A DNA stretch of 64,000 nucleotides, taken from the IMG/VR virus record IMGVR_UViG_3300005083_000010; one strand, 5' to 3'. Every line of letters begins with the position of its first letter. Within the stretch, counting starts at the first letter, position 1. Both the position numbers and the translations under genes were made by a program. This document shows positions 1-64,000 of this stretch, piece after piece. The stretch is from an uncultured virus (IMG/VR IMGVR_UViG_3300005083_000010). Its lineage: Duplodnaviria > Heunggongvirae > Uroviricota > Caudoviricetes. The notes below the pieces were generated by a model that was not told where the DNA came from, made no database searches, and worked only from the letters and a program-made list of their open reading frames with translations.

Positions 1-243
1 CTCGTCCGTGGGTTCTTCGTCCGTGGGTTCGTCCATAGGCTCATCGCACTTGTCCTTGTTGCGCCCATCATCTCTGTCGTTGCCCCTGTCGTTGCCCCTG
101 TCGTTGTCCCTGTCCCTGCTGTCATACTTGCCGTAGTCGTTACCGCCCTTATCGCCTGTCGTGCAAGCCCAAGCTCCTACACTTGCGGTGACGACGATTA
201 ACGCTAATGCGATAACCAATAGCTTCTTCAATGTCCTTTTCAT
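1..243 (-). CDS. Secreted or membrane-anchored acidic repeat protein (partial, runs off the window start)
   Basis: Own translation: AAGGAG RBS then MKRTLKKLLVIALALIVVTASVGAWAC (signal peptide), then DRGND and DEEPT repeats; not in the ORF track. Confidence 0.7.
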   Translation of the reverse strand, partial: MKRTLKKLLVIALALIVVTASVGAWACTTGDKGGNDYGKYDSRDRDNDRGNDRGNDRDDGRNKDKCDEPMDEPTDEEPTDE

Positions 244-288
244 GTCTCTTCTCCTTTTTTTTATTATGTAGATTGTTTAGACACCAAA

Positions 289-471
289 TTAGGTTGTTTC
301 CAGTTTTGCCTTGTCCATTGCGGCAAACATTTCATTTATCTTGCTCACATCAGAACGGTCTTTCTGTTTGTAGAATTTGCACACATCGTTTTCCCTACAG
401 TACAGCTGTTTCAACGCTATGCAGCTCCTGTGTGCGTAAAACTCGCAGTCTATTAACGCAAAGTATTTCAT
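289..471 (-). CDS. Small Cys-rich hypothetical protein
   Basis: AAGGAG RBS before MKYFALIDC; four Cys. Confidence 0.6.
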   Translation of the reverse strand: MKYFALIDCEFYAHRSCIALKQLYCRENDVCKFYKQKDRSDVSKINEMFAAMDKAKLETT

Positions 472-484
472 ATGTATCTCCTTT

Positions 485-1129
485 TCACTCCAAAACCCAA
501 ACAACGCCTTGCCTTACCCCGAATTGCATACATTCATCTGTAACGCTCTCGCCCAAGTACACGTCAATGTGCTTGCCCTTTACGCCGCTCCCCGTGTCCT
601 CCGCTGTATACTCCCCGCTCATATCTGCATAAGGTTCGGGGAATTGTAGGTACAAACGCGTACCAAGTGGTATCACCTTCGGGTCAACGGCAACCGTGTG
701 CCGCTCTTGTACCCTCTTGCCGCTCGCTGTTATGCCGTATTCCGGGTGTGACGGCAGCTTGGCGCACGACGCCACCGAGAGATCGTAAGCAGTTAACTTG
801 ACACTCATACCTTCCCCGCGTGGCGTTACCGCTTCTCGCTCCACCTCTGCGCCCCTGTTTGCTTCTATCGCGTCAAGACGTTCTTCCAGTCTGCGCACGA
901 CATCTTCAAGCCTGTCCACTTCTGCTTCAAGCGCCGACGCGTCCACCGACACTTCCACCTCAAGCGGTTCAGCCGCAACAGGTTCTTCCGGTATAACGGA
1001 ATAATCTGACCAGTCCACATGTATCACGGAGTATACAATCCCGTACACGCCGACCGCGAACATGAACGCCAAGGGCAGCACAACCGTTAATATGAATCGC
1101 CCTTTGTTGTTAAGCTTAATATTTCTCAT
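485..1129 (-). CDS. Membrane-anchored 3D-domain protein (MltA/Sps-like lytic transglycosylase fold)
   Basis: N-terminal TM, coiled coil, then TAY...GITASG...VAVDPKVIPLGT...AEDTGSGVKGKHIDVY, typical of 3D domains. Confidence 0.85.
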   Translation of the reverse strand: MRNIKLNNKGRFILTVVLPLAFMFAVGVYGIVYSVIHVDWSDYSVIPEEPVAAEPLEVEVSVDASALEAEVDRLEDVVRRLEERLDAIEANRGAEVEREAVTPRGEGMSVKLTAYDLSVASCAKLPSHPEYGITASGKRVQERHTVAVDPKVIPLGTRLYLQFPEPYADMSGEYTAEDTGSGVKGKHIDVYLGESVTDECMQFGVRQGVVWVLE

Positions 1130-1331
1130 ATGTAAATAACCTCCGTACACGGCTTATCTTTGGGCGGTAACACCCGCGCTCTCTGACGTTGCGCGTACTG
1201 CACACCGCGCCAAGGTGTTTGTTCGCGCACCCCGGCAGGACTAACGTGCATTCCGGCGTGTCGACCTTAATGGATTTTTCAAAATAATACGCGCAGCCCG
1301 CGCCGGGGAAATCTACATACATTTCGGTCAC
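1116..1331 (-). CDS. Small Cys-rich hypothetical protein
   Basis: ORF overlapping both neighbours in the operon. Confidence 0.45.
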   Translation of the reverse strand: MTEMYVDFPGAGCAYYFEKSIKVDTPECTLVLPGCANKHLGAVCSTRNVRERGCYRPKISRVRRLFTYEKY

Positions 1332-1495
1332 CTCACATTTCTAACGCCGCTTAGCGACTGTACCTTTGACTGCCGCTTTCGATTCCTCTCATACTTCCAT
1401 ATGGCGTATTCCGCAAACAACCAACCGGCTATGCAGAGCAGCGCCACTTTGCCTATGATAGGCAAGATAACCTTTGCCACGTCTAACACCGTCAT
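1328..1495 (-). CDS. Small membrane protein (55 aa)
   Basis: Own translation MTVLDVAKVILPIIGKVALLCIAGWLFAEYAIW...; GGAGG RBS, ATGA overlap with upstream gene. Confidence 0.6.
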   Translation of the reverse strand: MTVLDVAKVILPIIGKVALLCIAGWLFAEYAIWKYERNRKRQSKVQSLSGVRNVR

Positions 1496-1701
1496 GCCTC
1501 CTTCTCTACGTCGCCCACATATTCACGCAACGCCGCCTTGCTCATCTTCCACAGCCGTCCGACCTTGAACGCGGGCAACTTTCCTTGTTGCGCAAGCTTT
1601 GCCGCGTTCTCGTAGTTCAAGCCAAGCACGATTGCGGCGGTTGCCAAGTCCAGTACAAGCGGCAATTCATTCCATGATTTAAATACTTTGCGTGTCCTCA
1701 T
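1492..1701 (-). CDS. Excisionase-like helix-turn-helix DNA-binding protein
   Basis: LPLVLDLATAAIVLG...GKLPAFKVGRLWK, MerR-like/HTH_17 Xis pattern. Confidence 0.8.
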   Translation of the reverse strand: MRTRKVFKSWNELPLVLDLATAAIVLGLNYENAAKLAQQGKLPAFKVGRLWKMSKAALREYVGDVEKEA

Positions 1702-1714
1702 GTGCGCGATCTCC

Positions 1715-2500
1715 TTATACCTCCACTTCTCGCCCAAGCTTATCTTTGATAAAATCAACCACACGCGGATACCAGAAGATTTCGTAATCCGTGTACCCGT
1801 GATTCGTGAACGGGCGCATTTCGCCGTACTCTTTACCCGCTTCGGTAAGCACCCATCTGTGCTTCTTGCCTTTTTGCACCTTCTCTTGAAGCCCCTCCGC
1901 GTATAGAAACTTGTTCAAGTCGATTACGCTAAGCCCCACCTGCTCGGAAATGCCCGCAACCTTAACCGCTTTCATGTTCTCCACGTCTTCCCGCGCAGGC
2001 AGAAGCGCCTTATACTCGCGGAAGTCCTCACCCGTTATACGCTCCGCGCGGTCTACCGCGTTGCTGTAGGCAAGCCCCACAGGTACATTCCACTTCTTTG
2101 CTATCAACTCCGCATTGCGGATCTCGTCGCGGAATACAACGCCGCTGAGTTTCTCCCGCTTCTTCTTTTGCGGTATGCTGTAACTGCCCGTCCTGCGGAT
2201 CGTGGGTATGATCTCTCCTGCTATCCACATCTGAAACGGAAGCGCCCCCGGCTTGTCCGAACGCGCAAGAAAGAAATACAGTCCCTGCTCTGAAAGCACC
2301 ACCATTTCCTGAATCCCCGAAGGGGTCTGAACCGATGTGACCCCCCTCCAATCTTCCGGTACATGCGCTATTGCCGCTTGTCCTTTCCATGCATATCCAA
2401 GCAGTTCGCACACGTCCTTAGCGACTACCCACGGCTCCCCGTCTTTGACAACCGTCCTTACCTCTTTCCCTTCGTAATTGAATAATTGCAGCTCGTTCAT
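1715..2500 (-). CDS. Bro-N phage antirepressor
   Basis: FNYEGKEVRTV..GEPWVVAKDVC..SEQGLY..RSDKP..IPTIRRTGSY Bro-N; KilA-C-like tail (WVLTEAGKEY). Confidence 0.9.
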   Translation of the reverse strand: MNELQLFNYEGKEVRTVVKDGEPWVVAKDVCELLGYAWKGQAAIAHVPEDWRGVTSVQTPSGIQEMVVLSEQGLYFFLARSDKPGALPFQMWIAGEIIPTIRRTGSYSIPQKKKREKLSGVVFRDEIRNAELIAKKWNVPVGLAYSNAVDRAERITGEDFREYKALLPAREDVENMKAVKVAGISEQVGLSVIDLNKFLYAEGLQEKVQKGKKHRWVLTEAGKEYGEMRPFTNHGYTDYEIFWYPRVVDFIKDKLGREVEV

Positions 2501-2739
2501 TCGTTTGAATCCTCCCTCTTAAAATAAAAATCATCTGGCGAAACTTGTAACGCTTTGCATATGGCTAAAAATTCTGTAGCCGAAAGCGACCGTCTCCGAT
2601 TAAAAACCGCACCCAACTTCGCACCGTCAAATGTAGGGGGCGCTCCGTAAAAAACCGCTTTTTTTGCAACCCCGCTTAAAGTGCGACCTTCGTCTTTGAT
2701 GTGCTGTGCAAGTGCGCTTACCGTGTCCAATTCCTTCAC
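2497..2739 (-). CDS. Cro-like HTH regulator (immunity region 1)
   Basis: 80 aa, EFLAICKALQVSPDDF XRE-like end, divergent from cI. Confidence 0.75.
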   Translation of the reverse strand: MKELDTVSALAQHIKDEGRTLSGVAKKAVFYGAPPTFDGAKLGAVFNRRRSLSATEFLAICKALQVSPDDFYFKREDSNE

Positions 2740-2747
2740 CTCCTTCG

Positions 2748-2856
2748 TTCGAGAATTTCTCTAATATTTGTAGTGTAATCGAGTGTTTCTCAAATGTCAA
2801 CAGTTATTTTGAGTTTTCCTTGAATTATTTTTTATGATTGCGGTATACTTTAATCC
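2748..2856. promoter_or_regulatory. Divergent cro/cI promoters with three operator-like imperfect palindromes GAG-N5-CTC
   Basis: ttcGAGAATTTCTCtaa, atcGAGTGTTTCTCaaa, tttGAGTTTTCCTTgaa; TTGACA on minus and TATACT on plus. Confidence 0.65.
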
Positions 2857-2868
2857 GGAGGACATTAC

Positions 2869-3438
2869 ATGAGCGTACTAAGTAGCAGGATCCGCGAATG
2901 CCGTGAACGCAAAGGCTTAAAGCAATCTGACCTTGAAAAGATCCTCGGCGTGAAAAACGGCGTTGTTTCAAACTGGGAGCGGGATATTAACAGACCTGAC
3001 GTAGACAAGCTAATGCAGCTTTGCGACGCATTGGATACTACGCCGTCATACCTGTTAAATCACCCCTCCGAAAGTGTGTATATACGTCCCCACGGGCAGC
3101 AGCCCGTACCCATGTTGGGCGGTGTCGCGGCACTCGGTGCAGAGATTAAGTGTGACTTCTGTCTGTACGCCAAGGGCGAATCCATGTTACCTACTATCCA
3201 CGACGGCGACATCGTGTTTGTTCGGAAACAACCCACCGTTGAGACCGGTGAGATAGCCGCCGTCATGATTGACGATGAAGTAACGCTTAGGCGCTTCTAC
3301 CGAAGCGGTCACACGGTTATGCTTGTATCCGATAACCCCGCATACCCGCCCCTTGTGTATGCAAACATAACAGATGTGCGCATACTTGGGCTTGCCGTGG
3401 CGATTGAACGCGACATCTCTATACCCCCTCCTATTTAG
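2869..3438 (+). CDS. CI/LexA-like repressor (XRE HTH + S24 domain), catalytically degenerate
   Basis: HTH (VSNWERDINRP), GESM serine motif, VTLRRF where TLKRF is expected. Confidence 0.9.
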   Translation: MSVLSSRIRECRERKGLKQSDLEKILGVKNGVVSNWERDINRPDVDKLMQLCDALDTTPSYLLNHPSESVYIRPHGQQPVPMLGGVAALGAEIKCDFCLYAKGESMLPTIHDGDIVFVRKQPTVETGEIAAVMIDDEVTLRRFYRSGHTVMLVSDNPAYPPLVYANITDVRILGLAVAIERDISIPPPI

Positions 3439-4222
3439 GTTCCTCTCCTATCGCGATTTGCTCTTTCCCGATGTACTTGTTGATGAAGTATTCCTGTCCT
3501 TTGCCTGTCACCTTAGCGGTCTTGTGTATTCTGCTTACGCCGCCCGAGTGTATGACCGCCGTTTCCTTTATGCGGAACAGTCCAAGCTCCATTGCCCTTT
3601 GCGTCGGCATGTTATAGTCCGCGCCCTCGCGCTTGATTAGGTACCCGTCTTCCCTCAATCGCTCAAAGAAACGCTTCTGTCCGGTGTTCATGCCATTGCC
3701 TTTGAGTATCTTTGCCATGTCGCCGATTAGAATAGTGTCCTCGGAGCATGAAACCGAATCCGCAAACAGCACTTTCGGCTTGTCCGCTTCTATCTGCAAC
3801 TGCAATTTCTCTTTCGCGGCGCGTTCGTCTTTAAGCGCCGTCAGCGTTGCAATCAGGAAGTCCGGATCCCCTAATATCCGCTCCGCCGTTTCCGTTGTCG
3901 CGTACATGCCGTACTTGCGTATTGCCGGTAACACCTCGTGCGTTATCCACCTCTTGAATTGTTTCGCCTCCGGCTTGTCGGAGCGTATGATTACGTTGTA
4001 CACTCCCGCTTCGTTGATGATGGTTGTTTCTTGGTTTCTGCCTAATGCGTCGATGATATGAGTTTGGCTCACCTCATCTTCCTCAAGCCGTTCTGCTACA
4101 CGTGCGGGGGTAGTAAGCCCCAATACTTCACACACATCTCTAAGCACCCACCACGGCTCGCCGTCTCGGATAACAGTCCTGACTTGCTTTCCTTCGTAAT
4201 TGAATAGCTGTAAATCGTTCAT
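3431..4222 (-). CDS. Bro-N + ANT/KilA-C phage antirepressor
   Basis: Bro-N start; KPKVLFADSV..NMPTQRAMELGLF..KVTGKGQEYF. Confidence 0.92.
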   Translation of the reverse strand: MNDLQLFNYEGKQVRTVIRDGEPWWVLRDVCEVLGLTTPARVAERLEEDEVSQTHIIDALGRNQETTIINEAGVYNVIIRSDKPEAKQFKRWITHEVLPAIRKYGMYATTETAERILGDPDFLIATLTALKDERAAKEKLQLQIEADKPKVLFADSVSCSEDTILIGDMAKILKGNGMNTGQKRFFERLREDGYLIKREGADYNMPTQRAMELGLFRIKETAVIHSGGVSRIHKTAKVTGKGQEYFINKYIGKEQIAIGEEPK

Positions 4223-4467
4223 GCATTCGCCTCCTTAAGATCGTTATCCCTATTTAGGGACGGTTCGGTTAAAAAAATATCGCACTTCAAATTCGTGTCA
4301 GTAATGCCTAACACGTCGCATATGCGGGATACTTCCCGTGTGTCAAATGCGTTTCTTCCTAAAAGCTTTCTTGACATAGATTGCGGGCTAATTCCAATTA
4401 GTTTGCTTAATTTGCTCTGGTTAACTCCCGCTAAAGCCATCTGCGATTTAAGCAAATGTACATTCAT
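4219..4467 (-). CDS. Cro-like HTH regulator (immunity region 2)
   Basis: GGAGGT RBS; LSKLIGISPQSMSRKL HTH, DIF end. Confidence 0.8.
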   Translation of the reverse strand: MNVHLLKSQMALAGVNQSKLSKLIGISPQSMSRKLLGRNAFDTREVSRICDVLGITDTNLKCDIFLTEPSLNRDNDLKEANA

Positions 4468-4499
4468 TTGTGGTATCCACCTCCTATCCAACAGCGATT

Positions 4500-4635
4500 T
4501 TTCATTATCCCCGTTTAGGGATATATGTAATATAACAGTAACACAAAGATTTGTCAACCCAATTTAGGGATAAATTTTAAAAATTTTTTAAACGCGTTGT
4601 AATTTAGGGATAATACGGTTATCCTTTATATAAAG
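4500..4635. promoter_or_regulatory. Divergent promoter/operator region 2 with repeated (T)CCC-N3-TTTAGGGA operators
   Basis: tatccccgtttagggata, acccaatttagggata, gtaatttagggata; a fourth copy at about 4245-4260; TTGACA on minus. Confidence 0.65.
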
Positions 4636-4801
4636 GAGTAGTGACTATGAGTGTTACGAGTGACAGGCTAAAAGACTTAGTTGAAAAAAGCGAATATACT
4701 TTTGAAAAGTTAGGAAAGATAACGGGCATAGCTAAATCATCTATACAGCGTTACGCCTCCGGCAGTACCTATAAAATACCGGTGGACGCCATAGAAAAAT
4801 T

Positions 4802-4839
4802 AGCTGATTGCGTGGGTTCGATTCCCATCACCCGCTTCA
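4802..4839 (+). other. 3' half of tRNA-Gly (attP-core-like fragment; not an intact tRNA)
   Basis: GCTGA (anticodon stem 3' side), TTGC, GTGGG-TTCGATT-CCCAT (T arm), CACCCGC (acceptor), T discriminator; no 5' half upstream. Confidence 0.85.
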
Positions 4840-4843
4840 CCGC

Positions 4844-4877
4844 AAAACCGCTGAAATCAAAGGTTTCAGCGGTTTTT
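4844..4877. terminator. Hairpin terminator after the tRNA fragment
   Basis: AAAACCGCTGAAA-tcaaagg-TTTCAGCGGTTTT. Confidence 0.8.
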
Positions 4878-4953
4878 CCATGTCAACGATTTCCAGTAAA
4901 ATCGGCTTATTTCGTCTTAAAATTGATAAATTGTTCGTAAAAAGTTCGTAAAG

Positions 4954-4980
4954 AAAACCCCTCGATTTCGAGAGGTTTTT
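4954..4980. terminator. Terminator at the end of the late (lysis) operon
   Basis: AAAACCCCTCG-attt-CGAGAGGTTTT. Confidence 0.7.
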
Positions 4981-5000
4981 GGCTTATTGCATGTGCGTTT

Positions 5001-5318
5001 TTACGTTGCGGCGGATTCGCCTGTGTGTTCGTACACCGCAGCTTCTATCAGCGCATTTAAATCCGCAGAGCTTAGGTTTAGCTTGAAGCCCTTCGCCGCT
5101 AAGAAGTCCTCCACGTACAGCTTCTTTTTCGCGCCCACGTCCTCAAGCTCGTCTTGATAAATCTTCTCGGCGGCTTGCACCGCTATAGCCACCCAATGTT
5201 GCACTTGCTCAAGCTTCGCCGTTCCTATCTTCGTTTTAATCCACGGGATAAGGAAACCTGTTATCAGCGCCGCCGCCAAGGCTATTATCGCGTTTAGTAT
5301 CGGTGTTAAATCAATCAT
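5001..5318 (-). CDS. Holin (LL-H-like)
   Basis: Single N-terminal TM; AVQAAEKI..KKLYV..IEAAVYE. Confidence 0.85.
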   Translation of the reverse strand: MIDLTPILNAIIALAAALITGFLIPWIKTKIGTAKLEQVQHWVAIAVQAAEKIYQDELEDVGAKKKLYVEDFLAAKGFKLNLSSADLNALIEAAVYEHTGESAAT

Positions 5319-5332
5319 GTGTTTCCCCTTTC

Positions 5333-6169
5333 TTACCAGTAAATAATGTTGTTAAGCACTCGCGTTGTCGAGAACAGCATTGTGTTGTCCACACACAAAT
5401 TGCAGCTCCCGCCCGCGTCAAGTGCGACCGCCCCTTCAAGCCCCAAAAACTCATATGCCGTGCGCTGTGCTTGCTTGTGTCCGCTCCCCTGACGCGTGGC
5501 AAAGACTATCTTGCCGTCCTTTACCCCGATTAGCGTTCGGTTGCACACTCGCCCGACTTCTGACGCGCACCACCCCTCCGACGCAATGCTTGCCGCCGTG
5601 TCGCCGGAGGGCGGTACATACCAATGTTGGCAAGCAAAGTGAAGCTTGTCCACGTCGGGAACGATGTGCTTGTCGTAAAACTGCCCGACCTTCACCGTGC
5701 CGTCCTTGTACACAAGCAGCGTCCCTGTCGGCGTCTCACCCGACCATATGTTCTTCTTTTCCCGCAGCACCTTACCTTCCGAGATGAGCCAACCTATGGT
5801 GTTCGGCGGCGCGAAATTGTTACCGTTCGTGAAGTTAGTGTACCCGAGCGCCTTTATCTGCGGACCCGTCTTTGTTATCTGCGCGGCTTTAAGCGACATC
5901 GGATCCACGGTGACGGTGTGCACGGTTAAAAGCGCCGTCCACGTTTTCTGTCCTACAATGCCGTCGGCGACCAAGCAGCACGCAGACTGAAACGACTTTA
6001 CCGCTGAAAGTGTTTTCGCGCCGAACGCGCCGTCGACCGTCCCGCACGCAAACCCGCCGCCGTTTAGCTCTGTTTGCAATAGCTTAACCGCCGTGCCTTT
6101 GCTCCCCTGCCGCACCGTGTCTTTCGGTATAGCCTTTATGGTCTGCTTCTGATAAGTGTATGCGCTCAT
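5333..6169 (-). CDS. Endolysin-like protein: PG-binding domain + phosphodiester glycosidase (NAGPA-like) domain
   Basis: GSKGTAVKLLQ..VDGAFGAKT..FQ..ADGIVGQKTW (PG_binding_1); NRTLIG..LDAGGS; GGAGG RBS. Confidence 0.8.
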   Translation of the reverse strand: MSAYTYQKQTIKAIPKDTVRQGSKGTAVKLLQTELNGGGFACGTVDGAFGAKTLSAVKSFQSACCLVADGIVGQKTWTALLTVHTVTVDPMSLKAAQITKTGPQIKALGYTNFTNGNNFAPPNTIGWLISEGKVLREKKNIWSGETPTGTLLVYKDGTVKVGQFYDKHIVPDVDKLHFACQHWYVPPSGDTAASIASEGWCASEVGRVCNRTLIGVKDGKIVFATRQGSGHKQAQRTAYEFLGLEGAVALDAGGSCNLCVDNTMLFSTTRVLNNIIYW

Positions 6170-6180
6170 GTGTTCCTCCC

Positions 6181-8757
6181 TTATATCGTAATATTGCCTA
6201 ACGCGTTCAAGCCTGTCGTCGAACTCCACACACCCGTATTCGCAAGCCTGATGTAGAACTTGTATATCGTGTACAGAGTGCTGAACGCGGGGCGAATCCG
6301 CAAGTATGCCGCCCACGTGCCGCTTGCTATGCCGCTCGGCAGCGTGAGGTAGTAATCCTTTGTGAACGCCGTGCCGCACTCCCAGAAACGCGGATCGTCG
6401 CTAATCGGCAGCTCTACGTCCGTGTACCCGTCACGCTTAAGCACAAGCGCAATCTCCTGCTGTTTCGTCAGATTGCCCCAACCGTCGTTGCGCAGATTAA
6501 GCTGACACCTAAGCGTGTTGCCCGACACACCGAAGCCCGCAGACGTAAGCCGGAACCTGTAACCCATCATAGCGCCGAACGCCTTGTAAGCCGTGGCGAA
6601 ATTCGGATATGTCGTGGTGTCTGCAACCCAAAGGTTTAAAACGTCCGTGTCATACTCGGAGTGTATGTTGTTCACATGGTCAAGCGCCATGCGCGTACCC
6701 GCCGCCGGTGCTTGATTTAGCGTGTTGCCGCCCGGGTCGTCAAACAACTCTACGCTAAACGGCGTGTATAGCGTATGGTTTGGCACCCACGCCCGCTCTT
6801 GCGTGGCGTTGTATGCCGTCTCATTGTTCGCGCCCTTTAGGCTGTCAAACGTCCCCGCGTCTGTGCTTGAGTACAAATAGCCGTCATTGTGATACGCGAT
6901 TCGCCCCTGCCGCGTGTTCGTGTACGCTGTATCCGCGTTCTGCGTCGCCGTCCAACCGGTGGCGTCACGCATGTATCTCGGGCGGCGCAAGTTTATCGGT
7001 ATTGACGCGGGCAGAGTATTCATCCACTCTGTAATAACCTGTTCACGGTAAGTCTGCGAGGGCAAGCCCGTCCCCGAACCGCTGCTCCCGTCATAGTAGG
7101 ACGTGTGCCATTCGCCCCACGGTCCGAACATGCCCGCGTGCACGCTTAGGATTATATCTTCGTATGGCGCAAGCACCGCCGCAACGCTGTCAATGTGCGA
7201 TAAGAGCGTTGATATGCTTGTAGGCTCGGGCTTGCTCGCACCGCTCCAGTCGTACGCGGCGCGGAACATTACGCCTATGCCGCCCGACCGGCACCGGCTA
7301 AGCGTCGTTGAAAGCGTCGATGTGCTTGGCGTCCCGCTTGATGGCAGCGTAAGCTCCCACAAGAGAAGCGGATTAAAGTTGTTGTACATCGAGGTCAAAC
7401 TGCTTGTGCTCGGCGCGGAATCCTCATACATGCGATACCACCCGCGCCAAGGATTGCAGAAGTCGCTGAAATCTTCCGTGAAGCTGTACGTGGTAGTAAT
7501 CGCGATGTCGCCGCTGTCGCCTCCACCGCTGTCGCCGCCCCCGCTGTCGCCTCCACCGCTGTCACCGCCTCCGCTGTCACCGCCTCCGCTGTCACCGCCG
7601 CCGCTGTCACCGCCTCCGCTGTCGCCTCCACCGCTGTCGCCGCCGCCTCCGACGTTATCCCCGATTGTTCCTTCGCCGTCCCATATCATGAACTCGTTTT
7701 CATATATGCGCGGATCTATCCTCTCAACGCCGGACTTGTCCACGTAAATAATCTTCGAGATCTCGGTGCTTGCAATCGCCCCGCCTGTTGGTTTCACCCA
7801 ATAAAACAGCGTTAAATCCGAATCCACCGCTTCAAGCGTCAACGTAAACGAGATTGCCACATCGTATATGTATGCGGTCGTCGAACTTGAAACCCTGCTT
7901 GCCCCTACGGGAAAGTGGACGGAATACGCGTCAACCGCTCCGATTTGCCGCGTATAGAAGTAATCCGTCGCGGAGTTGTACTGGCAGAAGCAGTTAACCG
8001 ATGAGCCTATCGTTATGCCAAGCGTCGAAAACGGTATAGTGACGCTCGATTCAGCCGTGGTGTTTGTGTGTGCTACAGGTGTGAAGCTTGATATTTGCGA
8101 CCATGACCACGTGCTGCTACCTGCTGTCCCTGTGTATTGATATAGCCTGCATTTAGTCGCGGAACTCCAATCAACGTAATAGTCATAGCCCATGTTCGTG
8201 CCGTCATAGTTGTACCCGGTTGCGGTATTGCCATCTGCGTTTATCAGAAACATACACTTGCTTATCGTGAGAGTACCCTTGAAGCTGATAATGATATTGG
8301 TGCCATCATCTGTAACGAAGAATCCCGACGTTGGCGCGGGCACCACAATAGCCCCTGAAACGGCGTCACGGATAAGCGACATATCGTCTGTGGTAAGCGC
8401 GGACGTGTAATCGGTCGCCGTCGTGGTAAGACTGCCGAGGCTTGTCGCGGTATTAAGCGTAGGCGCGCTTGCCGCCATTGCCCCTGCGCAAAGATTCGCC
8501 CTGCTTGCGTTTGCCGCACCCGCGCGTATTGTAACCGTGGCACCTGTTACGGCAGACACCGCCGCGCCGCCTATCTCCGCCGCAACGCTCGACAAGTCAA
8601 ACGTGAAATCTATCCAAGGCGCGGTAACGCTTGACGATATTGCGCGGCTTGCGTAAGTCGTAAGCGAATTGTCATAAGCGTTTGCTATATTTGTCCACGT
8701 GCTTGAGCCGTTTACCCCACTTGTCGGGCGCTGTGCGGTTATCGTTACATCACTCAT
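6181..8757 (-). CDS. Virion-associated putative glycoside hydrolase/depolymerase (DUF4874/DUF4832-like C-terminal half)
   Basis: NPWRGWY, FRAAYD, AGMFGPWGEWH, HNDGYL, GYRF motifs; Ser/Thr-rich beta N-terminus; (GGGDS)n linker. Confidence 0.7.
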   Translation of the reverse strand: MSDVTITAQRPTSGVNGSSTWTNIANAYDNSLTTYASRAISSSVTAPWIDFTFDLSSVAAEIGGAAVSAVTGATVTIRAGAANASRANLCAGAMAASAPTLNTATSLGSLTTTATDYTSALTTDDMSLIRDAVSGAIVVPAPTSGFFVTDDGTNIIISFKGTLTISKCMFLINADGNTATGYNYDGTNMGYDYYVDWSSATKCRLYQYTGTAGSSTWSWSQISSFTPVAHTNTTAESSVTIPFSTLGITIGSSVNCFCQYNSATDYFYTRQIGAVDAYSVHFPVGASRVSSSTTAYIYDVAISFTLTLEAVDSDLTLFYWVKPTGGAIASTEISKIIYVDKSGVERIDPRIYENEFMIWDGEGTIGDNVGGGGDSGGGDSGGGDSGGGDSGGGDSGGGDSGGGDSGGGDSGGGDSGDIAITTTYSFTEDFSDFCNPWRGWYRMYEDSAPSTSSLTSMYNNFNPLLLWELTLPSSGTPSTSTLSTTLSRCRSGGIGVMFRAAYDWSGASKPEPTSISTLLSHIDSVAAVLAPYEDIILSVHAGMFGPWGEWHTSYYDGSSGSGTGLPSQTYREQVITEWMNTLPASIPINLRRPRYMRDATGWTATQNADTAYTNTRQGRIAYHNDGYLYSSTDAGTFDSLKGANNETAYNATQERAWVPNHTLYTPFSVELFDDPGGNTLNQAPAAGTRMALDHVNNIHSEYDTDVLNLWVADTTTYPNFATAYKAFGAMMGYRFRLTSAGFGVSGNTLRCQLNLRNDGWGNLTKQQEIALVLKRDGYTDVELPISDDPRFWECGTAFTKDYYLTLPSGIASGTWAAYLRIRPAFSTLYTIYKFYIRLANTGVWSSTTGLNALGNITI
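7506..7648 (-). repeat. 15-bp tandem repeat encoding a (GGGDS) linker, about nine units
   Basis: ccgctgtcRccKcc repeated at 15-bp period. Confidence 0.9.
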
Positions 8758-8761
8758 GCTA

Positions 8762-8980
8762 TTACCCCGTAATCACGTATATTGTTCCGGGCGTCTTAAC
8801 GTCAAGGGCGTCATACGCGGCTTGCGTCGTCTCGACCACAACGCCCACACCCACATTCCCGCTTGACGTGCCGACGAAAAGACTGCCGGTGTCCGTGCAG
8901 AACCCCGGCTCGCCCGGATTCAGCGTCGGCAGTTGCGCCTGTGCGCCACGGTAAAATTGTATGTTCTGATTCCTTGCCAT
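8762..8980 (-). CDS. Mini tail-fibre adaptor (Mtd_N-like domain + QAAYDAL..TIYVI motif)
   Basis: IQFYRG..LNPGEPGFCTDTG.LFVG. Confidence 0.75.
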   Translation of the reverse strand: MARNQNIQFYRGAQAQLPTLNPGEPGFCTDTGSLFVGTSSGNVGVGVVVETTQAAYDALDVKTPGTIYVITG

Positions 8981-9004
8981 CGGCGTCTTGTCCTTTCTGT
9001 GTTA

Positions 9005-9838
9005 TCATGAAATCATTACGTTCTGATTATTTAAAACATAACTACCATTTGTTTTTACAATCGCCCCTGAATTGATTGTATATGTGTTAAGCCGCACGAT
9101 AGAGCCTTGATCTGCTTGAATGGCGTTTCCCGTAGAAGTTATTGTAATATTGTTAATAAAAGCTTCGCCACCCAAAGCATAAATGCCCGAACCAGAAGAT
9201 ATTGTAATTGGTGAAGCTGCCCAAACCTTTGAGTATTGTACGCTTAAGCCCCCGGAACCTGATGTCCCAAATGTATATGGATAAGTATTTAATAGCCAAA
9301 CTTCAGGGCACATATAGGTTAAAAACGCACTCGCAAGACTTACCGGTGCTGCACCATAGTTACACATTGTCACCCGTTTACAGTAAGAAAAAGTTAGGCA
9401 CGGCAATAATGTTGGTGTTGCCGTACTACCGAGAAACGCTATAAACAAGGGCAATTGAAAATTGTTAATTTGCCAATCGGTAGTAGTCGTGCCGGAATAA
9501 TCCCCGGCTTTTACCCTAACATTTACACACGTCTCATTGGCTGATGAGCCGTAGTTTATCAGCCATGGCGCTTGAAACCTCGCTAATGCCGCTTTAAGCG
9601 TAGGTGCGGCATAAGTAGAACCCCAGTCTATTCCGGTACCCGTAGCGCCCGCTTCTATACATACGGTCACCTCTGTTGACATGTTGTTAAGACTACTCGC
9701 CCCTATCTCCTTATTACCGCTTGACGATCCCACAAACAGCTTGCCGGTGTCCGTGCAGAACCCCGGCTCGCCCTCGTTTAGTGTCGGAATGGACGATTGC
9801 GCCCCGCGTAAAAACCTAATCAGTTGATTCCTTGCCAT
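9005..9838 (-). CDS. Tail fibre/receptor-binding protein (Mtd_N-like N-terminus, beta-rich C-terminus)
   Basis: Same N-terminal module; AT-richer C-terminal part. Confidence 0.75.
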   Translation of the reverse strand: MARNQLIRFLRGAQSSIPTLNEGEPGFCTDTGKLFVGSSSGNKEIGASSLNNMSTEVTVCIEAGATGTGIDWGSTYAAPTLKAALARFQAPWLINYGSSANETCVNVRVKAGDYSGTTTTDWQINNFQLPLFIAFLGSTATPTLLPCLTFSYCKRVTMCNYGAAPVSLASAFLTYMCPEVWLLNTYPYTFGTSGSGGLSVQYSKVWAASPITISSGSGIYALGGEAFINNITITSTGNAIQADQGSIVRLNTYTINSGAIVKTNGSYVLNNQNVMIS

Positions 9839-9869
9839 TAGCCTATCAATCCTTTCCGCGCGGCGGCTG

Positions 9870-10001
9870 TCACTTCTCGCCGCCGCCTGTTATTTCTTCG
9901 TACTGCTCTTGTGTGATAACGCCCTTCTTTACAGCAAGCGCCACCATTGCCGCGTTCCACAGCCCGCGTTCGTAATTCCTCTTTATCGTTTCATACGTCA
10001 T
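9870..10001 (-). CDS. XkdX-family small protein
   Basis: Own translation MTYETIKRNYERGLWNAAMVALAVRKGVITQEQYEEITG. Confidence 0.85.
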   Translation of the reverse strand: MTYETIKRNYERGLWNAAMVALAVKKGVITQEQYEEITGGGEK

Positions 10002-10005
10002 AATT

Positions 10006-10350
10006 TTAGCCCTCCAAACTCAACAGGTTTTGAAACTCAAGCGCCGCCGCGATACGTTCCTCCGCTGTAAGCGGTACTTCTACGGCGGGCGGGTTTTCCT
10101 CATACGCCGTTATCGCGTCAAGCACGTCTTGGTCGGTCATGTCATCGCTGATAAGCCCAAGCTTTGCCGCCCGCTCCTTCATTGCGCTAAACTCGTACCA
10201 CACCGCAAGCGAATACGGCTGATCCGCTATGACGTGCTTGAACGTAGGCAGCGCCGCCGCAGGATACCGTGCTATCACCTGTTCCGGTGTTAGCACCTCG
10301 CCTATCGGTGTTATGAGTGTCTCTTGCTTGTCCCAGATTTTATACTTCAT
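10006..10350 (-). CDS. Putative tail-fibre assembly chaperone
   Basis: Lies before XkdX; PLTAEERIAAALE C-terminus. Confidence 0.6.
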   Translation of the reverse strand: MKYKIWDKQETLITPIGEVLTPEQVIARYPAAALPTFKHVIADQPYSLAVWYEFSAMKERAAKLGLISDDMTDQDVLDAITAYEENPPAVEVPLTAEERIAAALEFQNLLSLEG

Positions 10351-10376
10351 TACCTTTAATCCCTCCTTAAGGTTTA

Positions 10377-11510
10377 TTAGCTGAATGTGAAAGCGTCTAC
10401 CGCCGCTGTCATGTCATAATAGTAGTCGTATTCATTGTCGTAATCTATTCTGCCGCCTGCCGCTATTACCGTGTTCCCTACAAACGTACAACCCGGATAG
10501 GTACCATAATCCCAATGCCCTACTTGATCCGCCCAATAAATGCCCGTAGTACCCGAATAGTATGTATGAGTGAGCGCGTGATCCCAAACACCCACAATAC
10601 TGTTGCAGCCTATTTCATACGCAGAACCTGTATACCAATCTCCGCGAATCGTAGTCGGCTCCGTACCGCCTAACGGTAAACCGTCATAATCCCTTGTACA
10701 GAAATTCGGTGAAACCAAACTAACGGTAAGATCCGGGAATATCACCATGCTGTATGTCATATAGCTGTAACTTGTCGCCTCGTGTAAAATGGCGTAATAT
10801 GGGGTCCCAGTCCCCCAATCTCCCCAATGGTTATACGAGCCCGCACCATATAGATTTACCTCCGTCATGGTTAATGATGTATCCCAACAGTAGTAAGGCT
10901 CGCCCCCGTTTGCTGGATTGCCCCCGCCTATTATCATATGAGTAGGTGTAGAAACGCCACCAACGTGATCGGCTACCCCTGATGTAGAAAGTGTTGTAAG
11001 AGTGAGCGCGGCGTTGTATACGTCAAAGCTACCAAAAACGAAAAACCCACCGTAACTGCTATTCCGCACCCTTACATCATCGCTATTAAAACCCCACGCC
11101 GTACACGCTACGTTTGAATGCGTCAGGCTTGCGTTGTACACGTCAAGCACACCATCTGTGCTCAGGTTGCGGAAAAGTGCGTAAGCACCCACCCCCACGC
11201 TGTTCATTATCTGCGCCGACGTGGAATCCGCTACCGCAACCTGTGTAAGGCTTGAGTTGTAGGCTTGCACCGTTTTGTCCGAGCTACTGTCATTCTTTTT
11301 AGCAAACACCGCGTAGTTGCCCACCGTCTCACCTACGGTTATGCGCGCAGACGATAACGACTGCAAGGCTTGCGGCGCTCCCGGCGTAAGCGCGTCGGTT
11401 ACCTTCTCCCACACCGTCGTTGTGCCGAAGATCACCTTTGTCACGTTTGAGCCGCCCCACGTTATTGTCCCGCTTGTCGGCACCTCCGTACCGTCCCAAA
11501 TAAGCGCCAA
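10377..11510 (-). CDS. Tail-associated beta-repeat (propeller-like) protein
   Basis: VTKVIFGTTTVW N-terminal motif; repeated (D)VYNASLT units. Confidence 0.65.
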   Translation of the reverse strand: MALIWDGTEVPTSGTITWGGSNVTKVIFGTTTVWEKVTDALTPGAPQALQSLSSARITVGETVGNYAVFAKKNDSSSDKTVQAYNSSLTQVAVADSTSAQIMNSVGVGAYALFRNLSTDGVLDVYNASLTHSNVACTAWGFNSDDVRVRNSSYGGFFVFGSFDVYNAALTLTTLSTSGVADHVGGVSTPTHMIIGGGNPANGGEPYYCWDTSLTMTEVNLYGAGSYNHWGDWGTGTPYYAILHEATSYSYMTYSMVIFPDLTVSLVSPNFCTRDYDGLPLGGTEPTTIRGDWYTGSAYEIGCNSIVGVWDHALTHTYYSGTTGIYWADQVGHWDYGTYPGCTFVGNTVIAAGGRIDYDNEYDYYYDMTAAVDAFTFS

Positions 11511-11525
11511 TCAAATCACCTCTCC

Positions 11526-12029
11526 CTACGACACGCTTGTTACTACGTTCTGTTTGCTGAATGTGCCGCTCGAAGTCTGCACCGTGCGTGTGTAATCGTG
11601 AACGTGCGACGAGACCGTATGCGAGTGCGAAGGACCCGTGTGCGTGTGCGTGCCTGTCGCAACCGCCGTCGTGGACACAAGCGTCAGCGTCGTCCCTGAC
11701 AGCGTGCCGGTTACGACATTCACCGTCCCGCTCGGAGCGCCGGTTGCGCCTGTCCCGCCCGTGCCTGTCGTAAGACTGCCCGAACCGCCGGTGCTTACCG
11801 TTTCCGTGCTTACCGAGCCGACATACGACCCCGTGTTCGTTATGCCGTACGCCGCCGTGGTAACCGTAAGCGGAGCGCCACCGTCGTCCGCGCCTATCTC
11901 CACGTTCCCGTTAGCCGAGCCGATGTACAGCTTGCCTGTGTCTGTGCAGAAACCCGGCTCTCCCTCATTCAAGGAGGGAAGGGAAGCTTCCGCTCCCCTG
12001 AAAAATTTAATTAGCTTGTTCCTTGCCAT
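11526..12029 (-). CDS. Tail fibre with Mtd_N-like domain and HxH metal-binding motifs
   Basis: GEPGFCTDTG; THTHTGPSHSHTVSSHVHD. Confidence 0.75.
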   Translation of the reverse strand: MARNKLIKFFRGAEASLPSLNEGEPGFCTDTGKLYIGSANGNVEIGADDGGAPLTVTTAAYGITNTGSYVGSVSTETVSTGGSGSLTTGTGGTGATGAPSGTVNVVTGTLSGTTLTLVSTTAVATGTHTHTGPSHSHTVSSHVHDYTRTVQTSSGTFSKQNVVTSVS

Positions 12030-12052
12030 TTACCCTACCTCCTTAGCGCGTC

Positions 12053-12898
12053 TTAGAACGTGCCGCCGTCTATGCCTGTGGGCACCGCCGCCGTAATCGC
12101 CGCCGTTACAAACGCCGTCGTCGCTATCTGCGTGGTGTTAGTCCCCGCCGCAGCCGTGGGCGCTGTAGGCGTACCGGTAAGCGCGGGACTTGCCAAAGGC
12201 GCTTTAAGCGCTATCTGGTCAAACAGGCTCTTAATGTTGTCCGCGTAACGCTGTGAAAGCGTCCTGAGTGAGTGCGTACCCGCCGTGGCTTGCGTGGTGC
12301 TTGCCGCAGGAGCCGTAATCGTCACCGATACAGGCACGCTTATGTTGCCGCCGGTGTCTGTTACGGTGCCTGTCGCGTTGTCGTCGCCCCCGATCGTCCT
12401 GTTAAGCCCGAGCGGAGTAAGTATCTCCTTCCAGTTTGCAAGCGTTGAAGCCGGTGTCTGCGCAAGGATAAACGTCTTGTTTACGTCCGTGCGTATGCAG
12501 ACATCACCTTGCCCCGCAGACGATAACGCAAGCATTGCCGCCTCCGTGGTCGCCGTGAATACGTCCGTCAGCGCAAGCGAAGGTATCATACCCGCGTCAA
12601 GCTTGCCGTTCGCGTCAAGCTTTACAAGATCGCCCGCAGCCGTGCCGGTCTCGCCGGTCAGCCAGTCGGCAAGCGCCTTAGCCGTTACAAGCTTGCCCTC
12701 CGTGTCTGTACCTGTGGCAATCTGTGCCGTCGTCAGCACGTTAAACGATGTGCCATCAGGATTGATAAGCACCTTGTTTGTGCCGTCAGAGATGTACAGT
12801 TTACCTGTGTCTGTAGTGAATGCAGGCTCGCCCGCAAGCAGCGTCGCCGAAGCCAGATTCGCCGCAAGACCTCTCTTTAATTGAATTGTTGTTGACAT
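12053..12898 (-). CDS. Tail fibre protein (Mtd_N-like, ASPALTGTPTAPT motif, C-terminal DGGTF)
   Basis: IQLKRG..GEPAFTTDTG; KAPLASPALTGTPTAPTAAAGTNTTQIATTAFV. Confidence 0.85.
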   Translation of the reverse strand: MSTTIQLKRGLAANLASATLLAGEPAFTTDTGKLYISDGTNKVLINPDGTSFNVLTTAQIATGTDTEGKLVTAKALADWLTGETGTAAGDLVKLDANGKLDAGMIPSLALTDVFTATTEAAMLALSSAGQGDVCIRTDVNKTFILAQTPASTLANWKEILTPLGLNRTIGGDDNATGTVTDTGGNISVPVSVTITAPAASTTQATAGTHSLRTLSQRYADNIKSLFDQIALKAPLASPALTGTPTAPTAAAGTNTTQIATTAFVTAAITAAVPTGIDGGTF

Positions 12899-12955
12899 AC
12901 TACTAATCCCCCTTCATTGTGTTTGTTTCACCGTCACCTATATCTATCCAACGCC

Positions 12956-13282
12956 TTAGAACGTCCCGCCGTCTACGTTCGTTAGCGTTAATAGCCCCGC
13001 GTCTGCCGCGTCCACCCATTCGCCGTCCAATATCACATACGGACCCCCGCTTGCCGGTACATCGTCAGGCAGTCCCGCGTCCTCCGCTAACTGCCACGCT
13101 CCGTCAATCCATACATACGGTCCCCCTGTGCTTGGCGGCGCGGGTAAAGTACCGCCGCCCGCAAGCAATTCCTCCGCATATCTGCATACCCTTGTTACTG
13201 TAGGCACATTGCTCCCCCCTCCGCTTGAACTACCGCCCGAGCCGCCGCCCGAGCCTGACCCGCCTATCGCTATTAGCGCCAT
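12956..13282 (-). CDS. Small tail-associated protein with internal duplication and C-terminal DGGTF
   Basis: GGPYVWIDGAW / GGPYVILDGEW repeat. Confidence 0.6.
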   Translation of the reverse strand: MALIAIGGSGSGGGSGGSSSGGGSNVPTVTRVCRYAEELLAGGGTLPAPPSTGGPYVWIDGAWQLAEDAGLPDDVPASGGPYVILDGEWVDAADAGLLTLTNVDGGTF

Positions 13283-13283
13283 C

Positions 13284-13715
13284 TTAGTTTGCCTCCGCTA
13301 ATTTACTTATTGAGACTATCGAGCCGCCTTGTACGTCCTTCCAATAGCTTTTGTTCGCCCGCACGTCAAGGTGTGTGAACGAGTTGCCGTTGTGCGTGTA
13401 AACGCCTATGCCCTTGAAGCCTAATTCCTCGCCTATCACCGCTATCTGATACGGCGTGTACCCCGACACCTTCACGTCCGCTGCCTTGCCGAGCAGGTGC
13501 TGTGACGCGGGCGCGCCGCCGCACTTCGTGTTGTACTCCGGCGTACGATACGCGCTGCACACCACAACCGCCTTGCCCACCTTGTCCCGCAGCGCTTGCA
13601 GCTTTGTCACCAAGTCCATGTTGATAATCACCTTGCCGCTCCCGTCGTTGCAGTCAAACTCGCTAAGCTTGAAATTCTTTGTAAGGTTAAAATCCTCCAA
13701 CACCTGATACGTCAT
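13284..13715 (-). CDS. Peptidase M15A endolysin
   Basis: NFKLSEF..SAYRT..N..GGA..SQHLLGKAAD..HLDVR zinc motifs. Confidence 0.9.
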   Translation of the reverse strand: MTYQVLEDFNLTKNFKLSEFDCNDGSGKVIINMDLVTKLQALRDKVGKAVVVCSAYRTPEYNTKCGGAPASQHLLGKAADVKVSGYTPYQIAVIGEELGFKGIGVYTHNGNSFTHLDVRANKSYWKDVQGGSIVSISKLAEAN

Positions 13716-14068
13716 GCACTCCCACCTTCCTTTTGCTTCGACATTGCGTCCTCCATCACCATAATCCGTTCTATCCGCGCGTCATTCATCTCGTCCTCCG
13801 CGCTTCTAAGCTCCCCGAGCGCCCGCGTTATCCCGCCTGTGGGCGAACCGTCAACCACCGTCGACCCTATCACATCTACCGTCTTAACCACCTTGCTAAT
13901 CATCTTGTCCTTTGCCCGCTCATACTTCATGCGGGAAGTCTCATAGGAATCAACCTTGGTTTCTACACGTTTCACGTGCTTGTTGTTAAGCCACGCCGCG
14001 CCGAGTACCCCTACCACCGGAAGAACAATCCCAAGCAAGCTAAGCATTTCACCGTACGTCACGCCCAT
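13712..14068 (-). CDS. Holin-like single-TM protein
   Basis: TGATG coupling to the upstream gene, one TM, coiled cytoplasmic tail, ATGA coupling to the endolysin. Confidence 0.6.
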   Translation of the reverse strand: MGVTYGEMLSLLGIVLPVVGVLGAAWLNNKHVKRVETKVDSYETSRMKYERAKDKMISKVVKTVDVIGSTVVDGSPTGGITRALGELRSAEDEMNDARIERIMVMEDAMSKQKEGGSA

Positions 14069-14652
14069 CACGCCCCCTTGCGTTCTGCGGCTATATCCAG
14101 TATTGGCACAGCCACCGCCCATAACAAAAGCAAATCGTACAGCAGAAGCAACCACAGCGGCGCGTCCGCAATAACATTTTCTGATATGCCCGCCACAATC
14201 AGATAGTCGCCTAAGTCTGTCGGCACCCATCGGAAGTACATGGCTATCTTGCCAAACTCGCTGTCTGTCTCGTACGTCCCCGATTTCGCCGAATACACAA
14301 TGCTTGCAAACCTCGGGTTGCTTGTCGGATCGTATATGTACTGTTCATCGTCCGGCACGCCTATTTCCGCTACGCGCCGCGAAAGCTGTTTCAGCGCCCC
14401 ATCGTACAGCACCCCGACGGTGTGCGCCTGCGCGTCTATCGCCTGCGCGTCGCTCACAAGCGATTGTTCGTACAAGTCCTTCGTGTCGGTGTAATCGCCC
14501 CAGAGCAGAATGTCCTCGTCCAAGTCGTCACAGATGATGTCCACGATAGTCTTTTGTGCGTTGAACATGCTGTCGTAATTCTGTTTCGTAAAGCCGTTGT
14601 GCATGACGTTCAGCACTATGCCAAGTCCTACAAGACATACAATCAGGCTCAT
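14068..14652 (-). CDS. Two-TM membrane protein with a sensor-like (Cache/PAS-type) extracellular domain
   Basis: TM - long helix - beta-rich segment - TM, almost no cytoplasmic domain. Confidence 0.55.
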   Translation of the reverse strand: MSLIVCLVGLGIVLNVMHNGFTKQNYDSMFNAQKTIVDIICDDLDEDILLWGDYTDTKDLYEQSLVSDAQAIDAQAHTVGVLYDGALKQLSRRVAEIGVPDDEQYIYDPTSNPRFASIVYSAKSGTYETDSEFGKIAMYFRWVPTDLGDYLIVAGISENVIADAPLWLLLLYDLLLLWAVAVPILDIAAERKGA

Positions 14653-14696
14653 TCGTGTTTTGAAGTGTTTAATGTTCGTCGCAATCTCTCCTTTAC

Positions 14697-15364
<668 letters not shown>

Positions 15365-15368
<4 letters not shown>

Positions 15369-15820
15369 GGAATCGTCACCTCGTCACATAAAATAAATTT
15401 AGGGGGCTTTAGGTCTGTCAGCGTTGTAACCCCTCCGTCAGCGTATGTAAGCTGTATGTCATACACGTAGATACCGGGCGGTATGCGCCCTGTGTTGCGC
15501 GGGTAAATGCAAATCGACATCGAGCCGTCTCTGTTTGGCGCACACGTCTTTTGCAGAAGCACTCGTGATAACCACGGCGAATGCCATTGCGCGTGACCGG
15601 GCAGCCTGTGCCGCACCGTAAAGCGCACCCTGTCCATCGGCTCAAACGGAACCACGCTGTAACCGCGCTGTCGGATATGGCTTGCTATGCGGTCACTTCC
15701 GTCGTCGATGAAAAGCGCGGGAGTTGTCGGCGCGTCAGACTTCACTACCTTTAGCAGCGTGATTGAATCGCTGTCGCCCCGCGTCATTCTTATATCCCAG
15801 TTCTTTACGTCCACCGCCAT
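15365..15820 (-). CDS. BppU-like fibre-attachment protein
   Basis: [26 protein letters not shown]; start taken after the leader terminator. Confidence 0.65.
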
Positions 15821-15831
15821 CACCCCCATAG

Positions 15832-15945
15832 AAAAAGCCGCCCTAAGACAGACGTTGTACACGTCTGTCCTTGGCGGCTGTTTGAAACAACCTTCACAAC
15901 TATTCAACTACTACCATTATACCACAAACAAAAATTTTGTTAAGT
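15832..15945 (-). promoter_or_regulatory. Late promoter + structured terminator/antiterminator leader, copy A
   Basis: TTAACA-16-TATAAT (TGTG extended); leader nearly identical to 37347-37426; hairpin followed by TTTTT. Confidence 0.8.
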
Positions 15946-15948
15946 CTT

Positions 15949-18900
15949 TTACCAACCTAAATCAGCTTTTAATTTCTTCCATTTCGTGTCAGTATTGATG
16001 GATTCAAGGAACGCTATCTCCGCCGCCGACAACCCGCTAACCGCTTGCGCCGCCTCTACCCATTCGTCCTTGTCGTAACTGCCGTGTCCCTTCTCACCAT
16101 CAGGTTGGTCTACCGCTCTAAGCTCCGCCATGAACGCGATGTACTCCGCCGTGCTCATGCCCGACATCTGCGCCGCCGCGTCCGCTTTTTCTATCCATGA
16201 GGACGCGCTCGGGAGTGTGTATGTCTTGTCTGTCGCAAGCTTGTCCTTCTTGTCCGCGTAGTCGTACGCCCACGCGGTAGCCTTGTCTTTCAGCGCTTCG
16301 TCGAGTGCCTTGTACGCGGCGGAGCTTGTAAGTTCCATGTACACGGGCTTGTATATCTTCTCCTGCGCCGCCGTCCTCGGATTCACAAGGTAGTCGCGTT
16401 CGTATGCCGATAACCCTGACACCTTCGCCGCCGCTTCTTTCTTTTCCTCCGTGTCGTAACTGCCGTGTCCTTTCTCGCCCTCCGGCTCGTCTACGGACTT
16501 TAGCGCCGACCGATACAGTATGTAGTCTGTCGTGGATATCCCCATAACCGTTTCGGCGTTCCGCGCGTCCGACATCCAATCCGTTTCCTTGTCCGTACCC
16601 GCCTTGTCGTAATAGTCGTTCGCAAGCTGCCGCATTGCCGCCTTGTCCGCGTCAGACGCAGACGTGTATATCTTCGACGTAAGCACTTCGTCCATGAATG
16701 CGTTGTATTCGGCTTCCTCGTCGGGCGACACGTAGCGCTTCTCTAATTCCTTCACGCTTTTTGTGTCAGCTTCTGCTTTCATGCGGCTCTCCATCTGCGC
16801 CTTTATCTTGTCAGCCGTCGTCGCCGTGTCCGTTCCCCACATATCGCGCGCTATCATGTCGTCGTATATGCGCTTGTACGCTTCGGGATCTGTCTGCTTC
16901 GCCTCATACAGCAAATCCATGTATGTCTTAAGGTTTGACGACACGCCCTGCCGCAAAGTGTACGTAGCAAGCTTGTACTGCAATTCGACATTGTTTGTCG
17001 CGCCGGTTATGGTGTTTACGATAGACATCACATCACGCTTCACGTTATACACCGGCACCCCTAAAAGCCTTGCCGTTTCAGCAAACAAATCACTCCACGC
17101 GCTAAGCGGCGTGTACTTGCCCGAGCCTGACTGCGCTTTCATCACGTTCTGGATTGCGGAGCTTAGGTTCGCAAACCCCTCCATGTCCATACGCGACACG
17201 TCATAGCCTTGGAAGATTGACACGACGTCTTTGACGTATGGTATATACTGCAATGGATTAAACGCGCTGCCCAAATTACCTTTCAGCATGTGCGTGGTAA
17301 ACCAACCCTCGCCGTCCTCGCCCTTCCCGAAAAACTGCGCGAGCATTTTCTCCCAAAAGCTAAGTTCGTCATCGTCGTCACGCAAGGCGTCTACGAACGA
17401 TTGTACGGCGGCGTTGACGGACAGCGACGCCGCAAGTGACAGCACCGTGGCGGCTATCTTCTTCCGCGCCGCGTTCTTTTCGGTTTGGGTCGTCGCCCCC
17501 TTCAAGTCATACATAGCTGAAACAAACATGTTGTACTGCATTGTCGGCTCTGACATAAACGCCGTTGCCATCTGATTTATCGCGTTGTGCGACCGCATTA
17601 TCTGCGACCGCTGCAATGTGCCGTCAACAACCTGCGTGTTGTCTATAACCTCGCCAAACCGCTCCGCCACCGCCGCGTAAAATTCCTCCGTACCGGGCTT
17701 GAGTGACTTGTGCTTCGCCTTGGTTTCCGCTTCTATCGCGTTCCACAACACGCCCCACCCAAAGCTATCCATGCCCGACGCCGGTGCCATCGACAACTCG
17801 CGCGCTTTCTCAAGTGGCGTCTCGCTGTTAAACAGTATCTCCTTAAGCTTCTTGCCCGTCTGCACGTCAAAGTTGCCCCACGCTTTCCATTGCGCGATTG
17901 GCGCGTATTTAACCGCTTTTTGCCACCCTGCCACCACGTTTTTAGCACTTCCCGGTATGAAGTATATCGGGTTTACCATCTGCATACCGCGTATTATCGC
18001 CGTGGGCTGCTGCAAAATAACGCGGAGGTTCAAGCCCACAGCCGCCGCCTTGTAGTTGCGCATAAACCGCCCCGTAAGACTGCTGTCGTCCGTGGCGTTC
18101 CCCACTATGTCGCGCAGGAGCGTGTCAACGTAGCTTACACCCCGCTTGTCGCCCATTACTTGGTCTATAAGGTTCTTAACCGTCGTAACAAGGTTCCCGT
18201 CGTCGTCGCGGAATTTATAGTTCTTCACGCGGTTAATATCCTCAAGCACCGGCATGTATCCGGCGTAAGTCGCCATGCCGCCTAAATGCTCGCTGAACGT
18301 GTCAAACACGCTCCCGATGTATATAGACGTTTTAGCGTTAGGCGCAATCGGCTTCGCGAAACTTACGTTCTTAAGCGACGGCGTTGTAAAGCTTGCCGAT
18401 TCACCCGCTTTACTGTTAATCTCGTTCGTGTTTACGCGTATCGACCAGTAATCCGGCTCTGTAAACTTCTTGTAGTTAAACACCCGCATTGACGCTTCGT
18501 TGCCCTCGTTCGCGAGCACCGTTGACGCGTAAGCCCGCAGCGCGTCCGCGACCGCTCTTTCCCCCGGTGACAGAAGCGCGACCGCCGCCCTAACCTCGTC
18601 TTCGGTTATGCCGCTCACCGGCGTTGCGCTCTGCTTAACGTCCATTAAGCCCTTCTTGACCGTCGGAAGTACAATACCGCCTGTTAGTATGTGCGCCATG
18701 CCTTGATCACGTTCGCTCAAGTTGTAAAGCTCCATAAGCCCCGCGACCGTAAGCTCCCATTCCTCGCCCCCGAGTGTCACCGTTACCTTAGTGTCCTCAA
18801 GCTTGCGCACGTCAATGTCGTAATCCTTCAAAGCCTGTAGCGTGTATTCCCTTGCGGCTTCTATAATAGCGATCGTCTTGTCTTGCGCTTCACGCAGGCT

Positions 18901-21900
18901 CTTAAACATTGCGTCGCCCTGCCGCCCTAACATGTGGAAGAACGTGTTCGGTCTTAGCATGTCGATTTCAAACAGCTTTTGCACCGCGCCCAAAAACTTA
19001 CTCGCCGTGTTCTTAATCCGCTTGCCCTCGTTGTCCGCCCGCAGCTGCGCCGCCATCTGTGCTATCGTCTCGCCGCGCTTCGCCGCAAACGCCTTGTTAA
19101 CCGTGGCGATTGACGCCTCCACCCCGCGAATCGCGTTCCATAGCGTGTTAAGCTGATTAAGGTTCATATCCACAAGCCGCGTGTCCGCAAGCGCTATGGC
19201 GTCGTCAAGGTACCCCGTGGTGCCATCGCCCCCAAGCAGGTCAGGGTCAAGCACAAAATCCTCGCCCTTGTTCTCAACGTAAAGCCGCTTAAGCTTGTTA
19301 AACGCTTCTGTGCGCTTTGTCGCTTCGCCCGTGCCGTCCTTCACGTGCTTGCCGTCCGCGTCCACCGTGTAATTGCTCTCAAGGTTAATAGCTTCAAGGA
19401 GCGCCGCCACCGTGGTCTTAAGTTCCTCCGGCAAGTGCTTCTTGTCCGTCGGGCGCAGGAGTTTAGCGGACAGTCTGCTGACGTGCCGCTGAATCTTCCC
19501 CTTAAGCTGTGTTTCCTGCGTCCGTGTGCGTTTTGCTTGTACGCGCCGCGCAAAGTCTGCCTTAAGCTTCTGCTCGCGTTCTTCACGCTTCTGCTTAAGC
19601 GATTTCTTAAGTTCTTCTATGCGCGTGCTGTTCTCTTTCTTTATCTCGTCAAGCTTGGCGTTCTTCTCCGCTCTAAGCTTCTCGAGACGCTCCCTGTCAG
19701 TATCTTTAACCTTCTTTATCTCCTGTTGGTGCTTAACGCCCTTCACCGCCAATTGGTCACGGTACTCCGCTCTTACATTCTTAAGCTTCTGCTTGTGCTC
19801 TGCGTCCTTCGCCGCTAACTTGTCGCGGCTTTCCGCTTTCGCGTCCGCAAGCGCCTGCTTATGCTTCTCGGCGGCGGCAAGCTGTTTCATCTTCTGCTTG
19901 TCTGCGAATGTCGGTTTAGTAACGCCCACTTTAGCGGAAATATCATCAATCCAATTCTGCGCGTAACGCTCGATCATTTCCTCTACTTCTTCATCCGTAA
20001 ACTCCATCTCGATTACCTTCTCAGATTCATCGAGAATCCACGCAATGTGCTGTAGCTGATCCGCAGGGTGCGTAATATCCTCGGGGAAAAGGGCGTACCC
20101 CCATGTTTCCTGCAAATCCGCCCACTCCATATCTGTGTACGCCCCGCTATTGGCAAAGTGCAGCCTGCCGAAATGGTCTTTGAGAAACTGTCCGAAATCA
20201 GGTATACTGCGCCTGTCCTTTTGGCTTATGCTAAATGTGCGGCGCTTAAGATCGTCGGCGACATCTTCAAGATACGACGGTACTGCGTAACTCCTATCCG
20301 CTTCAACGTAAGCGCTTGCAGGACCCCGCGCAATGCGCATAGCCTCGAATATGTCAAACTCTCCGTCCTCGCCGCCCTCCACACAATACTTGCTTAGCAC
20401 TTCCATATCCTTGATAAACTTCGTCCGCTCCGACTTCGTAAAGTCTATTTTATCGTGGAGCAGCGACTTCGCAAACTTGTCAGCCTCGTCCATGTTTACG
20501 TGTATGCCCTTTGTCAGACGCGTCTCGTTGCGCCAATGCTCCACACGCTCCGCAAGCAGCTTGTTTGTGTCGTTCAGGCTCTGTATCTTGGTTTGCAGTT
20601 CCGTAAGCTCCGCATTCGTAATCCCCGCAGGCTGTTTCTTCTCCATATCCGCAACCATCTTATCAAACGCTCGGGAATACTTAGCACCGTCCGAATACTC
20701 GTCCACCGCCGACGCTAACGGCTCACCCGTTTCTTCGTCAACAACTTTTGAAACATTTTCGGGATTGACAAGATCCTCAAGCCGCTGTATGATTGAATCA
20801 GATAAAGCTTCGGGGGCGGTGGAGCTCGTTTTTACGGGGTCACCGCTGTTGCTATTGCGATTGCCCCGAAGCTTTTCTATTTCAAGCATTTCCAAAGAAT
20901 AAATACGGTTTCCGTAGTTGGCAGTTTCCTTTACTGTGAGATATGCAACATGCTCGCCATTGAGCAATATAGGCGCCGCGAACCTTTTTATAGTAACATT
21001 CGGATCACCCGCGTCCTTATGAGAAGACACCTCAATAGCGTGCTTCCAGACACGCTGAATGTTCTTAACAACCGTTAGGTGCTGTTTCTCCGTAAAGCCA
21101 TTATTTATTGATTTAGCAATAGCCACATTGTTTGTAAGTTTGCGCCTTTGCTCACCGTTAATCTGTGCCGTTACCCCTTCTTCTACATTAGCTAAATCAA
21201 TACCTGCCAAAGCCTTTAACGCTTCCTGTACGCTGGTGCTTGTCGCCTTGGTGTCTATGCTTAATGTCAAGTCCGCTACGGTCTCCCAATCCCCGAACCA
21301 CTTCTTAAACGCCGGCGTCCGCACCGTAAGCCATTGCTTCGCGTCAAGCTTCGTGTCCTTGCCATTCGGCGCTTTAAGCCATTGCGGCGTACCTTCGTAC
21401 TGCTGACGCACGGCGGCTTCTTCTTCGGTCAAGTTATACGTCTCACCGTCATGTGTGAAGGAGCGGCTAAATTTCACGTCCTCAACGGAATTAAGCGCGT
21501 CAAGCCTTGCCGCCTCGTCGCCGTCCGGGTACTCCAAAACTTGTACGCCGTTGTCTTCCAGTCCACTTACCACGTCCGCGTCCGTTCCTTCCGGCACGAC
21601 CGCCGCCACTACCTCGTTGAAACCGACGGCGCGCGCAGGCTTCGCTTCAAACATGTTGACGGGCATTTCCGCTAAATCGTTGGCTAAATCGGCGATCTCC
21701 TGCGCAATCTCCGGTGTAACCTTCTTATGGTACTTGCTAAGCTCCGTATAAATTGACTTCGGATTTTTCGTCTTTTTAAGCACTTCAACAATATCCGTAC
21801 CAATCTCATCAAACGCTCTAAAACTGTTAGAGCTATTGTCCGGCAATAGGCGATTCAGTATATCATGATATGTATTTTCGTATTCCTTTCGGCGCTCGCC

Positions 21901-24900
21901 CAATTCTTCCTCGGACAGCGGTGACAGCCGTCCCTCGTCCGCTTTAATATCAGATATACTCTTGTACGTCTTTGCCGCCGCCGCCGCGACTACGGACGCC
22001 GTAGGCGCGAAACCACCCTCCGCTCTGTCACCGCTTGCCTTCATTGCCTTAACAATGTTATCAAGGGTATAATCGTCATACAGCTGTGTGAATGTACGCC
22101 TGTTGCCGGAGGCGGTAAACATATCCTTGTTATTCCTGATACCTTTGCGAGAAACAATGCCGGAAAACTGTTCGCGCACCCAAGCCTTGTATTTATCCAT
22201 CAAGCCGGAATCGTTCTCAAAATACTCATCAACCAAACTTCCTGTCAAGCCCTCGTCATACGACGTCACCCCACGCAATTTCAAGTAGTTACGCACATCA
22301 TTAAACAAAGAATCCGCGTTGCCGTAGCCAAAATTATCCTCGGTATATAACTCCTTCGGCGCATTATCGCGTAACTTCTTTGCAAACCCGGACGGATTAG
22401 GGTTCTTGGCTATCGTGGCTTCCATATCCGCGCGATACTGAGTATTCAGCGCGTCGCGCATACGCTTGATTATTTCATCTCGGTTCTCGTCAGGAAGATA
22501 ATTATTCTCAAGGAATAAGTCCTCGCCCATTTCAGCTATGACTTCTTCCACGGCGTCATTACCGAATTGGCTGTTAAATCCGGTCATTTCCGGTTTAAAC
22601 CCGTCAATACCGCCGTCAAGCGCAAACAGTTGTTTTAATCGCCCCGCGTACTCCACGCCCTCGCCAATGTCGCCGCGCCCGTTATCTACGTACTTTTCCA
22701 ACTCGTATTCACGCGGTATAAGATTGACGCCGCCCATATTTAGACTGCGCTTATCGATTATCTTCTTGAACCGCTCCGTCACTGCCTTGATTACCTTCGT
22801 GTCAAGCTCGTACCCGACCTCCGGCGTCGTCGGCGTCCACGCGTCCGCGCCGTACACCTTGTTACGCTTGTCGGAAGGGTTAATCGTGTCCTTGCGGAAC
22901 ACAAGCGAAACGTCGCCGAATTTATTCCACCCATCACGCCCCTTTACAATCGCTATTGACGGCATGGGCAAGCCGCCAAGGCTCAACGCCTCTTTTAGCT
23001 TCGGCACATTCAGGTTATGCACGGCGATTAAATCTTTCGTTTCTTCAATAGGAAACGCCCTGCTAAACTTAGGCTCGTCAAACGTGACCTCATCGAGTAT
23101 CTTCACGGCGTTGTCGTCGAACACTACATAGCACTCACCGTCCTTATCTCCGTTGTAATATATGCCCTTTATGCCGTATTCGTTTAGTGTTTTTGACGCC
23201 CACTCATCATTCCGTATTTCGTCAGAGGACTTTTGGTATCGCGCATACTCATAAAGCTTCTTATAAATGTCAGAGCCCCTATCATAATTTGAAAACTCCA
23301 AACCGCCAAAGCGGAACCTTCTTTGGATTTTTTTAAGAGCGCTCTGGACTGTATCAGGTTGCTCAACAAACATCGCAAATTCGTCAATCATTACGTCCAC
23401 GTCGGGAATGTCCACGGTGAAAAGCTTGCCCGGAGGATCCCAATTTGCGGCAACCGTATTCTTAAACCATTCACGGGCTTTTTCTCCATAGGCACTATCG
23501 TTCGCAACCGCTTCTATGTCACCTGAAAGTAGAAGCTCGTCGATTAGCCCCATTCGCTCATAATATTCCTGCGCCGTATCGCCGCTGCTCTTGTTTGCTA
23601 TACGCTCAAAGCTGTCCTGCCACTCCGACAGCGTTTTGCCTTTAAACTTCGCCGTCCTCTCATATTCTGAATAAACGTCTTTCGCAAGGGCTGTCTGATA
23701 CCCGAGTGCCACCTGCTTATCCTTCGCGAAATACAAGCCCCAACCATGCACCTGTGCGCCCTCGCCGCTGCCGATATGCTCAAGCAGGAACTTGTCAAAC
23801 TTGTACGGCGAACCGTGAAAAGCGATAGAAAATTTTGCCGTATCCTTCGGCACCTCAACCGTCGTGCCGTCAGTTAGCTCTATCTTGCCGTTTTCAAGCT
23901 TCAACCCATTATCAATCGCACCCGGAGATTTTTTATTTTGGGTATTGCTTTTTTCTGCGTCAGGCGTTACACTTGAGTTAAGTTTAAGAGCGTCTTGTGT
24001 CTCCGTCTTGGACGTTACTCCGGGAATACCTTTATTGGTAGGTATCGGGGCGGGCACTACGGCGCTCTTATTCTTATATGCTGTTATGACATAAAGTGTC
24101 TTTAGACTTGTGTCCGGAACGACTTGTGAGACAATATATGCCCCATTTACCCGCTTTTCTATTAACACCTTATCAGCTTTGGTTCCGTCAGCATTATGAT
24201 ACCGAGACGATTTCCCATCAAGCTTACCGTTGTCTGCGTTTGCCAGAACATACCCAATCCGCGCTATGTCGCGGTTGTCGCGCATTGATTTATCCGCGCT
24301 ACCATTCTTACCGTGACGTTTTTGTATGTGGTCGATTTTGTCGTTTTGTATCTCAATCTTGTACCCGCTATAATCACGTCCGGTCAATTGTTTCAACAAA
24401 GCGCCAAGCGTATCGTTTACGGTACCCACCGACACCGCCCCACTAATTGCCGAATCTTCCCCCGCTTCAATCCTGATAGCTCGTTCTAAGATGTCGGCGT
24501 CAACCGCATTATTGTACTCGTCTATGGTCTTTTGCATATTTACATCGGCATTAAACTTCTCCCCCTCCGGCGGACCCGTCCTGCGCGCCGTCCCCGCTTC
24601 GGTCTCGTTGCTTAGCGCCGCCCTGCGCGTGCTTGCCGTAAACACCGCCGCGCCGCCCGCTTGCGCAACCCTCCGCGCTATACTATTCTCGTCAAATACG
24701 TTCATGCCCGCGAACGCGTCACAAAGCATTTCCTCTATGATCTCGTCCCGTGACATGTTCGTGCCATCGTAAAGCGAGGCATACCAATTAGCCAACACGT
24801 CAAATTCCGCCTGCGTGAAGTCCTCGGCAATGCTTGCCTCCACCCGCGCCATAAGCCCCGGGTCGGATCGTATGTATGAATGGAATAGCTCATGATTGGC

Positions 24901-27900
24901 AAGCTGTGTCGCCGTAAACTCAGGGCTGTCTACGCGTATGACAATATCCGCGCCCTTTATGAAACCCTGTACACGATACGATTGCCCACGCTCACTTACG
25001 TGAATATCGCCCGTGACGAACGTCACATTAAACCCACGCGCTTCAAGCTCCGCCTTTATCTCTTTAAGCTCCGCGTCGTCCTCTATCGCCGCGTCCGGTA
25101 CAACCGTCGCGGTCGTCTCCGTCGTACCGTTTTTAAGCCCTAAGTCCTTGCCGCTTACTTCCCGTCCGGATAAAGCTTTGACATTATTTCGTCTTTCAAC
25201 TGCTGTTGCTTTTTGGTCAGCGGCTTCTTCTCCCACCCCGGCTTGTGCGCGGAGTGCCACGCGCTTACGCTCCCCTCCGGTATTACCGCGATCCCCCCGT
25301 TCGGAGCTTGCACGAAGTACCGCGTCACCTCCGGTTTGTCCTGCGGCTTTTCCTGCGGATTGTCCTGCCTCTTGTCCTGCTGATTCGACACTTGTTACAC
25401 CTCCGGTCTTTGTTTCTTTGACTTCTCCAACATTCTGTTGTGTAGTCGTTGCTTTTTGCGTGTTCGCATTGTTTTTCTCTGTGTTCGCGTATTTGTTCTT
25501 GTACGAACCGTTAGCAATATCCGCGCCCCCTGCGTCGTATGCGGCGGTAATCTGATCTATAGTCATAACGTCTTCCGCATGGGAACGTACCATAGCGTCA
25601 TATGGATTCTGGTCGTTCGCGCCCGCTTCATACATTGCGTTAAACGCTTCTGCGTATTCAAACGTATCCGTTGTTGACGAAACACCGCTATTATACGCCT
25701 TTGCGCCCTCGGTGCCAAGCGTGGAAAGGTACATGCCGTTTGAGCCTTTGTATGTGCCGTTCTTCACGTCTGCGACACCCGCCGCGTATGCTACCGCTTG
25801 CTGATACGACGTAAGCGCGTTTGTCGGGTCAAGCGCCTGTTCAAGTTCGGCGTTGTCGGTCAAGCCCTTCGCGCCCGCTTCATAGAACGCGTGATACACC
25901 GTGTCATACGCAGACTGGTCTTGCGTTGTGGCATGGTCAAAGCTGTATCCCTTCTTACCCTCGTCGCCAAGCGTACTAAGCGTAGGCACGCTCTCAATGT
26001 CTGACTTGAACGTGTCAAAATCCCACTCCGCCGCCTGTTCCGTCGCGGCTTCGGCTTCGGCTTCTGCCGCCACTTCCTCTGTTGCCGTTGACGCCGCTGC
26101 TGTTACGTCCGCCGTTGCCGCTTTTTCTACTACCGGTGTTGCCGCTTCTGCCTCCGCAGACGCCGCTATCTTTTCTTCCAAAGCGGATTTAACAATCTGT
26201 ATCTGTTCAGCTTCGGTAATATGCCACGGTAACTGCTCCTGCATAGCATTCATCTTTGCGGGGAAGTCCGGGTCAAGTTCCTCGACAGCGGCAGTATCTT
26301 GAAACACCTTCGTGGCTAATTCGTCAGACACCGTGCCGTTGTTAGCCCGTGCATACTCTACCGCCTCTTGAAGCGTTGCGTTCGTAGGCGCAAACACCTC
26401 TTTTGCCGGTGCCTGTGCCGGTGCTGCTTCTGCCTCCGCAGACGCCGCTTCTGTTGCCGCTTTTACAGCGGCGGCGATGTCCGATGTCCCGCTTGTAGGC
26501 TCAACGGTTTTTTGTTTAGCCGAATTAACCGCGCCTGATATAGCGGGCGCGGCGGACACCGTACCGCCTACGGCTGTACCTATAGCCCCCGAATACAACG
26601 CCCGTGCGGGGTTTATCACGCCCTCACTTTCCTTGTCAAGCGGATCCTCCGCTATCCACGGTATATTCCTACCCGCTATAAGTTTGTTGACAGCACCTTC
26701 CCACACGTCCTGCGGTATCTCTTCAAAACCTTCGCCCAGAGCCGCCTTTAAGTAAGCCACCAAGCCTTTTAACCCGCCCGACTTGAAAGCCGCCTGCGCG
26801 CCGCCGCCCTCAAGCACACTCTGACCGTAAGCGTTGATGATAGCCGCAAGCATTGCCGTAGGCTCGTCGACACCTTCCGCTAAATTGTCCTGATACGACT
26901 GCGCAAACACCTTAAGCCCAATCGGCGCCGTGGACGCGTCAGGGATCGCCGCCTTTGCCGTCGCCTTCGCCGCCGACTTAAGAAACGTATTGCGCGTTTC
27001 CTTATCCATAACAATCTTTGCAATCTTCTTCGGGGCTTGCTTTGCCAGATCCTTCAAACTAAGCTTAACCGCCGCTTTTGCCCCCGCCTTCACGCCGCTC
27101 TTGGTAAGCCCCGCTATGCCCATCGAAAGTACCATGTCCGGCACCACTTGAAGCGCGTCATACACAAAGCCTAAAACAAAATCGCCTTGTGTAGCTTGCT
27201 CCCGCAAATCCTTCGCCGCTTCAAAATCCGCAGCACCTTTCGCTAACATCTCGGGCGCATATGTCGATTCGCTCATCACGTCTTTCAGTTCTTTTTCCGC
27301 TTCTTCGTAAGTCTTACCGGTACCCGCAGACATAGCTAAAGCGGTTAACGGTAGATAATTCGCTTCGTTGTTCGCTTGTAACGCCGATGACGCCACCGAC
27401 GCCACCGTGTGCGCCATGCCTTTGGTGTCTTGCCACCAACCTTTGCCCGCAAGCGTCAGAAAGTCTGAAATCTTTGACGCATTGCCAAGCTCGCCGCCGC
27501 TCTCACTCAGAAGCCTCGCCGCAGGAACCTCGGGGGTAGGCGCGGTCTCTTTTGGCGTCAATGTCAGCGGAGTTTTCGCCGCCGCCGCAACCGCCGTTTC
27601 CGCCTCGGTCACCCCCGGCGTTAATGTCAGCGGGTTTTGCGCCGCCGCCGCCGAAATCGCACCCAACCTCACCGGACCGACCGGAGTAACCGTCTGAGGC
27701 GTCTCCGGCGCGGACACCTTTAACGCCCCACCCCCATTCGACGTCAATGCAAGCGGACTTGGTTCCGCCGTAGGAGTAGTCGCCGTCGGAGTAGTCGCCG
27801 CCGCACTTGACGCGCCGCCTTTAAGCCTGTCAGCCGTGGATTTTAACACCACATTATCCGTTGCTTTCTTCGCAAGTTCCTCAAGCTTTGTCACCGTCGT

Positions 27901-28074
27901 TTTCGGCGCAAGCGAAAGCTCCGCAAGCTCCTTCTGCTTTGCGGCTTCTTGCGCCTCTACCGCTTTTTGCTCGGCAACCATATCACGCGCCAGTTTTATC
28001 TTCTCGGAAAGAGATGTAGTCTTTTTCTTGTTCTCTGTCTCCCGCGCCTGTGCTATCTTTTCTTTAAGTGTCAA
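15949..28074 (-). CDS. Giant polyvalent ejection protein (4041 aa): HExxH metallopeptidase, PBECR-like RNase, ART-PolyVal-like ADP-ribosyltransferase, LPD3-like and other domains
   Basis: NHELFH..EE; DHIQKRHG..DIARIGYVL; FHGSPYKFDKF..GEGAQVHGWGLYF; WLKAPNGK..VRTPAFKKWFGDWE; helical C-terminal ejection region. Confidence 0.85.
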   Translation of the reverse strand: MTLKEKIAQARETENKKKTTSLSEKIKLARDMVAEQKAVEAQEAAKQKELAELSLAPKTTVTKLEELAKKATDNVVLKSTADRLKGGASSAAATTPTATTPTAEPSPLALTSNGGGALKVSAPETPQTVTPVGPVRLGAISAAAAQNPLTLTPGVTEAETAVAAAAKTPLTLTPKETAPTPEVPAARLLSESGGELGNASKISDFLTLAGKGWWQDTKGMAHTVASVASSALQANNEANYLPLTALAMSAGTGKTYEEAEKELKDVMSESTYAPEMLAKGAADFEAAKDLREQATQGDFVLGFVYDALQVVPDMVLSMGIAGLTKSGVKAGAKAAVKLSLKDLAKQAPKKIAKIVMDKETRNTFLKSAAKATAKAAIPDASTAPIGLKVFAQSYQDNLAEGVDEPTAMLAAIINAYGQSVLEGGGAQAAFKSGGLKGLVAYLKAALGEGFEEIPQDVWEGAVNKLIAGRNIPWIAEDPLDKESEGVINPARALYSGAIGTAVGGTVSAAPAISGAVNSAKQKTVEPTSGTSDIAAAVKAATEAASAEAEAAPAQAPAKEVFAPTNATLQEAVEYARANNGTVSDELATKVFQDTAAVEELDPDFPAKMNAMQEQLPWHITEAEQIQIVKSALEEKIAASAEAEAATPVVEKAATADVTAAASTATEEVAAEAEAEAATEQAAEWDFDTFKSDIESVPTLSTLGDEGKKGYSFDHATTQDQSAYDTVYHAFYEAGAKGLTDNAELEQALDPTNALTSYQQAVAYAAGVADVKNGTYKGSNGMYLSTLGTEGAKAYNSGVSSTTDTFEYAEAFNAMYEAGANDQNPYDAMVRSHAEDVMTIDQITAAYDAGGADIANGSYKNKYANTEKNNANTQKATTTQQNVGEVKETKTGGVTSVESAGQEAGQSAGKAAGQTGGDAVLRASSERGDRGNTGGERKRVALRAQAGVGEEAADQKATAVERRNNVKALSGREVSGKDLGLKNGTTETTATVVPDAAIEDDAELKEIKAELEARGFNVTFVTGDIHVSERGQSYRVQGFIKGADIVIRVDSPEFTATQLANHELFHSYIRSDPGLMARVEASIAEDFTQAEFDVLANWYASLYDGTNMSRDEIIEEMLCDAFAGMNVFDENSIARRVAQAGGAAVFTASTRRAALSNETEAGTARRTGPPEGEKFNADVNMQKTIDEYNNAVDADILERAIRIEAGEDSAISGAVSVGTVNDTLGALLKQLTGRDYSGYKIEIQNDKIDHIQKRHGKNGSADKSMRDNRDIARIGYVLANADNGKLDGKSSRYHNADGTKADKVLIEKRVNGAYIVSQVVPDTSLKTLYVITAYKNKSAVVPAPIPTNKGIPGVTSKTETQDALKLNSSVTPDAEKSNTQNKKSPGAIDNGLKLENGKIELTDGTTVEVPKDTAKFSIAFHGSPYKFDKFLLEHIGSGEGAQVHGWGLYFAKDKQVALGYQTALAKDVYSEYERTAKFKGKTLSEWQDSFERIANKSSGDTAQEYYERMGLIDELLLSGDIEAVANDSAYGEKAREWFKNTVAANWDPPGKLFTVDIPDVDVMIDEFAMFVEQPDTVQSALKKIQRRFRFGGLEFSNYDRGSDIYKKLYEYARYQKSSDEIRNDEWASKTLNEYGIKGIYYNGDKDGECYVVFDDNAVKILDEVTFDEPKFSRAFPIEETKDLIAVHNLNVPKLKEALSLGGLPMPSIAIVKGRDGWNKFGDVSLVFRKDTINPSDKRNKVYGADAWTPTTPEVGYELDTKVIKAVTERFKKIIDKRSLNMGGVNLIPREYELEKYVDNGRGDIGEGVEYAGRLKQLFALDGGIDGFKPEMTGFNSQFGNDAVEEVIAEMGEDLFLENNYLPDENRDEIIKRMRDALNTQYRADMEATIAKNPNPSGFAKKLRDNAPKELYTEDNFGYGNADSLFNDVRNYLKLRGVTSYDEGLTGSLVDEYFENDSGLMDKYKAWVREQFSGIVSRKGIRNNKDMFTASGNRRTFTQLYDDYTLDNIVKAMKASGDRAEGGFAPTASVVAAAAAKTYKSISDIKADEGRLSPLSEEELGERRKEYENTYHDILNRLLPDNSSNSFRAFDEIGTDIVEVLKKTKNPKSIYTELSKYHKKVTPEIAQEIADLANDLAEMPVNMFEAKPARAVGFNEVVAAVVPEGTDADVVSGLEDNGVQVLEYPDGDEAARLDALNSVEDVKFSRSFTHDGETYNLTEEEAAVRQQYEGTPQWLKAPNGKDTKLDAKQWLTVRTPAFKKWFGDWETVADLTLSIDTKATSTSVQEALKALAGIDLANVEEGVTAQINGEQRRKLTNNVAIAKSINNGFTEKQHLTVVKNIQRVWKHAIEVSSHKDAGDPNVTIKRFAAPILLNGEHVAYLTVKETANYGNRIYSLEMLEIEKLRGNRNSNSGDPVKTSSTAPEALSDSIIQRLEDLVNPENVSKVVDEETGEPLASAVDEYSDGAKYSRAFDKMVADMEKKQPAGITNAELTELQTKIQSLNDTNKLLAERVEHWRNETRLTKGIHVNMDEADKFAKSLLHDKIDFTKSERTKFIKDMEVLSKYCVEGGEDGEFDIFEAMRIARGPASAYVEADRSYAVPSYLEDVADDLKRRTFSISQKDRRSIPDFGQFLKDHFGRLHFANSGAYTDMEWADLQETWGYALFPEDITHPADQLQHIAWILDESEKVIEMEFTDEEVEEMIERYAQNWIDDISAKVGVTKPTFADKQKMKQLAAAEKHKQALADAKAESRDKLAAKDAEHKQKLKNVRAEYRDQLAVKGVKHQQEIKKVKDTDRERLEKLRAEKNAKLDEIKKENSTRIEELKKSLKQKREEREQKLKADFARRVQAKRTRTQETQLKGKIQRHVSRLSAKLLRPTDKKHLPEELKTTVAALLEAINLESNYTVDADGKHVKDGTGEATKRTEAFNKLKRLYVENKGEDFVLDPDLLGGDGTTGYLDDAIALADTRLVDMNLNQLNTLWNAIRGVEASIATVNKAFAAKRGETIAQMAAQLRADNEGKRIKNTASKFLGAVQKLFEIDMLRPNTFFHMLGRQGDAMFKSLREAQDKTIAIIEAAREYTLQALKDYDIDVRKLEDTKVTVTLGGEEWELTVAGLMELYNLSERDQGMAHILTGGIVLPTVKKGLMDVKQSATPVSGITEDEVRAAVALLSPGERAVADALRAYASTVLANEGNEASMRVFNYKKFTEPDYWSIRVNTNEINSKAGESASFTTPSLKNVSFAKPIAPNAKTSIYIGSVFDTFSEHLGGMATYAGYMPVLEDINRVKNYKFRDDDGNLVTTVKNLIDQVMGDKRGVSYVDTLLRDIVGNATDDSSLTGRFMRNYKAAAVGLNLRVILQQPTAIIRGMQMVNPIYFIPGSAKNVVAGWQKAVKYAPIAQWKAWGNFDVQTGKKLKEILFNSETPLEKARELSMAPASGMDSFGWGVLWNAIEAETKAKHKSLKPGTEEFYAAVAERFGEVIDNTQVVDGTLQRSQIMRSHNAINQMATAFMSEPTMQYNMFVSAMYDLKGATTQTEKNAARKKIAATVLSLAASLSVNAAVQSFVDALRDDDDELSFWEKMLAQFFGKGEDGEGWFTTHMLKGNLGSAFNPLQYIPYVKDVVSIFQGYDVSRMDMEGFANLSSAIQNVMKAQSGSGKYTPLSAWSDLFAETARLLGVPVYNVKRDVMSIVNTITGATNNVELQYKLATYTLRQGVSSNLKTYMDLLYEAKQTDPEAYKRIYDDMIARDMWGTDTATTADKIKAQMESRMKAEADTKSVKELEKRYVSPDEEAEYNAFMDEVLTSKIYTSASDADKAAMRQLANDYYDKAGTDKETDWMSDARNAETVMGISTTDYILYRSALKSVDEPEGEKGHGSYDTEEKKEAAAKVSGLSAYERDYLVNPRTAAQEKIYKPVYMELTSSAAYKALDEALKDKATAWAYDYADKKDKLATDKTYTLPSASSWIEKADAAAQMSGMSTAEYIAFMAELRAVDQPDGEKGHGSYDKDEWVEAAQAVSGLSAAEIAFLESINTDTKWKKLKADLGW
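20765..20880 (+). ncRNA. Candidate antisense sRNA with its own promoter, nested after the LPD3-like domain
   Basis: TTGACA-17-TATGAT; perfect 12-bp stem 20804-20815/20864-20875 enclosing GCGGTG/CACCGC and CGT-TTTT-ACG hairpins; T-rich tail. Confidence 0.65.
23945..24076 (+). ncRNA. Candidate antisense sRNA with its own promoter, nested after the PBECR-like domain
   Basis: TTGCTT-17-TACACT; 10-bp stem 23985-23994/24061-24070 enclosing a multi-stem junction with CGT-CTTGG-ACG; T-rich tail. Confidence 0.65.
25155..25391 (-). CDS. Candidate nested out-of-frame 78-aa protein inside the polyvalent gene
   Basis: GGAGGT 7 nt before GTG; protein-like composition. Confidence 0.45.
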   Translation of the reverse strand: MSNQQDKRQDNPQEKPQDKPEVTRYFVQAPNGGIAVIPEGSVSAWHSAHKPGWEKKPLTKKQQQLKDEIMSKLYPDGK

Positions 28075-28104
28075 CCACCGTCACCCCATTCATGCAGTCA
28101 TAGG

Positions 28105-30264
28105 CTATTGTGAAAGCAAATATTCTATGAGTTTCACACCTTCGCTTGTCAATCCGCCGCCGCCGCCAGATAGTCTGTACTCTAAAATTTCTCCGTATTT
28201 TGCTAATTGTTCCGTCGAATTAGTTGAATCAGCTTCGAGAGCGAGGTCTAATACCTGCAACACATACTCAATGTCCGAACCAAATTCCTTCGCTAATTCT
28301 TTCGCAGACATACCCAATTGCTGGGATAACGCCGCGTATGTACCGGTGCCGCTCACCAAGTTGCTTCCGGAGCCTGTCTTGAATGTTACGCTGTCGCTGT
28401 TCTTCGCCGCGTTAATCCGCGCCGTCTCCGCGTTTAATCGGCTCGTTTCTGCCTGATACCACTCACGCTCATTGTCCGCTATAGCCTGCGCGTAAGATTG
28501 ACTGTACGTTCCCGCCGGAAGCCCTAAATACGGCTCCATCCAATCTGTAACCACACCCGTTGTCTTAAACGTATTAAGCGCGTTCTCAAACATCGTTTGA
28601 TACGCCTCGTCTGCCAACTTTGCCGCCGCCGCTTCTGCCGCCGCCTGTGCGTCTATCTTCTGTTGACGCGCCGCTTGCAGATACGGTATCAGCGGATCGT
28701 CCGCGTCAAGCGTGTTTATGTATGCCTGTATATCGCTGTAGTGCGCCTGTGCCTGTACCGCCGCTTCGTTCGCGAGCGCTTCTTGCTCCGCGCTTGCTAT
28801 CTTAAGCCCGTTTAGCGTCTGCTCCTGCTGTGTCGTTTCAAGGTTTGCCGCGCTCTGCGCAAGCTCCGCGTCCGTCAGCTGTCCCGTCAGCGTCTTTGAA
28901 CCGTCAGGCAGCGTCCCTGTATCCGTTATCGCGTCACGCAATGCCTGATACGCTCTCTCATACTGCGTAGTATCAAGCCCCTGTAACAGGCTCATCACGT
29001 CGTAAAGCTTTGAATCCTGCACCGTGTCGCGTGTGTACTCCGTGTTTGAAGCGTTTGTCAAAGCGTTAAGCAGCGTGGAGTAGTCCGCCGTGTCGTCGCG
29101 ATACTGCGCATACTCGTCGTTCGACACGCCTTGCAGCGCTTGCAATTGGCTTATAATGTTTGTGTACTCCTGCTGTTTCTGTTGCTGTCCTTGCGCTATA
29201 AGCGCAGGGAGTACGCTTGACGCAAAGTTCTGATTATACACGTTTTGCGCCTGTGACGCTGCCGCCGTCGCCGCCGTGGACGGTCTGCCGCCTGTCATTG
29301 CCGCAAGCGTCGCCATCTGGTCGGCATACGCGTCGCGCCCCGCCCTCTCGTAATACTCCTTAAGCGCTTCATACTGCGGGTCGGAATACACGTCGTAACT
29401 GCTGTCGAAATTTGTCAAAGCGTTTAACGCGCTCGAAATCTGGTCTGCGTACGGATTTTGATACGTCGTGTTGGCTATATTTGTCAAAGCGTTTAACGCG
29501 CTTGTTATCTGGTCTGCGTACGGGTCTTGATACGCCGTCTGCGAATCCGCAAGTATTGCGTTAAGGTACTGCGTAATCAAGTCCGTATACTGCGTTGTCG
29601 TGGGCGTGCTTGCGCTCGACAAGTAGTTTAACGCCGACGATGAATTAGTCGTGCCCGTGACCGGATACCCGGACTGATCAAGCACCTGTATAGCCACCGC
29701 GGGTATATTCTCCGTAGGTATGCCCATCTTAGCAAGCACCGCCGAAACGCCCTCTATCGTAGCGGGGACAGTCTCACCGTAAAGCTGTATCGTCGCCGTC
29801 GTAGGCGTTGCCGCCGCCGCCGTTCCCGTTGACGTGCTTGTGCTTGCGCTTGAACCCGCGAGCATTGACGACACCGTGGACGGTATCATCTCTGCGGGCA
29901 TACCCGCTTTAGCAAGCTCCGCCGCAATCGCGTCCGCCGTGGCGGGAACCGTAACACCGTTAATGTTCAGCGTCGCGCCCGTCGTTGTTGGCGTTATAGT
30001 CGTAACCGGCGTCGATGTCGTAGGCGTAATCGTTGCCGCCGCCGGAGTTGACGTCGTAGGCGTAACCGCCGCAGCAGCCGGAGTTGTAGTTGTCACCGCA
30101 GGAGTTGTCGTAGTCACCGCCGGAGTTGTCGCCGCCGCAGGAGCGGCGGTAGCCGCCTTATACTCCGAAGCTATGCGCGCCTCATACGCGCCAAGGCTCT
30201 CCGTCGCGCTCTTTGGATTTGCCGCCGCGTAATCGTAAATCGAGTTGTATGTCGTAGTCGCCAT
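28105..30264 (-). CDS. Putative internal virion/ejection protein
   Basis: Ala/Thr/Gln-rich helical; YSDPQYEAL..AAMTGGRPSTAA; internal duplications; precedes the giant protein. Confidence 0.7.
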   Translation of the reverse strand: MATTTYNSIYDYAAANPKSATESLGAYEARIASEYKAATAAPAAATTPAVTTTTPAVTTTTPAAAAVTPTTSTPAAATITPTTSTPVTTITPTTTGATLNINGVTVPATADAIAAELAKAGMPAEMIPSTVSSMLAGSSASTSTSTGTAAAATPTTATIQLYGETVPATIEGVSAVLAKMGIPTENIPAVAIQVLDQSGYPVTGTTNSSSALNYLSSASTPTTTQYTDLITQYLNAILADSQTAYQDPYADQITSALNALTNIANTTYQNPYADQISSALNALTNFDSSYDVYSDPQYEALKEYYERAGRDAYADQMATLAAMTGGRPSTAATAAASQAQNVYNQNFASSVLPALIAQGQQQKQQEYTNIISQLQALQGVSNDEYAQYRDDTADYSTLLNALTNASNTEYTRDTVQDSKLYDVMSLLQGLDTTQYERAYQALRDAITDTGTLPDGSKTLTGQLTDAELAQSAANLETTQQEQTLNGLKIASAEQEALANEAAVQAQAHYSDIQAYINTLDADDPLIPYLQAARQQKIDAQAAAEAAAAKLADEAYQTMFENALNTFKTTGVVTDWMEPYLGLPAGTYSQSYAQAIADNEREWYQAETSRLNAETARINAAKNSDSVTFKTGSGSNLVSGTGTYAALSQQLGMSAKELAKEFGSDIEYVLQVLDLALEADSTNSTEQLAKYGEILEYRLSGGGGGLTSEGVKLIEYLLSQ

Positions 30265-30276
30265 CAAACCACCCTC

Positions 30277-30936
30277 CTATACCCATTGCATAACGCCGTT
30301 TACGCTCGTCAATGTGAACGTACCCGACGCGGGCGGCGCGGGTACCACTATATACCCCGCCGCCGCCACCGCCGCGACTGCCGCCGCGTTCGCGCCTGTC
30401 ACCTGCGCCCAATCTATGTCACCGGAGTAATCCCCGTTTGTATCCAAATTCGCTAAATACCCAGCCGCGTTCACCGCCGCCACCGCCGCCGCGTCCGCGC
30501 CTGTCACTTGCGCCCACGGTATAGCCGCAGACGCCCCCACCGCCACATTCGTCCCAAGCTCCAAATCGTCTATCAGGCTTGTCGAAATCTTAGTCGTACC
30601 CGCCGTAATCTGATTTGTCTTAACCTGCCCCGTATACACCCCGGCAGACGTTATGTAATCGGCGTACGTGCTATCGCCCCACGCCGCCACCGCTTTACTG
30701 TTGGCATTCGTTATCTGGCTCCACGGAATAGCGCCGATAAGTGAAGCGTCAAGAGACGTGTCGCCCGGCGTCAGCTTGTCCGTGGAAATGTCCGTTATGT
30801 TCTCGGAATCAAGGTGGTCAAGCGCCCATCTAAGCTCATCTATCGTTTCATGATACGCGTTGATGAACCCCCTAAGCCGTTCCTCCGACGTTTCCGCGCC
30901 GCTCGGTATATACTGCTTTAGCTTAATGTTTGCCAA
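30277..30936 (-). CDS. Putative tail/virion structural protein
   Basis: Threefold I(P/D)W(S/A)Q(I/V)T repeat; position after the nozzle gene. Confidence 0.6.
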   Translation of the reverse strand: MANIKLKQYIPSGAETSEERLRGFINAYHETIDELRWALDHLDSENITDISTDKLTPGDTSLDASLIGAIPWSQITNANSKAVAAWGDSTYADYITSAGVYTGQVKTNQITAGTTKISTSLIDDLELGTNVAVGASAAIPWAQVTGADAAAVAAVNAAGYLANLDTNGDYSGDIDWAQVTGANAAAVAAVAAAGYIVVPAPPASGTFTLTSVNGVMQWV

Positions 30937-30940
30937 TTAC

Positions 30941-32314
30941 TCACCGCCCCAAATAGTGGAATACCCGCGTAAACTGGTGCAGCGTCACCTCGCCGTGTCC
31001 CTCAAGCCTAATCTGAAAGTGGTCGCAATTGCGCATTCTAAGCGGCACTTGCACACTACCCAATCCGCTGTCCGCATACCGCGCAATCTGTCGGTATTCT
31101 CCGTCGTTGTACTTCACATACACCTCAAAGTAAGCACCCTCGCCAAGGTCTGCGCGAAATCTAAGTTCCGAATACCCCTTCGCGCCGTCGTACTGCTCCG
31201 TAAACCGCTTTGTTTCAAAGCCCCAATGCACCCGCTCCCGCCCCGCGTTAAACTGCCATATCGGACAAAGCGGCGCGTCTGTCGTGCCTGCTTCAACCTC
31301 ACGCGGCGCTTCAAGCGCGTACAAATGATTGTCGTAAAACGCGAAATCCTGCACGTGCAAACTGTCCTCACGGAACCACGTGCTTTTCCACGTGTCATAG
31401 CAATACAATTCATAGCCCTTGCCGTCAAACAGCGATATATAATAATATCTGCCATCGCCGCCCGCCGTTCCGCTCACATACCTTGTGTTAAGGCACTCGC
31501 TCACTATCTCGGGGAAACCGCCCGCGTACGCCGCCACCCCAAGCGGGCTTAACCAAAACAATATGTCGTTTACCTCGACTATGCTCTTGTTGTCTATGCA
31601 CCCAAGCTTCGACACCTCCGTAAACTGAAAGTTCTTCGGGGTATCGCCGTATAGCCGCCACACATGTTCTTCCTTAAACACCATGACATAACCTTTATAC
31701 TCGTGTATGCCCGTAAACGCTCCGTTCGTGCCTGTCGTTGCCGCCCACGCGTTGTCTGCCCTTATGCCGCCCGTCGATTCGTCCGTGAACGTAGTCCAAT
31801 CGTCATAATCCCCAAGCGCCGTGCAGCATATGTTATCCTGCCCGTCCACGCCCCATACGCGGTTGTTCATCGTAGTGGTATACACGATGTCGGGAACACT
31901 CCCTTCATCACACCCCGCAGGATTGTACCAATCGCCCGCCCCGAATGTCGAAAACTCCCCGCTAATCGTGTCGTAACTTACCTTGTCGGGGAATATTACT
32001 ATCCTCTGCGAAATCTCCGTCATAGATTTAGGCGTTGCCGTGACCGTCCCCACAAGCTCGCCGTCGTAGTAGAAATCCGTGCCGTCAACTACCGCAAGTT
32101 TCGTTGAAGCGAATAATGCCATGCCGTTTGTAACCGCGCTGTGCGTGTCCCTCGACGCGCGTGGGCTTAACAGCGGAAACGCCTTTGTCGACATGTTCCG
32201 CGTAGACGCAAGCGCCGTGTCCGCGATTTCGCTTCTGCGGTCAAGCCCGGTAAACTCTATCGCGCTTTTCTTTATTCGGCTGTCCTTCGTGTTAGGTAAA
32301 GCCGCTAAGTACAT
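30941..32314 (-). CDS. Tail nozzle/tubular protein B-like (beta-propeller)
   Basis: VFKE..LYG..GCID..SI..LFWLS..GV pattern of podoviral stabilisation proteins. Confidence 0.75.
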   Translation of the reverse strand: MYLAALPNTKDSRIKKSAIEFTGLDRRSEIADTALASTRNMSTKAFPLLSPRASRDTHSAVTNGMALFASTKLAVVDGTDFYYDGELVGTVTATPKSMTEISQRIVIFPDKVSYDTISGEFSTFGAGDWYNPAGCDEGSVPDIVYTTTMNNRVWGVDGQDNICCTALGDYDDWTTFTDESTGGIRADNAWAATTGTNGAFTGIHEYKGYVMVFKEEHVWRLYGDTPKNFQFTEVSKLGCIDNKSIVEVNDILFWLSPLGVAAYAGGFPEIVSECLNTRYVSGTAGGDGRYYYISLFDGKGYELYCYDTWKSTWFREDSLHVQDFAFYDNHLYALEAPREVEAGTTDAPLCPIWQFNAGRERVHWGFETKRFTEQYDGAKGYSELRFRADLGEGAYFEVYVKYNDGEYRQIARYADSGLGSVQVPLRMRNCDHFQIRLEGHGEVTLHQFTRVFHYLGR

Positions 32315-33067
32315 TTACCATGCCTCCGTTGCTTGCATTAGTTTTACGGGCTTTGTCGGTCTTACGTTCTCCCACCATGCCACAAACTCCGACACCGCTT
32401 GATTGTACATTGCCTGATGATTGGCGTATTCGTTGTAGTCCTTTTGCAGATACGCCACCTGCGCAAGCAAGTAGTAGTCATAAAGCCGTCCGAACCTGTC
32501 GGGTATAACAAGTTCTTCGTGTCCCGCGTATTCCATCTGGTGGGGTTTTGGCACATGCCTGTAGGTTATTATGACTTCGCCGCGCCGAAAATAGCTGTGG
32601 CTGTCAAACACATGATAGTGCTGTGTATAATATCTGTCCTTGTCAGCGCCGTCCTTGTCCCACGGTCTTGTGTCCGTAGGTCGGTGTTCGTGACCGAACC
32701 TGTGACCGTACACCAAGTGGTCGGCGACTTCGCCGTACCTGTCGGATATATAGTGTCCGCACGGCGGGAACACGTTTATCATATCGTCCTCAAGCCAATA
32801 TGAGTAAGGCTGTTTGTCCGCTCTCGCGTCCACCTTCTGATACTTGCGCCCCGACACCATGACCGTAACTATCCGTGTCATATCATCTGTCGGCGGGTCA
32901 AACCTGTCCGCCCCCGGCTCTGCCGGATACCGCTCGTTGCGGAAATCCTCTATAACATCGGCATACACGTTTTGCTCCACGTCGTTTATGTGCCGCAGAA
33001 GCATTGCGTTGTCGTACGGAACATCGTTCGCCCTCTTAAATTCTTCGATGTACTGCAAAACCGTCAA
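32315..33067 (-). CDS. Head-tail adaptor (tubular protein A-like)
   Basis: Helical ends, IPDRF..YYLLAQ motif, position. Confidence 0.65.
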   Translation of the reverse strand: MTVLQYIEEFKRANDVPYDNAMLLRHINDVEQNVYADVIEDFRNERYPAEPGADRFDPPTDDMTRIVTVMVSGRKYQKVDARADKQPYSYWLEDDMINVFPPCGHYISDRYGEVADHLVYGHRFGHEHRPTDTRPWDKDGADKDRYYTQHYHVFDSHSYFRRGEVIITYRHVPKPHQMEYAGHEELVIPDRFGRLYDYYLLAQVAYLQKDYNEYANHQAMYNQAVSEFVAWWENVRPTKPVKLMQATEAW

Positions 33068-33073
33068 GGCTCA

Positions 33074-33430
33074 TCACCCCGCCTTTTTCTTCTTCTTTGC
33101 CGCCTTTTGCGGCTCCGCGCTTACCTCAAGCCCCGCAAGCACCTCGTCCAAATCTATGTCGCCAAGCACGTCCGCGACTGTCGGCGTAACCGGCACCGCG
33201 AAAACCGTCTCAATCGTTTGCGCGGGCGGCGCGGAAACCTCCACGGGCGCTTCCGGCGTCACCGGCGCAAGCACGTCAACATCAGCAGTTTCCGGCGCAG
33301 GCGCAGAGACTTCGACAAGAACGTCCGCTTCACGCGGCGTAAGAATTGCTTTAATTTGACACAGCTCCTGTAATATACCGTATAGAAGCACCTGCTCTGT
33401 AGAACTTACGTTATAACCTTTATACTGCAT
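33074..33430 (-). CDS. Hypothetical protein (Pro/Ala/Glu-rich)
   Basis: ORF after the capsid gene; its RBS is interrupted by the TnpB element. Confidence 0.6.
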   Translation of the reverse strand: MQYKGYNVSSTEQVLLYGILQELCQIKAILTPREADVLVEVSAPAPETADVDVLAPVTPEAPVEVSAPPAQTIETVFAVPVTPTVADVLGDIDLDEVLAGLEVSAEPQKAAKKKKKAG

Positions 33431-33440
33431 ACGTCCTACC

Positions 33441-34600
33441 CTTTCTAAATTTACTAAAATCTGCGACTACGCAAATTTCACATTAGATTCCTGCTTCGTA
33501 GCACCCTTTAGACGCTCCACAGGCTTAACTTCCGGTGCTGCCCACCGTAGTATATTTATCGCCGCATTTACATCGCGGTCGTGTTCCGTTCCGCAATCGG
33601 GACACTTCCATTTTCTTACCGACAGCCGCATTTCTCGCTGATAATACCCGCATATGCTACAAGTCTTGCTCGACGGTTCGAATCTTCCGCAGTACCGCAC
33701 TTCGTTAGCTTTGTACTCGAAATGTCGTCTTATTTCCGCAAAAGCAACATCTGATATGGCGCGGGCTAAGTTATGGTTTTTGACCATACCAGCCACATTC
33801 AAGTCTTCAAGACATATCGTTCCGTACTTCTGCGTCACGTCCGTAGTAAATTTGTGCGTGTAGTCATGCCTTGCACAAGCTGCCCGATAATANNNNNNNN
33901 NNNNNNNNNNNNNNNNNNNNNNNNNNNNTGTGCGTGTGCTATCTTCTTGCGAAACTTCTTTTCAACGTGTGGGTTCGGATATTTCGTGCCGTCCGACAAT
34001 GTGGCGAGGTCTTTTACACCTAAGTCTATTCCAATTTCGCCAGACGCTTGGTTTTCGCTGTCAGGCACTTCGCATTGGATAGACACGAACCACATATCTG
34101 CCGTTCTCGACACCGTTACGTTGTAAATCTTTTCTGCTTCGTACCGCAGTTCTTCCGACATCTTGATTTTGAGTTTCTTCGGCAATCGAATGTATTTCCC
34201 GTCAAACTTTACAACCGAACCGTCTATCCTGAAACTGTCGCGTACACCTTTCTTGTGGAACTTCGGGTGTGCGTTCTGCTTGCTGTACATCTTCTTGAAC
34301 GCACCGTCAAGGTCGTTTAACGCTGCTTCTGCCACCCACTTGCTGACTTCATACACAAACGGGTATTGTTCCGCCTTGATTGAGTTCCACCATCTCTTGA
34401 TTGAGTAATAGTTGTGCTTGATTCCGTTCTTATAGTCCTCGTTCCATTTTGCAAGACAGGAATTGTATGCAAGGCGAGCCACGCCGCAATGCTTTATAAG
34501 CATTGTCTGCTGTACGTTATTCGGATATATCCGTATTTTGTGCGCCCGCTTCATCCCTTATCAACTCCTTTGCCTTTTTGTATTTGCGAAGACCATACCG
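33441..34600 (-). mobile_element. Non-autonomous IS607-family derivative (tnpB + tnpA C-terminal remnant)
   Basis: Flanked by GG on both sides; YGLRKYKK remnant upstream of tnpB; removal restores GGAGG-TAGGACGT-ATG. Confidence 0.7.
33467..34554 (-). CDS. tnpB: TnpB RNA-guided endonuclease (frame split only by the N gap at 33893-33928)
   Basis: HKIRIYPN HTH; GIDLG, LEDL, HDRDVNAA RuvC motifs; CxxC..CxxC. Confidence 0.92.
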
Positions 34601-34618
34601 CCTCCGCTATTAACAGAA

Positions 34619-34650
34619 CGGGGCGCAGAGGCTTAAACCCTGCGCCCCGC
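34619..34650 (-). terminator. Hairpin after the capsid gene
   Basis: CGGGGCGCAG..CTGCGCCCCG followed by TTCTGTT. Confidence 0.7.
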
Positions 34651-34655
34651 ACGTC

Positions 34656-35555
34656 TTAGGTTGATATGTTACCGTAAATCCACTTGTAGTCTGTGTAGCC
34701 GTAACTCCAAGAGCCGACTACCTTGTACTTGATTGCTTCGGTGTCAAAATCCTGATCTCTTTCAGGGCTTGGGTGCCTTGAATCGAACCATTTCAGATGA
34801 CGCTTCATAGCGGACGAATCCACCAAGAACCACTTCTTACCCGTGATGAAGGGGTGATAGAAATACTTAAGCTCGCTGCGCATTACGTTGATGTCGTTAA
34901 GCTCCGCAGGCGTGAGATCCGCCGCGCTCGTGCCGCAAATCTTCTTGCCCTCGTCCCAATACTCAATGCCCGTAATAAGCGTGTCAGGCTGCAAGAAAAG
35001 CAGATCGCCCTTGTCGTCCGTAAGCTGTGCGAGCGCCTTGTACGCCTTGATGAGGTTGGGCAGCGTCAGCGGATCCGTGCCGACATTGCTCTGCGTGTGT
35101 GTCGTGTCCTCCGGTGAGAACGGGTGCGCCGCGCTACAAAGCGGCTGTCCGTCAGGTCCTAATAGCGTGTTGTCAAACGCCCCCTCAAACGGTACAACTC
35201 CGTGACCCTGATATGTCTTGTAGACAGTATCAGCGAGCAGCGCCGTCCTTTCTTCAAGGTGGTTGTACTGCCTGTATCTGAATATATCTTCCTCAAATAC
35301 AAGACCCGAGGAATACTTCCTCTGTATGAACCTCTTCTCGAATCCGAGGTTAAACTGCTGATAGCTGACCGTACCTTCCCACGGCGCCATCTTGCCGATT
35401 GAGCCGACACCTACAAACACCTCCTGTATGCTGTCTGTGTCCTTCCTGTTGTAAAGCTTGCCGATGTAGTCCGGTTTCTTGTACATCTCAGTATCCCAAA
35501 ATTCGGCTACGGACGCGGTTGTTGCGTCGATAATCTCTTGAGTGATGTAACCCAT
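34656..35555 (-). CDS. Major capsid protein (Mu gpT-like)
   Basis: GPDGQPLCSAAHP..SN..L..DDKG..PDTL..WFLVD..DFDT..YGYTDYKWIYG. Confidence 0.85.
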   Translation of the reverse strand: MGYITQEIIDATTASVAEFWDTEMYKKPDYIGKLYNRKDTDSIQEVFVGVGSIGKMAPWEGTVSYQQFNLGFEKRFIQRKYSSGLVFEEDIFRYRQYNHLEERTALLADTVYKTYQGHGVVPFEGAFDNTLLGPDGQPLCSAAHPFSPEDTTHTQSNVGTDPLTLPNLIKAYKALAQLTDDKGDLLFLQPDTLITGIEYWDEGKKICGTSAADLTPAELNDINVMRSELKYFYHPFITGKKWFLVDSSAMKRHLKWFDSRHPSPERDQDFDTEAIKYKVVGSWSYGYTDYKWIYGNIST

Positions 35556-35576
35556 CGTTCATGTCCTCCCTTCCGC

Positions 35577-36218
35577 TTAGGTATCCTGCCAGAACATGCG
35601 TCCAAGCAGGAAGTATGATTCTACGTTGTTGTAATCACCGGTTACGAATTTCAGAATGCCAAGGTCAGACACCGTGAAGTCCACGTTCTGAAACGTCGCG
35701 TCCGCGCCCCAACCATCGTAATTCTTTGCCGAATGCCCCGGAACTACGTAAAACGTATCACCGGCGGCAAACGCCGTAACCTGATCCGGTACCGTGAGAA
35801 CGCCGCTCGCGTCCGAGAGTACAGGCAGCTTCGCGCCTTTTAGCGCAGGGTTTGACGCACACGATATTACCTCCACCGCGCCGCCCTTCCACACACCGTC
35901 AGGACCGCTAAGGCTTGTCGAAATCGTCGTCGAACTGCCGCCCGTCGCCGTTACAACCGCGCCTTTTGTCCTGTATACCGCCGTCTCCGACGTCAGTACG
36001 GGTACAAACTTGTCCGCGATAGCAGGGGTTGCTTCCTCCCACTCCCACGCGTAATCTTTGATAGCCACGCCCGCGCCCATGCCGCTTGTGCCGCTTGCCA
36101 CGCCTTGTCCTACCACGTTGCCTACCATTGACCCGGTATACACGTCGCCGCTTACCGGAAGCACTTCTTTCAGCGGCGTTTTCGCGCCGTTGAGGTCGTA
36201 TGCCCATTCAAATGCCAT
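35577..36218 (-). CDS. Putative capsid decoration protein
   Basis: Between scaffold and capsid genes; beta-rich. Confidence 0.55.
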   Translation of the reverse strand: MAFEWAYDLNGAKTPLKEVLPVSGDVYTGSMVGNVVGQGVASGTSGMGAGVAIKDYAWEWEEATPAIADKFVPVLTSETAVYRTKGAVVTATGGSSTTISTSLSGPDGVWKGGAVEVISCASNPALKGAKLPVLSDASGVLTVPDQVTAFAAGDTFYVVPGHSAKNYDGWGADATFQNVDFTVSDLGILKFVTGDYNNVESYFLLGRMFWQDT

Positions 36219-36246
36219 GATTTTCCACCTTCCTTAATCGTATTCT

Positions 36247-37275
36247 TTAGCCGCTCTTTTTCATTTCCAACGACCGCCGCGCAACCTTCGTCGGGGATAA
36301 CCCAAACGCTTTTGCTATGTCGCTCGTCAGCTTGTTCGGCTTGACGGCTTCATTCGGCTCGTCGCCCTCCGCGTCCCCGCCCTTCGGCGTTCCGCGCTTG
36401 CTCCGGTCTTGAATGTCGGCGATCGCAGCTTTCACCGCCGCTTCTTTCTCCTTCGCCGCTTCTTGCTTTTCCTTGCCTATAAGCTCGTCGAGTTTCTCTG
36501 TAGTGAGATAATCACTACGCAGCGTTTTGTACAGTAATTCCGGCGGGACTGTAGGGTGCGCCGCTGTTATCTCGTCAAACTTTTCCTCTAAATCCTTAAA
36601 GAACCTATCCTGACGCAGCGTTTCTTTTACCGTCGCAAGGGCTTTTTCCCTCGCAAGCTTTTCCTTCTCCGCTTTCGTCTGCTTTACTACGGGGTGATTC
36701 TCTATCACCGCTTCAAGCTTGTCGGGATCCCCCTCCGCGCTCGCAATATCCTCCGCAAGCTTTTCCCGCTCTATGCGGTCAAGCTCCTTCACATACTCCG
36801 CCGCGTCCTTGTACCCCGCAGCTTTCGCCGCCCTCTGCAATACCGCCGCAAGAGCCGCGCTGTCCTCTTTCGCCTTGTCTGCGGCTTGCTTCACCTTGTC
36901 GTAGTTGTACCCCTTCTGCAAATACGTCTTGCGCTCCGACTTCGGTATCTTGACGGTCTCTTTGTTGTACACAATCTCGTCAAACTCCGCGTCGGCTTGC
37001 GTGTCCCCTTCGCTGTCGTCCTTTATCGTGTCTGCCTTTTTCGTGTCATCGTCCTTCGCCTTGCTGTCGTCTGCACCCGATTTGTCAGCCGCGTCTGCGC
37101 CCTTCTTCGCCCCTGCGGTATCTGCCGGTAAGCTGTCCCCCGCGTCTTGCGCTTTCAGTACGCCGATTAGCTTCTCAAACGGACTTGCGCTCTTTGCCTT
37201 GCCCGCGTCCTTCTGCGCCGCCGCTCCGGCTTCGCCGTCCTCCGCGAACTTCTGCAAATTCATTTGCCTTATCAT
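36247..37275 (-). CDS. Scaffolding protein
   Basis: MNLQKFAE start, acidic N-terminus, LQKGYNYDK, coiled coil. Confidence 0.75.
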   Translation of the reverse strand: MIRQMNLQKFAEDGEAGAAAQKDAGKAKSASPFEKLIGVLKAQDAGDSLPADTAGAKKGADAADKSGADDSKAKDDDTKKADTIKDDSEGDTQADAEFDEIVYNKETVKIPKSERKTYLQKGYNYDKVKQAADKAKEDSAALAAVLQRAAKAAGYKDAAEYVKELDRIEREKLAEDIASAEGDPDKLEAVIENHPVVKQTKAEKEKLAREKALATVKETLRQDRFFKDLEEKFDEITAAHPTVPPELLYKTLRSDYLTTEKLDELIGKEKQEAAKEKEAAVKAAIADIQDRSKRGTPKGGDAEGDEPNEAVKPNKLTSDIAKAFGLSPTKVARRSLEMKKSG

Positions 37276-37346
37276 CTTTCGCCCTCCTGACTGGTTTGTC
37301 AGCCTATATTTATCTGCGGCTTGGTGACCGCTAAACATCTGCAAAT

Positions 37347-37460
37347 AAAAAGCCGCCCTAAGGCAGACGTATGCAGCGTCTGCCCTTGGCGGCTGTTTGA
37401 AACAACCTTCACAGCTATTCAACTACTGTCATTATATCACATTTTCGACGTTACGCAAGT
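37347..37460 (-). promoter_or_regulatory. Late promoter + structured terminator/antiterminator leader, copy B
   Basis: TTGCGT-16-TATAAT (TGTG extended); same leader as copy A with compensatory changes. Confidence 0.8.
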
Positions 37461-37634
37461 CGAAAAGTATATAACATTAACCGTGTTGCACGTTTGCCCG
37501 TCGTGCCGGTGCTTGCATTTTACGTAAATAAGTCCTCCATGCGGCGCGTGTCCAAACTCCGCAAGCTTGTGACCGCACACACCGCAGCGTGCTTCTCCGT
37601 AATCCCGTCCTATCAGCACCGCCTTAACCCGCAT
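37437..37634 (-). CDS. Mu Com-like zinc-finger regulator
   Basis: RCGVCGHKLAE..IYVKC..CNTVN, Com-family pattern. Confidence 0.75.
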   Translation of the reverse strand: MRVKAVLIGRDYGEARCGVCGHKLAEFGHAPHGGLIYVKCKHRHDGQTCNTVNVIYFSTCVTSKM

Positions 37635-39881
37635 TTACTGCCCCCTTTGCGCCATGCGTTCCGCAAGGCTTATAGCACCCATCTCCTTTGTCGTTCTGTC
37701 CTTCGACTGTTGCGCCATCATCTTTGCCTGCGCCGACATCGCCACTTGCTTCTCCATGCTCTGGTTCTGCGCCGCTATCTTCTGCAAACTTGCTTGATCT
37801 TTAGCCTGTTGCAGCGCTTGTTCGGCTTGCTGTTGCGTCTGCTGTGCCTGTTGCTCCGCTTGTGCCTGCGCTTGCCTCATCTGCTGCACTTCCGCGACTA
37901 TTTCCTCTATCGGCGGGAACTTGCCCGTATCTATCGTCTTCCAGTATGCCTGCAACCCGATGAATCCCGCACCTATCAGGTTCGTCGCAAGGTTCGTGTA
38001 GTAGTTTCGGTCGGTGGGCTTCTCGTCCCTCACCTTCACCTTTATGTCAAACTCCGGTATAAATTCCTCAAGCTTCGGTATGCGATTGCCAAGCCCGTCC
38101 GTCACGTATTCGCCGTCCTCGCCTGTCTCGTAACTGCGCGTCCATGTCCGCACAAGCAACCGCCGGTTAAACGTCGCGGACTTCGGCGCGTCCTTCTTTG
38201 TCTTTACCTGCATGAGCAGCTGCATTATCGCTTGCAGCTGTTGGTATGGATCCGTGCCTTGCGGCATGTTGGCTATCTCAAGCAGCTTTGCGTATGCCTG
38301 ATCCTTCGCGTTGGCAAGCTGTCTGTTCCCAAGCACCCTGTATGTCCTGTCCTCCGTGTAAAACTGCGCTATTCGGCTTATAACCATCTTCGCCATCTCG
38401 ATTAAGAAGTCCTCAAGCACCGCAAGCTTTAGCTTCGTCAGCCTGTCCCCGCGTTCCCCAAGCTCCTGTATTGACGCGTACGGCACGTTCGCACCCGGTG
38501 ATATACCCCGCTGTATGTCCGTGTTCTGGCTTGTCGCGTCTATCATCTCGCGCTTGTATTCCTTGTACTGCGTGAAGTATGAGGGTATCTGCGTGACCGG
38601 TCGCGGCTGTAAGCCGTTTATGTCGTTCACTTCTATGTACATGTTAGGCTTCGCCTGATTCTCAACAAGCTCATCTCTTTGAGACGCCGATAACGCCCCG
38701 CGCTGATAAAACCCGCCGCCTAAGCCCGTTGACAGCATTGCCCCAAGCTCTATCTCGTCCGCCTTGTTGTGCAGTATCTGCGGTATCACTACGTTCCGTA
38801 TCTCACCCATGCCCCACGGCTGCTTCTCGTCCGCGTGAAGCACCTTGAAGATAAACGGATACAAGCCGTCCTCGTACACGTACGGCACATAGTCAAGCAG
38901 CACCCCGCCCGCTTTGTATGCACAATGTACGCCCGTCAGTATGCCGTCTGCCATATCCCGCCATTCCTGCGCCTTGTACGGCAGATTGTCCGCCTCCGCT
39001 TCTTCCGCTCTGCGCTTGAACTCCTTCTTCCACTCGTCCGGCACAAACGCAGGCACTCCCTTGTGAAAGTGCGTTATCAGCGTCGCCTGTTTGGGATCCG
39101 CGCCCTCGTTGCCCATGCCCTTCTCAAGGTCAAGCATGTCCTCGATTACATACTTCCCGCGTTCCTCCCATTGCTCCGCAAACCACGCAAGCTTCTTTCG
39201 CTCTTTTATGTTGATAAAACTGCATTCTTGAAGTCTTTCCTCTAAGTCCAATATCGCGGGATCCGGATAGAATTGGCTCTTTTTCATCGCTTGTATGCGG
39301 ACTTCGCCTATCCACCTGTCAGGACCCGCACCGCCTATCCAGTTGTTGTCCCACGGCACGTAACCGATGAACGGTCCGTATTGTATGCCTTGCAGCACTA
39401 TCTTCTTCCATTGGCTCTTGAATCCGTTCTTGTCCAATAGATACGCAAGCAAATCGTTCAGCGCCCCCGCCGCTATTCCGTCCTCCGGCTCCACGCCCTG
39501 TATGTCAAACTCCGGCACGCTCGACGTCAGCGCCGCCGTCATGTTCAGCACCATCGGGAATACAAGATTGTCCTCTGAATTGAAATTGCGCTTGCGCCCT
39601 TCCGTGGATCGCGGTCCCTTTGACGTCTCCCATTGCTTCCCGCCGCCTTGGAATATCTTGTACTCGTCGTCCCAATCGCGCTCAACCTTCGTCCGCGTTC
39701 CACCCTCCGCGTACGTCTGTGCCATCTCTATCCGACCCACAAGCTCATCTTCCTCCGCGCTGTTGTGCGTGGAAAAATACTCGCGCTCCGACTTGTCGCC
39801 GCGTGCCGCCCTCACCTTGTCGAACGCCTTGCCGCCATGTTCGTGTTTCTTGCCGCCCCGGGAATCATCATCAAATGCCAC
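37635..39881 (-). CDS. Portal protein
   Basis: Size, position after TerL, FYPDP, PWGMGE..PQ..N, Gln-rich barrel tail. Confidence 0.85.
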   Translation of the reverse strand: MAFDDDSRGGKKHEHGGKAFDKVRAARGDKSEREYFSTHNSAEEDELVGRIEMAQTYAEGGTRTKVERDWDDEYKIFQGGGKQWETSKGPRSTEGRKRNFNSEDNLVFPMVLNMTAALTSSVPEFDIQGVEPEDGIAAGALNDLLAYLLDKNGFKSQWKKIVLQGIQYGPFIGYVPWDNNWIGGAGPDRWIGEVRIQAMKKSQFYPDPAILDLEERLQECSFINIKERKKLAWFAEQWEERGKYVIEDMLDLEKGMGNEGADPKQATLITHFHKGVPAFVPDEWKKEFKRRAEEAEADNLPYKAQEWRDMADGILTGVHCAYKAGGVLLDYVPYVYEDGLYPFIFKVLHADEKQPWGMGEIRNVVIPQILHNKADEIELGAMLSTGLGGGFYQRGALSASQRDELVENQAKPNMYIEVNDINGLQPRPVTQIPSYFTQYKEYKREMIDATSQNTDIQRGISPGANVPYASIQELGERGDRLTKLKLAVLEDFLIEMAKMVISRIAQFYTEDRTYRVLGNRQLANAKDQAYAKLLEIANMPQGTDPYQQLQAIMQLLMQVKTKKDAPKSATFNRRLLVRTWTRSYETGEDGEYVTDGLGNRIPKLEEFIPEFDIKVKVRDEKPTDRNYYTNLATNLIGAGFIGLQAYWKTIDTGKFPPIEEIVAEVQQMRQAQAQAEQQAQQTQQQAEQALQQAKDQASLQKIAAQNQSMEKQVAMSAQAKMMAQQSKDRTTKEMGAISLAERMAQRGQ

Positions 39882-39895
39882 CGAATCCCCCTCCT

Positions 39896-40138
39896 TCAAT
39901 CAAAGAACGCGTGTTCGCGCTTCTCTTCCTTTACAGGCGTCGGGTATATCCCCTTCGCTCTGCGTATCAGGCTGTACGTCCGCTTTACCGCTTTCGCCGC
40001 CACCGCTTGCGGCGCGTCCGGCGCGGGCTGTTGCAGCGCTTTGCCTATGCGTATACCCCATTGCAGAAACACGCACGCACCTGTCGCAAACACCAACGCG
40101 AACGCTATAAAGACTAAAAACCCGTAACCATCACCCAT
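39896..40138 (-). CDS. Small membrane protein
   Basis: Single TM; preceded by TTGCGC-16-TATAAT promoter. Confidence 0.55.
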   Translation of the reverse strand: MGDGYGFLVFIAFALVFATGACVFLQWGIRIGKALQQPAPDAPQAVAAKAVKRTYSLIRRAKGIYPTPVKEEKREHAFFD

Positions 40139-40189
40139 ATCTTGCGTCCTCCTGCCCTCATTATACCACATATGGTATTTTGCGCAATG

Positions 40190-42085
40190 TCAATCGAACG
40201 GATTCAGCCGCGATTCCGTCGCCCCGACCCGCGCCTCCGTGTCCCTGTCGAAACTCCCACGCTCCCGCCATACCACCGCCTCCGCTTCAAAGCTTTGGTG
40301 CCGCCGTACCTCGCTCGCTATCATGTCCGCGAACAGCACGTCGTCATGTTTCCCCGGCATTGCGTCAGGTCTACCCTTCGCGTCCCTCACGAATGTCAAG
40401 CACTCCTGCAACATCGTTATGTCGTTGAACAGGTCTATGTTGTTCTCTATCAGCGCTATCTCTTTGTCTATGATTAGCGGGCGCGTGTTCCCGTCCGTCT
40501 TCCACCCGTGCGCCGCCTTGTACTCTCCCGTCATGTCGTCGTACCGCCTCCGCTGATACTGTCGCGGATAGTGCAGCCGCTCCAATTCCTCTATCGGCGC
40601 CGTGTTGAAATTCATCTCTATCGCTATTAACGCCATCTGATAAAACCACCCCAGACAATACACCTGCCATGTGTACGGCTTGCTGTGCGTCCAGTTCCCG
40701 TGCAGCACCGCCGCCCGGTTACCCGTCACGTTGTTTATCACCACCGCCGCGTACTTGTCGCTGTTCGCGCTCTCGCCCTTCGTGTCCCCGCCTATCACGT
40801 ACGGCACGTTCTCTTGTGGGTATTCGTATATCGTCGTGTGTCCGTTCTTGTCCTCCCTGAACCGTATCGTCGGTCGCCTTATCGCGTTCTCCGTCTCCGC
40901 GTCCTCCCAATCAAACGTGAAGTACCCCCGCTTCGGCGGCGCTTGCGCGTACTTCTGCCTTAACACCGTTATCCGCTTCTGTACCTTGTCGTTGTTGAAT
41001 ATCGGCGTCCCCGAGAATATGAACGCCTCCTCCGCGCAGCTTGGGTATTCCTGCTTCATCAGCGCTAAATCGCTCTTGTTGCTTACCTTGAATTGCCACA
41101 CCCACCACGCCACTTGCTCCGCCGTTAACCCGTACTCTATCACCGCGTTCGTTATGTATTCCTCCGCGTCCGCGTTGTCTAAACCCTTTATCAGCTCCAT
41201 CGTCGTCTTGTCCGTCGCCTGCCGGTAGTCCGCGTAGTCCCACCACGCGAAAAACATCGTGTCCCAGCCCCCGCCCTTCTGCGCGTCCGTCCATAACGTG
41301 TAGAAGTCGTTCAACCCGTTCGCCGTGCTCTCTATCACTACCTCCGTGTGCGGTAACGCAGGCACCGCCGCCATTATGCCCGCTAACTGCGTTAACGCAC
41401 TTTTCCCCTGCGGCGATTGCCAAAACCCAAACTCCGATAAGTGCGCGTACGCCACCGTGTCGCCGCGCCCTATGCCCACATCTCCCGCCGTCTGTATCGT
41501 TATCTTCGAGTTTAACCCCTTGCCCCCGCCCTTGTGTCCCGTCGGCACGTCAAACACTAACTCCGTCGCGTTCGACTTCTTCCGTAGCGGCTTTACTTCC
41601 TTCGCCATCATGTCGTACATGTACTTCGCCTTTGAAAATATCTTCCCCGTCGCGTCTGATGTGTGCGCCACTATCAACCCTACGCTGTTCTCCTTCGTCA
41701 CGCAGTTGTACATCATGCGCCCCTGCTCGTTCGTGCTCACACCCTCCTGCCGCGCCTTTAGGATTATCAGCCGCACCGGTCGCCCCGCTGCGTGCGTCGC
41801 CTCTATCCGCTCGTTTATCCGCCGCTGTATGTCGTTGTGTATCAAAGGCACCGTCGCACCGCTCTTGTCCACTATCTTTAAGTACCGCTCCGCAAACTTC
41901 CCGTAATCCTTTAATGCCTCGTATGCCTCCTGCTCGTCAAGCAATGCATACACTTCCTTTAGCCTCGCCTCGTACCGCCGACGCGCCTCCGGCTCCATGC
42001 GCGCTATCTCATCAGCCGTCTTTATCCCTACCCCCGCTATCCGCCTACTCGTCGTCCGCGTCGTCGTATTCGTCATCGTCGTCAT
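40190..42085 (-). CDS. terL: Terminase large subunit
   Basis: ILKARQEGVST Walker A, HLSEF Walker B, ESTANG, IGGDT, HDDVLFA; start uncertain. Confidence 0.93.
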   Translation of the reverse strand: MTTMTNTTTRTTSRRIAGVGIKTADEIARMEPEARRRYEARLKEVYALLDEQEAYEALKDYGKFAERYLKIVDKSGATVPLIHNDIQRRINERIEATHAAGRPVRLIILKARQEGVSTNEQGRMMYNCVTKENSVGLIVAHTSDATGKIFSKAKYMYDMMAKEVKPLRKKSNATELVFDVPTGHKGGGKGLNSKITIQTAGDVGIGRGDTVAYAHLSEFGFWQSPQGKSALTQLAGIMAAVPALPHTEVVIESTANGLNDFYTLWTDAQKGGGWDTMFFAWWDYADYRQATDKTTMELIKGLDNADAEEYITNAVIEYGLTAEQVAWWVWQFKVSNKSDLALMKQEYPSCAEEAFIFSGTPIFNNDKVQKRITVLRQKYAQAPPKRGYFTFDWEDAETENAIRRPTIRFREDKNGHTTIYEYPQENVPYVIGGDTKGESANSDKYAAVVINNVTGNRAAVLHGNWTHSKPYTWQVYCLGWFYQMALIAIEMNFNTAPIEELERLHYPRQYQRRRYDDMTGEYKAAHGWKTDGNTRPLIIDKEIALIENNIDLFNDITMLQECLTFVRDAKGRPDAMPGKHDDVLFADMIASEVRRHQSFEAEAVVWRERGSFDRDTEARVGATESRLNPFD

Positions 42086-43070
42086 AGCACACATCTCCTT
42101 CCGCGTCATCATCAGCGTCATCGTCATCGCCATCGTCTGCGTCATCATCGTCATCGTCCGCGTCCTCGCCATCGTCTGCGTCATCGTCGTCGTACTCGTC
42201 GTCGTCGTACACTAACTCGAAATCCCCGTCCGCTGTCTCTATCAGCCGCCCTTCCCGCTTGCTCGCACCTTCGCCCGCTCCCTGCACCCCCGCAGGCAAA
42301 CACCTCTGCCCCCCGTTTACCGTGTACGCTGTGTCTGCCGTGTTCGCCCCGTGGGTGTAGGTAGTATCTCCTGCGTATACCCCTTGCGGATTATCCTCCG
42401 AGCAGCTTGTGTCGTTTGCCGAGCAGCTTGTGGCATTTGCCCCGTGCGCACCTTGCGCGTTGCCGCTTTCTCCCCCGCTTGCCCCTCGCGCGTCGCCGCT
42501 GTCCACTTCCTCGTACTCCACTTCCTCGTACTCCGCCTCCGTCACAAGCTCCGACAACAACTCGTTCAACCGCCGCTCCCTCGCCTCCGCCGCTTCCTCC
42601 GTCATCTCTACCTTTACGTTCACTTGCGCCCCCACTTGCGCCTCCCGGTACTTCTCCGGTAATGCCCCCTTTAGCAAAAATTGTAATAAGCTGTCGCTGT
42701 ATACCTTCTCTTCCCCTACCTTCTTCCCCTTGTACCATACCGGCGCCGAGTATCCTAACGCCCTCCGCCGTGCCTCCGTCTCAAGCGCGTGCGCCGCCAT
42801 CGTTAACGCCTCATCATAATCCGCCGCATACGCCCAGTCGCTCCTTAACCATTCCTTGTGCTGCCTTACACTTACTCCCGATACCACCGAAGCCCCACTC
42901 GTGTTCCCCGTCTCCGCTATCCCTACCAAATACGCCATCTTCTCCGGCTCGTGCTTGTATCTGTCCGCCCATTGAAATCGGTACATCTCATACCGTTCCT
43001 CGTTCTTCTTCACCGCCCGCTCTATCATGCCCTTGCTCGATATTAACGGCATTTCTTCACTACCTCCCAT
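42045..43070 (-). CDS. terS: Terminase small subunit with acidic tail
   Basis: ALETEARRRALG..YSDSLLQFLLKG..PEKYRE. Confidence 0.85.
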   Translation of the reverse strand: MGGSEEMPLISSKGMIERAVKKNEERYEMYRFQWADRYKHEPEKMAYLVGIAETGNTSGASVVSGVSVRQHKEWLRSDWAYAADYDEALTMAAHALETEARRRALGYSAPVWYKGKKVGEEKVYSDSLLQFLLKGALPEKYREAQVGAQVNVKVEMTEEAAEARERRLNELLSELVTEAEYEEVEYEEVDSGDARGASGGESGNAQGAHGANATSCSANDTSCSEDNPQGVYAGDTTYTHGANTADTAYTVNGGQRCLPAGVQGAGEGASKREGRLIETADGDFELVYDDDEYDDDDADDGEDADDDDDDADDGDDDDADDDAEGDVCYDDDDEYDDADDE

Positions 43071-43224
43071 CTTCTTGGTTTAGAAGATTGACCTTGCCTG
43101 ACCTTCCTATACCCCCATTGTAGCACATCTGTTCCGTCTTGTCTGCATGGCTTAAACCTCTCTCCGTAGACGCTTTGCCGCCTATGTCACCTATAACGGT
43201 GTCCGTATGCTTTATCCGTATATC

Positions 43225-43348
43225 CGTTTACTTTATATTCGTAATCGTTTACTTTATACTTGTAACCGTTTACTTTATATCATTAACATACTTAATAACC
43301 TAAATCGTTTACTTTATATCCTTAATAACCTAAATCATTTACTTTATA
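43225..43348. repeat. Five CRTTTACTTTATA direct repeats
   Basis: Starts at 43225, 43246, 43267, 43306, 43336. Confidence 0.9.
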
Positions 43349-43703
43349 GCCTAAAGCGTTTATTGTGTTAATCCCTTCAACCCTTCAACCTTATACCTCC
43401 CCCTCCTTAATCCCCCCCACTTTAATCCCCCATTAGCCCCTCGCCCCATATGCTTGGTAGGTGCCCATGCTCCTATGTACTTTTATACGTGGGAACTTCC
43501 TTTGACCACCTCCGCGCGAGACGCCGCCCGCCGAAGCCGCCTACCACCCCCCGCCTCGGAAAAACCCCACCCCCCTTGAAATCCGCTCTGGAACCGCACT
43601 CCGACACGCGGCGCTGTCATATCGCGCGGCGCTCTGCGATACATACACACATATCACAACAACAATCCGCGCATACATCAGGAGCGCGGACGCGGGCAAA
43701 GGT

Positions 43704-43836
43704 TAACCGGCACGGAGGCTTGACGGCACGGNNNNNNNNNNNNNNNNNNNNNNNNNNNNNNNNNNNNNNNNNNNNNNNNNNNNNNNNNNNNNNNNNNNNN
43801 NNNNNNNNNNNNTTGACGGCACGGAGGCTTGACGGC
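43704..43836. repeat. 16-bp tandem repeat TTGACGGCACGGAGGC spanning an assembly gap
   Basis: Same unit on both sides of the N run. Confidence 0.8.
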
Positions 43837-43964
43837 GCCACGGCTCACCAGACGCGCGGGAACGGCTCTTAAACCGCTCCGAAGCGGGAAAAGGTATCAG
43901 GATATTACCCGAACGGATTAACGGCTTAAATCGGCAAATAGACGGCATAGCGTTGACGCAAAGG

Positions 43965-44031
43965 CATAGCGGAGTGTCAGCGGAGGCATAGCGGAGTGTC
44001 AGCGGAGGCACAGCGGAGTGTCAGCGGAGGC
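43965..44031. repeat. 22-bp tandem repeat GCGGAGTGTCAGCGGAGGCAYA, about three copies
   Basis: Read directly. Confidence 0.85.
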
Positions 44032-44210
44032 GCGACAGCACATCAGCACATCGGCGCGGCGGGCGCATAAAGCAAGCAGCCCCGGGCGGGCGGAGAGAGG
44101 GAAAAAAGGTTAAAACCCGCTTGAAATAGCATGTTTCACGACTTGTTAAAGATTTATCAATTCTCAAAAACAAGTGTTTTTGAGAAAACGCAAAATTGGA
44201 AATTTTCGAG

Positions 44211-44490
44211 AATGCCACAAATGCCACAAAAAGGCACACTACCAAAAACCTCAAAAACCGCTTAAATACTATATTTTAACCTTAATGTGGCATTTGTGGC
44301 ATTTGTGCCTTACTCAAAAACTTTTTATATGAAAGGATAATAATGGTAATTATTTATTTATAAATTCCCTATTTTTTTCCTTTTCTATATACTTTATATG
44401 TACTATGCCACTATTGCCACACAATTCCGGGCAAACCCGCGCCACGACTGGGCGGGAAGGCGTGGCATGGGCAAAAATAAAATGCCACGC
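44211..44490. other. Candidate replication origin: TGCCAC/GTGGCA iterons around an AT-rich core
   Basis: About nine iterons in both orientations, several as pairs 9 bp apart; AT-rich 44320-44400. Confidence 0.55.
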
Positions 44491-44704
44491 CTCTGACCTT
44501 CTCTGACCAAACTTCAAACCCGCTCACCGCCTGCGTTTTCGGGTTTTTTGGAAATAAATCCAAGGAAAATTTGTCAATATCTCTCAAATGTCATATAATG
44601 TATACTTATATATCCTTATATCTCCAAACATGGTAATTCGGCAAAACGAAAAAGCCGGTCAAGGCAAGACCGGCTCGGGCTGATAGATGTATGCGTTAAC
44701 GTGG

Positions 44705-45019
44705 TTATCCTCCGTAGGTATCTTGGACATATGCGGGCAAGTCTGCGGGAGACATGCCGTCAGCGACCCACTTATAAGCCTCATCGGACATATCAGTAAT
44801 GCGCACGATGGTATCATCGGGCATGTTGGAGAGAGTGTTATAGCGATGACCGCCTGAGAGTAGGCATAGGCACTCACCGTCGTCGTAATAGCACAAGCCG
44901 TATGCGTCGTCGAGCTCCAAGCAATAATCGGCGTTGAGTGTCTCACGGTGATAGGTGATACCGTAACCGTCGTATAGCTTAGAGCGGATACAGCCCCACG
45001 TAGTGGTAGTGGTATACAT
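44705..45019 (-). CDS. Hypothetical acidic protein
   Basis: AAGGAGG RBS before MYTTTTTW. Confidence 0.6.
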   Translation of the reverse strand: MYTTTTTWGCIRSKLYDGYGITYHRETLNADYCLELDDAYGLCYYDDGECLCLLSGGHRYNTLSNMPDDTIVRITDMSDEAYKWVADGMSPADLPAYVQDTYGG

Positions 45020-45032
45020 CGTGATAACCTCC

Positions 45033-45341
45033 TTATAATATGTCATCAAGGCATATATCGTCGATAACGGCGCCGGCGGTGTCGGCGTCGTGGCTGTGTG
45101 CGTCAATGGTGCGGGCGTCATCGGGCGCAATTACAAGCCTTATTGCGCCGGAAAGCTCCAGATACACATGATAAGACGCGTCAAGTGCGGCGGCAATAGC
45201 GGACAATTCCGCGATTGTAAAGGTATCACGCTTGAGTTTCTGGTTAAAATTTGCGGGCGTCATGCCTATAGCGCGGGCAAGATTAGCTTGACTAATATTG
45301 CGGTAAGCGCAGGCGGTTTTGATAGCTGTTTCTGTCGTCAC
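45033..45341 (-). CDS. XRE-like HTH regulator
   Basis: ISQANLARAIGMTPANFNQKLKR. Confidence 0.8.
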   Translation of the reverse strand: MTTETAIKTACAYRNISQANLARAIGMTPANFNQKLKRDTFTIAELSAIAAALDASYHVYLELSGAIRLVIAPDDARTIDAHSHDADTAGAVIDDICLDDIL

Positions 45342-45585
45342 GGGTTAATCCTCCTATCTAATAGTGATGATAGCAGTATAACACGCTCATGTGTATGTTG
45401 TCAAGCCTTATATTAGCGTTATTAATTAATATCTTAATTAATTCAAAAAATCTATTAATAAAATTAATAATAATCTATTGGCATTATTAAGCGATTGCTT
45501 TATACTATTAAGCAAGAAGTAGATGAACTTTGACAACAAGATACCGGCAAGAGGCGGTTGAGAAGTCAACCGCCGCCGTCAGCAG

Positions 45586-45801
45586 TCAACCGTCGTCGAC
45601 ATGCTCCATGATGTCAGCGGGCTGACAATGGAGAGCTGTGCATATCTTATCAAGCATGTCCGTAGTAAGGTTATCATGCTTGCTAAGCTTAGCCAGAGTG
45701 GTAGTTGATATATCTGCGAGCTTAAGCAACTCCATTTTTTTGACGCCGCGCCGGTTGAGCAAGTCAAAGAGCTTGTAGTATTTGATAGCCATGCAATGCA
45801 C
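45586..45801 (-). CDS. Cro/C1-type HTH regulator (HTH_26-like)
   Basis: IKYYKLFDLL..TLAKL..LDKICTALHCQPADIME. Confidence 0.85.
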   Translation of the reverse strand: MHCMAIKYYKLFDLLNRRGVKKMELLKLADISTTTLAKLSKHDNLTTDMLDKICTALHCQPADIMEHVDDG

Positions 45802-45882
45802 CTCCTACAAGCATTTTAGCGCAATTAAGTCACTGTGGCAAGAAATATTTATGAAAATTCAGAAATTTTTTTGAAAAAGGTA

Positions 45883-45916
45883 TTGACAAGTTAAACATGT
45901 TTACCGATAATATAAT
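45883..45916 (+). promoter_or_regulatory. Early operon sigma-A promoter with palindrome TAAACATGTTTA in the spacer
   Basis: TTGACA-17-GATAAT, AT-rich UP region. Confidence 0.7.
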
Positions 45917-45979
45917 TGTGAGAACGCAGAAATAATTATTTAAGCAAATAATAAATTATGAAAGAGAGAGGGAAAGACG

Positions 45980-46357
45980 ATGACAACAACAGAGATAAGG
46001 AAAGAACTTGAAACCCGTAAAGACCGGAGCGCATGGAACAAAGGCGTAACGGTATACGCTTTGGAGCTGATAGACAGCTTAGAGGAAAACGACGTCACGG
46101 AGCTAACCGGAGCGCCTGCGGACAGGCAGGAAATGTTAAACGGCGCCAAGGACTGGGCGCAATACTCATGGGGAGGCTGTGCGCTTATCTATGATGAGGA
46201 CATCGCGACGCGGTTATGCACGGCGTCGGAGCTTAAGCGCACGGCGCACGGCGCACGGCGCCCAAACGCGCGGGAAGAATGGCTTGACGTTCAGGCGCGG
46301 GCGTTATATCAGGCGGCATACAGGATTTTATGGTTGGCGAAGGCGGGAGGCAAATGA
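45980..46357 (+). CDS. Phage early protein of unknown function
   Basis: First gene after the promoter; RSAWNKGV..NGAKDW..YSWGG. Confidence 0.75.
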   Translation: MTTTEIRKELETRKDRSAWNKGVTVYALELIDSLEENDVTELTGAPADRQEMLNGAKDWAQYSWGGCALIYDEDIATRLCTASELKRTAHGARRPNAREEWLDVQARALYQAAYRILWLAKAGGK

Positions 46358-46485
46358 CAATTCTTGAAGTGGCGGCGGTACTACTACCGCCGATTGGGTT
46401 TACGGTGGCGGCGTTTATAGCCGCGCACGTGATAGTAGAATCGGGTATCAGAAAATATGGCGCGAAAGCGGACAAGGAGGATTAA
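46354..46485 (+). CDS. Small membrane protein (43 aa)
   Basis: Own translation MTILEVAAVLLPPIGFTVAAFIAAHVIV; GGAGG RBS, ATGA overlap. Confidence 0.55.
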   Translation: MTILEVAAVLLPPIGFTVAAFIAAHVIVESGIRKYGAKADKED

Positions 46486-46489
46486 GACA

Positions 46490-46741
46490 ATGGCAACAAC
46501 AATGGCAAGGCGCCCGATACCGGCGCCGATAATCGCGGGTTATGACCGCCCGAACGACGGAAAGGCGCGTGAAGTGTTTTACCAACACGCGGAGACAAGC
46601 GATGTAACCTACAATCTGGACAAGGCGCTTGCGTGGTATAGCAACGGCGCGTCGGTGCTTGTATGGAATCCGGTTATCGGGATGCCTGTACAAAACACGG
46701 ACAGGCGTGAGACGTGGGTACACGAGATAACCTTATATTAA
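46490..46741 (+). CDS. Small early protein
   Basis: AGGAGG RBS. Confidence 0.65.
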   Translation: MATTMARRPIPAPIIAGYDRPNDGKAREVFYQHAETSDVTYNLDKALAWYSNGASVLVWNPVIGMPVQNTDRRETWVHEITLY

Positions 46742-46743
46742 GC

Positions 46744-46813
46744 GCCGAAACGGCGGGGAGAAAGCCCGCCGTCTGCGGGAGAGTGGCACTCACCGCACCG
46801 ATGAGGCAAGCCA
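46744..46813 (+). ncRNA. Type II hammerhead ribozyme (CCGAUGA core variant, loop I pseudoknot), copy 1
   Basis: GCC-GAAA-C-GGCGGG/CCCGCC-GUC-UGCGG/CCGCA-CCGAUGA-GGC; loop UGGC complementary to 3' GCCA. Confidence 0.85.
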
Positions 46814-46844
46814 AAATAACAATAACATAGGAGGGCTTAAGGAC

Positions 46845-47066
46845 ATGACGATGAGACGAACCCACGCAGTATCATGCGACGGAAACGGTTTATGGTATGC
46901 ACACAAGGTAGGTTTTCCGCATATTCCACTTGCCGGCTCATTTAGCCGGCGCCGAGCGGACGCGGAAAAGCTTGCGGCGGCAATGCAGGCGATACCGGTA
47001 CAAGAGTGGCGCAAGCTGCGAGACCAAGCCAAGTACCGGAATATATCAGGAGAGACTTTTAATTAA
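46845..47066 (+). CDS. Small early protein flanked by hammerheads
   Basis: AGGAGG RBS; 73 aa. Confidence 0.7.
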   Translation: MTMRRTHAVSCDGNGLWYAHKVGFPHIPLAGSFSRRRADAEKLAAAMQAIPVQEWRKLRDQAKYRNISGETFN

Positions 47067-47137
47067 GCCGAAACGGCGGGAGAGGAAACCCGCCGTCTGC
47101 GGGAGAGTGGCACTCACCGCACCGATGAGGCAAGCCA
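47067..47137 (+). ncRNA. Type II hammerhead ribozyme, copy 2
   Basis: Identical to copy 1 except the stem III loop. Confidence 0.85.
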
Positions 47138-47167
47138 AAATAACAATAACATAGGAGGATTAAGACA

Positions 47168-47590
47168 ATGGCAACAACAAAGACATGGCAAGTTACTATA
47201 GTGGAGACGCTCCGCAAAACGATAATGGTTGAAGCCGCGACGCGGGAGGACGCGCAAGACGCGGTAGAATCCGCGTGGCATGACGGCGACTATGTGTTAG
47301 ACGCCGATGATTTCAGCGATGTAGAGTTTTACACGGAGGAAGCGACCGACGACGCGGAGGAAATCGCGGAGACGCGAGCGGAGTTTGCGCGGGAATCCAA
47401 GGCGTCACGGATTGCGCGATTGTACCCTAACGCGACATGGGAAGCGGTTGACAAAGACAAATGCGCAGATTGTGAAAGGTTTTGTTCGAAGCACCGCTTC
47501 CTATACCGCGTTTTTGACGAATACGGGCTTATAGCGGTGTTAACTTCAAATGATTTTGGCTATGTGCCTGTTTGCGAAAGGGAGGATTAA
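47168..47590 (+). CDS. DpnD/PcfM-like protein
   Basis: VTIVETLRKTIMVEA..EDA..YVLDADDF..VEF. Confidence 0.7.
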   Translation: MATTKTWQVTIVETLRKTIMVEAATREDAQDAVESAWHDGDYVLDADDFSDVEFYTEEATDDAEEIAETRAEFARESKASRIARLYPNATWEAVDKDKCADCERFCSKHRFLYRVFDEYGLIAVLTSNDFGYVPVCERED

Positions 47591-47593
47591 GCT

Positions 47594-47794
47594 ATGACAA
47601 CAACAATAATGCATGTGTGGGCTATACGCCCGCACATGTGGAACAAATGGCAAATCTGTTTTCGCATGGGCGGGCTTGAGCTTTTAGGAGAGGCGCACGG
47701 CGCGACGCGCAAAGAAGCCGTCAAGGACTTACGGCGGCGCGGATACACGGTGCCGCGCGAATTAGAGAGAGAAGGGAGGCGGCAGGCATGTTAA
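47594..47794 (+). CDS. Small early protein
   Basis: GGAGG RBS. Confidence 0.6.
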   Translation: MTTTIMHVWAIRPHMWNKWQICFRMGGLELLGEAHGATRKEAVKDLRRRGYTVPRELEREGRRQAC

Positions 47795-48012
47795 ACATAG
47801 CTGTGGTAGTTAAGCGGGTGTCAAATTCCGATTACAGCGGTTATGTAATCGGAAAATTGGAGTACACGACGCCCGATGGGCAATTGTTCCCTTGTACGTA
47901 CACCCGCAGGGAAGGCGACACGGACACAACAGACACTTGGGCGCGTATGCGCCATGAGCTACCCGACGCGTCATGGGACGATGTGGAAATCGGAGATTAC
48001 ATCTCCGGTTAA
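47788..48012 (+). CDS. Small early protein
   Basis: GGAGG RBS, overlap with the upstream gene. Confidence 0.6.
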   Translation: MLNIAVVVKRVSNSDYSGYVIGKLEYTTPDGQLFPCTYTRREGDTDTTDTWARMRHELPDASWDDVEIGDYISG

Positions 48013-48138
48013 AACGGGCAGGACGCCGGACGGCGCGGAGCAGTTTAAGCCATTACTCATAGATGGGTAATGGTTTTTGCTGTGAATCCGACAAGCGAAC
48101 GACACAAGTTGACACGACAAAGAAGGAGGGAAAACACG

Positions 48139-48723
48139 ATGATTTACGGTTACGCACGGTGCAGCACGAACGAGGACAGGCAGGACATCACGCGGCAGAC
48201 GCGGGAGTTAATGGAGCTTGGAGCGCGGGAGGAAAACATATACTTTGAGTATGAAAGCGGGTGTAAGGTAGAGAGGGCGAGACTTAGCGCACTACTTGCG
48301 GCGGTTAAGCCGGGGGACGTGATAGTTACGACGGAGGTATCACGATTGACGCGCAGCACGCGGCAGCTATGCGACATTATACAGCTTGTGCAGGACAGGC
48401 GGCTAAAGCTGATAATCAAGGGCAGCATAACGGTTGATTGCACCGACGGCAGCATGGACGCCATGACGGCGGCATTCTTGAAGATAGTCGGCGTGTTTAG
48501 CGAGCTTGAGCGCGACATGATTTCAAGCCGAGTGCGTTCAGGGCTAAACAATGCGCGCGCGAAGGGCAGGACATTAGGACGCCCGGCGGCGGTGCGAGCG
48601 GGCGCCGATGAATTTCGCCAGGAGGTAGAGGACGCGCGGAGGGCAGGGCTATCTATGGGCAGTATCGCGAAGGCACGGGGTATAAGCACGGCGACGCTTT
48701 ACCGCAAGCTGAAAGAGGCGTAA
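48139..48723 (+). CDS. Small serine recombinase (resolvase/invertase) with C-terminal HTH
   Basis: YGYARCST..Q..RQ..ESG..SRLTRS..ELER..GRP..ISTATLYR. Confidence 0.92.
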   Translation: MIYGYARCSTNEDRQDITRQTRELMELGAREENIYFEYESGCKVERARLSALLAAVKPGDVIVTTEVSRLTRSTRQLCDIIQLVQDRRLKLIIKGSITVDCTDGSMDAMTAAFLKIVGVFSELERDMISSRVRSGLNNARAKGRTLGRPAAVRAGADEFRQEVEDARRAGLSMGSIAKARGISTATLYRKLKEA

Positions 48724-48759
48724 GCCGAACAAACACAAGCAGATACGAACAATTACGAA

Positions 48760-48790
48760 CAAAGGCGCTCCACATCGAGAGCGCCTTTTG
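48760..48790. terminator. Bidirectional terminator between convergent operons
   Basis: AAAGGCGCTC..GAGCGCCTTTT. Confidence 0.75.
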
Positions 48791-48798
48791 CTTGTCGG

Positions 48799-49146
48799 CT
48801 ATATCCACGCTTTTACCCGCGCGGAGGGGTTATCCTTGGCGGCGCGCAGGACGTCGGTCAGGAACCGATAGAATCCGCTGATAGTTCCCCAACCGTTCGG
48901 CGCTTCATACTGTTTATATTCCGCAGGGTTTTCATCGAGCAGTTGAACGGCGCGTTCGAGGGGCGCTACGAGGTCGGCGGCGTGAAGGTGATCGCCCGGG
49001 TGCCACAGAATCTCATAGACGCCGAGCGCTTGCGCCATGCCGCCGAGGTTATGGGTAATATTGCGCCAGTACAGTTCAGTACCGTCAACGGTGCCGCCGC
49101 AATGCGGGCATTTTACATCTTCTATTAGATACAGGTCAAGGCTCAT
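48799..49146 (-). CDS. Hypothetical phage protein
   Basis: MSLDLYL..NITHNLGGMA..PNGWGT. Confidence 0.7.
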   Translation of the reverse strand: MSLDLYLIEDVKCPHCGGTVDGTELYWRNITHNLGGMAQALGVYEILWHPGDHLHAADLVAPLERAVQLLDENPAEYKQYEAPNGWGTISGFYRFLTDVLRAAKDNPSARVKAWI

Positions 49147-50597
49147 TGATAGTGCTCCTTTTCGATTTTATACTTTACGGCGTCGAGGATAGACGCTTGA
49201 ACGGTGTCTTTACGTTCGAGGACGGCGGCGACAGCTTCATCGACGGTACCGGCGGAAAGCAGCCGATGTATTATTACAGACGGTGCTTGTTGTCCCTGAC
49301 GCCACAACCGCGCGTTTGCTTGCTGATAGTATTCGAGATTGTATGTAAGCCCGTACCAGATGATTGTATGCCCGCCGCCTTGGAGGTTAAGCCCATGCCC
49401 GGCGCTTGCGGGGTGCGCGAGCAGGACGGGTATTTCCCCGGCGTTCCACCGGTCGATTATTTCAGGCGAGCTTGGCAGGGTCTGCGCGGCGATTTCAGCC
49501 AGTATTGCGTCGCGGTCGTGTAGAAATTCATAGAATACCAAAACGGGGCTTAAAACGCTTTCTACGAGGTCACAGAGCATATCAAGCTTGGCGCGGTGCA
49601 GGGTAACGACGTCCCGTGTTTCGGTGTAGGCGCGTCCGTTACAGAATTGTAGGAGCTTATTGACGACACCGGCGGCGCTTCCGGCGGTAATTGTTTCGCC
49701 TTGAAGCTCGAGAAGCGCGGTGCGTTCCATCTTCCTATACGCTTTCATCGCGGCGTCGGGCAGCGTAACGCGGAGGTCATTAACCACACGGTCAGGCATT
49801 TTGAGCCAATCTTCCGCGCGGAGTGCCACGGTTATATCTGACAACTTGTCCATGATGATTTCCTTGGCGCCCGCGCGGGGCTTATAGGACGCCACGACGG
49901 GATAACCGCCGGTGTACAGTATTTTATCAGGCTCCATATACATTTGCCTGAATCGGGTTATCGAGGTTTCGAGCCGTTCGCCTTTATCGAGCAGATATAT
50001 TTGTCCCCACAATTGTTCTATCGAGTTCGGCGCGGGCGTGCCGGTAAGCTCCACGACTTGGCAAGCCGTATGTTTGACAATGCGCGCGAGGGTTTTAAAC
50101 CACGCGCCCGACGGCGTGCGGAATCCCACAGTTTCATCAAGGATTATGAGGTTGAAGGGAAACACATGTTTGTTATCCCATTGCCATTTACCATGCGACA
50201 GCTTTTTGGTGTACCGGTCAAACAGCCATTGAATGTTATTCCGACACATAACGGCGATGTCAAAGCCATGCGGCGCGGCGTTGATACCATCGAGGGCGGC
50301 GGCGCGTTCGACGGCGGTGCCGGTCAGCTTCACAAGCCGCAGATACCGCAGATGATTCCATTTGCGCAGTTCGTCTGACCATGTATGCTCTGCTATTGCT
50401 TTCCCCGACAAGACAAGCGCCTTGACGGGCAGGCAATAGTCATAGACAAGGTTATTGACGGCGGTCAGCGTTGCGACGGTTTTACCCAAGCCCATTTCAG
50501 CCCACACCGCGCAGGACGCGCCCGATTCAATCATTTCGGTAATCCGCGCCTGATACGGGTGAGGGGTGTATGCGATTACATTAAGCGTATCAGCCAA
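49143..50597 (-). CDS. SNF2-family helicase
   Basis: EMGLGKT, LDE, LTGTPAPN, HPASAGHGLNLQ, QANARLWRQGQ. Confidence 0.92.
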   Translation of the reverse strand: MADTLNVIAYTPHPYQARITEMIESGASCAVWAEMGLGKTVATLTAVNNLVYDYCLPVKALVLSGKAIAEHTWSDELRKWNHLRYLRLVKLTGTAVERAAALDGINAAPHGFDIAVMCRNNIQWLFDRYTKKLSHGKWQWDNKHVFPFNLIILDETVGFRTPSGAWFKTLARIVKHTACQVVELTGTPAPNSIEQLWGQIYLLDKGERLETSITRFRQMYMEPDKILYTGGYPVVASYKPRAGAKEIIMDKLSDITVALRAEDWLKMPDRVVNDLRVTLPDAAMKAYRKMERTALLELQGETITAGSAAGVVNKLLQFCNGRAYTETRDVVTLHRAKLDMLCDLVESVLSPVLVFYEFLHDRDAILAEIAAQTLPSSPEIIDRWNAGEIPVLLAHPASAGHGLNLQGGGHTIIWYGLTYNLEYYQQANARLWRQGQQAPSVIIHRLLSAGTVDEAVAAVLERKDTVQASILDAVKYKIEKEHYQ

Positions 50598-50851
50598 TCG
50601 TTGGCGTCCTCCTTGCTCCATATTTCGACATAGCGGTAATGCCGTTCTTTGAGCCACAGTTTCCAAGCCTTTTGCCGCTCCGACATAACGCCGCCGGGGC
50701 GTTTAAACTCGACGAACCAAACCGCGCCGTCGTCACACAGCGCGAGCCGGTCGGGAATACCGGTATTGCCGGGGCTAATCAGTTTTATCATTCGCAGTCC
50801 CTTCTTCTCGAGCTTCTGCTTCACATATTTCTCGATGTCCTTCTCCAACAT
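50576..50851 (-). CDS. VRR-NUC nuclease
   Basis: EKDIE..GIPDRL..FVEFKRPGG..Q. Confidence 0.9.
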   Translation of the reverse strand: MLEKDIEKYVKQKLEKKGLRMIKLISPGNTGIPDRLALCDDGAVWFVEFKRPGGVMSERQKAWKLWLKERHYRYVEIWSKEDANDWLIRLM

Positions 50852-51272
50852 GTTTTTCCGCCTCCGGTTTAAACGATTCACGGCGCAAATGCCGTGCATA
50901 TTCTTCATCATTGTGTTTTTTCTCGTCGCGCGAGCGCTTGTATAATTCAACTTCTTCTCGAGCTTTACGGTTTGTGTACCGTTTAAAGCATTCGGACTTA
51001 TCTGACATCTTGAATATCCAATTAAGCGCGTCGCGGTCTTTAGGTATGTATCCGCTCCACAGCATAGCGCCTTTAAACTCACCGTTTGACACATAAAACC
51101 CGCCTATATCGCCGCTAAAAATGTGTTTCAAGCCGTAACTTGTGTATTTTGTGTAATACCTTTTTTGTGGTGTTATTTTTTCAGCAATCCATTTAAGCAG
51201 CACCTTTTTATCATCTTCTGACAGTTCATAAAACCGTTCCGGCTCGTCACCGGCTGTTCGATACTTCGACAC
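50775..51272 (-). CDS. Hypothetical protein (SYGLKH motif)
   Basis: GGAGGT RBS; TSYGLKHIF..YVSNGEFKGAM. Confidence 0.6.
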   Translation of the reverse strand: MSKYRTAGDEPERFYELSEDDKKVLLKWIAEKITPQKRYYTKYTSYGLKHIFSGDIGGFYVSNGEFKGAMLWSGYIPKDRDALNWIFKMSDKSECFKRYTNRKAREEVELYKRSRDEKKHNDEEYARHLRRESFKPEAEKHVGEGHREICEAEAREEGTANDKTD

Positions 51273-53604
51273 AGTATTTACCTCCTTTACGGTCAAATAC
51301 ATGGTGTTGTACACCATAATTCGGCACACGTTTTTTGCCCACATATATCCAGTCTTTCTGCTTACGCAGAACCCGCGTAATATCTTTAGCGTTGTGTTTT
51401 AAATCTGACAAGTTTTTGTGCAGGCATTCGCACCATACGGTGGCGGCGCAAATGCGGTCAGGTATTTCTTCGATTGAATCCGTGTCGCCCTCAAGCCATG
51501 CCTCTATTACACCGATTGTCGCGTCAGTTTCCTCGAACTGCGCTTGTGATTCTTCCACTTGTGAAATCATGTGTTCGGGAATCAGCGCGTCTTCGCCTTG
51601 CTTATAGTAATAATAAGCTTCTGCCCAGTATTGCTGTACCAATTTGTCGGTTAACTCTTTAAACAGGTTTTTTGTACGCTTTTTGGGGTTTATTCGTATG
51701 CACCAGAAGCGCCGGTTACCTGTTTTGTCCCGCAGAAATTCTTCTTCGTTTGTGGTACCAAAGAAGATAGCCTTGCGGGGAAAATCGCTAACTTCGCGGT
51801 CGTATGCTACGCGATAAGAATCCGTTGTTTTTGTGATGAATTGCTTTACATCTTCTATTTCCGATTTTTTGTATGCACTCATTTCACCAAACTCAAACAA
51901 CCACGCGCTTTGCAGCATTTCACCTGCTTCTTTAGAATCGAAATTCTTTAACGAATCGTTAAACCATTCGCCGCCCATACGGGCTAACAGACTACTCTTA
52001 AACCCGCCTTGCGCTCCGACAAGGATAAGCACGTAGTCATGTTTACAGCCCGGTTCATAAATGCGCTTTACACCGGCGATAAACTGCTTACGGGTAAACA
52101 TGCGGTTAATCTCTGACGCTTCCGCGCCCAAATACTCAACGAAAAGCGTTTCAAGGCGTTCTACGCCGTCCCACGGCGCCGATTCTATATATTCTTTGAT
52201 AGGGTGAAACGGATTGCGCCGTGCGACGTGAGTAAGCGCGTCCACAAATCGCACAGAGCTACTAAGCCTAAAATTACTCTCAAGCCATACCATAGCTTCC
52301 CTATCATCAAAGCCTTGCCAAGCTTCATACTCTTTGTGGTGCGTATCGTCCATTTTTCGCCACGGCAGGTTTTTTCGGATTGAAATCCTATGCTTAAATT
52401 CGTCAAATGCTAATACATCTTTAAACGCGCCGTTTTGTAGTATTAGCACGTAGTTATCTCTAACATCAACTAAGCCGTTTTTGCCTTTGACCAGTTTTTT
52501 CAGCCAAGCGTCCGGGTCATCGTCTATGTTGTCCAAGTTGTCCGTGTTATCCGTCTCGTCGGCGTCGAACACGCCCGCCGCCTCGGCTGTTGTTTTCTCC
52601 TGCATTTCCGGCAGCGCAGACGCCCACGCTTCCATAGCCTTTTGCGACGGCATATCTCCTATAGGCGTATCAGGCGCGGCGTCCTTGTCCATTTCGCCAA
52701 ACATGTGTATACGCACTAAATCCCAAGCATTGCACTCACGGCAGCTTATCGGGTCTGTTGCGTGCAGGCTGTAGGCATACTGCGCGTTATCGTAGAGCAG
52801 CAAGCCGCCGCTTAGCGCCGTACCGTGCGCCCAAGAATATTGTCGGTCGTTAAACCTGATATACTTGTCCGGCAGATACTTAGTTATAGCGCCGTGAATA
52901 TCTCCGCACGCGCGGCAGAACCGTCCTACAATGCCATCTTTTTCACGCGGATCCGGGAGCTTGTTTCCTTCCGTCACGTGTACTTCCTTTTCGGATTTAA
53001 ACTTAAGCCATTGCTTTGTATCCACCCACCACGGGTTATCTCTTACCCACGCGGCGACATCGAGCGGAGCGCCGTCTTGACGCTCCGGCAGGTGCGGCAC
53101 ATCTTTAGGGAGCGTGGGCATATACATTCCGCGTTCGGGCTGTATGGTCGTCTTGTCGAAATAGTGTTCGCCCAGTTCAATCACAAACTTCCGCGCGATT
53201 GCTTCATACATTATCGCGCTCACAGGCTCGCTGAACGGTGCTACTATCCGCAGCTTTTGCTTATCCTCGCTCCACGACACGGTTTGATACATCACGGCGG
53301 CTAAATCCGGGTACAGCGTGGTAAACCTAAGCCACAGAAATTCATCGCCGTTATCCGCGTCAAGCGTGAGCATAGAGCGGTTAACCACTTCTCCCCTTGC
53401 GCGGCGCGTGCCACGCAGCGCGCCGCCGACAAATATATAGCCGTCTTTTTGCTTCTTAACCTCCGTAGTGTCGGCGGCGACACACGAAAGCCGCCGAAGG
53501 TGTTTTTCCTCCGTCAGCTTATCCGCGAACGCGTCCCACAATTCGGTTACTTGCCTATAGCTATTGCTTTCGGCTTTTGGTGCTATGTGATATGTAACAT
53601 ACAT
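51247..53604 (-). CDS. Primase-helicase (PrimPol-like N-terminus + VirE/VapE ATPase)
   Basis: LTLDAD; PGCKHDY..GAQGGFKS..FGTTN..DKTGNRRFW. Confidence 0.9.
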   Translation of the reverse strand: MYVTYHIAPKAESNSYRQVTELWDAFADKLTEEKHLRRLSCVAADTTEVKKQKDGYIFVGGALRGTRRARGEVVNRSMLTLDADNGDEFLWLRFTTLYPDLAAVMYQTVSWSEDKQKLRIVAPFSEPVSAIMYEAIARKFVIELGEHYFDKTTIQPERGMYMPTLPKDVPHLPERQDGAPLDVAAWVRDNPWWVDTKQWLKFKSEKEVHVTEGNKLPDPREKDGIVGRFCRACGDIHGAITKYLPDKYIRFNDRQYSWAHGTALSGGLLLYDNAQYAYSLHATDPISCRECNAWDLVRIHMFGEMDKDAAPDTPIGDMPSQKAMEAWASALPEMQEKTTAEAAGVFDADETDNTDNLDNIDDDPDAWLKKLVKGKNGLVDVRDNYVLILQNGAFKDVLAFDEFKHRISIRKNLPWRKMDDTHHKEYEAWQGFDDREAMVWLESNFRLSSSVRFVDALTHVARRNPFHPIKEYIESAPWDGVERLETLFVEYLGAEASEINRMFTRKQFIAGVKRIYEPGCKHDYVLILVGAQGGFKSSLLARMGGEWFNDSLKNFDSKEAGEMLQSAWLFEFGEMSAYKKSEIEDVKQFITKTTDSYRVAYDREVSDFPRKAIFFGTTNEEEFLRDKTGNRRFWCIRINPKKRTKNLFKELTDKLVQQYWAEAYYYYKQGEDALIPEHMISQVEESQAQFEETDATIGVIEAWLEGDTDSIEEIPDRICAATVWCECLHKNLSDLKHNAKDITRVLRKQKDWIYVGKKRVPNYGVQHHVFDRKGGKYCVEVSNSR

Positions 53605-53658
53605 AAATCGAACCTCTTTGCTTTAGAATAAGGTCTTGCTTAGTACCATAAGGTTCAA

Positions 53659-53859
53659 TCAGTTCTCCTCGGTTTCACTTGTTAACTTAATCAGTTCTAT
53701 AGTCATTCGCATAAGCAAGACGCACACAAGCGCCTTTACCTCGTCCTCGTCGTCCTTTTCTACGGATTCATGCCATTCATCGAGCATTCGCTTCTGAATA
53801 GGCGCCAATGCCATCATGATGATTTTCCGTGCTTCTTGTTTCGTGTACATGTCCGCCAT
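53659..53859 (-). CDS. Small hypothetical protein
   Basis: GAGGT RBS. Confidence 0.55.
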   Translation of the reverse strand: MADMYTKQEARKIIMMALAPIQKRMLDEWHESVEKDDEDEVKALVCVLLMRMTIELIKLTSETEEN

Positions 53860-53871
53860 GTTTTACACCTC

Positions 53872-54195
53872 CTATCCGTGCCAATTCTTCATACCCTTCT
53901 GACCGACGCCGCGCCGAACCACCGCCGATTCACTCGCGGGCATTGCGATTATGCTATACGTCGGAAAGCTTTGCACGAACATTTCGTTCTTGCAGTTTAG
54001 GCATTTGATATTTGATTCCTCGTTCGTTGTTAATCCAAGCTCCGCCAAGTCGTCGTAACCGCTTATGCTAAATCCGCAATACGGGCATACAAGCTTGTCC
54101 TCATGTGTGCGCGGATAAAAGCATTGATAGCCCTCGTCCGCGCAGCCGGGGGTGTTCCAGCAGCATTGCGGGCATATGTTATACTTATCAGGCAT
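53872..54195 (-). CDS. Zn-finger hypothetical protein
   Basis: Several CxxC motifs. Confidence 0.6.
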   Translation of the reverse strand: MPDKYNICPQCCWNTPGCADEGYQCFYPRTHEDKLVCPYCGFSISGYDDLAELGLTTNEESNIKCLNCKNEMFVQSFPTYSIIAMPASESAVVRRGVGQKGMKNWHG

Positions 54196-55108
54196 TGTTT
54201 ACCCCCTCTCCTATAAACAACTTCCCATAATACGTGTCATACCAATCCGACTTGCGCCATTGTCCGCTATACACATACTTTGTCGCGAAGTATTGCGCCT
54301 CTTTGCTGATGGGGTGTCCACCGTTATGTAAATCTCTATAAGCTTGTGCGTAAAGCGTTATTGCCCCCAAGTCCCGCAGTTCTTCTATTCGCGCCATAGC
54401 GTCGGGTATGTCCCGCACAAGAAAATACACAAATATCCGCGTTGACGGCACACCGCAATCGTTTAGAAGTCTTATAGCGTGTCGTAAAGGTTTAACCGAT
54501 GAATACGTGTCACAAGCAAATCGCAAGTATTTAATCCACTTAAGTTTGGAAAGCATTTGCGCAGTTGCTATGCTAACAAGTCTTGCGTCCATGCCTTGAT
54601 TTATATCTATTGGATATTTACAGTTTTCTATTTGCCTAATCCCCCAAGAGGACGCAAGAATATTGTTATCCATAAGCACTATGCCGCGTCCGTTTTCCGC
54701 AATATCGTCAAGTCGTCTATACGGCTGAATACTTCCTTCTTTTTCGGGTACAACACACCATTCGCAGCGGTTAGGGCAGCCGCGAGTTAAAAACCCTATG
54801 TCATACGGATAATCCGGATACAGGCTATAATCGGGCTTTAGCGCGTCTATTTCGTCAGGTAGCTTGCTTTGTATGTCATACCCTGTACCGCCTTTAATTG
54901 TAGTTTCGGGCAAATACGGGTCTGTAGGAGTAAACGTAAAAATCTTACTCGAATATACCAAGTCGTAATCACACATAACAGGCAACCACCACTTAACCGT
55001 ATCCCCGCGCAGCTTATGATATGTAGATATTTTCATAAGTGCGTAGTTTGGGTAAGTCTTTTTCTTTCTAAAATGTGCGGCGTCGGCGTCATGTAAGCCT
55101 ATTACCAT
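54188..55108 (-). CDS. Radical SAM protein
   Basis: TRGCPNRCEWCVV (CxxxCxxC); DNN; QGMDAR. Confidence 0.88.
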   Translation of the reverse strand: MVIGLHDADAAHFRKKKTYPNYALMKISTYHKLRGDTVKWWLPVMCDYDLVYSSKIFTFTPTDPYLPETTIKGGTGYDIQSKLPDEIDALKPDYSLYPDYPYDIGFLTRGCPNRCEWCVVPEKEGSIQPYRRLDDIAENGRGIVLMDNNILASSWGIRQIENCKYPIDINQGMDARLVSIATAQMLSKLKWIKYLRFACDTYSSVKPLRHAIRLLNDCGVPSTRIFVYFLVRDIPDAMARIEELRDLGAITLYAQAYRDLHNGGHPISKEAQYFATKYVYSGQWRKSDWYDTYYGKLFIGEGVNNA

Positions 55109-55111
55109 ACT

Positions 55112-57094
55112 TTACCCCTTCCTGTAAAACGCGCTTGCGAAGCCCTCCGCCTTGTGCGGCATTCCCGCCGCCCACTCCGGCAGACGGGCAAATATCCCCG
55201 CAAGCTTGTTTACCATGTATTCCGTTTCTTTCGTTTCCGGCACCTCGATAACAACCTCATCGTGGACGTGCAGCACCACCGGATAACCTTCTTGTTCTAC
55301 TTGTGCTATGCCGTACGCCAACAAGTCCCTACACGCGGCGCTAACGAAGTTTTCAACCAGTTTCCCGCCGAATGTTTTAATCCGTTCCCACTTGTGCGTA
55401 ACGGCGTTAATCCCTTCATACGTCAGCCCCTCACGGTTGAAGCGCTTGTCAATCTCTATAGCCGGACGTGGGTAATACAAACTCCGACCGGACGGCAGAG
55501 CCAAGCGCAAAAAGCCTTTTTCGCACACAAACCCAATCCCCGGCTTGACCGGGTGATACACGCCGGGGTGTCGCACCGCCGACATAGCCGCGTTGCCTGT
55601 TAGCGCCCACAAGTTGACAATATGCCCGTTTGCTTTGCGGTACACGTCAACCATGCCTTGATACTTGTCCTCCGGTATCACATGTCCGTAGTCCATAGCC
55701 TTCATTGCCCCGACAGCCCCTCCGTAGTTGCAGGCAAGGCAAGCAGTTTTAGCTTGTTGCCGCTGTTCCTTTGTAACGTCTTTCACCTCCACGTTAAACA
55801 AGCGGCTTGCCGTTTCCTTGTACAAATCGCGCCCGTCCCTGAACGCGTCAACCGCCCATTGTTCCCCCGCTATAAACGCCACATACCGCGCCTCCACTTG
55901 TGAGAAGTCCACCACGACAAACATATTCCCCGGCGTAGGCACTATCGCAGTTCGCACCAACTCACTTAGTACCGTCGCAGGTGAATCGTACATGTATTGC
56001 ATAATCCAGTAGTCCCCGCACGACACGAAAACCCGCGCTTCTTCGAGATCCCGCAGCTTCATACCGCCTCTCACTAAATTTTGCGGCTGAAAAATGCGCC
56101 CCGCCCATCTCCCCGTATGTGTTCCATAGAACGCCAAAGAGCCGCGCAGCCGTCCATCTGCGCTAACTGCGTTAGACAGCGCGGCGTACTTGCTCACGCT
56201 TGACTTCCCGAGTTCGCGGCGGATCTCCATTAGCCGCGTCACGTTCTCCGGCACATCGTCACGCGCCAGATACTTTATAACGTCTGCTTTTTGGAGCTTG
56301 CTTTCGTCCTCATCGAGTTCTTTGTTCAGCCATGTGCGCAGTTGTTTAACGCTGTTCGGGTTATCCAAGCCCGACAATTCGGCGGCTTCTGCGGTCAGCT
56401 TTGCCCGCATTTCGTCGTTTATAGCTATAGCGCCATCGACCAAATCCGTATCAACGCGCATACCGCGACTGTTTATCTTGAGGTCAAGCCGCCATTCCTC
56501 CCACACATGCGCGGGTACAGGCACGTTTGACAGCAGCTTGTGTATGTACCGTTCCGCCGTGACATCGCCCGCGCAGTATTCCTTAAAGGTTTCCCACGCG
56601 CTGTCAGGTTCGCCGAGCGGGAGTGTCGGCAAGTGCCGCGTCGTCGGGTCGGAGCGTGTCGGCGTATGCGGTTGGCAAAAATAGCGTATTAGCATGTCGC
56701 CCGTGTCCTTCTTTGCCACGTCCTCCGACAGGTTTAACGCTTCTCCGCATTGCTTGAGCGATCGCGGCAAGCCAAGGTAACACGCATGTATCATAATGTC
56801 TTCCCATTGCGACGTGTCGAGAGTTATGCCGAAGTGCTTCTCAAGGCAAACAATCTCAAACTGACTATTCCACGCAAGCTTCTTGACGTCAGGGTTAAGC
56901 AGCGTATGCTTAAGCCAATCAAGCGCGGCGCCGGACACACCGCTTTTCATGTCATACACTTGCGGCGGATCGTCGCCGTCTGCTATGCCGACCAGAAGCA
57001 CTTCAAAGTCAGGCGCCTCCGCGTAGCGGAATACCCCTGACTTTGTAAGGTTTGTACTGCTATATGTTTCAATATCTATCACGATTTCACGCAT
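55112..57094 (-). CDS. DNA polymerase family A with 3'-5' exonuclease
   Basis: DIETYS; TGRWAG..QPQN; DFSQVEAR; RQQAK..YG; HVHDE. Confidence 0.95.
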   Translation of the reverse strand: MREIVIDIETYSSTNLTKSGVFRYAEAPDFEVLLVGIADGDDPPQVYDMKSGVSGAALDWLKHTLLNPDVKKLAWNSQFEIVCLEKHFGITLDTSQWEDIMIHACYLGLPRSLKQCGEALNLSEDVAKKDTGDMLIRYFCQPHTPTRSDPTTRHLPTLPLGEPDSAWETFKEYCAGDVTAERYIHKLLSNVPVPAHVWEEWRLDLKINSRGMRVDTDLVDGAIAINDEMRAKLTAEAAELSGLDNPNSVKQLRTWLNKELDEDESKLQKADVIKYLARDDVPENVTRLMEIRRELGKSSVSKYAALSNAVSADGRLRGSLAFYGTHTGRWAGRIFQPQNLVRGGMKLRDLEEARVFVSCGDYWIMQYMYDSPATVLSELVRTAIVPTPGNMFVVVDFSQVEARYVAFIAGEQWAVDAFRDGRDLYKETASRLFNVEVKDVTKEQRQQAKTACLACNYGGAVGAMKAMDYGHVIPEDKYQGMVDVYRKANGHIVNLWALTGNAAMSAVRHPGVYHPVKPGIGFVCEKGFLRLALPSGRSLYYPRPAIEIDKRFNREGLTYEGINAVTHKWERIKTFGGKLVENFVSAACRDLLAYGIAQVEQEGYPVVLHVHDEVVIEVPETKETEYMVNKLAGIFARLPEWAAGMPHKAEGFASAFYRKG

Positions 57095-57300
57095 TCGTCT
57101 TCTCCGTACCCCATATACTCCGTCCCGTACTCATCATCAAACCACGCTTCGAAATACTCACGAAACCGTATGATTATGTCGGGATTGCTTTTACGCCTTA
57201 TTGTGGCGTTCATGTCATATTGCCAACTCGACAACACAATACGGGCAATTTCTTCCATGAAAAGCTTACGGTGTTCCGTAGACATAATTTCCTGTGTCAT
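57079..57300 (-). CDS. Small hypothetical protein
   Basis: Coupled ORF in the operon. Confidence 0.55.
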   Translation of the reverse strand: MTQEIMSTEHRKLFMEEIARIVLSSWQYDMNATIRRKSNPDIIIRFREYFEAWFDDEYGTEYMGYGEDECVKS

Positions 57301-57521
57301 ATGTTCCCCGCTTCTATGTCTGCGATAGCAAACATGAGTATCGTCATTGCGCGAGATTTCACGTCGTCATGGTTTTCAGTTCCCGCCTCCATCATTTCAA
57401 AAAACATTTTCTGAGCGATAGGTTCTAACCTATCAACGAGAAACCTACGCGCCGCTTTGTCGATTTCTTCTTTTTCGTCTTTCGAGTGCTTCTTCTTCTT
57501 TATAGGTATCACGTTATTCAT
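57297..57521 (-). CDS. Small hypothetical protein
   Basis: GGAGG RBS, ATGA coupling. Confidence 0.6.
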   Translation of the reverse strand: MNNVIPIKKKKHSKDEKEEIDKAARRFLVDRLEPIAQKMFFEMMEAGTENHDDVKSRAMTILMFAIADIEAGNI

Positions 57522-58279
57522 ACAGCCGTCCCCTCCAGTTTCTTTTGCTCCTGCCGCTTAAGTTTTGCGGCGCGCACGAGTTCATTTTCCCTGCGCAGAA
57601 TGTCTCTCATTGCGTGTAGTTTCACTTTGACCTGCTGATAGATGACCTTGTAATGCAGGTTCTGTGCCATTCCATCAAGAATAATGTGCCGCATTTCAAT
57701 CTCGTACATCATAATGTCCGCAAGCTTGCTCTTGTCGCAGTCGTCGCGGCTCTCATATCCGGTGATGTCTTTAACAAGCTTCGAGTAAATCAGGTAATAC
57801 TTATCCGCGTGTTTACTGCCTTGCGCTTCTGCGTAGTCAACAAACATCTGTATAGCGTCAGTAGCCATGCCGCGATAATACTTACCCTCCGCTCTTATCA
57901 ATTGCCATTCATCGGTATGACGTTCGGCAAGTTGCTTCTCCATTTTGTTAAAGGCGTTTATGTAAGCTTCCTTGAACTGAGCCGCCTTTTCACCTCTGTA
58001 TCCCATGGTTAAAAACGTGAAGCCGTCTTTTGTCAGGAGGTATTCTGGTCGTTTCTCTCCTTTGTTATCTGTGTATTTAACGAGCCCAAAGTTGGACTCG
58101 TTAAACCCCTCCGAGCAGTCCAAATTTTCTATATCCCTTAAAACATGCTTATGGTTTTTATGAAACATCGCGGCAACGTCTCTGCTTGATATGCGAGCAG
58201 TATCCTTCCAAACAATAAGGTGTGTTTCCTCGGGCGATTCAATCTTTTTCGTTACTATGTTCTTCTTGCTCTTTGCCAT
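57518..58279 (-). CDS. Rha-family regulator
   Basis: SRDVA..F.KNHKHVLRDIE..YLLTKDGFTFLTMGYRGEKA..FK..YI.AFN.ME. Confidence 0.9.
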   Translation of the reverse strand: MAKSKKNIVTKKIESPEETHLIVWKDTARISSRDVAAMFHKNHKHVLRDIENLDCSEGFNESNFGLVKYTDNKGEKRPEYLLTKDGFTFLTMGYRGEKAAQFKEAYINAFNKMEKQLAERHTDEWQLIRAEGKYYRGMATDAIQMFVDYAEAQGSKHADKYYLIYSKLVKDITGYESRDDCDKSKLADIMMYEIEMRHIILDGMAQNLHYKVIYQQVKVKLHAMRDILRRENELVRAAKLKRQEQKKLEGTAV

Positions 58280-58296
58280 AAACTTATTCTCCTTTC

Positions 58297-58671
58297 TTAA
58301 TGCTGTTTCCATAAGTCCATCGTCCTCCCTTCGTCTAAGTTAATCAGGCGGTTAAGGTATTGCCGCGCTTTCTTCAAGTCCTGCGTCCCCGCCTTGTGCG
58401 ATTCACGCCACACATATTTCATGATTACAGCCTTGCAGTACCCGCGAAATTCCTCTTTCGTTAACGCGCTTTGGATAGCGTCTATGCACTCAACGCCGCC
58501 TTGCGTGTAGTGCGGCGGCTCGTACACCGCGTTATTCTCCCGCACCAATTTAAACGTCAAGCAATCGTTCGGGTCGCAATTTACATCACGCGTATCATAC
58601 GCGGCGCACTTGAATAGCTGTTCCGCGTCGCTCCATCGCGCAAATTTGCAGTCGTGCTTTTCAATCGCCAC
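58297..58671 (-). CDS. DUF3310 (nucleotide-kinase-like) protein
   Basis: PPHYTQGGVECIDAI..KYVWR..K...DLKKA..YL. Confidence 0.85.
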   Translation of the reverse strand: MAIEKHDCKFARWSDAEQLFKCAAYDTRDVNCDPNDCLTFKLVRENNAVYEPPHYTQGGVECIDAIQSALTKEEFRGYCKAVIMKYVWRESHKAGTQDLKKARQYLNRLINLDEGRTMDLWKQH

Positions 58672-59602
58672 GGTCAAGTACCTCCATTTTTTCAAGTTCA
58701 AGCTGTATGTATTCATCTTCTGTGTTGCGATTCCCATTCGTAGCTTTCTTCTTAGAAGGGGATAGCCACCAGTCCATAACGCTTTCGCCACCGTTAGCCC
58801 ATTTCTTGTCTGACATAAGCCCGTCACGTTTACGCGCAGCCAACATACGGTCAAAAGCGCTGACATAATTTTTTCTGTACTGCGGGTACATCTCAAACTC
58901 GAAAATTATTCCTTTCCTACCTGCCATCGGGCAGCCGATACAACCTATGCGGGAAAACCCGCAAGCGTAAAGCGGATTGGTTTGAAGTTTCCTGTCTTTG
59001 ATATATCTCCATATCTCTCCATCAGTCCAGTCGATGATAGGATTAGTGGCAATCCTTGCGCGCAATTGACATATGTCAGTCAGCTTCTGCGCGTCATCGT
59101 TCTCATCGTAATATATAATGCGCTTCTGCTTGTCTTTGTGGAGGCTTTCCCACGCCCCACGGTTCTTGCGCTTGTTGCTTTCTGCCCATCGTACACCTGT
59201 CATAATGTGCTGCCCGTCAAAGCGTCGTTCTTTGAAAAACTCGCAGCAGTACCGCGCAATGCGGGTCGGCGGCATTCGCTTTACCGGAATGAGGTTCCAC
59301 ATCGACGCTCGTACCGTCCTACCGTCAACATCTGTAATTTCGTCGGGATAATTGATTTTGGTGGTTATGCCCTTGTTGCTAAGCCCGTGGAATACTTCCT
59401 TGATGTGCCAAACCGTTTCCGGCGCGTCAACCGTAGTATGATTGTGTTCCACCTTAAACTCCACGTCGCTACGCAGCGCAAGGTCGAGCAAGACTTCGCT
59501 ATCTTTGCCGCCGCTGTAGGCAACTATAAGGTTGTTGCCCATCTCATTTGCTACTTCTGCCGCCGCTTTGATTCTTTTAATTGCAATGTCGCTTCTATCC
59601 AT
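58661..59602 (-). CDS. PAPS-reductase-family (PP-loop) protein
   Basis: AYSGGKDS; RYCC; GVRWAES..R; RIGCIGCP. Confidence 0.9.
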   Translation of the reverse strand: MDRSDIAIKRIKAAAEVANEMGNNLIVAYSGGKDSEVLLDLALRSDVEFKVEHNHTTVDAPETVWHIKEVFHGLSNKGITTKINYPDEITDVDGRTVRASMWNLIPVKRMPPTRIARYCCEFFKERRFDGQHIMTGVRWAESNKRKNRGAWESLHKDKQKRIIYYDENDDAQKLTDICQLRARIATNPIIDWTDGEIWRYIKDRKLQTNPLYACGFSRIGCIGCPMAGRKGIIFEFEMYPQYRKNYVSAFDRMLAARKRDGLMSDKKWANGGESVMDWWLSPSKKKATNGNRNTEDEYIQLELEKMEVLDRGD

Positions 59603-59619
59603 TACCCCACCCCTCCTGT

Positions 59620-60402
59620 CTATACCTCCATCAATGCCAATTCGTCGTGGCACACAGCCCTAAGATAATCGACGACGGATTCACTCCACCTGATTTCATA
59701 GCCCGAATGCCCGTTTCGTGTGTAGGGATATTCCCCTGCGTACTTCTTGCCGTCATCGGTCAGCCGCCATTCGCCGTCAATCTTCGCTTGCAGTCCTGCG
59801 CTGTACAATAATTCGTTAGTCTTTTTTGCGGACAAACCGCCAAGCTTCTCGCCTATTTGTGTCGCGTTGTATGTATGCACCGGTACATCGTCCGGCTTCG
59901 CGGGAAGGAGTGCTTTGTATGATGAGAAGTCCGAGCCGGTTATGCGCTCCGCGTCGGCAATAGCTTTCGAGTAAGCAATGCCTATCGGCACAGCCCACTT
60001 CTTTGCTATCAATTCAGCATTGCGTATCTCGTCGCGGAACACTATGCCGCGCAATCCGTCTCTCTTTTTCTTTTCCGCTATTAGCACTTGCCTGTAAGCC
60101 GCTTCTGCTTCGATGAAATACTGCCGGAATTGTCTGCCCTTCTCCGAGCGTTGGAGCATACATATCTCTTTCGCCATGTCGAGAGTAAGCTGATGGTCAG
60201 TCCTCGGCTTGCCCGGTAAGCCGTCAGACCTATTACTCAAAATTGAGTAATAGTCTTTCCCTTCCTCAAACCCGTACTCGCACATACGCTCAAACCAATC
60301 GTTGTATCTGGTCTCCACTTTAAGCGCCGTGTGTAAATCCCTTCCTAATACTGTCTGCTTGCCGTCCTGCTTGTTCGTGCTGATTTTAATTAATTCGTTC
60401 AT
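59620..60402 (-). CDS. AntA/AntB-family antirepressor
   Basis: GRDLH..YNDWF..LTLDMAKEICMLQR..G..FRQYFI. Confidence 0.9.
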   Translation of the reverse strand: MNELIKISTNKQDGKQTVLGRDLHTALKVETRYNDWFERMCEYGFEEGKDYYSILSNRSDGLPGKPRTDHQLTLDMAKEICMLQRSEKGRQFRQYFIEAEAAYRQVLIAEKKKRDGLRGIVFRDEIRNAELIAKKWAVPIGIAYSKAIADAERITGSDFSSYKALLPAKPDDVPVHTYNATQIGEKLGGLSAKKTNELLYSAGLQAKIDGEWRLTDDGKKYAGEYPYTRNGHSGYEIRWSESVVDYLRAVCHDELALMEV

Positions 60403-60428
60403 AATATTTCTCCTTCCATATCAAAAAT

Positions 60429-60602
60429 TTATTTTTCGTTTCCCGCGCCCTCGGCGCAGTACCCCTCGCATATAAACGCCCGTCCGGTACACATCTCTAT
60501 GTGACCTAACTCCACCCGCTCAATACATTGCGTCTTAAAGTACAGCAAACAATTACCCGTTGCGGGGTCACGGTGCTTGCAGTTTAGTTTTGCGCTAATC
60601 AT
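60429..60602 (-). CDS. Small Cys-rich protein (57 aa)
   Basis: Own translation MISAKLNCKHRDPATGNC..; GGAGG RBS. Confidence 0.5.
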   Translation of the reverse strand: MISAKLNCKHRDPATGNCLLYFKTQCIERVELGHIEMCTGRAFICEGYCAEGAGNEK

Positions 60603-60763
60603 TCACTTCCTCCGTTTCCAACTCTGCGCTCGGTCTTCCGAAGCACACCTTGCCATAGGCAGACAGTAGTTTGTGCTTACATATGTTGGGCGAATTACAT
60701 AACCAATACCGGGCGCCATATATTCGGGTGCTTTCTCGGTATGGGCAGTTCTTAATACGCATA

Positions 60764-61117
60764 TTACCCCACACCTCCCGTAGTCAGCGTAGTAGGTGTT
60801 ACCGTTGATACCGAGGGTTTCCGTTGCCAAAATTCTTTGGTAAGGCTCTCGTGGACTGCGGTAGTATACCCTGTAGGGTTCGGGTTCACGGTATAGTTCC
60901 CAGTCGTCGATGTAGTTATCTGTCCATGGAACGTGCTGCACCGGTCTACCCAAGGCGCGTACACCGTACCGCATATGGGGCATTGCCAACCCGGCAGCCC
61001 CTGAGATAACCGCCGCTTATCGTTTATGTATACATCGCAACCAATGCACTCCGTCCACTGCTTGGGGCAAGGTAACTCAGTAACGAAGCATGTTCTGCTA
61101 TCCGTTTTACTATCCAT
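60764..61117 (-). CDS. Cys-rich hypothetical protein
   Basis: GWQCPICGTVYAPWV..C; GGAGG RBS. Confidence 0.65.
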   Translation of the reverse strand: MDSKTDSRTCFVTELPCPKQWTECIGCDVYINDKRRLSQGLPGWQCPICGTVYAPWVDRCSTFHGQITTSTTGNYTVNPNPTGYTTAVHESLTKEFWQRKPSVSTVTPTTLTTGGVG

Positions 61118-61369
61118 TTCTCAACCCCTCCAATTCCCTAATATACTCGCCGCCATATTCCCTCTTTGTTAGTTCTATAAATTCCTCCGGCGTAAACTCT
61201 GCCGTCTCAATATCTATTCCGTTGTTCTTGCAGAACACTTCACGCCCTTGCTTGCATGAGCCTGTCAGTATGCCGTGCCATCGGCAATACTGCCGTCTAT
61301 CAACTTGCCAAAATACACACCCGCTCCTGTGCTTCTCACTATCACATACTGACCGATATAAGGCTTCAT
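61110..61369 (-). pseudogene. Out-of-frame fusion of two gene remnants
   Basis: MKPYIGQYVIVRSTGAGVYFGKL stops at 34 aa; another frame gives WHGILTGSCKQGR..EFIELT..YGG with no start. Confidence 0.55.
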
Positions 61370-62562
61370 TTCGACATCTCCCCCATTCTCTTAAATATCC
61401 ACTCCACGCACGGTATTGCTATCGCGTTGCCCGTTGCCCTGTACTTCGCCGTGTCGCTTGCGCCCGGCACGTCGAGCCACCCATCGGGGAATCCCTGTAG
61501 TCGCTCACACTCAAGCGGTGTCAGACGCCTCACATGTTGCGCTGCTGTATAGACTGCACTCGGACCCCGCGCCACAACCGTTGCCGCCAATTCCTCATCA
61601 ATGTTGAAGTCATACTTTGCGTTCACGCCTTGGTTGAATGCCGCACGGTCAAGGCATAATGTCGTGTAGTCGCTTACCCGATTGGTGTGGTCGCCAGTTA
61701 GAGTGCTTGCAGTCTTTCCGTCACCGTTACCTCGGGCGTCGTAGACAGCCATCGTCTGTTCTGTCTTAAGTGTCGCGGAAACCTCCACTTCATACCCAAT
61801 CCCCTGTGCCGTTGCACCTGCTTTATAGGCGAACCCCGCCACAGGTGGCGTCATGCAGTCAGACCCGCTTGCTCCTTCAACGCCGTTTCCAGTTCCGGCG
61901 GCAGCTTCTTCCCCCGGCGTTCCGCCCGGTTCAAAACGCCCTGCGCCGCTCGCGGGCTTAAGAAGTATTTCGGGTGCGGATTGTCCTCCAAAATCTGCGA
62001 CAATAAAGATTCTACGGCGTCGCTGCGGTACTCCAAAGTATCGGGCGTCCAAGACACGCCATGCAATTGAGAAACAGTCGCCCACAACACATCCGGCGTG
62101 TGTCCATTTGCTGTTGTTACGTTTAGGTATGACAACAGTTTCATCTGCGACACGGCAGATTTCTTCGATGATTGTTCGGAAGTCCTCTCCACCGTTGACG
62201 CTGAATAATCCCATGACATTTTCAAATATTCCATATCGCGGTTTTCCATTATGTACCCTCATCTCTTTTATAATCCGTAGCGCTTCGTGTATCAGGCTTG
62301 TCCGTTCTCCTGATAAGCCTTGCCGCGTTCCTGCCACGGAGGCGTCTTGACACGGGAAACCTCCGCTTACAATGTCAACCGGCTCTATTTCTGCGCCGTT
62401 AATGTTGCGTATATCGCCAAGCTGTTTGGCATTTGGAAACCGCTCTGCAAGCAGTCCCACGCAAAACTTTTCGATTTCACTCTGCCAAACAGTATCAATC
62501 CCGGCGCGCCGGGCGGCAAGTTCAAAGCCGCCCACGCCCGAAAACAAACTTCCTAAAGTCAT
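61366..62562 (-). CDS. DNA cytosine-5 methyltransferase
   Basis: FSGVGG, GFPCQ, ENV, QRRRR, RRLTPLECERLQGFP, GNA. Confidence 0.95.
   Translation of the reverse strand: MTLGSLFSGVGGFELAARRAGIDTVWQSEIEKFCVGLLAERFPNAKQLGDIRNINGAEIEPVDIVSGGFPCQDASVAGTRQGLSGERTSLIHEALRIIKEMRVHNGKPRYGIFENVMGLFSVNGGEDFRTIIEEICRVADETVVIPKRNNSKWTHAGCVVGDCFSIAWRVLDARYFGVPQRRRRIFIVADFGGQSAPEILLKPASGAGRFEPGGTPGEEAAAGTGNGVEGASGSDCMTPPVAGFAYKAGATAQGIGYEVEVSATLKTEQTMAVYDARGNGDGKTASTLTGDHTNRVSDYTTLCLDRAAFNQGVNAKYDFNIDEELAATVVARGPSAVYTAAQHVRRLTPLECERLQGFPDGWLDVPGASDTAKYRATGNAIAIPCVEWIFKRMGEMSK
61851..62249 (-). CDS. Nested alternative-frame ORF (M.EcoHK31I beta-like subunit)
   Basis: LSQILE..KYFLSPRAAQGVLNRAERRGKKLP; GAGGGT RBS. 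Confidence 0.65.
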   Translation of the reverse strand: MENRDMEYLKMSWDYSASTVERTSEQSSKKSAVSQMKLLSYLNVTTANGHTPDVLWATVSQLHGVSWTPDTLEYRSDAVESLLSQILEDNPHPKYFLSPRAAQGVLNRAERRGKKLPPELETALKEQAGLTA

Positions 62563-62571
62563 ATTGCCTCC

Positions 62572-63180
62572 TTAGAACGGCAGCTCTATATCGTCGCCGT
62601 TTATGCTAAATAGCGGAGATTCGTCCGCGTCGCCTACAAAGCCATCGTCGAACGCCGTCTTCGGATCGCCCGCGCCCGCAAGCGGTATACCGTCCTTTAC
62701 CTTCTGCAAGTGATTGAGTGCGCAAGCAATACCGGCATTGCCGCTTTTGTTGTAGGCGTAAAAGGTAACATTCGCCCTGCCATATATTCCGCTGTACCAC
62801 TCTGCCGGATCCTTGAGCGGTTCGCGGTACCTGTCCACAAGCCCCGGTTGCTGTTTGCTTGACGCGTTTACCACGTAGCAACCCCTGCACTCTACGCCGT
62901 ACTCTTTCCCCTTCGGCGTCAGCCCGTCGCCGTCGTGGAGCGGATTCAGCGGCGCTTTAATACCCGATAACAGGTTTCGCCCTTCCCTATCGTTCATAAT
63001 CGCGTTGTTTATGCACTCTTTAATCTTGTTAATCGTCACCGTATCTTCCTTCGGTATGAGCAGGACTGCGCTGTATTTCGGCTCGCCCCCGTCCTGCGCC
63101 CTCGGCTCGATCGCCGAAAGATATGAAAACCTCACTACCCCCGTGTTCATCTTTGTTACTCTCAATTCCCTTGTTGCCAT
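62572..63180 (-). CDS. DUF2815/gp2.5-like ssDNA-binding protein
   Basis: VRFSY..KYS..LIPK..PLHDGD..YSG.YGR..LNHLQK..acidic tail LPF. Confidence 0.88.
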   Translation of the reverse strand: MATRELRVTKMNTGVVRFSYLSAIEPRAQDGGEPKYSAVLLIPKEDTVTINKIKECINNAIMNDREGRNLLSGIKAPLNPLHDGDGLTPKGKEYGVECRGCYVVNASSKQQPGLVDRYREPLKDPAEWYSGIYGRANVTFYAYNKSGNAGIACALNHLQKVKDGIPLAGAGDPKTAFDDGFVGDADESPLFSINGDDIELPF

Positions 63181-63199
63181 TGTTTTCTCTCCTTTTCAC

Positions 63200-64000
63200 T
63201 TAATCTTCAAAATCTTCACTATCAGCTATAAACGCCACCGCAGCGGCAGCCGCCGCGTCAAGGCTCATTGCCCGGCGCTTGTCGTTCTCACGCACAAGCG
63301 TAGGCTTGCCCGGCGGCTTAATCAGCATAGGTTCCACCACAGTTGTAAACACCTTATTGCCCACAGTCTTCTTAAGCTCTGTCAGCCCCAACAATTGCGG
63401 AGCTTTCAGGCACAAATCCCGTGGAATGTTTGCCTCCACCAGAGCGTCAAGTACCGCTTTTTCGTCCTTGTACGACCTATTGCTCCTACCCTCGACAAGT
63501 TTCCAACCTTTCCATTGCTTGCCCGCACACGCCGCCGAAAGAGCGTACTTCTGCAAATCCTGTAAAAATTTGATTGCCGGTTCTGCGGCGTTCAGCAGCC
63601 GGACTATCTCATCATCGGTGAGTAGTCCGCTTTGCGGGTCTAAGCCCTCCGCGATCGCCGTGTCGTTGAACACCGCCACCGCTTCGCTTTCCGCACGTTC
63701 GCGGCACACGGGCTTAACCTTACAAAATCGGCACCAACCACCCGCGCTGCGCCGTTCTGTTCCTTCCCAAGCCTCCCAAGCCACTTTACGGATAGAATCG
63801 CCCCACTTGCGCAGTTCCTCCACGCTGTATGTCGTGGACGTGGGCGCTCCGACACGCGGCTGAAATATGTGTACCGCGATCGCGTCCACGTCATAAAACA
63901 TATCCGCTATGCTAAGAGCGCCAAGCGCGTAAAGCTTCAACTGCGGATTGTTTTCAGCCATGACGGGGACACCGCGTCCGTACTTGAAATCAATCACCGT
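63200..64000 (-). CDS. DUF2800 Cas4-like PD-(D/E)XK nuclease (partial)
   Basis: IDFKYGRG..NPQLKLYALG..WCRFC..C..GWKLVEGRS. Confidence 0.88.
   Translation of the reverse strand, partial: TVIDFKYGRGVPVMAENNPQLKLYALGALSIADMFYDVDAIAVHIFQPRVGAPTSTTYSVEELRKWGDSIRKVAWEAWEGTERRSAGGWCRFCKVKPVCRERAESEAVAVFNDTAIAEGLDPQSGLLTDDEIVRLLNAAEPAIKFLQDLQKYALSAACAGKQWKGWKLVEGRSNRSYKDEKAVLDALVEANIPRDLCLKAPQLLGLTELKKTVGNKVFTTVVEPMLIKPPGKPTLVRENDKRRAMSLDAAAAAAVAFIADSEDFED

Follow-up and report, generated by a model that had tools for sequence, protein, structure and literature searches.

Predicted antisense small-RNA genes behind the LPD3 and PBECR3 domains of a giant phage polyvalent protein

The giant gene and its linker elements

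The window, by which we mean the whole 64,000-nucleotide stretch of DNA analysed here, comes from an uncultured virus of the Caudoviricetes (IMG/VR IMGVR_UViG_3300005083_000010) and carries a 12.3-kb gene for a giant polyvalent virion protein, flanked by an internal-virion-protein gene on one side and tail-fibre genes on the other (Table 1). Polyvalent proteins of phages combine their domains in a shuffled, mosaic fashion (Iyer et al. 2017, PMC5512222), and the giant gene is a classic case: Pfam recognizes PBECR3, PBECR5 and LPD3 domains in it. The C-terminal third of the protein matches phrog_22978, and the protein is probably ejected. ARAGORN, run over 15900-28200, returned 0 tRNA or tmRNA genes.

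Table 1. Coordinates of the giant gene, its domains and the predicted antisense features
Feature	Position	Strand	Basis and remarks
Giant polyvalent virion-protein gene	15949..28074	-	4041 aa; open reading frame list and translation; hosts both elements
PBECR3 domain, aa 1227-1337	24064..24396	-	Pfam PF18812, E 2.4e-13
PBECR5 domain, aa 1669-1886	22417..23070	-	Pfam E 4.2e-43; negative case, no element behind
LPD3 domain, aa 2279-2392	20899..21240	-	Pfam PF18798, E 4.8e-9
Antisense promoter 1, TTGACA-17-TATGAT	20765..20793	+	Predicted; sigma-70-type score 11/12 (consensus scan)
Element 1, predicted antisense RNA of ~80 nt	20800..20883	+	15-pair closing stem around two hairpins, then T-rich tail
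Antisense promoter 2, TTGCTT-17-TACACT	23945..23973	+	Predicted; weak, 7/12
Element 2, predicted antisense RNA of ~95 nt	23980..24080	+	Helices P1 (closing) and P2, CGUCUUGGACG hairpin, fourth hairpin, weak T-rich tail

Both hexamer pairs lie, with their 17-nt spacing, where the initial annotation had placed them, and the Pfam borders agree with its view that each element sits immediately C-terminal to a domain, here LPD3 and PBECR3. The annotation had called both promoters sigma-A-like, a description that suits the first; the second is weak and absent from the consensus-scan list, its hand count falling short of the threshold of 9, though it aligns with the PBECR3-family consensus TTGACA-17-(TGn)TAyAnT. 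Promoter 1 occupies the same position as TTGACn-17-TAnnnT in LPD3 loci of the VNP type, a positional homology, and the codon that provides the -35 has C as its last base in 11/11 loci (background 0.20). Sites of the same promoter type, scoring 10-11/12, occur in the phage's own regulatory region, and the giant gene as a whole holds 15 promoter-like sites on its two strands, against 8.9 +/- 3.0 in shuffles.

The plus strand at 20800-20900 folds with -43.5 kcal/mol (z -4.96) and that at 23980-24080 with -39.3 kcal/mol (z -4.48), each matched in 0/200 shuffles. Element 1 ends with its long stem running directly into UUUUCUAUUUC, a T-rich tail that overlies the codons for ...EIEK, while the tail of element 2 is interrupted (UUAUUCUUAUAU) and makes a poor terminator. 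A GC-regressed fold scan of all 64 kb (100-nt windows, step 20) ranks the windows at 20781/20801 first on the plus strand and 23981 as the fifth window, or fourth locus; the 40 best windows of the minus strand include neither site. When the gene was scanned against shuffles, with 241 windows on each strand, 20800 was the extreme on both. The minus strand also folds significantly at both sites (z -3.90 and -4.20 for the intervals of elements 1 and 2), and the fold alone, in this window, therefore cannot name the strand. With these sense-strand folds, the weak second promoter and the poor second tail, the window makes a weaker case than the homologue families described below. A CGU-N4/5-ACG hairpin, as first proposed, is common to the two elements.

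The same hairpin is a conserved motif of the PBECR3-linked RNA family, for which a covariance model matches 23942-24096 at 72.4 bits (E 1e-13), a score to be read with the window itself among the 17 seeds. By contrast with these two domains, the 131 nt behind PBECR5 (plus strand 22290-22420) give a fold z of +0.10 and hold no element, and PBECR5 is the strongest RNase match in the giant gene; the proposal that an element follows each predicted RNase domain was thus too broad. LPD3 itself had been taken as nuclease-like. Its AlphaFold model is confident (pLDDT 94.6), but the likeness of this model to RelE/colicin-D-type (BECR-fold) RNases is weak: the top VIA-align matches are 7m5f_C (Z 6.0), BrnT 3u97 (5.4), 6cp9_A (5.0), RelE 1wmi (4.2) and colicin D 5znm_B (4.2). 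The best matches are toxins of the RelE, BrnT, colicin D and CdiA-CT kinds at Z 4-6 only, in a range (under 8) where the tool itself warns that a hit may mean merely a common arrangement. Foldseek returned no match to the LPD3 model below E 1e-3.

Recurrence behind the same two domains in homologues

No close relatives of this phage are known, and the comparison rests on distant homologues at 25-46% protein identity. The layout proposed for the window, an antisense promoter followed about 5-10 nt after its -10 box by a closed multi-stem RNA and a T-rich tail, is found again directly behind LPD3 and PBECR3 in well over a hundred phages and prophages, many of the loci being mutually related, so that locus counts are not independent events. 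A cultured phage, P. aeruginosa phage H66, has the element at z -7.0. Tails carry runs of 5-8 T in many relatives and are weak in relatives from high-GC hosts. In the linker after LPD3 it was recovered from 78 distant loci. Across 191 non-identical loci, a composition-corrected dip in folding energy is confined to windows that begin 150-120 nt ahead of the ART start, where the mean antisense z is about -1.2, as against about 0 elsewhere, and where 32% of loci reach z < -2.5, compared with 3-7% in control intervals. This dip belongs to LPD3, since the same antisense threshold is passed by 52/78 LPD3-positive but only 10/113 LPD3-negative loci. Homologues share the closed fold of element 1 despite unrelated stem sequences, and swapping arms between 67 LPD3 loci weakens the minimum free energy from -36.4 to -29.0 kcal/mol (p 4e-11). 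Under a strict 100-nt z criterion, 46/67 LPD3 loci show the hairpin and only 41/67 show hairpin plus promoter.

The PBECR3-linked RNAs form a sequence family different from the LPD3-linked ones. Their linkers were collected from 22 distant loci, together with 56 loci found by DNA pattern that have the same layout; when these 56 were examined in reverse, PBECR3 lay on the opposite strand in 47 and on the same strand in 0. Together with the LPD3 contrast, this result bears out the earlier suggestion that domain and RNA travel as one cassette. Among the 22, windows that begin 10 nt ahead of the domain end have a mean z of -1.6, most others being close to 0; by the strict criterion the hairpin appears in 9/20 loci, and hairpin plus promoter in only 5/20.

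The stems of both predicted RNA families co-vary, their base pairs being kept through compensatory changes. In the raw PBECR3 alignment 69.1% of cells are paired, compared with 56.0 +/- 1.7 in shuffles (0/500 as high) and 39-47% in slid controls; in the model-fitted alignment of 58 distinct sequences the value is 78.8% against 57.4 +/- 0.9, with 295 rather than 107 cells changed on both sides; and the LPD3 Bacteroidota subfamily gives 69.6% against 59.7% (0/500 shuffles as high). The tested structures were derived by folding single sequences, and one of the alignments had been fitted to the model, two choices that favour structure. All 13 pairs of the first two PBECR3 helices are compensatory (7/7 in helix 1, 6/6 in helix 2). 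RNAalifold, applied to plain MAFFT alignments, gave no consensus structure.

The putative antisense promoter is likewise conserved, and its type follows host phylum. Promoter-like matches reach 0.77 per locus at one position, compared with 0.04-0.28 in other 25-nt bins. The consensus TAnnTTTG, taken from PMC7366714, occurs in 22/22 Bacteroidota-hosted LPD3 loci (controls 4%) and in 3/20 loci of other phyla (Fisher p 4.5e-9), of which 12/20 instead score at least 9/12 for sigma-70 (controls 7%), in the form TTGACn-17-TAnnnT. Helicobacter prophages have TGTGGTATAAT, an extended -10, at the equivalent place. Among 20 PBECR3 loci, 15 score at least 9/12 and 12 at least 10/12 for sigma-70 (controls 13%).

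Protein constraint contributes to the T-rich tails and to parts of the promoters, which coincide with EIEK, AY[IM][NS]KK, VNP and KDK peptides. The predicted RNA motif, by comparison, is not explained by it. At the motif the Thr codon is ACG in 10/11 loci (background 0.30) and the Ser codon TCC in 9/9 (background 0.12); 2 open cases have the motif in a different reading frame, and in 4/20 PBECR3 loci it coincides with or follows a stop codon. Comparison shows that the predicted elements are selected as nucleic acid, antisense in orientation, and inherited with their domain.

Alternative readings and known RNA systems

The two sites are probably members of two conserved, undescribed families of antisense small-RNA genes, and several other readings of the same evidence were weighed. 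The RNAs might be real and have their targets elsewhere, regulating host or phage genes in trans, with the linker serving as free space and the domain link as hitch-hiking. Everything that argues for an RNA gene argues equally for this account, linker peptides are poorly conserved, and two unpaired or loop words of the PBECR3 RNA, CGUUUCGGACGU and ACUUGCG, are conserved. Nevertheless, each RNA family stays with one domain family across phyla and in very different architectures, which shuffled linkers would not be expected to do, and the LPD3-linked RNAs have no common sequence able to act as a shared seed; we regard the trans-acting reading as unlikely. Nor is it easy to place the function in the sense messenger, where hairpins could slow the ribosome for domain folding or mark a site of mRNA processing, the antisense promoter words being by-products. 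The sense strand is certainly transcribed, it folds significantly in the window and reaches z < -2.5 in 36/78 LPD3 loci, and the elements lie at domain boundaries. Against these points, the antisense strand gives the stabler fold in 45/67 LPD3 loci (p 3e-4) and has more G-U pairs (4.85 against 2.72), elements persist after stop codons behind PBECR3, none is found behind PBECR5 or at ART starts that lack LPD3, and the promoter words, fixed in position and following host phylum in type, would be left unexplained. A role in the messenger accordingly seems quite improbable.

Because polyvalent proteins are shuffled mosaics, as PMC5512222 describes them, and because the elements lie at borders where both strands can fold, the inverted repeats could act as DNA, either as hairpin or cruciform cassette borders for domain shuffling or as replication or packaging signals. 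Such signals would need neither a host-type promoter at fixed distance nor a T-rich tail and one-strand G-U pairs, and the two families have no recombinase-type core motif in common, which makes a DNA role very unlikely. That the promoters serve small protein genes embedded in the linkers is a fainter prospect still: open reading frames opened by ATG, GTG or TTG slightly exceed the controls in frequency (44/67 against 136/263), but ATG frames of 30 codons or more occur no more often than at antisense control positions (16/67 against 70/263; 7/20 against 21/78), the first 70 nt of both window elements are devoid of ATG, and the conserved signal consists of paired stems with compensatory changes. 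Chance, finally, would make each site an ordinary coding region in which a promoter-like word stands beside a palindrome. The sites were indeed picked after the fact from 64 kb, promoter 2 lies below the scan threshold, and other windows of the giant gene reach z of about -3.7; the same architecture in the same place at dozens of distant loci, with covariation, already contradicts this account and leaves it scarcely credible.

A search of the giant gene against Rfam 15 gave no match at E <= 1, two sets of 20 homologue loci each gave one unrelated sub-threshold match and nothing else, and no published description of either element family was found. In the main text of PMC5512222 the terms "antisense", "noncoding" and "small RNA" occur 0 times, and the RNA layer of the giant gene is not part of the polyvalent-protein system as described there.

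Three kinds of known RNA nonetheless offer partial likenesses. Lambda OOP and P22 Sar are short cis-antisense RNAs of temperate phages, about 70-100 nt long, with a host-type promoter and a hairpin plus U tail; they control lysis-lysogeny regulators and are single-lineage features. The RNAs predicted here also lie opposite to, and overlap, a phage protein-coding sequence, but they do so in inter-domain linkers of a giant virion protein and form families kept across phyla, each tied to one domain. In type I toxin-antitoxin systems an antisense RNA antitoxin acts against the mRNA of the toxin, a small membrane (hydrophobic) peptide with its own gene. The likeness is one of position only, in that both predicted RNAs are fully complementary to the messenger of the giant gene, and a constitutive antisense RNA would hold back leaky expression up to a threshold, as in a prophage; the partner here, however, is one domain of a 4041-residue polyprotein, overlapped just 3' of the domain. 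The antitoxins of type III systems (ToxIN, CptIN, TenpIN) consist of tandem repeats that lie upstream on the toxin's own strand, with a terminator between the two, and are processed by the toxin. A structured RNA is predicted alongside a predicted endoribonuclease domain here as well, as the initial annotation had proposed, yet it is antisense and downstream, the predicted toxin fold is BECR-type, and Tandem Repeats Finder returned 0 rows over 20600-24300; the repeats and the placement that define type III systems are absent.

A proposed safety catch on RNase-type domains

In the reading that we favour as probable, each antisense RNA gene would run opposite to the protein gene from a promoter of the kind that the host itself uses. 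The transcript would begin about 5-10 nt beyond the -10 box and measure 80-100 nt; its 5' end would pair with its 3' end at the base of a closed multi-helix fold, and it would finish in a T-rich tail overlapping the last codons of the domain. Host RNA polymerase would transcribe these genes whenever phage DNA is present, the lysogenic state included, and the RNAs may then act like a safety catch, holding the toxic RNase-type domain beside them in check. They could do so by annealing to stray sense RNA from the giant gene, in the manner of type I systems, or by binding the domain as inhibitor or cofactor, in the manner of type III systems.

More tentatively, and with considerable doubt, every RNase domain of BECR type (PBECR3, with LPD3 counted as a cryptic RelE/colicin-D-like member) might bring its own RNA antidote, concealed antisense in the linker that follows, which would move with the domain when domains are shuffled and have its promoter re-tuned in each host phylum. 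Such an antidote would specifically prevent the domain from harming the cell that produces it or the lysogen, whether by direct inhibition, as a cofactor or through destruction of stray messenger. The recurrence of the elements behind the same two domains points to an undescribed RNA partner that travels with predicted RNase domains.

The giant virion protein gene and its two antisense elements

The window is a phage or prophage, with minus-strand genes for terminase, portal, head, internal-virion, tail-fibre and lysis functions running from approximately 43 kb down to 1 kb, and with a divergent regulatory region at 44-46 kb. Within that region (44200-46000), the GC skew switches, sigma-70-like promoters scoring 10-11/12 cluster on both strands, and the window's most stable minus-strand fold is found at 44201. 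Two others of its most stable minus-strand folds (34561-34680 and 37301-37400) lie near a transposase-like ORF (phrog_506 / phrog_13964), which is situated in the structural module and adjoins the major-head gene. The giant gene encodes a polyvalent protein as defined by Iyer et al. 2017 (PMC5512222). Its C-terminal third is matched by a phage family of giant proteins. The protein as a whole is a singleton in a collection of 5.8 billion clusters, its nearest proteins being 34% identical.

Features of the giant gene, the antisense elements and the transposase-like ORF
Feature	Position	Strand	Remark
Giant ORF	15949-28074	-	12,126 nt, 4041 aa
PBECR3	aa 1227-1337	-	Pfam
PBECR5	aa 1669-1886	-	Pfam
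LPD3	aa 2279-2392	-	Pfam
Element 1, putative promoter	20765-20793	+	behind LPD3
Element 1, predicted RNA	20800-20883	+	behind LPD3
Element 2, putative promoter	23945-23973	+	behind PBECR3
Element 2, predicted RNA	23980-24080	+	behind PBECR3
Transposase-like ORF	33835-34554	-	structural module

Both hexamer pairs are located exactly where the initial annotation had placed them, on the strand opposite the giant gene. The first, TTGACA-17-TATGAT, matches the consensus at 11/12 positions and was reported by a consensus scan; the second, TTGCTT-17-TACACT, matches at 7/12 by our own count and is absent from the scan listing. A sigma-70-type promoter is plausible for the host because the phage's own regulatory region carries such sites. 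The DNA following each promoter is predicted to fold strongly: plus-strand interval 20800-20900 at -43.5 kcal/mol (z -4.96) and 23980-24080 at -39.3 kcal/mol (z -4.48), with none of 200 shuffles as good in either case. In a GC-corrected scan of all 64 kb, element 1 was the top plus-strand window and element 2 the fourth-best locus, and a shuffle-based scan of the giant gene found element 1 extreme on both strands. The sense strands of the same intervals also fold (z -3.90 for element 1 and -4.20 for element 2), so the strand cannot be assigned from this window by itself. No Rfam family match was found in the giant gene, no tandem repeats at the elements, and no tRNA-like genes in the gene region; in this window, the region behind PBECR5 shows no fold (z +0.10). 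Another plus-strand candidate, 25400-25499 (z -3.68), consists of two small hairpins lacking a promoter and was set aside as a different kind of element.

No DNA match was found among phage records, and no relatives close enough for classical covariation, so distant homologues were examined for a structured antisense element at the equivalent place. In the phage collection, the window's LPD3 matches only Helicobacter prophages and its PBECR3 has no cultured relative. An LPD3 query gave no plasmid match, PBECR3 was found in only 5 of 401 sampled genomes and so was too scarce there for analysis, and a single-protein search of viral contigs with PBECR5 yielded no confirmed locus.

The LPD3-linked element

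Among 11 viral loci encoding LPD3 homologues (25-33% identity), eight reach a best z between -3.3 and -5.3 on the antisense strand of the corresponding linker, and the long closing stems of the 11 are of unrelated sequence. For a larger sample, the ART-PolyVal start motif VDENGEP served as an anchor in viral contigs and in one genome per GTDB species, giving 191 non-identical anchors once the loci from the first search were added. Across these loci, composition-corrected folding energy departs from a flat profile only when the window starts 150-120 nt upstream of the anchor; there, z falls below -2.5 in 26% of loci on the sense strand and 32% on the antisense strand, compared with 3-7% in control intervals. 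When LPD3 presence was called with a profile seeded from Pfam-confirmed members, loci with LPD3 upstream passed this threshold in 52/78 cases (antisense) and 36/78 (sense), and loci lacking it in 10/113 and 13/113, respectively. The fold thus tracks LPD3, and the hairpin belongs to the LPD3 C-terminal linker rather than to the ART start.

Of the 67 non-redundant LPD3 loci, the hairpin is present in 46 and a promoter-like site in 60; 41 combine the two, and 2 lack both. Swapping hairpin arms among these loci costs a mean of 7.4 kcal/mol (p 4e-11), and the antisense strand, in which G-U pairs are also more numerous, is the more stable in 45 of them (p 3e-4). In a Bacteroidota subfamily, represented by a 12-sequence MAFFT alignment with a structure set by hand, 69.6% of cells are paired versus 59.7 +/- 1.8 in shuffles, a value that none of 500 shuffles reaches, and both sides have changed at 19 pairs. 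R2, a covariance model of this Bacteroidota type, reaches neither the window nor most other LPD3 loci. The predicted LPD3-linked RNAs are conserved in shape and not in sequence.

Antisense promoter-like words at these loci concentrate where the -10 box ends 50-26 nt short of the anchor (0.77 per locus, as against 0.04-0.28 in other 25-nt bins), and their type follows the host phylum. The word TAnnTTTG occurs in all 22 LPD3-positive Bacteroidota loci (4% of controls), 15 of which have TTTG 17-23 nt upstream; the Bacteroidetes primary-sigma consensus, according to PMC7366714, is TAnnTTTG with a -33 TTTG. Loci from other phyla, in contrast, carry TAnnTTTG in only 3 of 20 cases (Fisher p 4.5e-9), and 12 of the 20 have a sigma-70 score of at least 9/12 (controls 7%). 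In the subfamily nearest the window, defined by the peptide VNPxxVSK, the -35 codon is hydrophobic and C-ending in 11/11 loci (background 0.20, p 2e-8), and 5-8 nt separate the -10 box from the first paired base. One 2.8-kb contig, L193, from a bin labelled Firmicutes, combines the Bacteroidota-type promoter word with a Bacteroidota-type protein subfamily and may for that reason be mis-binned.

Helicobacter prophages encode LPD3 with no ART following it, and the antisense strand of the linker has TGTGGTATAAT. The peptide IIPQ, whose codons give TGTGGTATAAT when read antisense, is repeated in several linkers of the mosaic polyvalent proteins of two such prophages, L302 (BK070148.1) and L304 (BK070062.1); given this recurrence, more than one type of domain may be followed by an antisense promoter in these prophages. 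A cultured example is Pseudomonas aeruginosa phage H66 (Hollowayvirus, NC_042342.1), in which the giant virion protein gene FGG48_gp60 encodes an LPD3 homologue with an antisense hairpin behind it (L361:1078-1177, minus strand) with a minimum free energy of -50.5 kcal/mol (z -7.0); the promoter-like word upstream of this hairpin, TTGCGG-16-TACACT, is weak.

The PBECR3-linked element

A protein alignment of the PBECR3 domain provided 26 viral loci. At the 22 that are non-identical, folding energy dips only just past the end of the domain (mean z -1.6 on both strands; below -2.5 in 5-7 of the 22). Common to these loci are a promoter of the form TTGACA-17-(TGn)TAyAnT, the words CGTTTCGGACGT and ACTTGCG, and a closing stem succeeded by a T run that overlaps AY[IM][NS]KK codons. 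Promoter scores at 20 loci are at least 9/12 in 15 and at least 10/12 in 12 (controls 13%), and the window's weak site-2 promoter aligns with that of the family. A four-helix structure set by hand pairs 69.1% of cells in the raw alignment versus 56.0 +/- 1.7 when shuffled and 39-47% when slid. The DNA pattern of -10 box and RNA word retrieved 56 further viral loci from IMG/VR, most of them confirmed by the covariance model; at 47 of the 56, PBECR3 is encoded on the strand opposite the pattern, and at none on the same strand. With the alignment fitted to the model, 58 distinct sequences pair 78.8% of cells versus 57.4 +/- 0.9 when shuffled, and compensatory changes are found at 7/7 pairs of helix 1 and 6/6 of helix 2. 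In the window, the model matches element 2 over 23942-24096 with 72.4 bits, the window being one of its seeds.

Codon choice and position set the motif apart from the protein sequence. Codon usage at it is skewed, with Thr encoded by ACG in 10/11 loci (background 0.30) and Ser by TCC in 9/9 (background 0.12). The reading frame across the motif differs in two open cases, and the motif lies at or past the stop codon in 4/20 loci. At L276, L292, L300 and L301, the protein terminates before or within the RNA motif; in the first two of these loci, a TAG stop falls inside the conserved word. The linker peptides of LPD3 and PBECR3 homologues show weak motifs, G-T-[ST]-P and T-S-E-T, at the small internal hairpin of the predicted RNAs.

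Since R1, the PBECR3-linked covariance model, gave no match to element 1 and R2 misses the window, the LPD3- and PBECR3-linked families are distinct. RNAalifold found no consensus structure in plain MAFFT alignments of either family, and structures were therefore taken from single-sequence folds and covariance models. The initial annotation had proposed testing homologues for covariation and for conservation of an opposite-strand promoter behind PBECR and LPD3 domains: covariation is present in both families, and the promoter is conserved and host-matched.

Candidate RNA partners of packaged, putatively toxic domains

At the level of sequence comparison, these results establish that the elements fall into two families on which selection acts at the nucleic-acid level, that they are oriented antisense to the giant genes, that each family is inherited with one domain family, and that each element carries a host-type promoter. 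The alternative that the antisense elements encode small proteins is not favoured by ORF statistics. As RNA elements, they would be transcribed into RNAs of 80-100 nt, which may hold the adjacent toxic domain in check, through either antisense pairing or attachment to the domain itself.

We know of no function for LPD3. An AlphaFold model of the window's domain, based on 64 homologues, is confident (pLDDT 94.6). A Foldseek search with this model returned nothing below E 1e-3, and the top matches in a full structural scan are BECR-fold RNase toxins, namely CdiA-CT 7m5f_C (Z 6.0), BrnT (5.4), CdiA-CT 6cp9_A (5.0), RelE (4.2) and colicin D (4.2). Because these Z values are low, the likeness is a lead rather than a finding; were it true, both RNA-bearing domains would be RNase-type toxins.

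In Rfam searches, each of two sets of 20 homologue loci gave a single match, unrelated and below threshold. The main text of Iyer et al. 2017 (PMC5512222) uses none of the words "antisense", "noncoding" and "small RNA"; "antisense" and "RNA antitoxin" are likewise absent from the searched text of a 2026 preprint on BECR domains, and no description of the elements was found in the literature searched. Nor did that search turn up work on how phages avoid self-poisoning by packaged RNase or ADP-ribosyltransferase domains.

The two families extend over phages and prophages of Bacteroidota, Proteobacteria, Verrucomicrobiota, Spirochaetota, Campylobacterota and others, and the re-tuning of their promoters constitutes a natural experiment, in which the same element bears the promoter type of its current host. 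The presence of an LPD3-linked element in H66 makes the idea directly testable in P. aeruginosa. The predicted RNAs offer a concrete lead on the function of LPD3 and on how phages avoid self-poisoning. If they are made, phage giant proteins annotated as single genes would conceal a second gene layer, and linker peptides that resemble junk would have been shaped by an RNA on the opposite strand.

Follow-up and report, generated by a model that had tools for sequence, protein, structure and literature searches.

In IS10/Tn10, RNA-OUT, an antisense RNA of ~69 nt that forms a single stem-loop, is transcribed from pOUT inside the transposase gene. The OOP RNA of phage lambda is 77 nt long, has only a promoter and a terminator hairpin, lies antisense to the 3′ part of cII and acts in an RNase III-dependent manner. 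The FinP RNA of F-like plasmids (target traJ) and the Sok RNA of the type I toxin-antitoxin system Sok/hok are directed against 5′ leaders and start codons, and FinP depends on the chaperone FinO. Phages and conjugative elements have in polyvalent proteins their main multi-effector weapons, and to our knowledge no mechanism that restrains the expression of these proteins has been described. In the DNA analysed here, a stretch of 64,000 nt from an uncultured virus of the Caudoviricetes (IMG/VR IMGVR_UViG_3300005083_000010; hereafter the window), the gene of a giant polyvalent protein contains, opposite the codons of an interdomain linker, a nested and reverse-facing predicted small-RNA gene of ~80 nt that is very probably real (Table 1).

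Like RNA-OUT, the predicted RNA is short and essentially one long hairpin, has a host-type promoter that opposes the mobile element's own coding region, and would limit the amount of a potentially harmful product. The two differ in target site, which for RNA-OUT is the start of translation and for the predicted RNA an internal linker, and in that the promoter, stem and tail of the predicted unit are all embedded in protein-coding DNA and conserved from phylum to phylum; they share neither sequence nor an Rfam family. Because the unit is located 59% into a 12-kb gene, away from the ribosome-binding site, the usual block of translation start would not apply. With OOP, the unit shares a phage-borne, minimal promoter-hairpin-terminator layout of ~80 nt. 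Each lies opposite the interior or 3′ part of a coding region, and each RNA would therefore work by causing cleavage of the mRNA and not by occluding a ribosome-binding site. However, OOP lies mostly beside its target and overlaps only its end, whereas the predicted unit is wholly inside the ORF and tied to the LPD3 domain. FinP and Sok are, like the predicted RNA, constitutive structured antisense RNAs of mobile elements with a terminator hairpin between A-rich 5′ and U-rich 3′ stretches, and restrain a gene that is toxic or needed only transiently, but no chaperone, leader or small toxin ORF was seen at the predicted unit. A tRNA-like or otherwise known RNA at the site was rejected, as the tRNA search and Rfam both came back empty: with Rfam 15, the best E-values for positions 20500-21200 were 3.9 and 9.7, far below gathering scores, and 19 homolog loci gave nothing at E ≤ 0.1. 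No RNA gene of this kind is described among the matches listed in literature searches on polyvalent proteins, LPD3 and antisense. In the main text of Iyer et al. 2017 (PMC5512222), LPD3 is a protein domain of unknown function, no such RNA gene is described, and the terms 'antisense', 'small RNA' and 'promoter' have 0 occurrences.

The host gene encodes a protein of 4041 aa in which Pfam recognizes PBECR3, PBECR5 and LPD3 domains, and its surroundings are those of a phage (P22-like portal, Mtd_N fibres, PolA and VapE). Set against the polyvalent proteins in the main text of Iyer et al. 2017, it is of the typical phage type that combines PBECR nuclease domains with LPD3. The LPD3 domain (PF18798) scored 36.8 bits against a curated cut-off of 27, and its AF2 model had a pLDDT of 84. 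A Foldseek search of this model against the PDB returned nothing at E ≤ 0.001 (the top match was NTF2-like/DUF4783, E 0.028), so the modelled fold appears to offer no functional clue. The module opens with the FKKWFGDW motif, which in some proteins (L220, L016, L044, L193) abuts SKVVDENGEPL without an intervening LPD3. The codons of the C-terminal E-I-E-K of LPD3 are the source of the T-rich tail on the opposite strand. Downstream of the domain is the linker, modelled with low confidence by AF2 (mean pLDDT of 65 and 57 for blocks 151-160 and 161-170). The polyvalent proteins of relatives contain ART-PolyVal, InPase and MuF_C domains, and ART-PolyVal (PF18760) begins at the position equivalent to SKVVDEETGEPL in 7/7 scanned homologs. 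Pfam found no ART match in the window's own 4041-aa protein, in which this domain appears to have been lost, with an N-terminal remnant left.

Table 1. Features of the polyvalent protein gene and of the predicted antisense unit (window coordinates)
Feature	Position	Strand	Basis or remark
Polyvalent virion/effector protein gene, 4041 aa	15949..28074	-	ORF list, translation, Pfam
FKKWFGDW motif, module opening	21286..21309	-	Invariant in two homolog alignments
LPD3 domain (PF18798), residues 2279-2392	20899..21240	-	Pfam E 4.8e-9, homolog alignments
Linker after LPD3, residues 2400-2424	encoded opposite hairpin 20804..20875	-	Translation
SKVVDEETGEPL, apparent remnant of ART-PolyVal N-terminus	20716..20751	-	Homolog alignment
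-35 box TTGACA	20765..20770	+	Antisense of codons L2435-V2436-N2437
-10 box TATGAT	20788..20793	+	Antisense of codons I2428-I2429
Predicted sRNA, ~80 nt	20800..20883	+	Geometry; both ends predicted
Y-shaped hairpin, 72 nt	20804..20875	+	Folding, inverted repeat, codon shuffles
T-rich tail TTTTCTATTTC, presumed intrinsic-terminator U tract	20873..20883	+	Sequence

A sequence-only reading of the locus had described a near-consensus promoter, a perfect 12-bp stem with three smaller helices inside it and a linker peptide on the protein side; the peptide was found in the translation, and every promoter and stem element was recovered where it had been placed. The TTGACA and TATGAT boxes match the consensus at 11 of 12 positions (pattern match), and their 17-nt spacer falls within the 16-18 bp of sigma-70-type promoters. 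The RNA would start at A20800 or G20801, 7-8 nt past the -10 box. The hairpin begins 10 nt beyond this box, runs into TTTTCTATTTC, and is Y-shaped: two apical hairpins sit on a closing helix of 18 bp (12 + 6 bp). Its perfect 12-bp arms, AAAGCTTCGGGG (20804-20815) and CCCCGAAGCTTT (20864-20875), are separated by 48 nt; the inner helix pairs GCGGTG (20816-20821) with CACCGC (20841-20846), and the apical hairpins are CTCGT-TTTT-ACGGG (20825-20838) and TTGC-TATT-GCGA (20849-20860). The stem is closed by CCCCGAAGC and followed by TTTTCTATTTC, the stem and U tract of an intrinsic terminator, and the 3′ end of the RNA would lie in this tract. With a branched hairpin and 48 nt between the arms, this is not a simple short-loop terminator and is an unusual form for an intrinsic one, and the outer stem was not among the terminators of a simple scanner. 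At the sequence level, promoter, structured body and tail all lie antisense within the host ORF; a + strand ORF of 189 aa that spans promoter and hairpin (20333-20902) was treated as an antisense-frame artefact.

The + strand RNA has a minimum free energy of -47.7 kcal/mol (z -6.5 versus dinucleotide shuffles; 0/200 as good) and the - strand RNA one of -38.4 (z -7.0), the + strand being made 9 kcal/mol more stable by G-U pairs. Folding against codon-preserving shuffles had been named beforehand as the check on a nested antisense sRNA under RNA-level constraint, and its result favours that claim: the + strand folded at -49.6 against -25.4 ± 4.4 kcal/mol (z -5.5, 0/1000), and the - strand had a z score of -3.8 (1/1000). 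With the same kind of shuffle, the site alone stood out from the 334 windows examined across the giant gene (z -5.85; runner-up -3.15), and in a sliding fold scan of the whole window it was the best + strand locus. The pair of 12-bp arms alone is within chance, since a second perfect 12-bp pair (I5) lies in the same 14 kb and, by our own arithmetic, ~0.6 such pairs with a spacing of up to 150 nt are expected per 64 kb. These figures speak for a chance palindrome or for the in-frame insertion of a small mobile element with inverted repeats, but the fold as a whole, a unique outlier in the gene, is far beyond chance and is seen again at this position in the majority of 94 distant homologs, which makes this explanation extremely improbable. 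An in-frame insertion or MITE was rejected in its own right: linker length is similar in 10/10 aligned homologs, and a further copy of 12 nt or longer was not found in the window.

Folding of the sense strand, with its z score of -3.8 against codon shuffles, is also what would be expected if the hairpin worked in the sense mRNA or in DNA (as a pause site for ribosomes at the domain border, a target for RNase in the mRNA, a hot spot of recombination that shuffles domains or a signal in single-stranded DNA) and the promoter and T tail were by-products of conserved peptides. As DNA, both strands fold at the hairpin (z -7.3 and -6.2), and the element sits exactly at a domain border, FKKWFGD and SKVVDENGEPL being contiguous in other proteins. 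It is the comparison with homologs that bears on this alternative.

The comparison covered 95 loci, namely the window and 94 distinct homologs obtained from 118 module hits in 238 loci. The homologs are distant (25-47% protein identity) and come from phages, MAGs and metagenomes. A search for relatives close enough for a classical covariation test gave none: the best protein identity among viral, genome and metagenome contigs was 47%, and the phage collection yielded no DNA match to the locus. The loci are related, so the counts below are of non-independent events, and host labels are MAG bins, with phyla assigned from record titles. Matches to the protein module number 9,442 cluster representatives at E ≤ 0.001 and 3,918 protein clusters at E ≤ 1e-10. 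Named records match it only in part and comprise just 6 prophages of Helicobacter and 2 plasmids of Moraxella; of three named-record copies examined, one (L240) has the hairpin (z -4.3), and the two LPD3 copies of Helicobacter prophages lack a stable one (z about 0). LPD3 occurred in 0/14 well-known control genomes.

The linker window was the best-folding of 22 offsets, with antisense rz < -2 in 45/94 homolog loci; elsewhere this was seen in 0-2 loci at nearly all offsets, the exception being the overlapping -120 window (30 loci). Against a synonymous-codon null, the mean z score over the 95 loci was -2.49, with z < -2 in 64/95, compared with 3/95 and 2/91 in flanking coding windows. The antisense strand was more stable than the sense strand in 81/94 homolog loci, with an average difference of 5.3 kcal/mol; the trend is the opposite outside the linker, where the sense strand is the stabler. 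When the 22-mer past the -10 box was paired with the downstream arm of its own locus, the median energy was -20.3 kcal/mol, versus -12.4 with arms of other loci, and the own arm outdid all 12 swapped partners in 51/95 loci. The sequences themselves diverge widely: a MAFFT alignment of 43 units had a mean column identity of 24%, leaving the hairpins essentially unalignable and the alignment unusable for RNAalifold or a covariance model, and conservation of structure was judged by the arm swaps and codon null, through which structure is seen to be kept while sequence changes. Among close pairs (at least 70% identity), 9 one-sided changes and 6 double changes kept pairing and 16 pair changes broke it, 13 of these 16 coming from four units with mis-set ends.

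Unit geometry is also retained. One or more hairpins whose start is at most 16 nt past the -10 box and which lead into a T-rich tail were found on the antisense strand in 72/95 loci and on the sense strand in 3/95. These counts refer to the best (third) unit-finding rule, under which 23/95 loci lack a unit; two stricter rules gave 44/95 and 30/95, the latter missing the window's own unit, and on inspection by eye the stricter rules under-counted units and mis-set their ends. The stem begins 6 nt past the -10 box in 25/72 units and ends a median of 75 nt past it. Most homologs have unbranched hairpins (53/72), and their uninterrupted closing helices are mostly of 8-15 bp. No conserved loop or sequence motif was found in the homolog hairpins; YUNR-like loops made up 48/100.

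Promoters of Bacteroides have a TTTG box at -33. A promoter was counted as strong when it matched sigma-70 at 10/12 positions or more, or TTTG-N-TAnnTTTG at 10/10, TAnnTTTG being the Bacteroides -7 consensus as given in the text of PMC4747536. Strong promoters occurred at the fixed place in 45/95 loci and in 0-6 at 15 control combinations of strand and offset. Among contigs of Bacteroidota, 14 promoters were of the Bacteroides type, 2 of both types, 2 of the sigma-70 type and 2 weak; among those of other phyla, 20 were of the sigma-70 type, 7 of the Bacteroides type and 8 weak. Promoter type thus seems to follow host phylum. Codon usage under the boxes is biased as well. In homologs picked by the peptide 'VN' alone, the Val codon under the -35 box is GTC in 22/23 (20% of 334 other Val codons), the Ile at V-7 is ATA in 9/12 (background 33%) and codon V-8 has A as its first base in 21/23 (background 30%). 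Two further synonymous sites are virtually fixed, Asp as GAT in 25/25 (background 49%) and Lys as AAA in 24/25 (58%). This codon bias, with the place-specific enrichment, indicates selection on the sigma-70-type boxes beyond the needs of the protein. The T-tail codons have no synonymous bias (AAA 22/37 versus 55%; GAA 39/54 versus 65%), so the T-rich tail could be a by-product of the E-I-K-K peptide.

That last result agrees with a hairpin working in the sense mRNA or in DNA. Such a role is nevertheless hard to reconcile with the greater antisense stability against the flank trend, with a constant spacing of ~6 nt from -10 box to stem, with a promoter type that tracks the host phylum, and with synonymous codons fixed for TTGAC and TAnnTTTG, which neither the protein nor a sense RNA explains; we consider it very unlikely. 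The comparative data point to selection on the promoter, on antisense-strand structure and on unit geometry, and we read the unit as a conserved nested antisense sRNA gene of ~75-85 nt.

A real RNA might have a main job other than antisense control of its own gene and act in trans or with a protein, for example as antidote or decoy for LPD3 or the ADP-ribosyltransferase in the manner of type III antitoxins, as an anti-defence RNA, or as an RNA with which resident elements silence the polyvalent genes of relatives that enter the cell. The unit accompanies LPD3, persists in the window despite the apparent loss of ART, and adjoins LPD3 on a Moraxella plasmid where the downstream context is different; it directly precedes the toxin-type ART-PolyVal domain in all seven scanned homologs, and its long stems, judged by the closing helices above, exceed what a terminator needs. 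However, the homolog hairpins have no shared loop or sequence motif for a protein to recognize, the modelled LPD3 fold has no significant match to an RNA-binding domain, and hairpins that cannot be aligned fit pairing with their own mRNA better than pairing with a shared partner. The unit has no second copy in the window, and when the whole window was scanned for duplexes, no site apart from the cis one was prominent; the next duplexes (-68 to -59 kcal/mol; median -35) are G+C-rich tiles of unclear meaning. On balance, a main role in trans or with a protein is somewhat unlikely. A broader and still less probable idea is that RNA and protein form a self-contained module, the LPD3-linker cassette, which spread through the phages and conjugative elements of many phyla and in which the RNA provides built-in immunity or specificity. 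If true, the cassette RNA could neutralise the adjoining LPD3 or ADP-ribosyltransferase in the producing cell, or allow a resident element to silence the effector genes of incoming rivals. This would be a new class of nucleic-acid-level control in the linkers of effector polyproteins and could have thousands of members (3,918 clusters).

We return to cis-antisense repression, the reading we prefer: that the RNA gene is real and acts mainly as a repressor of its own host gene has, in our judgement, an even chance or slightly better. RNA production, the RNA ends and the antisense mechanism are what we infer here. Host RNA polymerase with its main sigma factor would start at ~20800 from TTGACA-17-TATGAT, the nascent RNA would fold into the 72-nt hairpin, and transcription would halt in the U tract, at up to ~20883, to yield an RNA of ~80 nt. 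This RNA would be a perfect complement of the codons for the disordered stretch that links LPD3 to the lost ART-PolyVal start, codons that are usable for an RNA stem because the protein linker is free to vary. The flanking conserved peptides would double up, E-I-K-K as the terminator tail and x-I-x-x-L-x-x-V-N-P as the promoter boxes. Made constitutively, the hairpin RNA would base-pair with its complementary counterpart in the giant mRNA, leading to cleavage (e.g. by RNase III) or to a block of ribosomes. In this way, a potentially toxic effector would leak out only at a low level until strong transcription in the late or entry phase outruns the brake.

The predicted RNA gene is compact, with promoter, body and terminator all opposite protein-coding sequence, and the arrangement appears to be conserved from Pseudomonadota to Bacteroidota, with the promoter re-tuned to the sigma factor of each host. 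As a clear example of dual coding, it can be recognized by constraint at synonymous sites, and an unannotated RNA family on the order of the 9,442 cluster representatives could be defined from it. For annotators and protein engineers it is a warning that the 'disordered linkers' of such genes can have a nucleic-acid function.

The predicted RNA unit lies wholly within the open reading frame of a giant polyvalent protein, on the opposite strand. Its hairpin is closed by a perfect outer helix of 12 bp, on which a 6-bp helix stacks directly, and carries two small hairpins at its apex. The sequence-only reading had placed a nested antisense sRNA at 20765–20880; re-inspection of the sequence confirmed all of its coordinates, and the peptide that it quoted is present in the translation. 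An ATG open reading frame of 189 codons (20333–20902, +) also runs antisense through promoter and hairpin and is probably an antisense-frame artefact.

Features of the predicted antisense RNA unit and its host gene
Feature	Position	Strand	Details
-35 box	20765–20770	+	TTGACA
Spacer		+	17 nt between -35 and -10 boxes
-10 box	20788–20793	+	TATGAT
Gap		+	10 nt, -10 box to hairpin
Hairpin	20804–20875	+	72 nt
Tail after hairpin		+	TTTTCTATTTC
Host open reading frame	15949–28074	-	4041 codons; polyvalent protein with PBECR3, PBECR5 and LPD3 domains

The 12-bp arms alone are no more than chance would provide: perfect 12-bp pairs are expected about 0.6 times per 64 kb by our own estimate, and a second one occurs in the same 14 kb. 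The full fold exceeds chance, with z-scores of -6.5 (+ strand) and -7.0 (- strand) against dinucleotide shuffles. The check proposed earlier, folding against protein-preserving shuffles, bore the proposal out: the + strand folds at -49.6 kcal/mol (shuffles, -25.4 ± 4.4 kcal/mol; z -5.5, 0/1000), and the - strand gave z -3.8 (1/1000). When the whole gene was scanned in 334 windows under a protein-preserving null, the hairpin was the sole outlier (z -5.85; the runner-up reached -3.15), and in a folding scan of the entire window it was the best + strand locus. A chance palindrome was excluded, as the fold stands out both against shuffles and among the gene windows.

No DNA match to the window was found in the phage collection, and the top protein identity was 47% (viral, genome and metagenome contigs), with no close relative. 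Alignment of the proteins revealed a recurring module composed of FKKWFGDW, an LPD3 domain ending in E-I-K-K or similar, a linker, a short helix (x-I-x-x-L-x-x-V-N-P) and SKVVDENGEPLVVYHG. The linker, which the hairpin occupies, is variable in sequence and similar in length in all aligned sequences, so an in-frame insertion was excluded. Its AF2 confidence is low (mean pLDDT of 65 and 57 for the 10-residue blocks 151–160 and 161–170; the model mean is 84). The SKVVDENGEPL segment is the first strand of the ART-PolyVal ADP-ribosyltransferase domain in 7/7 homologs scanned, and in the window's own protein this domain is reduced to those 12 residues. At four homolog loci (L220, L016, L044 and L193), only 0–9 residues separate FKKWFGD(W/S) from SKVVDENGEPL (the window counterpart is 20716–21309), which suggests that LPD3 and the predicted RNA unit behave like a cassette inserted at the extreme N-terminus of ART-PolyVal.

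For comparative analysis, 238 fetched loci yielded 118 module copies, of which 94 distinct ones were kept after identical linker peptides and odd lengths were dropped; analyses with n = 95 also include the window's own copy. Windows of 102 nt were folded at 22 offsets around the first codon of SKVVD, and unusually good folding was confined to the linker offsets (antisense GC-corrected rz, mean -1.78; below -2 in 45/94 loci). At nearly all other offsets, 0–2 loci fell below -2, with 30 for the overlapping -120 window. With synonymous codons as the null, the linker window on the antisense strand averaged z -2.49, with z < -2 in 64/95 and < -3 in 36/95 loci (controls: 3/95 for the LPD3 interior and 2/91 for a downstream coding window). 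In 81/94 loci the antisense strand was the more stable of the two, its mean advantage being 5.3 kcal/mol, and the flanking regions showed the opposite trend, with the sense strand usually more stable. This asymmetry points to an RNA made from the antisense strand and using G-U pairs.

The hairpins could not be aligned across loci (24% column identity), and pairing was therefore compared within them. The 5′ arm and its own 3′ arm form a duplex with a median of -20.3 kcal/mol (-12.4 for swapped loci), and own-locus pairing was better than all 12 swapped partners in 51/95 cases. Duplexes of -20 kcal/mol or lower were found for 50/95 own-locus pairs versus 42/1140 swapped ones and 0/95 upstream control 22-mers. 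Among 14 close pairs of loci (≥70% identity), pairing was kept by three one-sided changes and one double change in L083/L085 (none broken), by one and four in L099/L111 (one broken), by two and one in L142/L150 (one broken), and by two changes in L125/L127 (none broken). All 14 pairs together gave 9 one-sided and 6 double changes that kept pairing and 16 that broke it, 13 of the latter from four mis-delimited units.

The geometry of the unit recurs as well. One or more hairpins starting no more than 16 nt past the -10 box and followed by a T-rich tail were found on the antisense strand in 72/95 loci and on the sense strand in 3/95, and 64/95 additionally scored 9 or more for the promoter. Two cruder unit-finding rules gave 44/95 and 30/95, with unit ends that proved mis-set on inspection. 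The stem starts 6 nt past the -10 box in 25 of the 72 units and ends at a median of 75 nt past it (IQR 70–84). Single hairpins account for 58 units, and the other 14 comprise at least two domains; closing helices are mostly 8–15 uninterrupted bp, and no shared loop motif was found across homolog units. Read on the antisense strand, the E-I-K-K codons yield the T tail. Synonymous usage in them is unbiased, so the peptide may account for the tail.

The predicted promoter lies at a fixed place 5–20 nt from the first SKVVD codon on the antisense strand and comes in two types, a sigma-70 type (TTGACA-17-TAnnnT) and a Bacteroides type (TTTG-19/20-TAnnTTTG). TTTG is the -33 box of Bacteroides promoters. 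TAnnTTTG corresponds to their -7 box (PMC4747536). Strong matches were present at the fixed place in 45/95 loci versus 0–6 of 91–95 at 15 control strand/offset combinations, and perfect Bacteroides-type boxes stem from at least seven distinct peptide contexts. With host phyla assigned by us from MAG titles, the 20 Bacteroidota contigs comprised 14 Bacteroides-type, 2 with both, 2 sigma-70 and 2 weak promoters, and the 35 contigs from other phyla comprised 20 sigma-70, 7 Bacteroides-type and 8 weak ones.

We regard synonymous codon use, scored at loci picked by peptide alone, as the decisive test of promoter conservation. The Val of 'VN' is GTC, which gives the GAC of TTGACA on the antisense strand, in 22/23 cases (20% of other Val codons, n = 334). 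Eight codons before this Val, the first base is A in 21/23 (background 30%) and supplies the last T of the -10 box; Ile seven codons before it is ATA in 9/12 (background 33%). In the Bacteroides-type group, AAA encodes the K of 'KDxxL' in 24/25 (background 58%) and GAT encodes the D in 25/25 (background 49%). Protein-level selection cannot explain such choices. A role of the hairpin in the sense mRNA or at the DNA level is hard to reconcile with this codon evidence and with the strand asymmetry.

Two further promoter matches border or lie within the giant gene: TTGGCA-17-TATAAT in the sense direction (25718–25690, -; 11/12) and TTAACA-16-TATAAT with an upstream TG just past the stop codon (15943–15916). 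Three 11/12 sites in 14 kb is above chance expectation by our own estimate. The protein also contains recurring interdomain junction peptides of the type K-F/Y-S-R/I-A/S-F (PKFSRAF, VKFSRSF, AKYSRAF and AKFSIAF), possibly processing sites. The window content is phage-like (P22-type portal, M15 peptidase, PolA, VapE, SNF2 helicase and three fibre proteins). The latter, encoded next to one another, carry Mtd_N, the Bordetella-phage tropism determinant domain (9005–9838, 11526–12029 and 12053–12898, -); no reverse transcriptase was seen among the window ORFs scanned. Amid phage structural genes, an IS605-type TnpB/OrfB is split over two ORFs (33467–34554 and 34561–34680, -), one with HTH_OrfB_IS605 and OrfB_IS605 and the other with a Cas12f1-like TNB domain. 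A stretch immediately adjoining it ranks among the strongest folds in the window and may be the end of the element or its guide RNA. The top folding signal (44209–44304, rz -5.8 on the - strand) is A+T-rich (35% G+C), coincides with a switch in GC skew and gene direction, and could be a bidirectional terminator or origin-like region. Two type II hammerhead ribozyme matches ~320 nt apart in a + strand gene block (46743–46816 and 47066–47140, +) score 37.8 and 38.7 bits, barely over the Rfam gathering score of 37.

A module profile search retrieved 9,442 cluster representatives at E ≤ 0.001, and stricter thresholds of 1e-10 and 1e-30 left 3,918 and 831; the majority of the 150 proteins listed exceed a thousand residues. 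The module is repeated in many giant proteins, with up to 7 matched stretches (among P0002–P0151; loci L084, L110, L203 and L089), so one gene may hold several antisense RNA units. Named collections contained few copies, all partial matches (6 Helicobacter prophages and 2 Moraxella plasmids). Three of these were examined: a hairpin (z -4.3) with a U-rich tail is present in the copy on the Moraxella bovis plasmid, and in both copies from Helicobacter there are -10-like boxes without a stable fold (z about 0). LPD3 was found in 0/14 well-known genomes, and hence no model-organism transcriptome informs on the predicted antisense RNA. Rfam 15 gave no match at the window site or in 19 homolog loci, a literature search on antisense RNA in LPD3/polyvalent genes gave nothing relevant among the papers listed, and the terms 'antisense', 'small RNA' and 'promoter' do not occur in the main text of the founding polyvalent-protein paper (PMC5512222).

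The best reading of the unit is a predicted nested antisense small-RNA gene of ~75–85 nt, here ~20800–20883 (+). Fold, strand, promoter, codons and geometry all lend strong comparative support to the earlier proposal of such an sRNA, the transcript itself being a prediction. A serious alternative is that the RNA cooperates with or opposes the protein activities of LPD3 or ART-PolyVal, or that it acts on other elements in trans, as the unit remains with LPD3 despite the loss of ART in the window and in a different downstream context in the Moraxella plasmid. Our preferred reading is a cis-antisense brake acting on the polyvalent gene: the predicted RNA has perfect complementarity solely to the mRNA of its own gene, it drifts freely in sequence along with the linker, and its promoter is constitutive and host-type. 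Such control would resemble that by the cis-antisense RNAs RNA-OUT, OOP, FinP and Sok. Given the position of the site far into the gene, repression would have to proceed via duplex cleavage or ribosome block instead of start-site occlusion. The predicted cis-antisense sRNAs would form a widespread, dual-coded family that is tied to one protein module, LPD3.

What the first reader, a model, noticed from the sequence alone, without database searches (positions are those of the whole stretch)
37347..37634. Com-like Zn-finger gene next to a duplicated terminator/antiterminator RNA leader: probable late-gene antitermination switch
Seen: an 80-nt leader occurs twice (37347-37426 before scaffold/capsid; 15832-15911 before the fibre/lysis operon), each behind a TGTGRTATAAT promoter with 16-bp spacer. 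The terminator AGCCGCC-AAGG-RCAGACG-loop-CGTCTGY-CTTA-GGGCGGCT-TTTT shows a compensatory A-U/G-C change and a variable loop. An upstream alternative hairpin GYTGT-GAAG-GTTG-TTTC-AA-ACAGC (Y pairs with G in both copies) competes for the AGC at the terminator base. Known: Mu Com is an RNA-binding Zn-finger translational activator. Inference: this Com-like protein binds the leader and acts as a transcription antiterminator gating two late operons.
Basis: partly seen in the sequence, partly recalled or inferred. Interest (0 to 1): 0.8.

Follow-up and report, generated by a model that had tools for sequence, protein, structure and literature searches.

The report
Zinc-ribbon-linked terminator switch before capsid genes
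An uncultured phage of Clostridia-type bacteria puts a strong promoter, a small conserved RNA hairpin and a transcription stop signal in front of its capsid genes and again in front of its fibre and lysis genes, always next to a tiny zinc-binding protein gene in its relatives, which looks like a protein-operated read-through switch that has not been described for this kind of protein.

Summary
A 100-nt unit (extended -10 promoter, ~85-nt leader, strong intrinsic terminator) occurs exactly twice in the window, before the scaffold/capsid genes and before the fibre/lysis genes. The 65-aa gene just upstream encodes a Cys4 zinc ribbon, but it is not a Pfam Com member (0 of 16 family members match PF10122). 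In 15 leaders from related uncultured phages a 6-bp hairpin (P1) is predicted independently by RNAalifold and covaries. Its 3' arm overlaps the base of the terminator by 2-6 nt in 15 of 15. The zinc-ribbon gene and leader travel together: both are absent from 43 more distant relatives, and both are moved in front of the portal gene in one. The same clade carries a second, parallel module before the portal gene, made of a true Com-like zinc ribbon and a different covarying hairpin-terminator leader. Best reading (about 0.55): the zinc-ribbon protein stabilises a weak antiterminator hairpin, working like BglG/RAT or N/nut. Nothing was tested at the bench. The scan has noted similar Com-type modules on other DNA.

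The parts
37437..37634 (-). ZnB gene: 65-aa Cys4 zinc-ribbon protein (CxxC ... C-x8-C-x3-N). It is translationally coupled to the portal gene, and its TGA stop lies inside the extended -10 of the leader promoter.
   Evidence: ORF. The family alignment has invariant C17, C20, C40, C49 and N53. AlphaFold2 gives an all-beta model with pLDDT 81.9. The only Pfam hit is sub-threshold Zn_ribbon_recom.
37431..37458 (-). Promoter A: weak -35-like TTGCGT (37458-37453), 16-bp spacer, extended -10 TGTGATATAAT (37441-37431).
   Evidence: Read. An extended -10 of the form TGnTAnnnT follows the ZnB stop codon in 15 of 15 leaders (sequences printed). The consensus scan did not list it because the -35 is weak.
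37408..37422 (-). Conserved single-stranded 5' motif UUGAAUA (37422-37416) plus spacer.
   Evidence: Nearly invariant columns T12, A14, A15, T16 in alignment A5. A similar A/U-rich motif precedes the hairpin in the second leader type.
37391..37407 (-). P1, the candidate antiterminator hairpin GGUUGU[UUCAA]ACAGCC. Its 3' arm overlaps the terminator 5' arm.
   Evidence: RNAalifold predicts exactly these 6 pairs. 93.3% of cells are paired, 5 of 6 pairs change on both sides, and 0 of 500 shuffles reach the covariation score. The overlap with the terminator is 2-6 nt in 15 of 15 leaders. The sequence is identical in both window copies.
37347..37394 (-). Intrinsic terminator A: two-tier GC-rich hairpin 37394-37351 plus U-run 37351-37347.
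   Evidence: -29.8 kcal/mol. One compensatory pair and a variable loop relative to copy B.
36247..37275 (-). First gene gated by copy A: scaffold-like protein. The major head protein (34656-35555) and further virion genes follow, down to the 4041-aa polyvalent protein (15949-28074).
   Evidence: PHROGs and Pfam.
15916..15943 (-). Promoter B: TTAACA (15943-15938), 16-bp spacer, extended -10 TGTGGTATAAT (15926-15916).
   Evidence: Top promoter-like site of 4500-24000, 11 of 12 matches with TG.
15876..15907 (-). Copy B of the 5' motif (15907-15901) and of P1 (15892-15876).
   Evidence: P1 has 0 differences of 17 from copy A.
15832..15879 (-). Intrinsic terminator B: hairpin 15879-15836 plus U-run 15836-15832.
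   Evidence: (-30.6 kcal/mol).
15365..15829 (-). First gene gated by copy B (unknown function, start at 15829 or 15820). A collagen-like tail fibre (14697-15368), an endolysin-like peptidase (13284-13715) and further fibre genes follow.
   Evidence: PHROGs; sequence.
37635..39899 (-). P22-type portal gene, the last large gene of the upstream transcription unit that also encodes ZnB.
   Evidence: PHROG 156; PF16510 precomputed on homologues.

Best explanation
The unit is a protein-operated transcription attenuator for phage late genes.

A host-type extended -10 promoter starts an ~85-nt leader. By default the leader folds into a strong intrinsic terminator, so transcripts from this promoter and from upstream both stop there. 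The small zinc-ribbon protein ZnB is made from the preceding terminase-portal unit. I infer that it binds the nascent leader at the conserved 5' motif and/or the P1 hairpin and holds P1 closed. That withholds the bottom 3-4 nt of the terminator stem (2-6 nt in relatives) next to the U-run, and RNA polymerase reads on into the scaffold/capsid genes. At the second copy it reads on into the fibre/lysis genes.

This works like BglG/SacY on RAT. If the complex stays on the polymerase, it works like lambda N on nut. Relatives carry a second cognate pair, a Com-family zinc ribbon ZnA with its own hairpin-terminator leader, in front of the portal gene. This suggests a stepwise cascade.

Shown: the repeat, the promoters, the terminators, the covarying P1, its overlap with the terminator, and the linkage of gene and leader. 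Inferred: RNA binding by ZnB, read-through, and timing.
For: 1. The unit is real and occurs exactly twice. Apart from a hairpin at 44676-44652, upstream of the late genes, the consensus scans listed no other strong minus-strand terminator in 4500-24000 and 30000-46000, and the counts of terminator-like sites are at shuffle level.

2. P1 is the RNAalifold consensus on 15 leaders. 93.3% of cells are paired against 75.9% when shuffled, 5 of 6 pairs change on both sides, 0 of 500 shuffles reach the score, and slid controls give 31-55%. 19 of 84 paired cells are G-U, which fits RNA of this strand and not a DNA palindrome.

3. The P1 3' arm lies inside the terminator 5' arm in 15 of 15 leaders. P1 is weak (+1.0 to -8.3 kcal/mol) against -17.4 to -30.6 for the terminator. 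With P1 held, the remaining hairpin ends 2-8 nt short of the U-run.

4. Between the two window copies P1 has 0 differences in 17 nt, while the terminator has 8 in 44, including one compensatory pair.

5. Linkage, over 60 distinct portal-to-scaffold junctions: 17 have a ZnB gene. 15 of these have the leader, and the other 2 contigs end within about 680 nt. 43 have neither.

6. The only strong model hit outside the training rows (L035, 41.4 bits) lies upstream of a portal gene, and a ZnB-family gene sits just before it (hhalign 98.7%, E 3.9e-16).

7. Parallel module A in the same clade: ZnA (8 of 11 members match PF10122 at E<=0.1, best 1.1e-6), then an extended -10, then a leader whose 4-bp hairpin covaries (97.7% paired, 3 of 4 pairs change on both sides, 0 of 500 shuffles) and shares its 3' arm with a covarying terminator. 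Gene and leader are both absent from the window, L076 and L134.

8. No known late activator or antiterminator family appeared among the ORFs scanned.
Against: - There is no experimental or expression evidence. No sequencing run was listed.
- ZnB has no detectable homology to Com or to any RNA-binding family.
- All ZnB-positive junctions belong to one portal clade (at least 51.6% identity), so the co-occurrence counts are not independent. The independent events are few: the L035 relocation, the joint presence or absence of module A, and the window's duplication.
- 14 of the 15 leader hits in ZnB-positive loci are rows the model was built from, and the 15th (L017) duplicates one of them.
- In this window the overlap is only 3-4 nt. 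A -22 kcal/mol hairpin would remain 3 nt from the U-run, so read-through is not guaranteed.
- Other 5' folds compete in the window's leader.
- L001 fits P1 poorly (+1.0 kcal/mol; 3 of 6 pairs broken).
- Copy A lacks a good -35.
- Some relatives carry 150-200 nt of unknown structured RNA between promoter and motif. That also fits a small-RNA gene.
Confidence: 0.55

Rival explanations
1. Protein-independent attenuator. The leader and terminator act alone or with host factors (NusA/NusG, RNA polymerase speed, a put- or canT-like cis RNA). The zinc-ribbon genes are neighbours with another role, for example in assembly.
For: No homology ties ZnB to RNA binding. The co-occurrence lies largely inside one clade. 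Cis-acting antitermination RNAs exist in mobile elements; for Tn916 I saw only the search listing and abstract start of PMC11658703. Copy B works without an adjacent zinc-ribbon gene.
Against: Two unrelated zinc-ribbon families each sit directly upstream of their own leader type. Gene and leader are gained, lost or moved as a unit. P1 is too weak to beat the terminator unaided.
Confidence: 0.15
2. Small-RNA gene. The promoter-to-terminator unit exists to make an abundant ~85-nt RNA, present in two copies, with a function of its own. Late genes are read from leaky termination or from other promoters.
For: A strong promoter is followed directly by a strong terminator. Several relatives carry extra structured RNA inside the unit, including a T-arm-like element. 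The 5' motif and P1 are conserved in sequence.
Against: The unit always lies directly in front of essential, highly expressed structural genes, with no other promoter between. A covarying alternative pairing with the terminator base is the signature of a switch, not of a stand-alone RNA. No Rfam family matches.
Confidence: 0.1
3. Com-type translational control. ZnB binds the mRNA to open a hairpin that masks the ribosome-binding site of the downstream gene, as Com does for mom. The terminator only sets transcript ratios.
For: Com binds a short hairpin next to a translation-inhibition structure (PMC6483171: abstract, Introduction and SELEX section read). The scaffold 5' UTR has a hairpin with loop AAACCA that abuts GGAGG, and it is conserved in relatives. 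Relatives' ZnA is Com-family.
Against: Copy B has no such UTR. The repeat ends at the U-run, and the start codon follows within 10-20 nt. The part shared by the two copies is the promoter, leader and terminator. The UTR fold is not better than shuffles (z -1.85).
Confidence: 0.1
4. DNA-level regulator. ZnB binds DNA or RNA polymerase at the promoter, as a P2 Ogr-type zinc-finger activator or a lambda Q-type factor loaded at a promoter-proximal pause.
For: The gene sits immediately upstream of the promoter, as Q does before PR'. The promoters lack a good -35. An inverted repeat overlaps the -35 and spacer (and the relatives' sequences). ZnB is about the size of Ogr (size recalled, not from a call).
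Against: No Pfam match to Ogr/Delta or Q families. In three relatives (L076, L016, L060) the conserved motif and P1 lie 150-200 nt from the promoter but still abut the terminator. The G-U-rich covariation points to RNA.
Confidence: 0.1

Closest known systems
BglG/SacY/LicT antiterminators with RAT RNA (established knowledge, recalled)
   Same: A weak hairpin overlaps the 5' arm of a leader terminator by a few nucleotides and can prevail only if a protein holds it. This is the geometry found here in 15 of 15 leaders.
   Different: The protein here is a 55-108-aa zinc ribbon with no CAT or PRD domains. It responds to no sugar signal. It sits in a phage late operon.
Lambda N with nut (boxA-boxB) (recalled)
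   Same: A small phage protein pairs with a cognate 5-bp-stem, 5-nt-loop hairpin preceded by a conserved single-stranded motif. Paralogous protein-hairpin pairs exist in related phages (ZnA with leader 2, ZnB with leader 1).
   Different: ZnB has no arginine-rich motif. The hairpin physically overlaps the terminator, which N/nut does not need. Processivity and Nus factors are untested.
Lambda Q with PR' and tR' (PMC9388147, abstract seen in the listings)
   Same: The regulator gene lies directly upstream of a constitutive-looking late promoter that is followed by a terminator in front of the late genes.
   Different: Q binds DNA and a sigma-paused polymerase near the promoter. Here the conserved element stays next to the terminator even when it is 150-200 nt from the promoter. 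There is no Q-family match.
Phage Mu Com and the mom mRNA (PF10122; PMC6483171)
   Same: A tiny Cys4 zinc protein is encoded just upstream of the RNA it is thought to bind. The relatives' ZnA matches the Com model (8 of 11 members). 5 of 11 type-2 leaders have AGAGC just before the hairpin, which resembles but does not equal the SELEX core GAG(N)2CC.
   Different: Com activates translation, not read-through. The window's ZnB does not match PF10122 (0 of 16), and its second zinc knuckle is C-x8-10-C rather than CxxC.
Promoter-stem-loop cassettes of T4-type phages (PeSL; recalled, not looked up)
   Same: A short promoter-plus-hairpin unit is repeated within one phage genome at module boundaries.
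   Different: Those are early promoters with a role in shuffling. No linked regulator gene or alternative pairing is described for them.

Membership tests
Mu Com family (Pfam PF10122 Zn_ribbon_Com) | Match to the family HMM at or above the gathering score (22.9 bits) | tested here: not met
   The window protein has no PF10122 hit. 0 of 16 ZnB-family members hit it at E<=1. As positive controls, an ORF in L040 scores 31.8 bits, and 8 of 11 ZnA members match at E<=0.1.
Mu Com family (Pfam PF10122 Zn_ribbon_Com) | N-terminal CCCC zinc finger made of two CxxC knuckles (PMC6483171, Introduction) | tested here: inconclusive
   Four invariant Cys are present, but the second pair is C-x8-10-C. hhalign of ZnB against the Com-like ZnA family gives 10.9% probability over 17 columns, covering the first knuckle only.
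Mu Com family (Pfam PF10122 Zn_ribbon_Com) | Binds a hairpin in its target mRNA and activates translation | not testable with these tools
   Needs EMSA and reporter assays.
Intrinsic (factor-independent) terminator | GC-rich hairpin immediately followed by a U-run | tested here: met
   Hairpins of -29.8 and -30.6 kcal/mol end directly at UUUUU. All 15 related leaders show the same.
Antiterminator/terminator leader switch (RAT-like) | An alternative hairpin that shares nucleotides with the terminator 5' arm, with both pairings kept in evolution | tested here: met
   P1 covaries and overlaps the terminator by 2-6 nt in 15 of 15 leaders. In leader type 2 the shared segment covaries with both partners.
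BglG/SacY protein family | CAT RNA-binding domain and PRD domains | tested here: not met
   No such Pfam hits.
Lambda Q-type antitermination | Q-family protein, with a DNA binding element and a sigma-dependent pause close to the promoter | tested here: not met
   No Q-family Pfam or PHROG hit. The conserved element tracks the terminator, not the promoter, in long-type leaders. A pause element was not specifically searched for.
P2 Ogr / P4 Delta late activators | Match to the Ogr_Delta zinc-finger family | tested here: not met
   Not among the Pfam hits at E<=1 for any of 16 ZnB members.
Any Rfam RNA family | Covariance-model match at the gathering score | tested here: not met
   The window scan returns only two Hammerhead_II hits elsewhere. 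Six related loci give nothing at the leaders.

The most novel reading that the evidence does not exclude
Small zinc-ribbon microproteins (the Com family and at least one unrelated-looking family, ZnB) are a general class of RNA-binding transcription antiterminators. Each recognises its own short hairpin that overlaps a terminator. They are packaged with that leader as a portable gene-plus-RNA cassette. In this phage clade two such cassettes are wired in series (terminase unit -> ZnA -> portal and ZnB -> capsid and virion genes -> fibre/lysis), forming an N/Q-like timing cascade built from 55-110-aa proteins.
Probability: 0.35. Interest if true: 0.85.

Novelty: new variant of a known kind. Interest (0 to 1): 0.72.

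Why it matters
Late-gene control is unknown for most phages of anaerobic Firmicutes. This genome shows no sigma factor, Q, RinA/ArpU-type or other recognised late regulator.

A zinc-ribbon/hairpin/terminator cassette would be a compact, portable switch of about 300 bp. Cognate pairs such as ZnA with leader 2 and ZnB with leader 1 could be tested for orthogonality and used as genetic parts.

It would also give the Com family a second mode of action, transcriptional read-through. My searches of the held library found no paper describing this. Earlier unchecked notes of this scan report similar Com-type modules in other phages and before iron-uptake genes, so the principle may be widespread.

Tried and rejected
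- The exact 20-nt core in viral contigs gave 0 matches. blastn of 4 kb against cultured-phage records gave no match. tblastn of the portal and of ZnB against the same records gave only distant partial hits (23-28% identity) and one E=0.1 hit. So no cultured relative was found.
- No whole genome is held for the window.
- No sequencing run was listed for the locus (none was listed, no RNA holder listed).
- The search for related loci with the ZnB alignments failed for lack of a conserved stretch. A narrower alignment only re-found known loci.
- The HMMER search of 1.84 billion representatives found 6 proteins at E<=0.001, including the query. Two are ~1100-aa multi-repeat proteins. I did not follow up their context or that of the two small homologues.
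- The PDB profile search gave a best E of 0.032, to the Rpb12 ribbon. Foldseek of the AlphaFold model gave 0 matches at E<=0.001. Both show only a generic zinc ribbon.
- Weak model hits proved false when inspected. G002 27257-27348 is a promoter without a terminator before an endolysin-like gene. G003 C162 is a bare terminator. I did not inspect the L095 hit (24.9 bits).
- ARAGORN found no tRNA in 7 loci, although two leaders hold a T-arm-like motif.
- I looked for a P1-like hairpin before the terminator that follows the true Com gene of L040 and saw none by eye.
- I considered reading P1 as a DNA operator palindrome and rejected it because of the G-U pairs.

Full report
**What the window is.** The 64-kb window reads as a temperate podovirus-like phage genome. 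The contig is 65.7 kb according to the cluster table. It encodes:
- an S24/LexA-type repressor, Cro-like HTH proteins, antirepressors and a serine recombinase;
- family-A DNA polymerase and VapE-like primase/helicase genes;
- a long minus-strand late region, in this order: small and large terminase, a 91-aa membrane-like ORF, a P22-type portal (37635-39899), a 65-aa zinc-ribbon ORF (37437-37634), scaffold-like and major head genes, internal-virion proteins, a 4041-aa polyvalent protein with PBECR3, PBECR5 and LPD3 domains (15949-28074), then collagen-like fibres, an endolysin-like peptidase and a holin.

Portal relatives sit in contigs binned with Clostridia and Oscillospiraceae MAGs. No cultured phage is close.

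- A 100-nt direct repeat (15827-15926 and 37342-37441, 86% identical) is found by the repeat finder, by a 40-nt pattern (2 matches; 0 of 100 shuffles with 2) and by a covariance model with filters off (exactly 2 hits, 60.5 and 59.5 bits).
- Each copy begins with an extended -10 (TGTGATATAAT at 37441-37431; TGTGGTATAAT at 15926-15916).
- Each copy ends with a two-tier GC-rich hairpin plus UUUUU. The leaders fold at -37.6 and -35.8 kcal/mol, z -4.5 and -5.5.
- Copy B has a good -35 (TTAACA, 16-bp spacer; the best promoter-like site in 4500-24000). Copy A has only TTGCGT and was not listed by the scan.
- The stop codon of the zinc-ribbon gene lies inside the -10 of copy A.

**Relatives.** With an alignment of 52 portal homologues I fetched 62 metagenome, 57 viral and 12 genome loci. 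After removing identical copies, 60 distinct portal-to-scaffold junctions had at least 400 nt downstream of the portal.
- 17 junctions carry a homologue of the 65-aa protein directly after the portal. I call this family ZnB. All 17 have portal identity of at least 51.6%.
- 15 of these 17 show the same layout: an extended -10 (TGnTAnnnT) within about 45 nt of the stop codon, a leader, a strong terminator, then the scaffold gene.
- The other two contigs end about 680 and 650 nt after the portal. One of them has an inserted ORF after the promoter.
- The 43 junctions without ZnB have no leader of this kind. The model gives no hit at E<=0.01 there.
- Two of those 43 (L059 and L101, 52-53% portal identity) lie inside the identity range of the ZnB clade, so gene and leader are absent together.

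These counts are not independent events, because the ZnB-positive loci form one clade. In addition, 14 of the 15 model hits are rows the model was built from, and L017 duplicates L016.

**The conserved RNA.** MAFFT alignment of 15 leaders (A5) shows three parts: a nearly invariant A/U-rich 5' motif (UUGAAUA in the window), a spacer, and a hairpin I call P1. RNAalifold, run without any hint, predicts exactly the six pairs of P1 as the consensus structure. Counting gives:
- 93.3% of cells paired, against 75.9% in shuffles;
- 5 of 6 pairs with changes on both sides;
- 0 of 500 shuffles reaching the covariation score;
- slid controls at 31-55%.

I had seen the hairpin by eye in these same sequences before counting, which favours it somewhat. 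L001 fits poorly (3 of 6 pairs broken). Nineteen of 84 paired cells are G-U, which argues for RNA of the sense strand and against a DNA palindrome.

In the window P1 is GGUUGU[UUCAA]ACAGCC (37407-37391 and 15892-15876) and is identical in the two copies. The terminator differs at 8 of 44 positions.

Its 5' half, however, falls in the unpaired spacer of the relatives.

**Relation to the terminator.** In 15 of 15 leaders the 3' arm of P1 is part of the terminator's 5' arm, with an overlap of 2-6 nt (3 by the fold and 4 by coordinates in the window). P1 alone is weak (+1.0 to -8.3 kcal/mol) and the terminator is strong (-17.4 to -30.6). If the P1 3' arm is withheld, the remaining hairpin ends 2-8 nt before the U-run.

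It is established knowledge (recalled, not from a call) that an intrinsic terminator hairpin must reach the U-run. So a held P1 should weaken termination, and it can only be held by something that adds binding energy. This is the design of RAT/BglG-type and ANTAR-type leaders.

**Linkage beyond synteny.** The model's best hit outside its training rows is L035 3344-3422 (41.4 bits, E 5e-4). That phage is more distant (portal identity 44%) and has no ZnB after its portal. There the full motif-P1-terminator unit lies in front of the portal gene. A ZnB-family gene lies 300 nt upstream of it (hhalign to the family 98.7%, E 3.9e-16). Gene and leader have therefore moved together.

**A second, parallel module.** Two weak hits of the model upstream of the portal genes of L012 and L079 (24.9 bits each) led to a second cassette. 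In 12 loci of the same clade, a different small zinc-ribbon gene (ZnA) lies before the portal. It has two CxxC knuckles, except that the first knuckle of the L012 member reads C-x4-C. It is followed by an extended -10 (TGnTAAAAT), an A/U-rich motif, a 4-bp hairpin with a CNNGC-type pentaloop, and a terminator.
- ZnA is Com-like by test: 8 of 11 members match PF10122 at E<=0.1 (best 1.1e-6). L079's member scores 20.7 bits against a cut-off of 22.9.
- On 11 type-2 leaders RNAalifold returns the terminator, with covariation.
- The alternative 4-bp hairpin uses the same 3' segment. It is 97.7% paired, with 3 of 4 pairs changed on both sides and 0 of 500 shuffles as good. One segment thus covaries with two partners, which is the mark of a switch.
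- ZnA and its leader are both missing from the window, L076 and L134, where the gene before the portal abuts it.
- ZnA and ZnB are not demonstrably homologous (hhalign 10.9%). Two different zinc ribbons therefore sit in the same relation to two different hairpin-terminator leaders.

**What ZnB is.** It is a 55-108-aa protein with invariant C17, C20, C40, C49 and N53 in window numbering. It is rare: 6 proteins at E<=0.001 among 1.84 billion representatives. It is predicted to be a small all-beta zinc ribbon (pLDDT 81.9). It has no significant relative in the PDB by sequence or by fold, and no Pfam family above threshold. The label 'Com-like' therefore rests on size, Cys4 pattern and context, not on a membership test.

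**Mechanism proposed.** ZnB is translated from the end of the terminase-portal transcript. It binds the nascent leader (P1, probably together with the 5' motif), keeps P1 closed and prevents the base of the terminator from forming. The scaffold-to-polyvalent-protein unit, and then the fibre/lysis unit, are transcribed only once ZnB has accumulated.

In relatives ZnA would do the same one step earlier for the portal and ZnB unit, giving a cascade.

I cannot tell whether the action is local (RAT-like) or processive (N-like). Apart from the leader terminators and a hairpin at 44676-44652 upstream of the late genes, the scans of 4500-24000 and 30000-46000 listed no strong minus-strand terminator.

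Confidence is about 0.55. The anatomy and linkage are shown. Binding and read-through are inferred.

**Rivals.** The rivals are a protein-independent attenuator, a small-RNA gene, Com-type translational control through the AAACCA-loop hairpin next to the ribosome-binding site, and a DNA-level Ogr- or Q-like factor. They are weighed in their own sections. The main points against them:
- two zinc-ribbon families are paired with two leader types;
- the copy-B repeat ends at the U-run, and copy B has no 5' UTR hairpin;
- the motif-P1 unit stays next to the terminator when 150-200 nt of other RNA separate it from the promoter (L076, L016, L060).

**Literature and earlier notes.**
- Com is described as a translational activator that binds a hairpin next to the translation-inhibition structure of mom, with SELEX core GAG(N)2CC (PMC6483171: abstract, Introduction and SELEX section read).
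- Three full-text searches found no paper describing zinc-ribbon or Com-type antitermination in phages: 'Com-like' with antitermination and zinc gave 0 papers; Zn_ribbon_Com or PF10122 gave 1 unrelated paper; 'zinc ribbon' with antiterminator and bacteriophage gave 4 papers, the relevant ones on lambda Q. The library lacks most subscription journals.
- Earlier notes of this scan, unchecked and on other DNA, describe similar Com-type hairpin-terminator modules before phage head genes and iron-uptake genes. I did not test them, and they did not change my reading.

**Verdict.** This is a new variant of protein-dependent leader antitermination, with an undescribed protein family and a revised hairpin. 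Interest 0.72.

Noticed in passing
window 46743-46816 and 47066-47140 (+): Two type II hammerhead ribozyme matches just above the Rfam gathering score (37.8 and 38.7 bits against 37). They lie inside an 80-nt direct repeat (96% identical, family D16), each just upstream of a small plus-strand ORF in the early region.
   Followed up: no
L012 2950-3448; L079 3225-3488; also L072, L133, L013, L073, L078, L080, L135, L077, L074, L016: A second cassette before the portal gene of relatives: a Com-family zinc ribbon (ZnA), an extended -10 TGnTAAAAT, and a leader with a 4-bp, CNNGC-type-loop hairpin overlapping a terminator. It is absent from this window.
   Followed up: yes
L076 about 5720-5890; L048; L016/L017 about 3060-3215; L060 about 1380-1465; L013 about 800-895; L074 about 3270-3400: Some leaders carry 100-200 nt of extra, apparently structured RNA between the promoter and the motif-P1-terminator unit. 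In L013 and L074 it ends in a tRNA-like T-arm (GGTTCRAATCC). ARAGORN calls no tRNA, and Rfam matches only the T-arm of the tmRNA model.
   Followed up: partly
window 37303-37283 (-) and about 43087-43066 (-); relatives: A hairpin with loop AAACCA abuts the GGAGG ribosome-binding site in the 5' UTRs of the scaffold gene and of the small terminase gene. The same hairpin-plus-RBS arrangement (loop GAAACCA) is kept before the scaffold genes of relatives. The folding energy is not better than shuffles.
   Followed up: partly
window 37465-37442 (-); relatives: An inverted repeat overlaps the -35 and spacer of the leader promoter (8-bp arms in copy A). In relatives, arms of 4-5 bp (for example CACG...CGTG) include the TG of the extended -10 and change together between phages. 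This could be an operator, or an RNA hairpin at the 3' end of the upstream transcript.
   Followed up: no
window 43208-43357: Five direct repeats containing TTTACTTTATA on the plus strand (spacing 21-39 bp, family D11) lie just upstream of an extended -10 promoter (TGTGCTACAAT, about 43127-43117, minus strand) for the small terminase gene. This may be an iteron array or a regulator-binding array.
   Followed up: no
window 33467-34554 (-): An IS605 OrfB/TnpB-like gene sits between the major head gene and the next virion genes. It reads as two ORFs: 239 aa with HTH_OrfB_IS605, and 123 aa with the Cas12f1-like TNB domain. The window holds a short run of N inside the first ORF, so I cannot judge whether the gene is intact.
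   Followed up: no
window 15949-28074 (-): A 4041-aa polyvalent protein with PBECR3, PBECR5 and LPD3 domains. Its C-terminal 1150 residues match PHROG 22978 (E 1.9e-289). It is the last gene before leader copy B.
   Followed up: no
L079 7255-7456 and 7949-8074 (+): Two sub-threshold matches to the group I intron model (23.9 and 31.3 bits against a gathering score of 50), downstream of the scaffold region of a relative.
   Followed up: no
L040, 40-aa ORF about 830-950 nt after the portal: A more distant relative (portal identity 42%) encodes a true Com-family protein (PF10122, 31.8 bits) between portal and scaffold. A strong terminator follows about 290 nt after the ORF's stop. I saw no P1-like hairpin there by eye.
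   Followed up: partly
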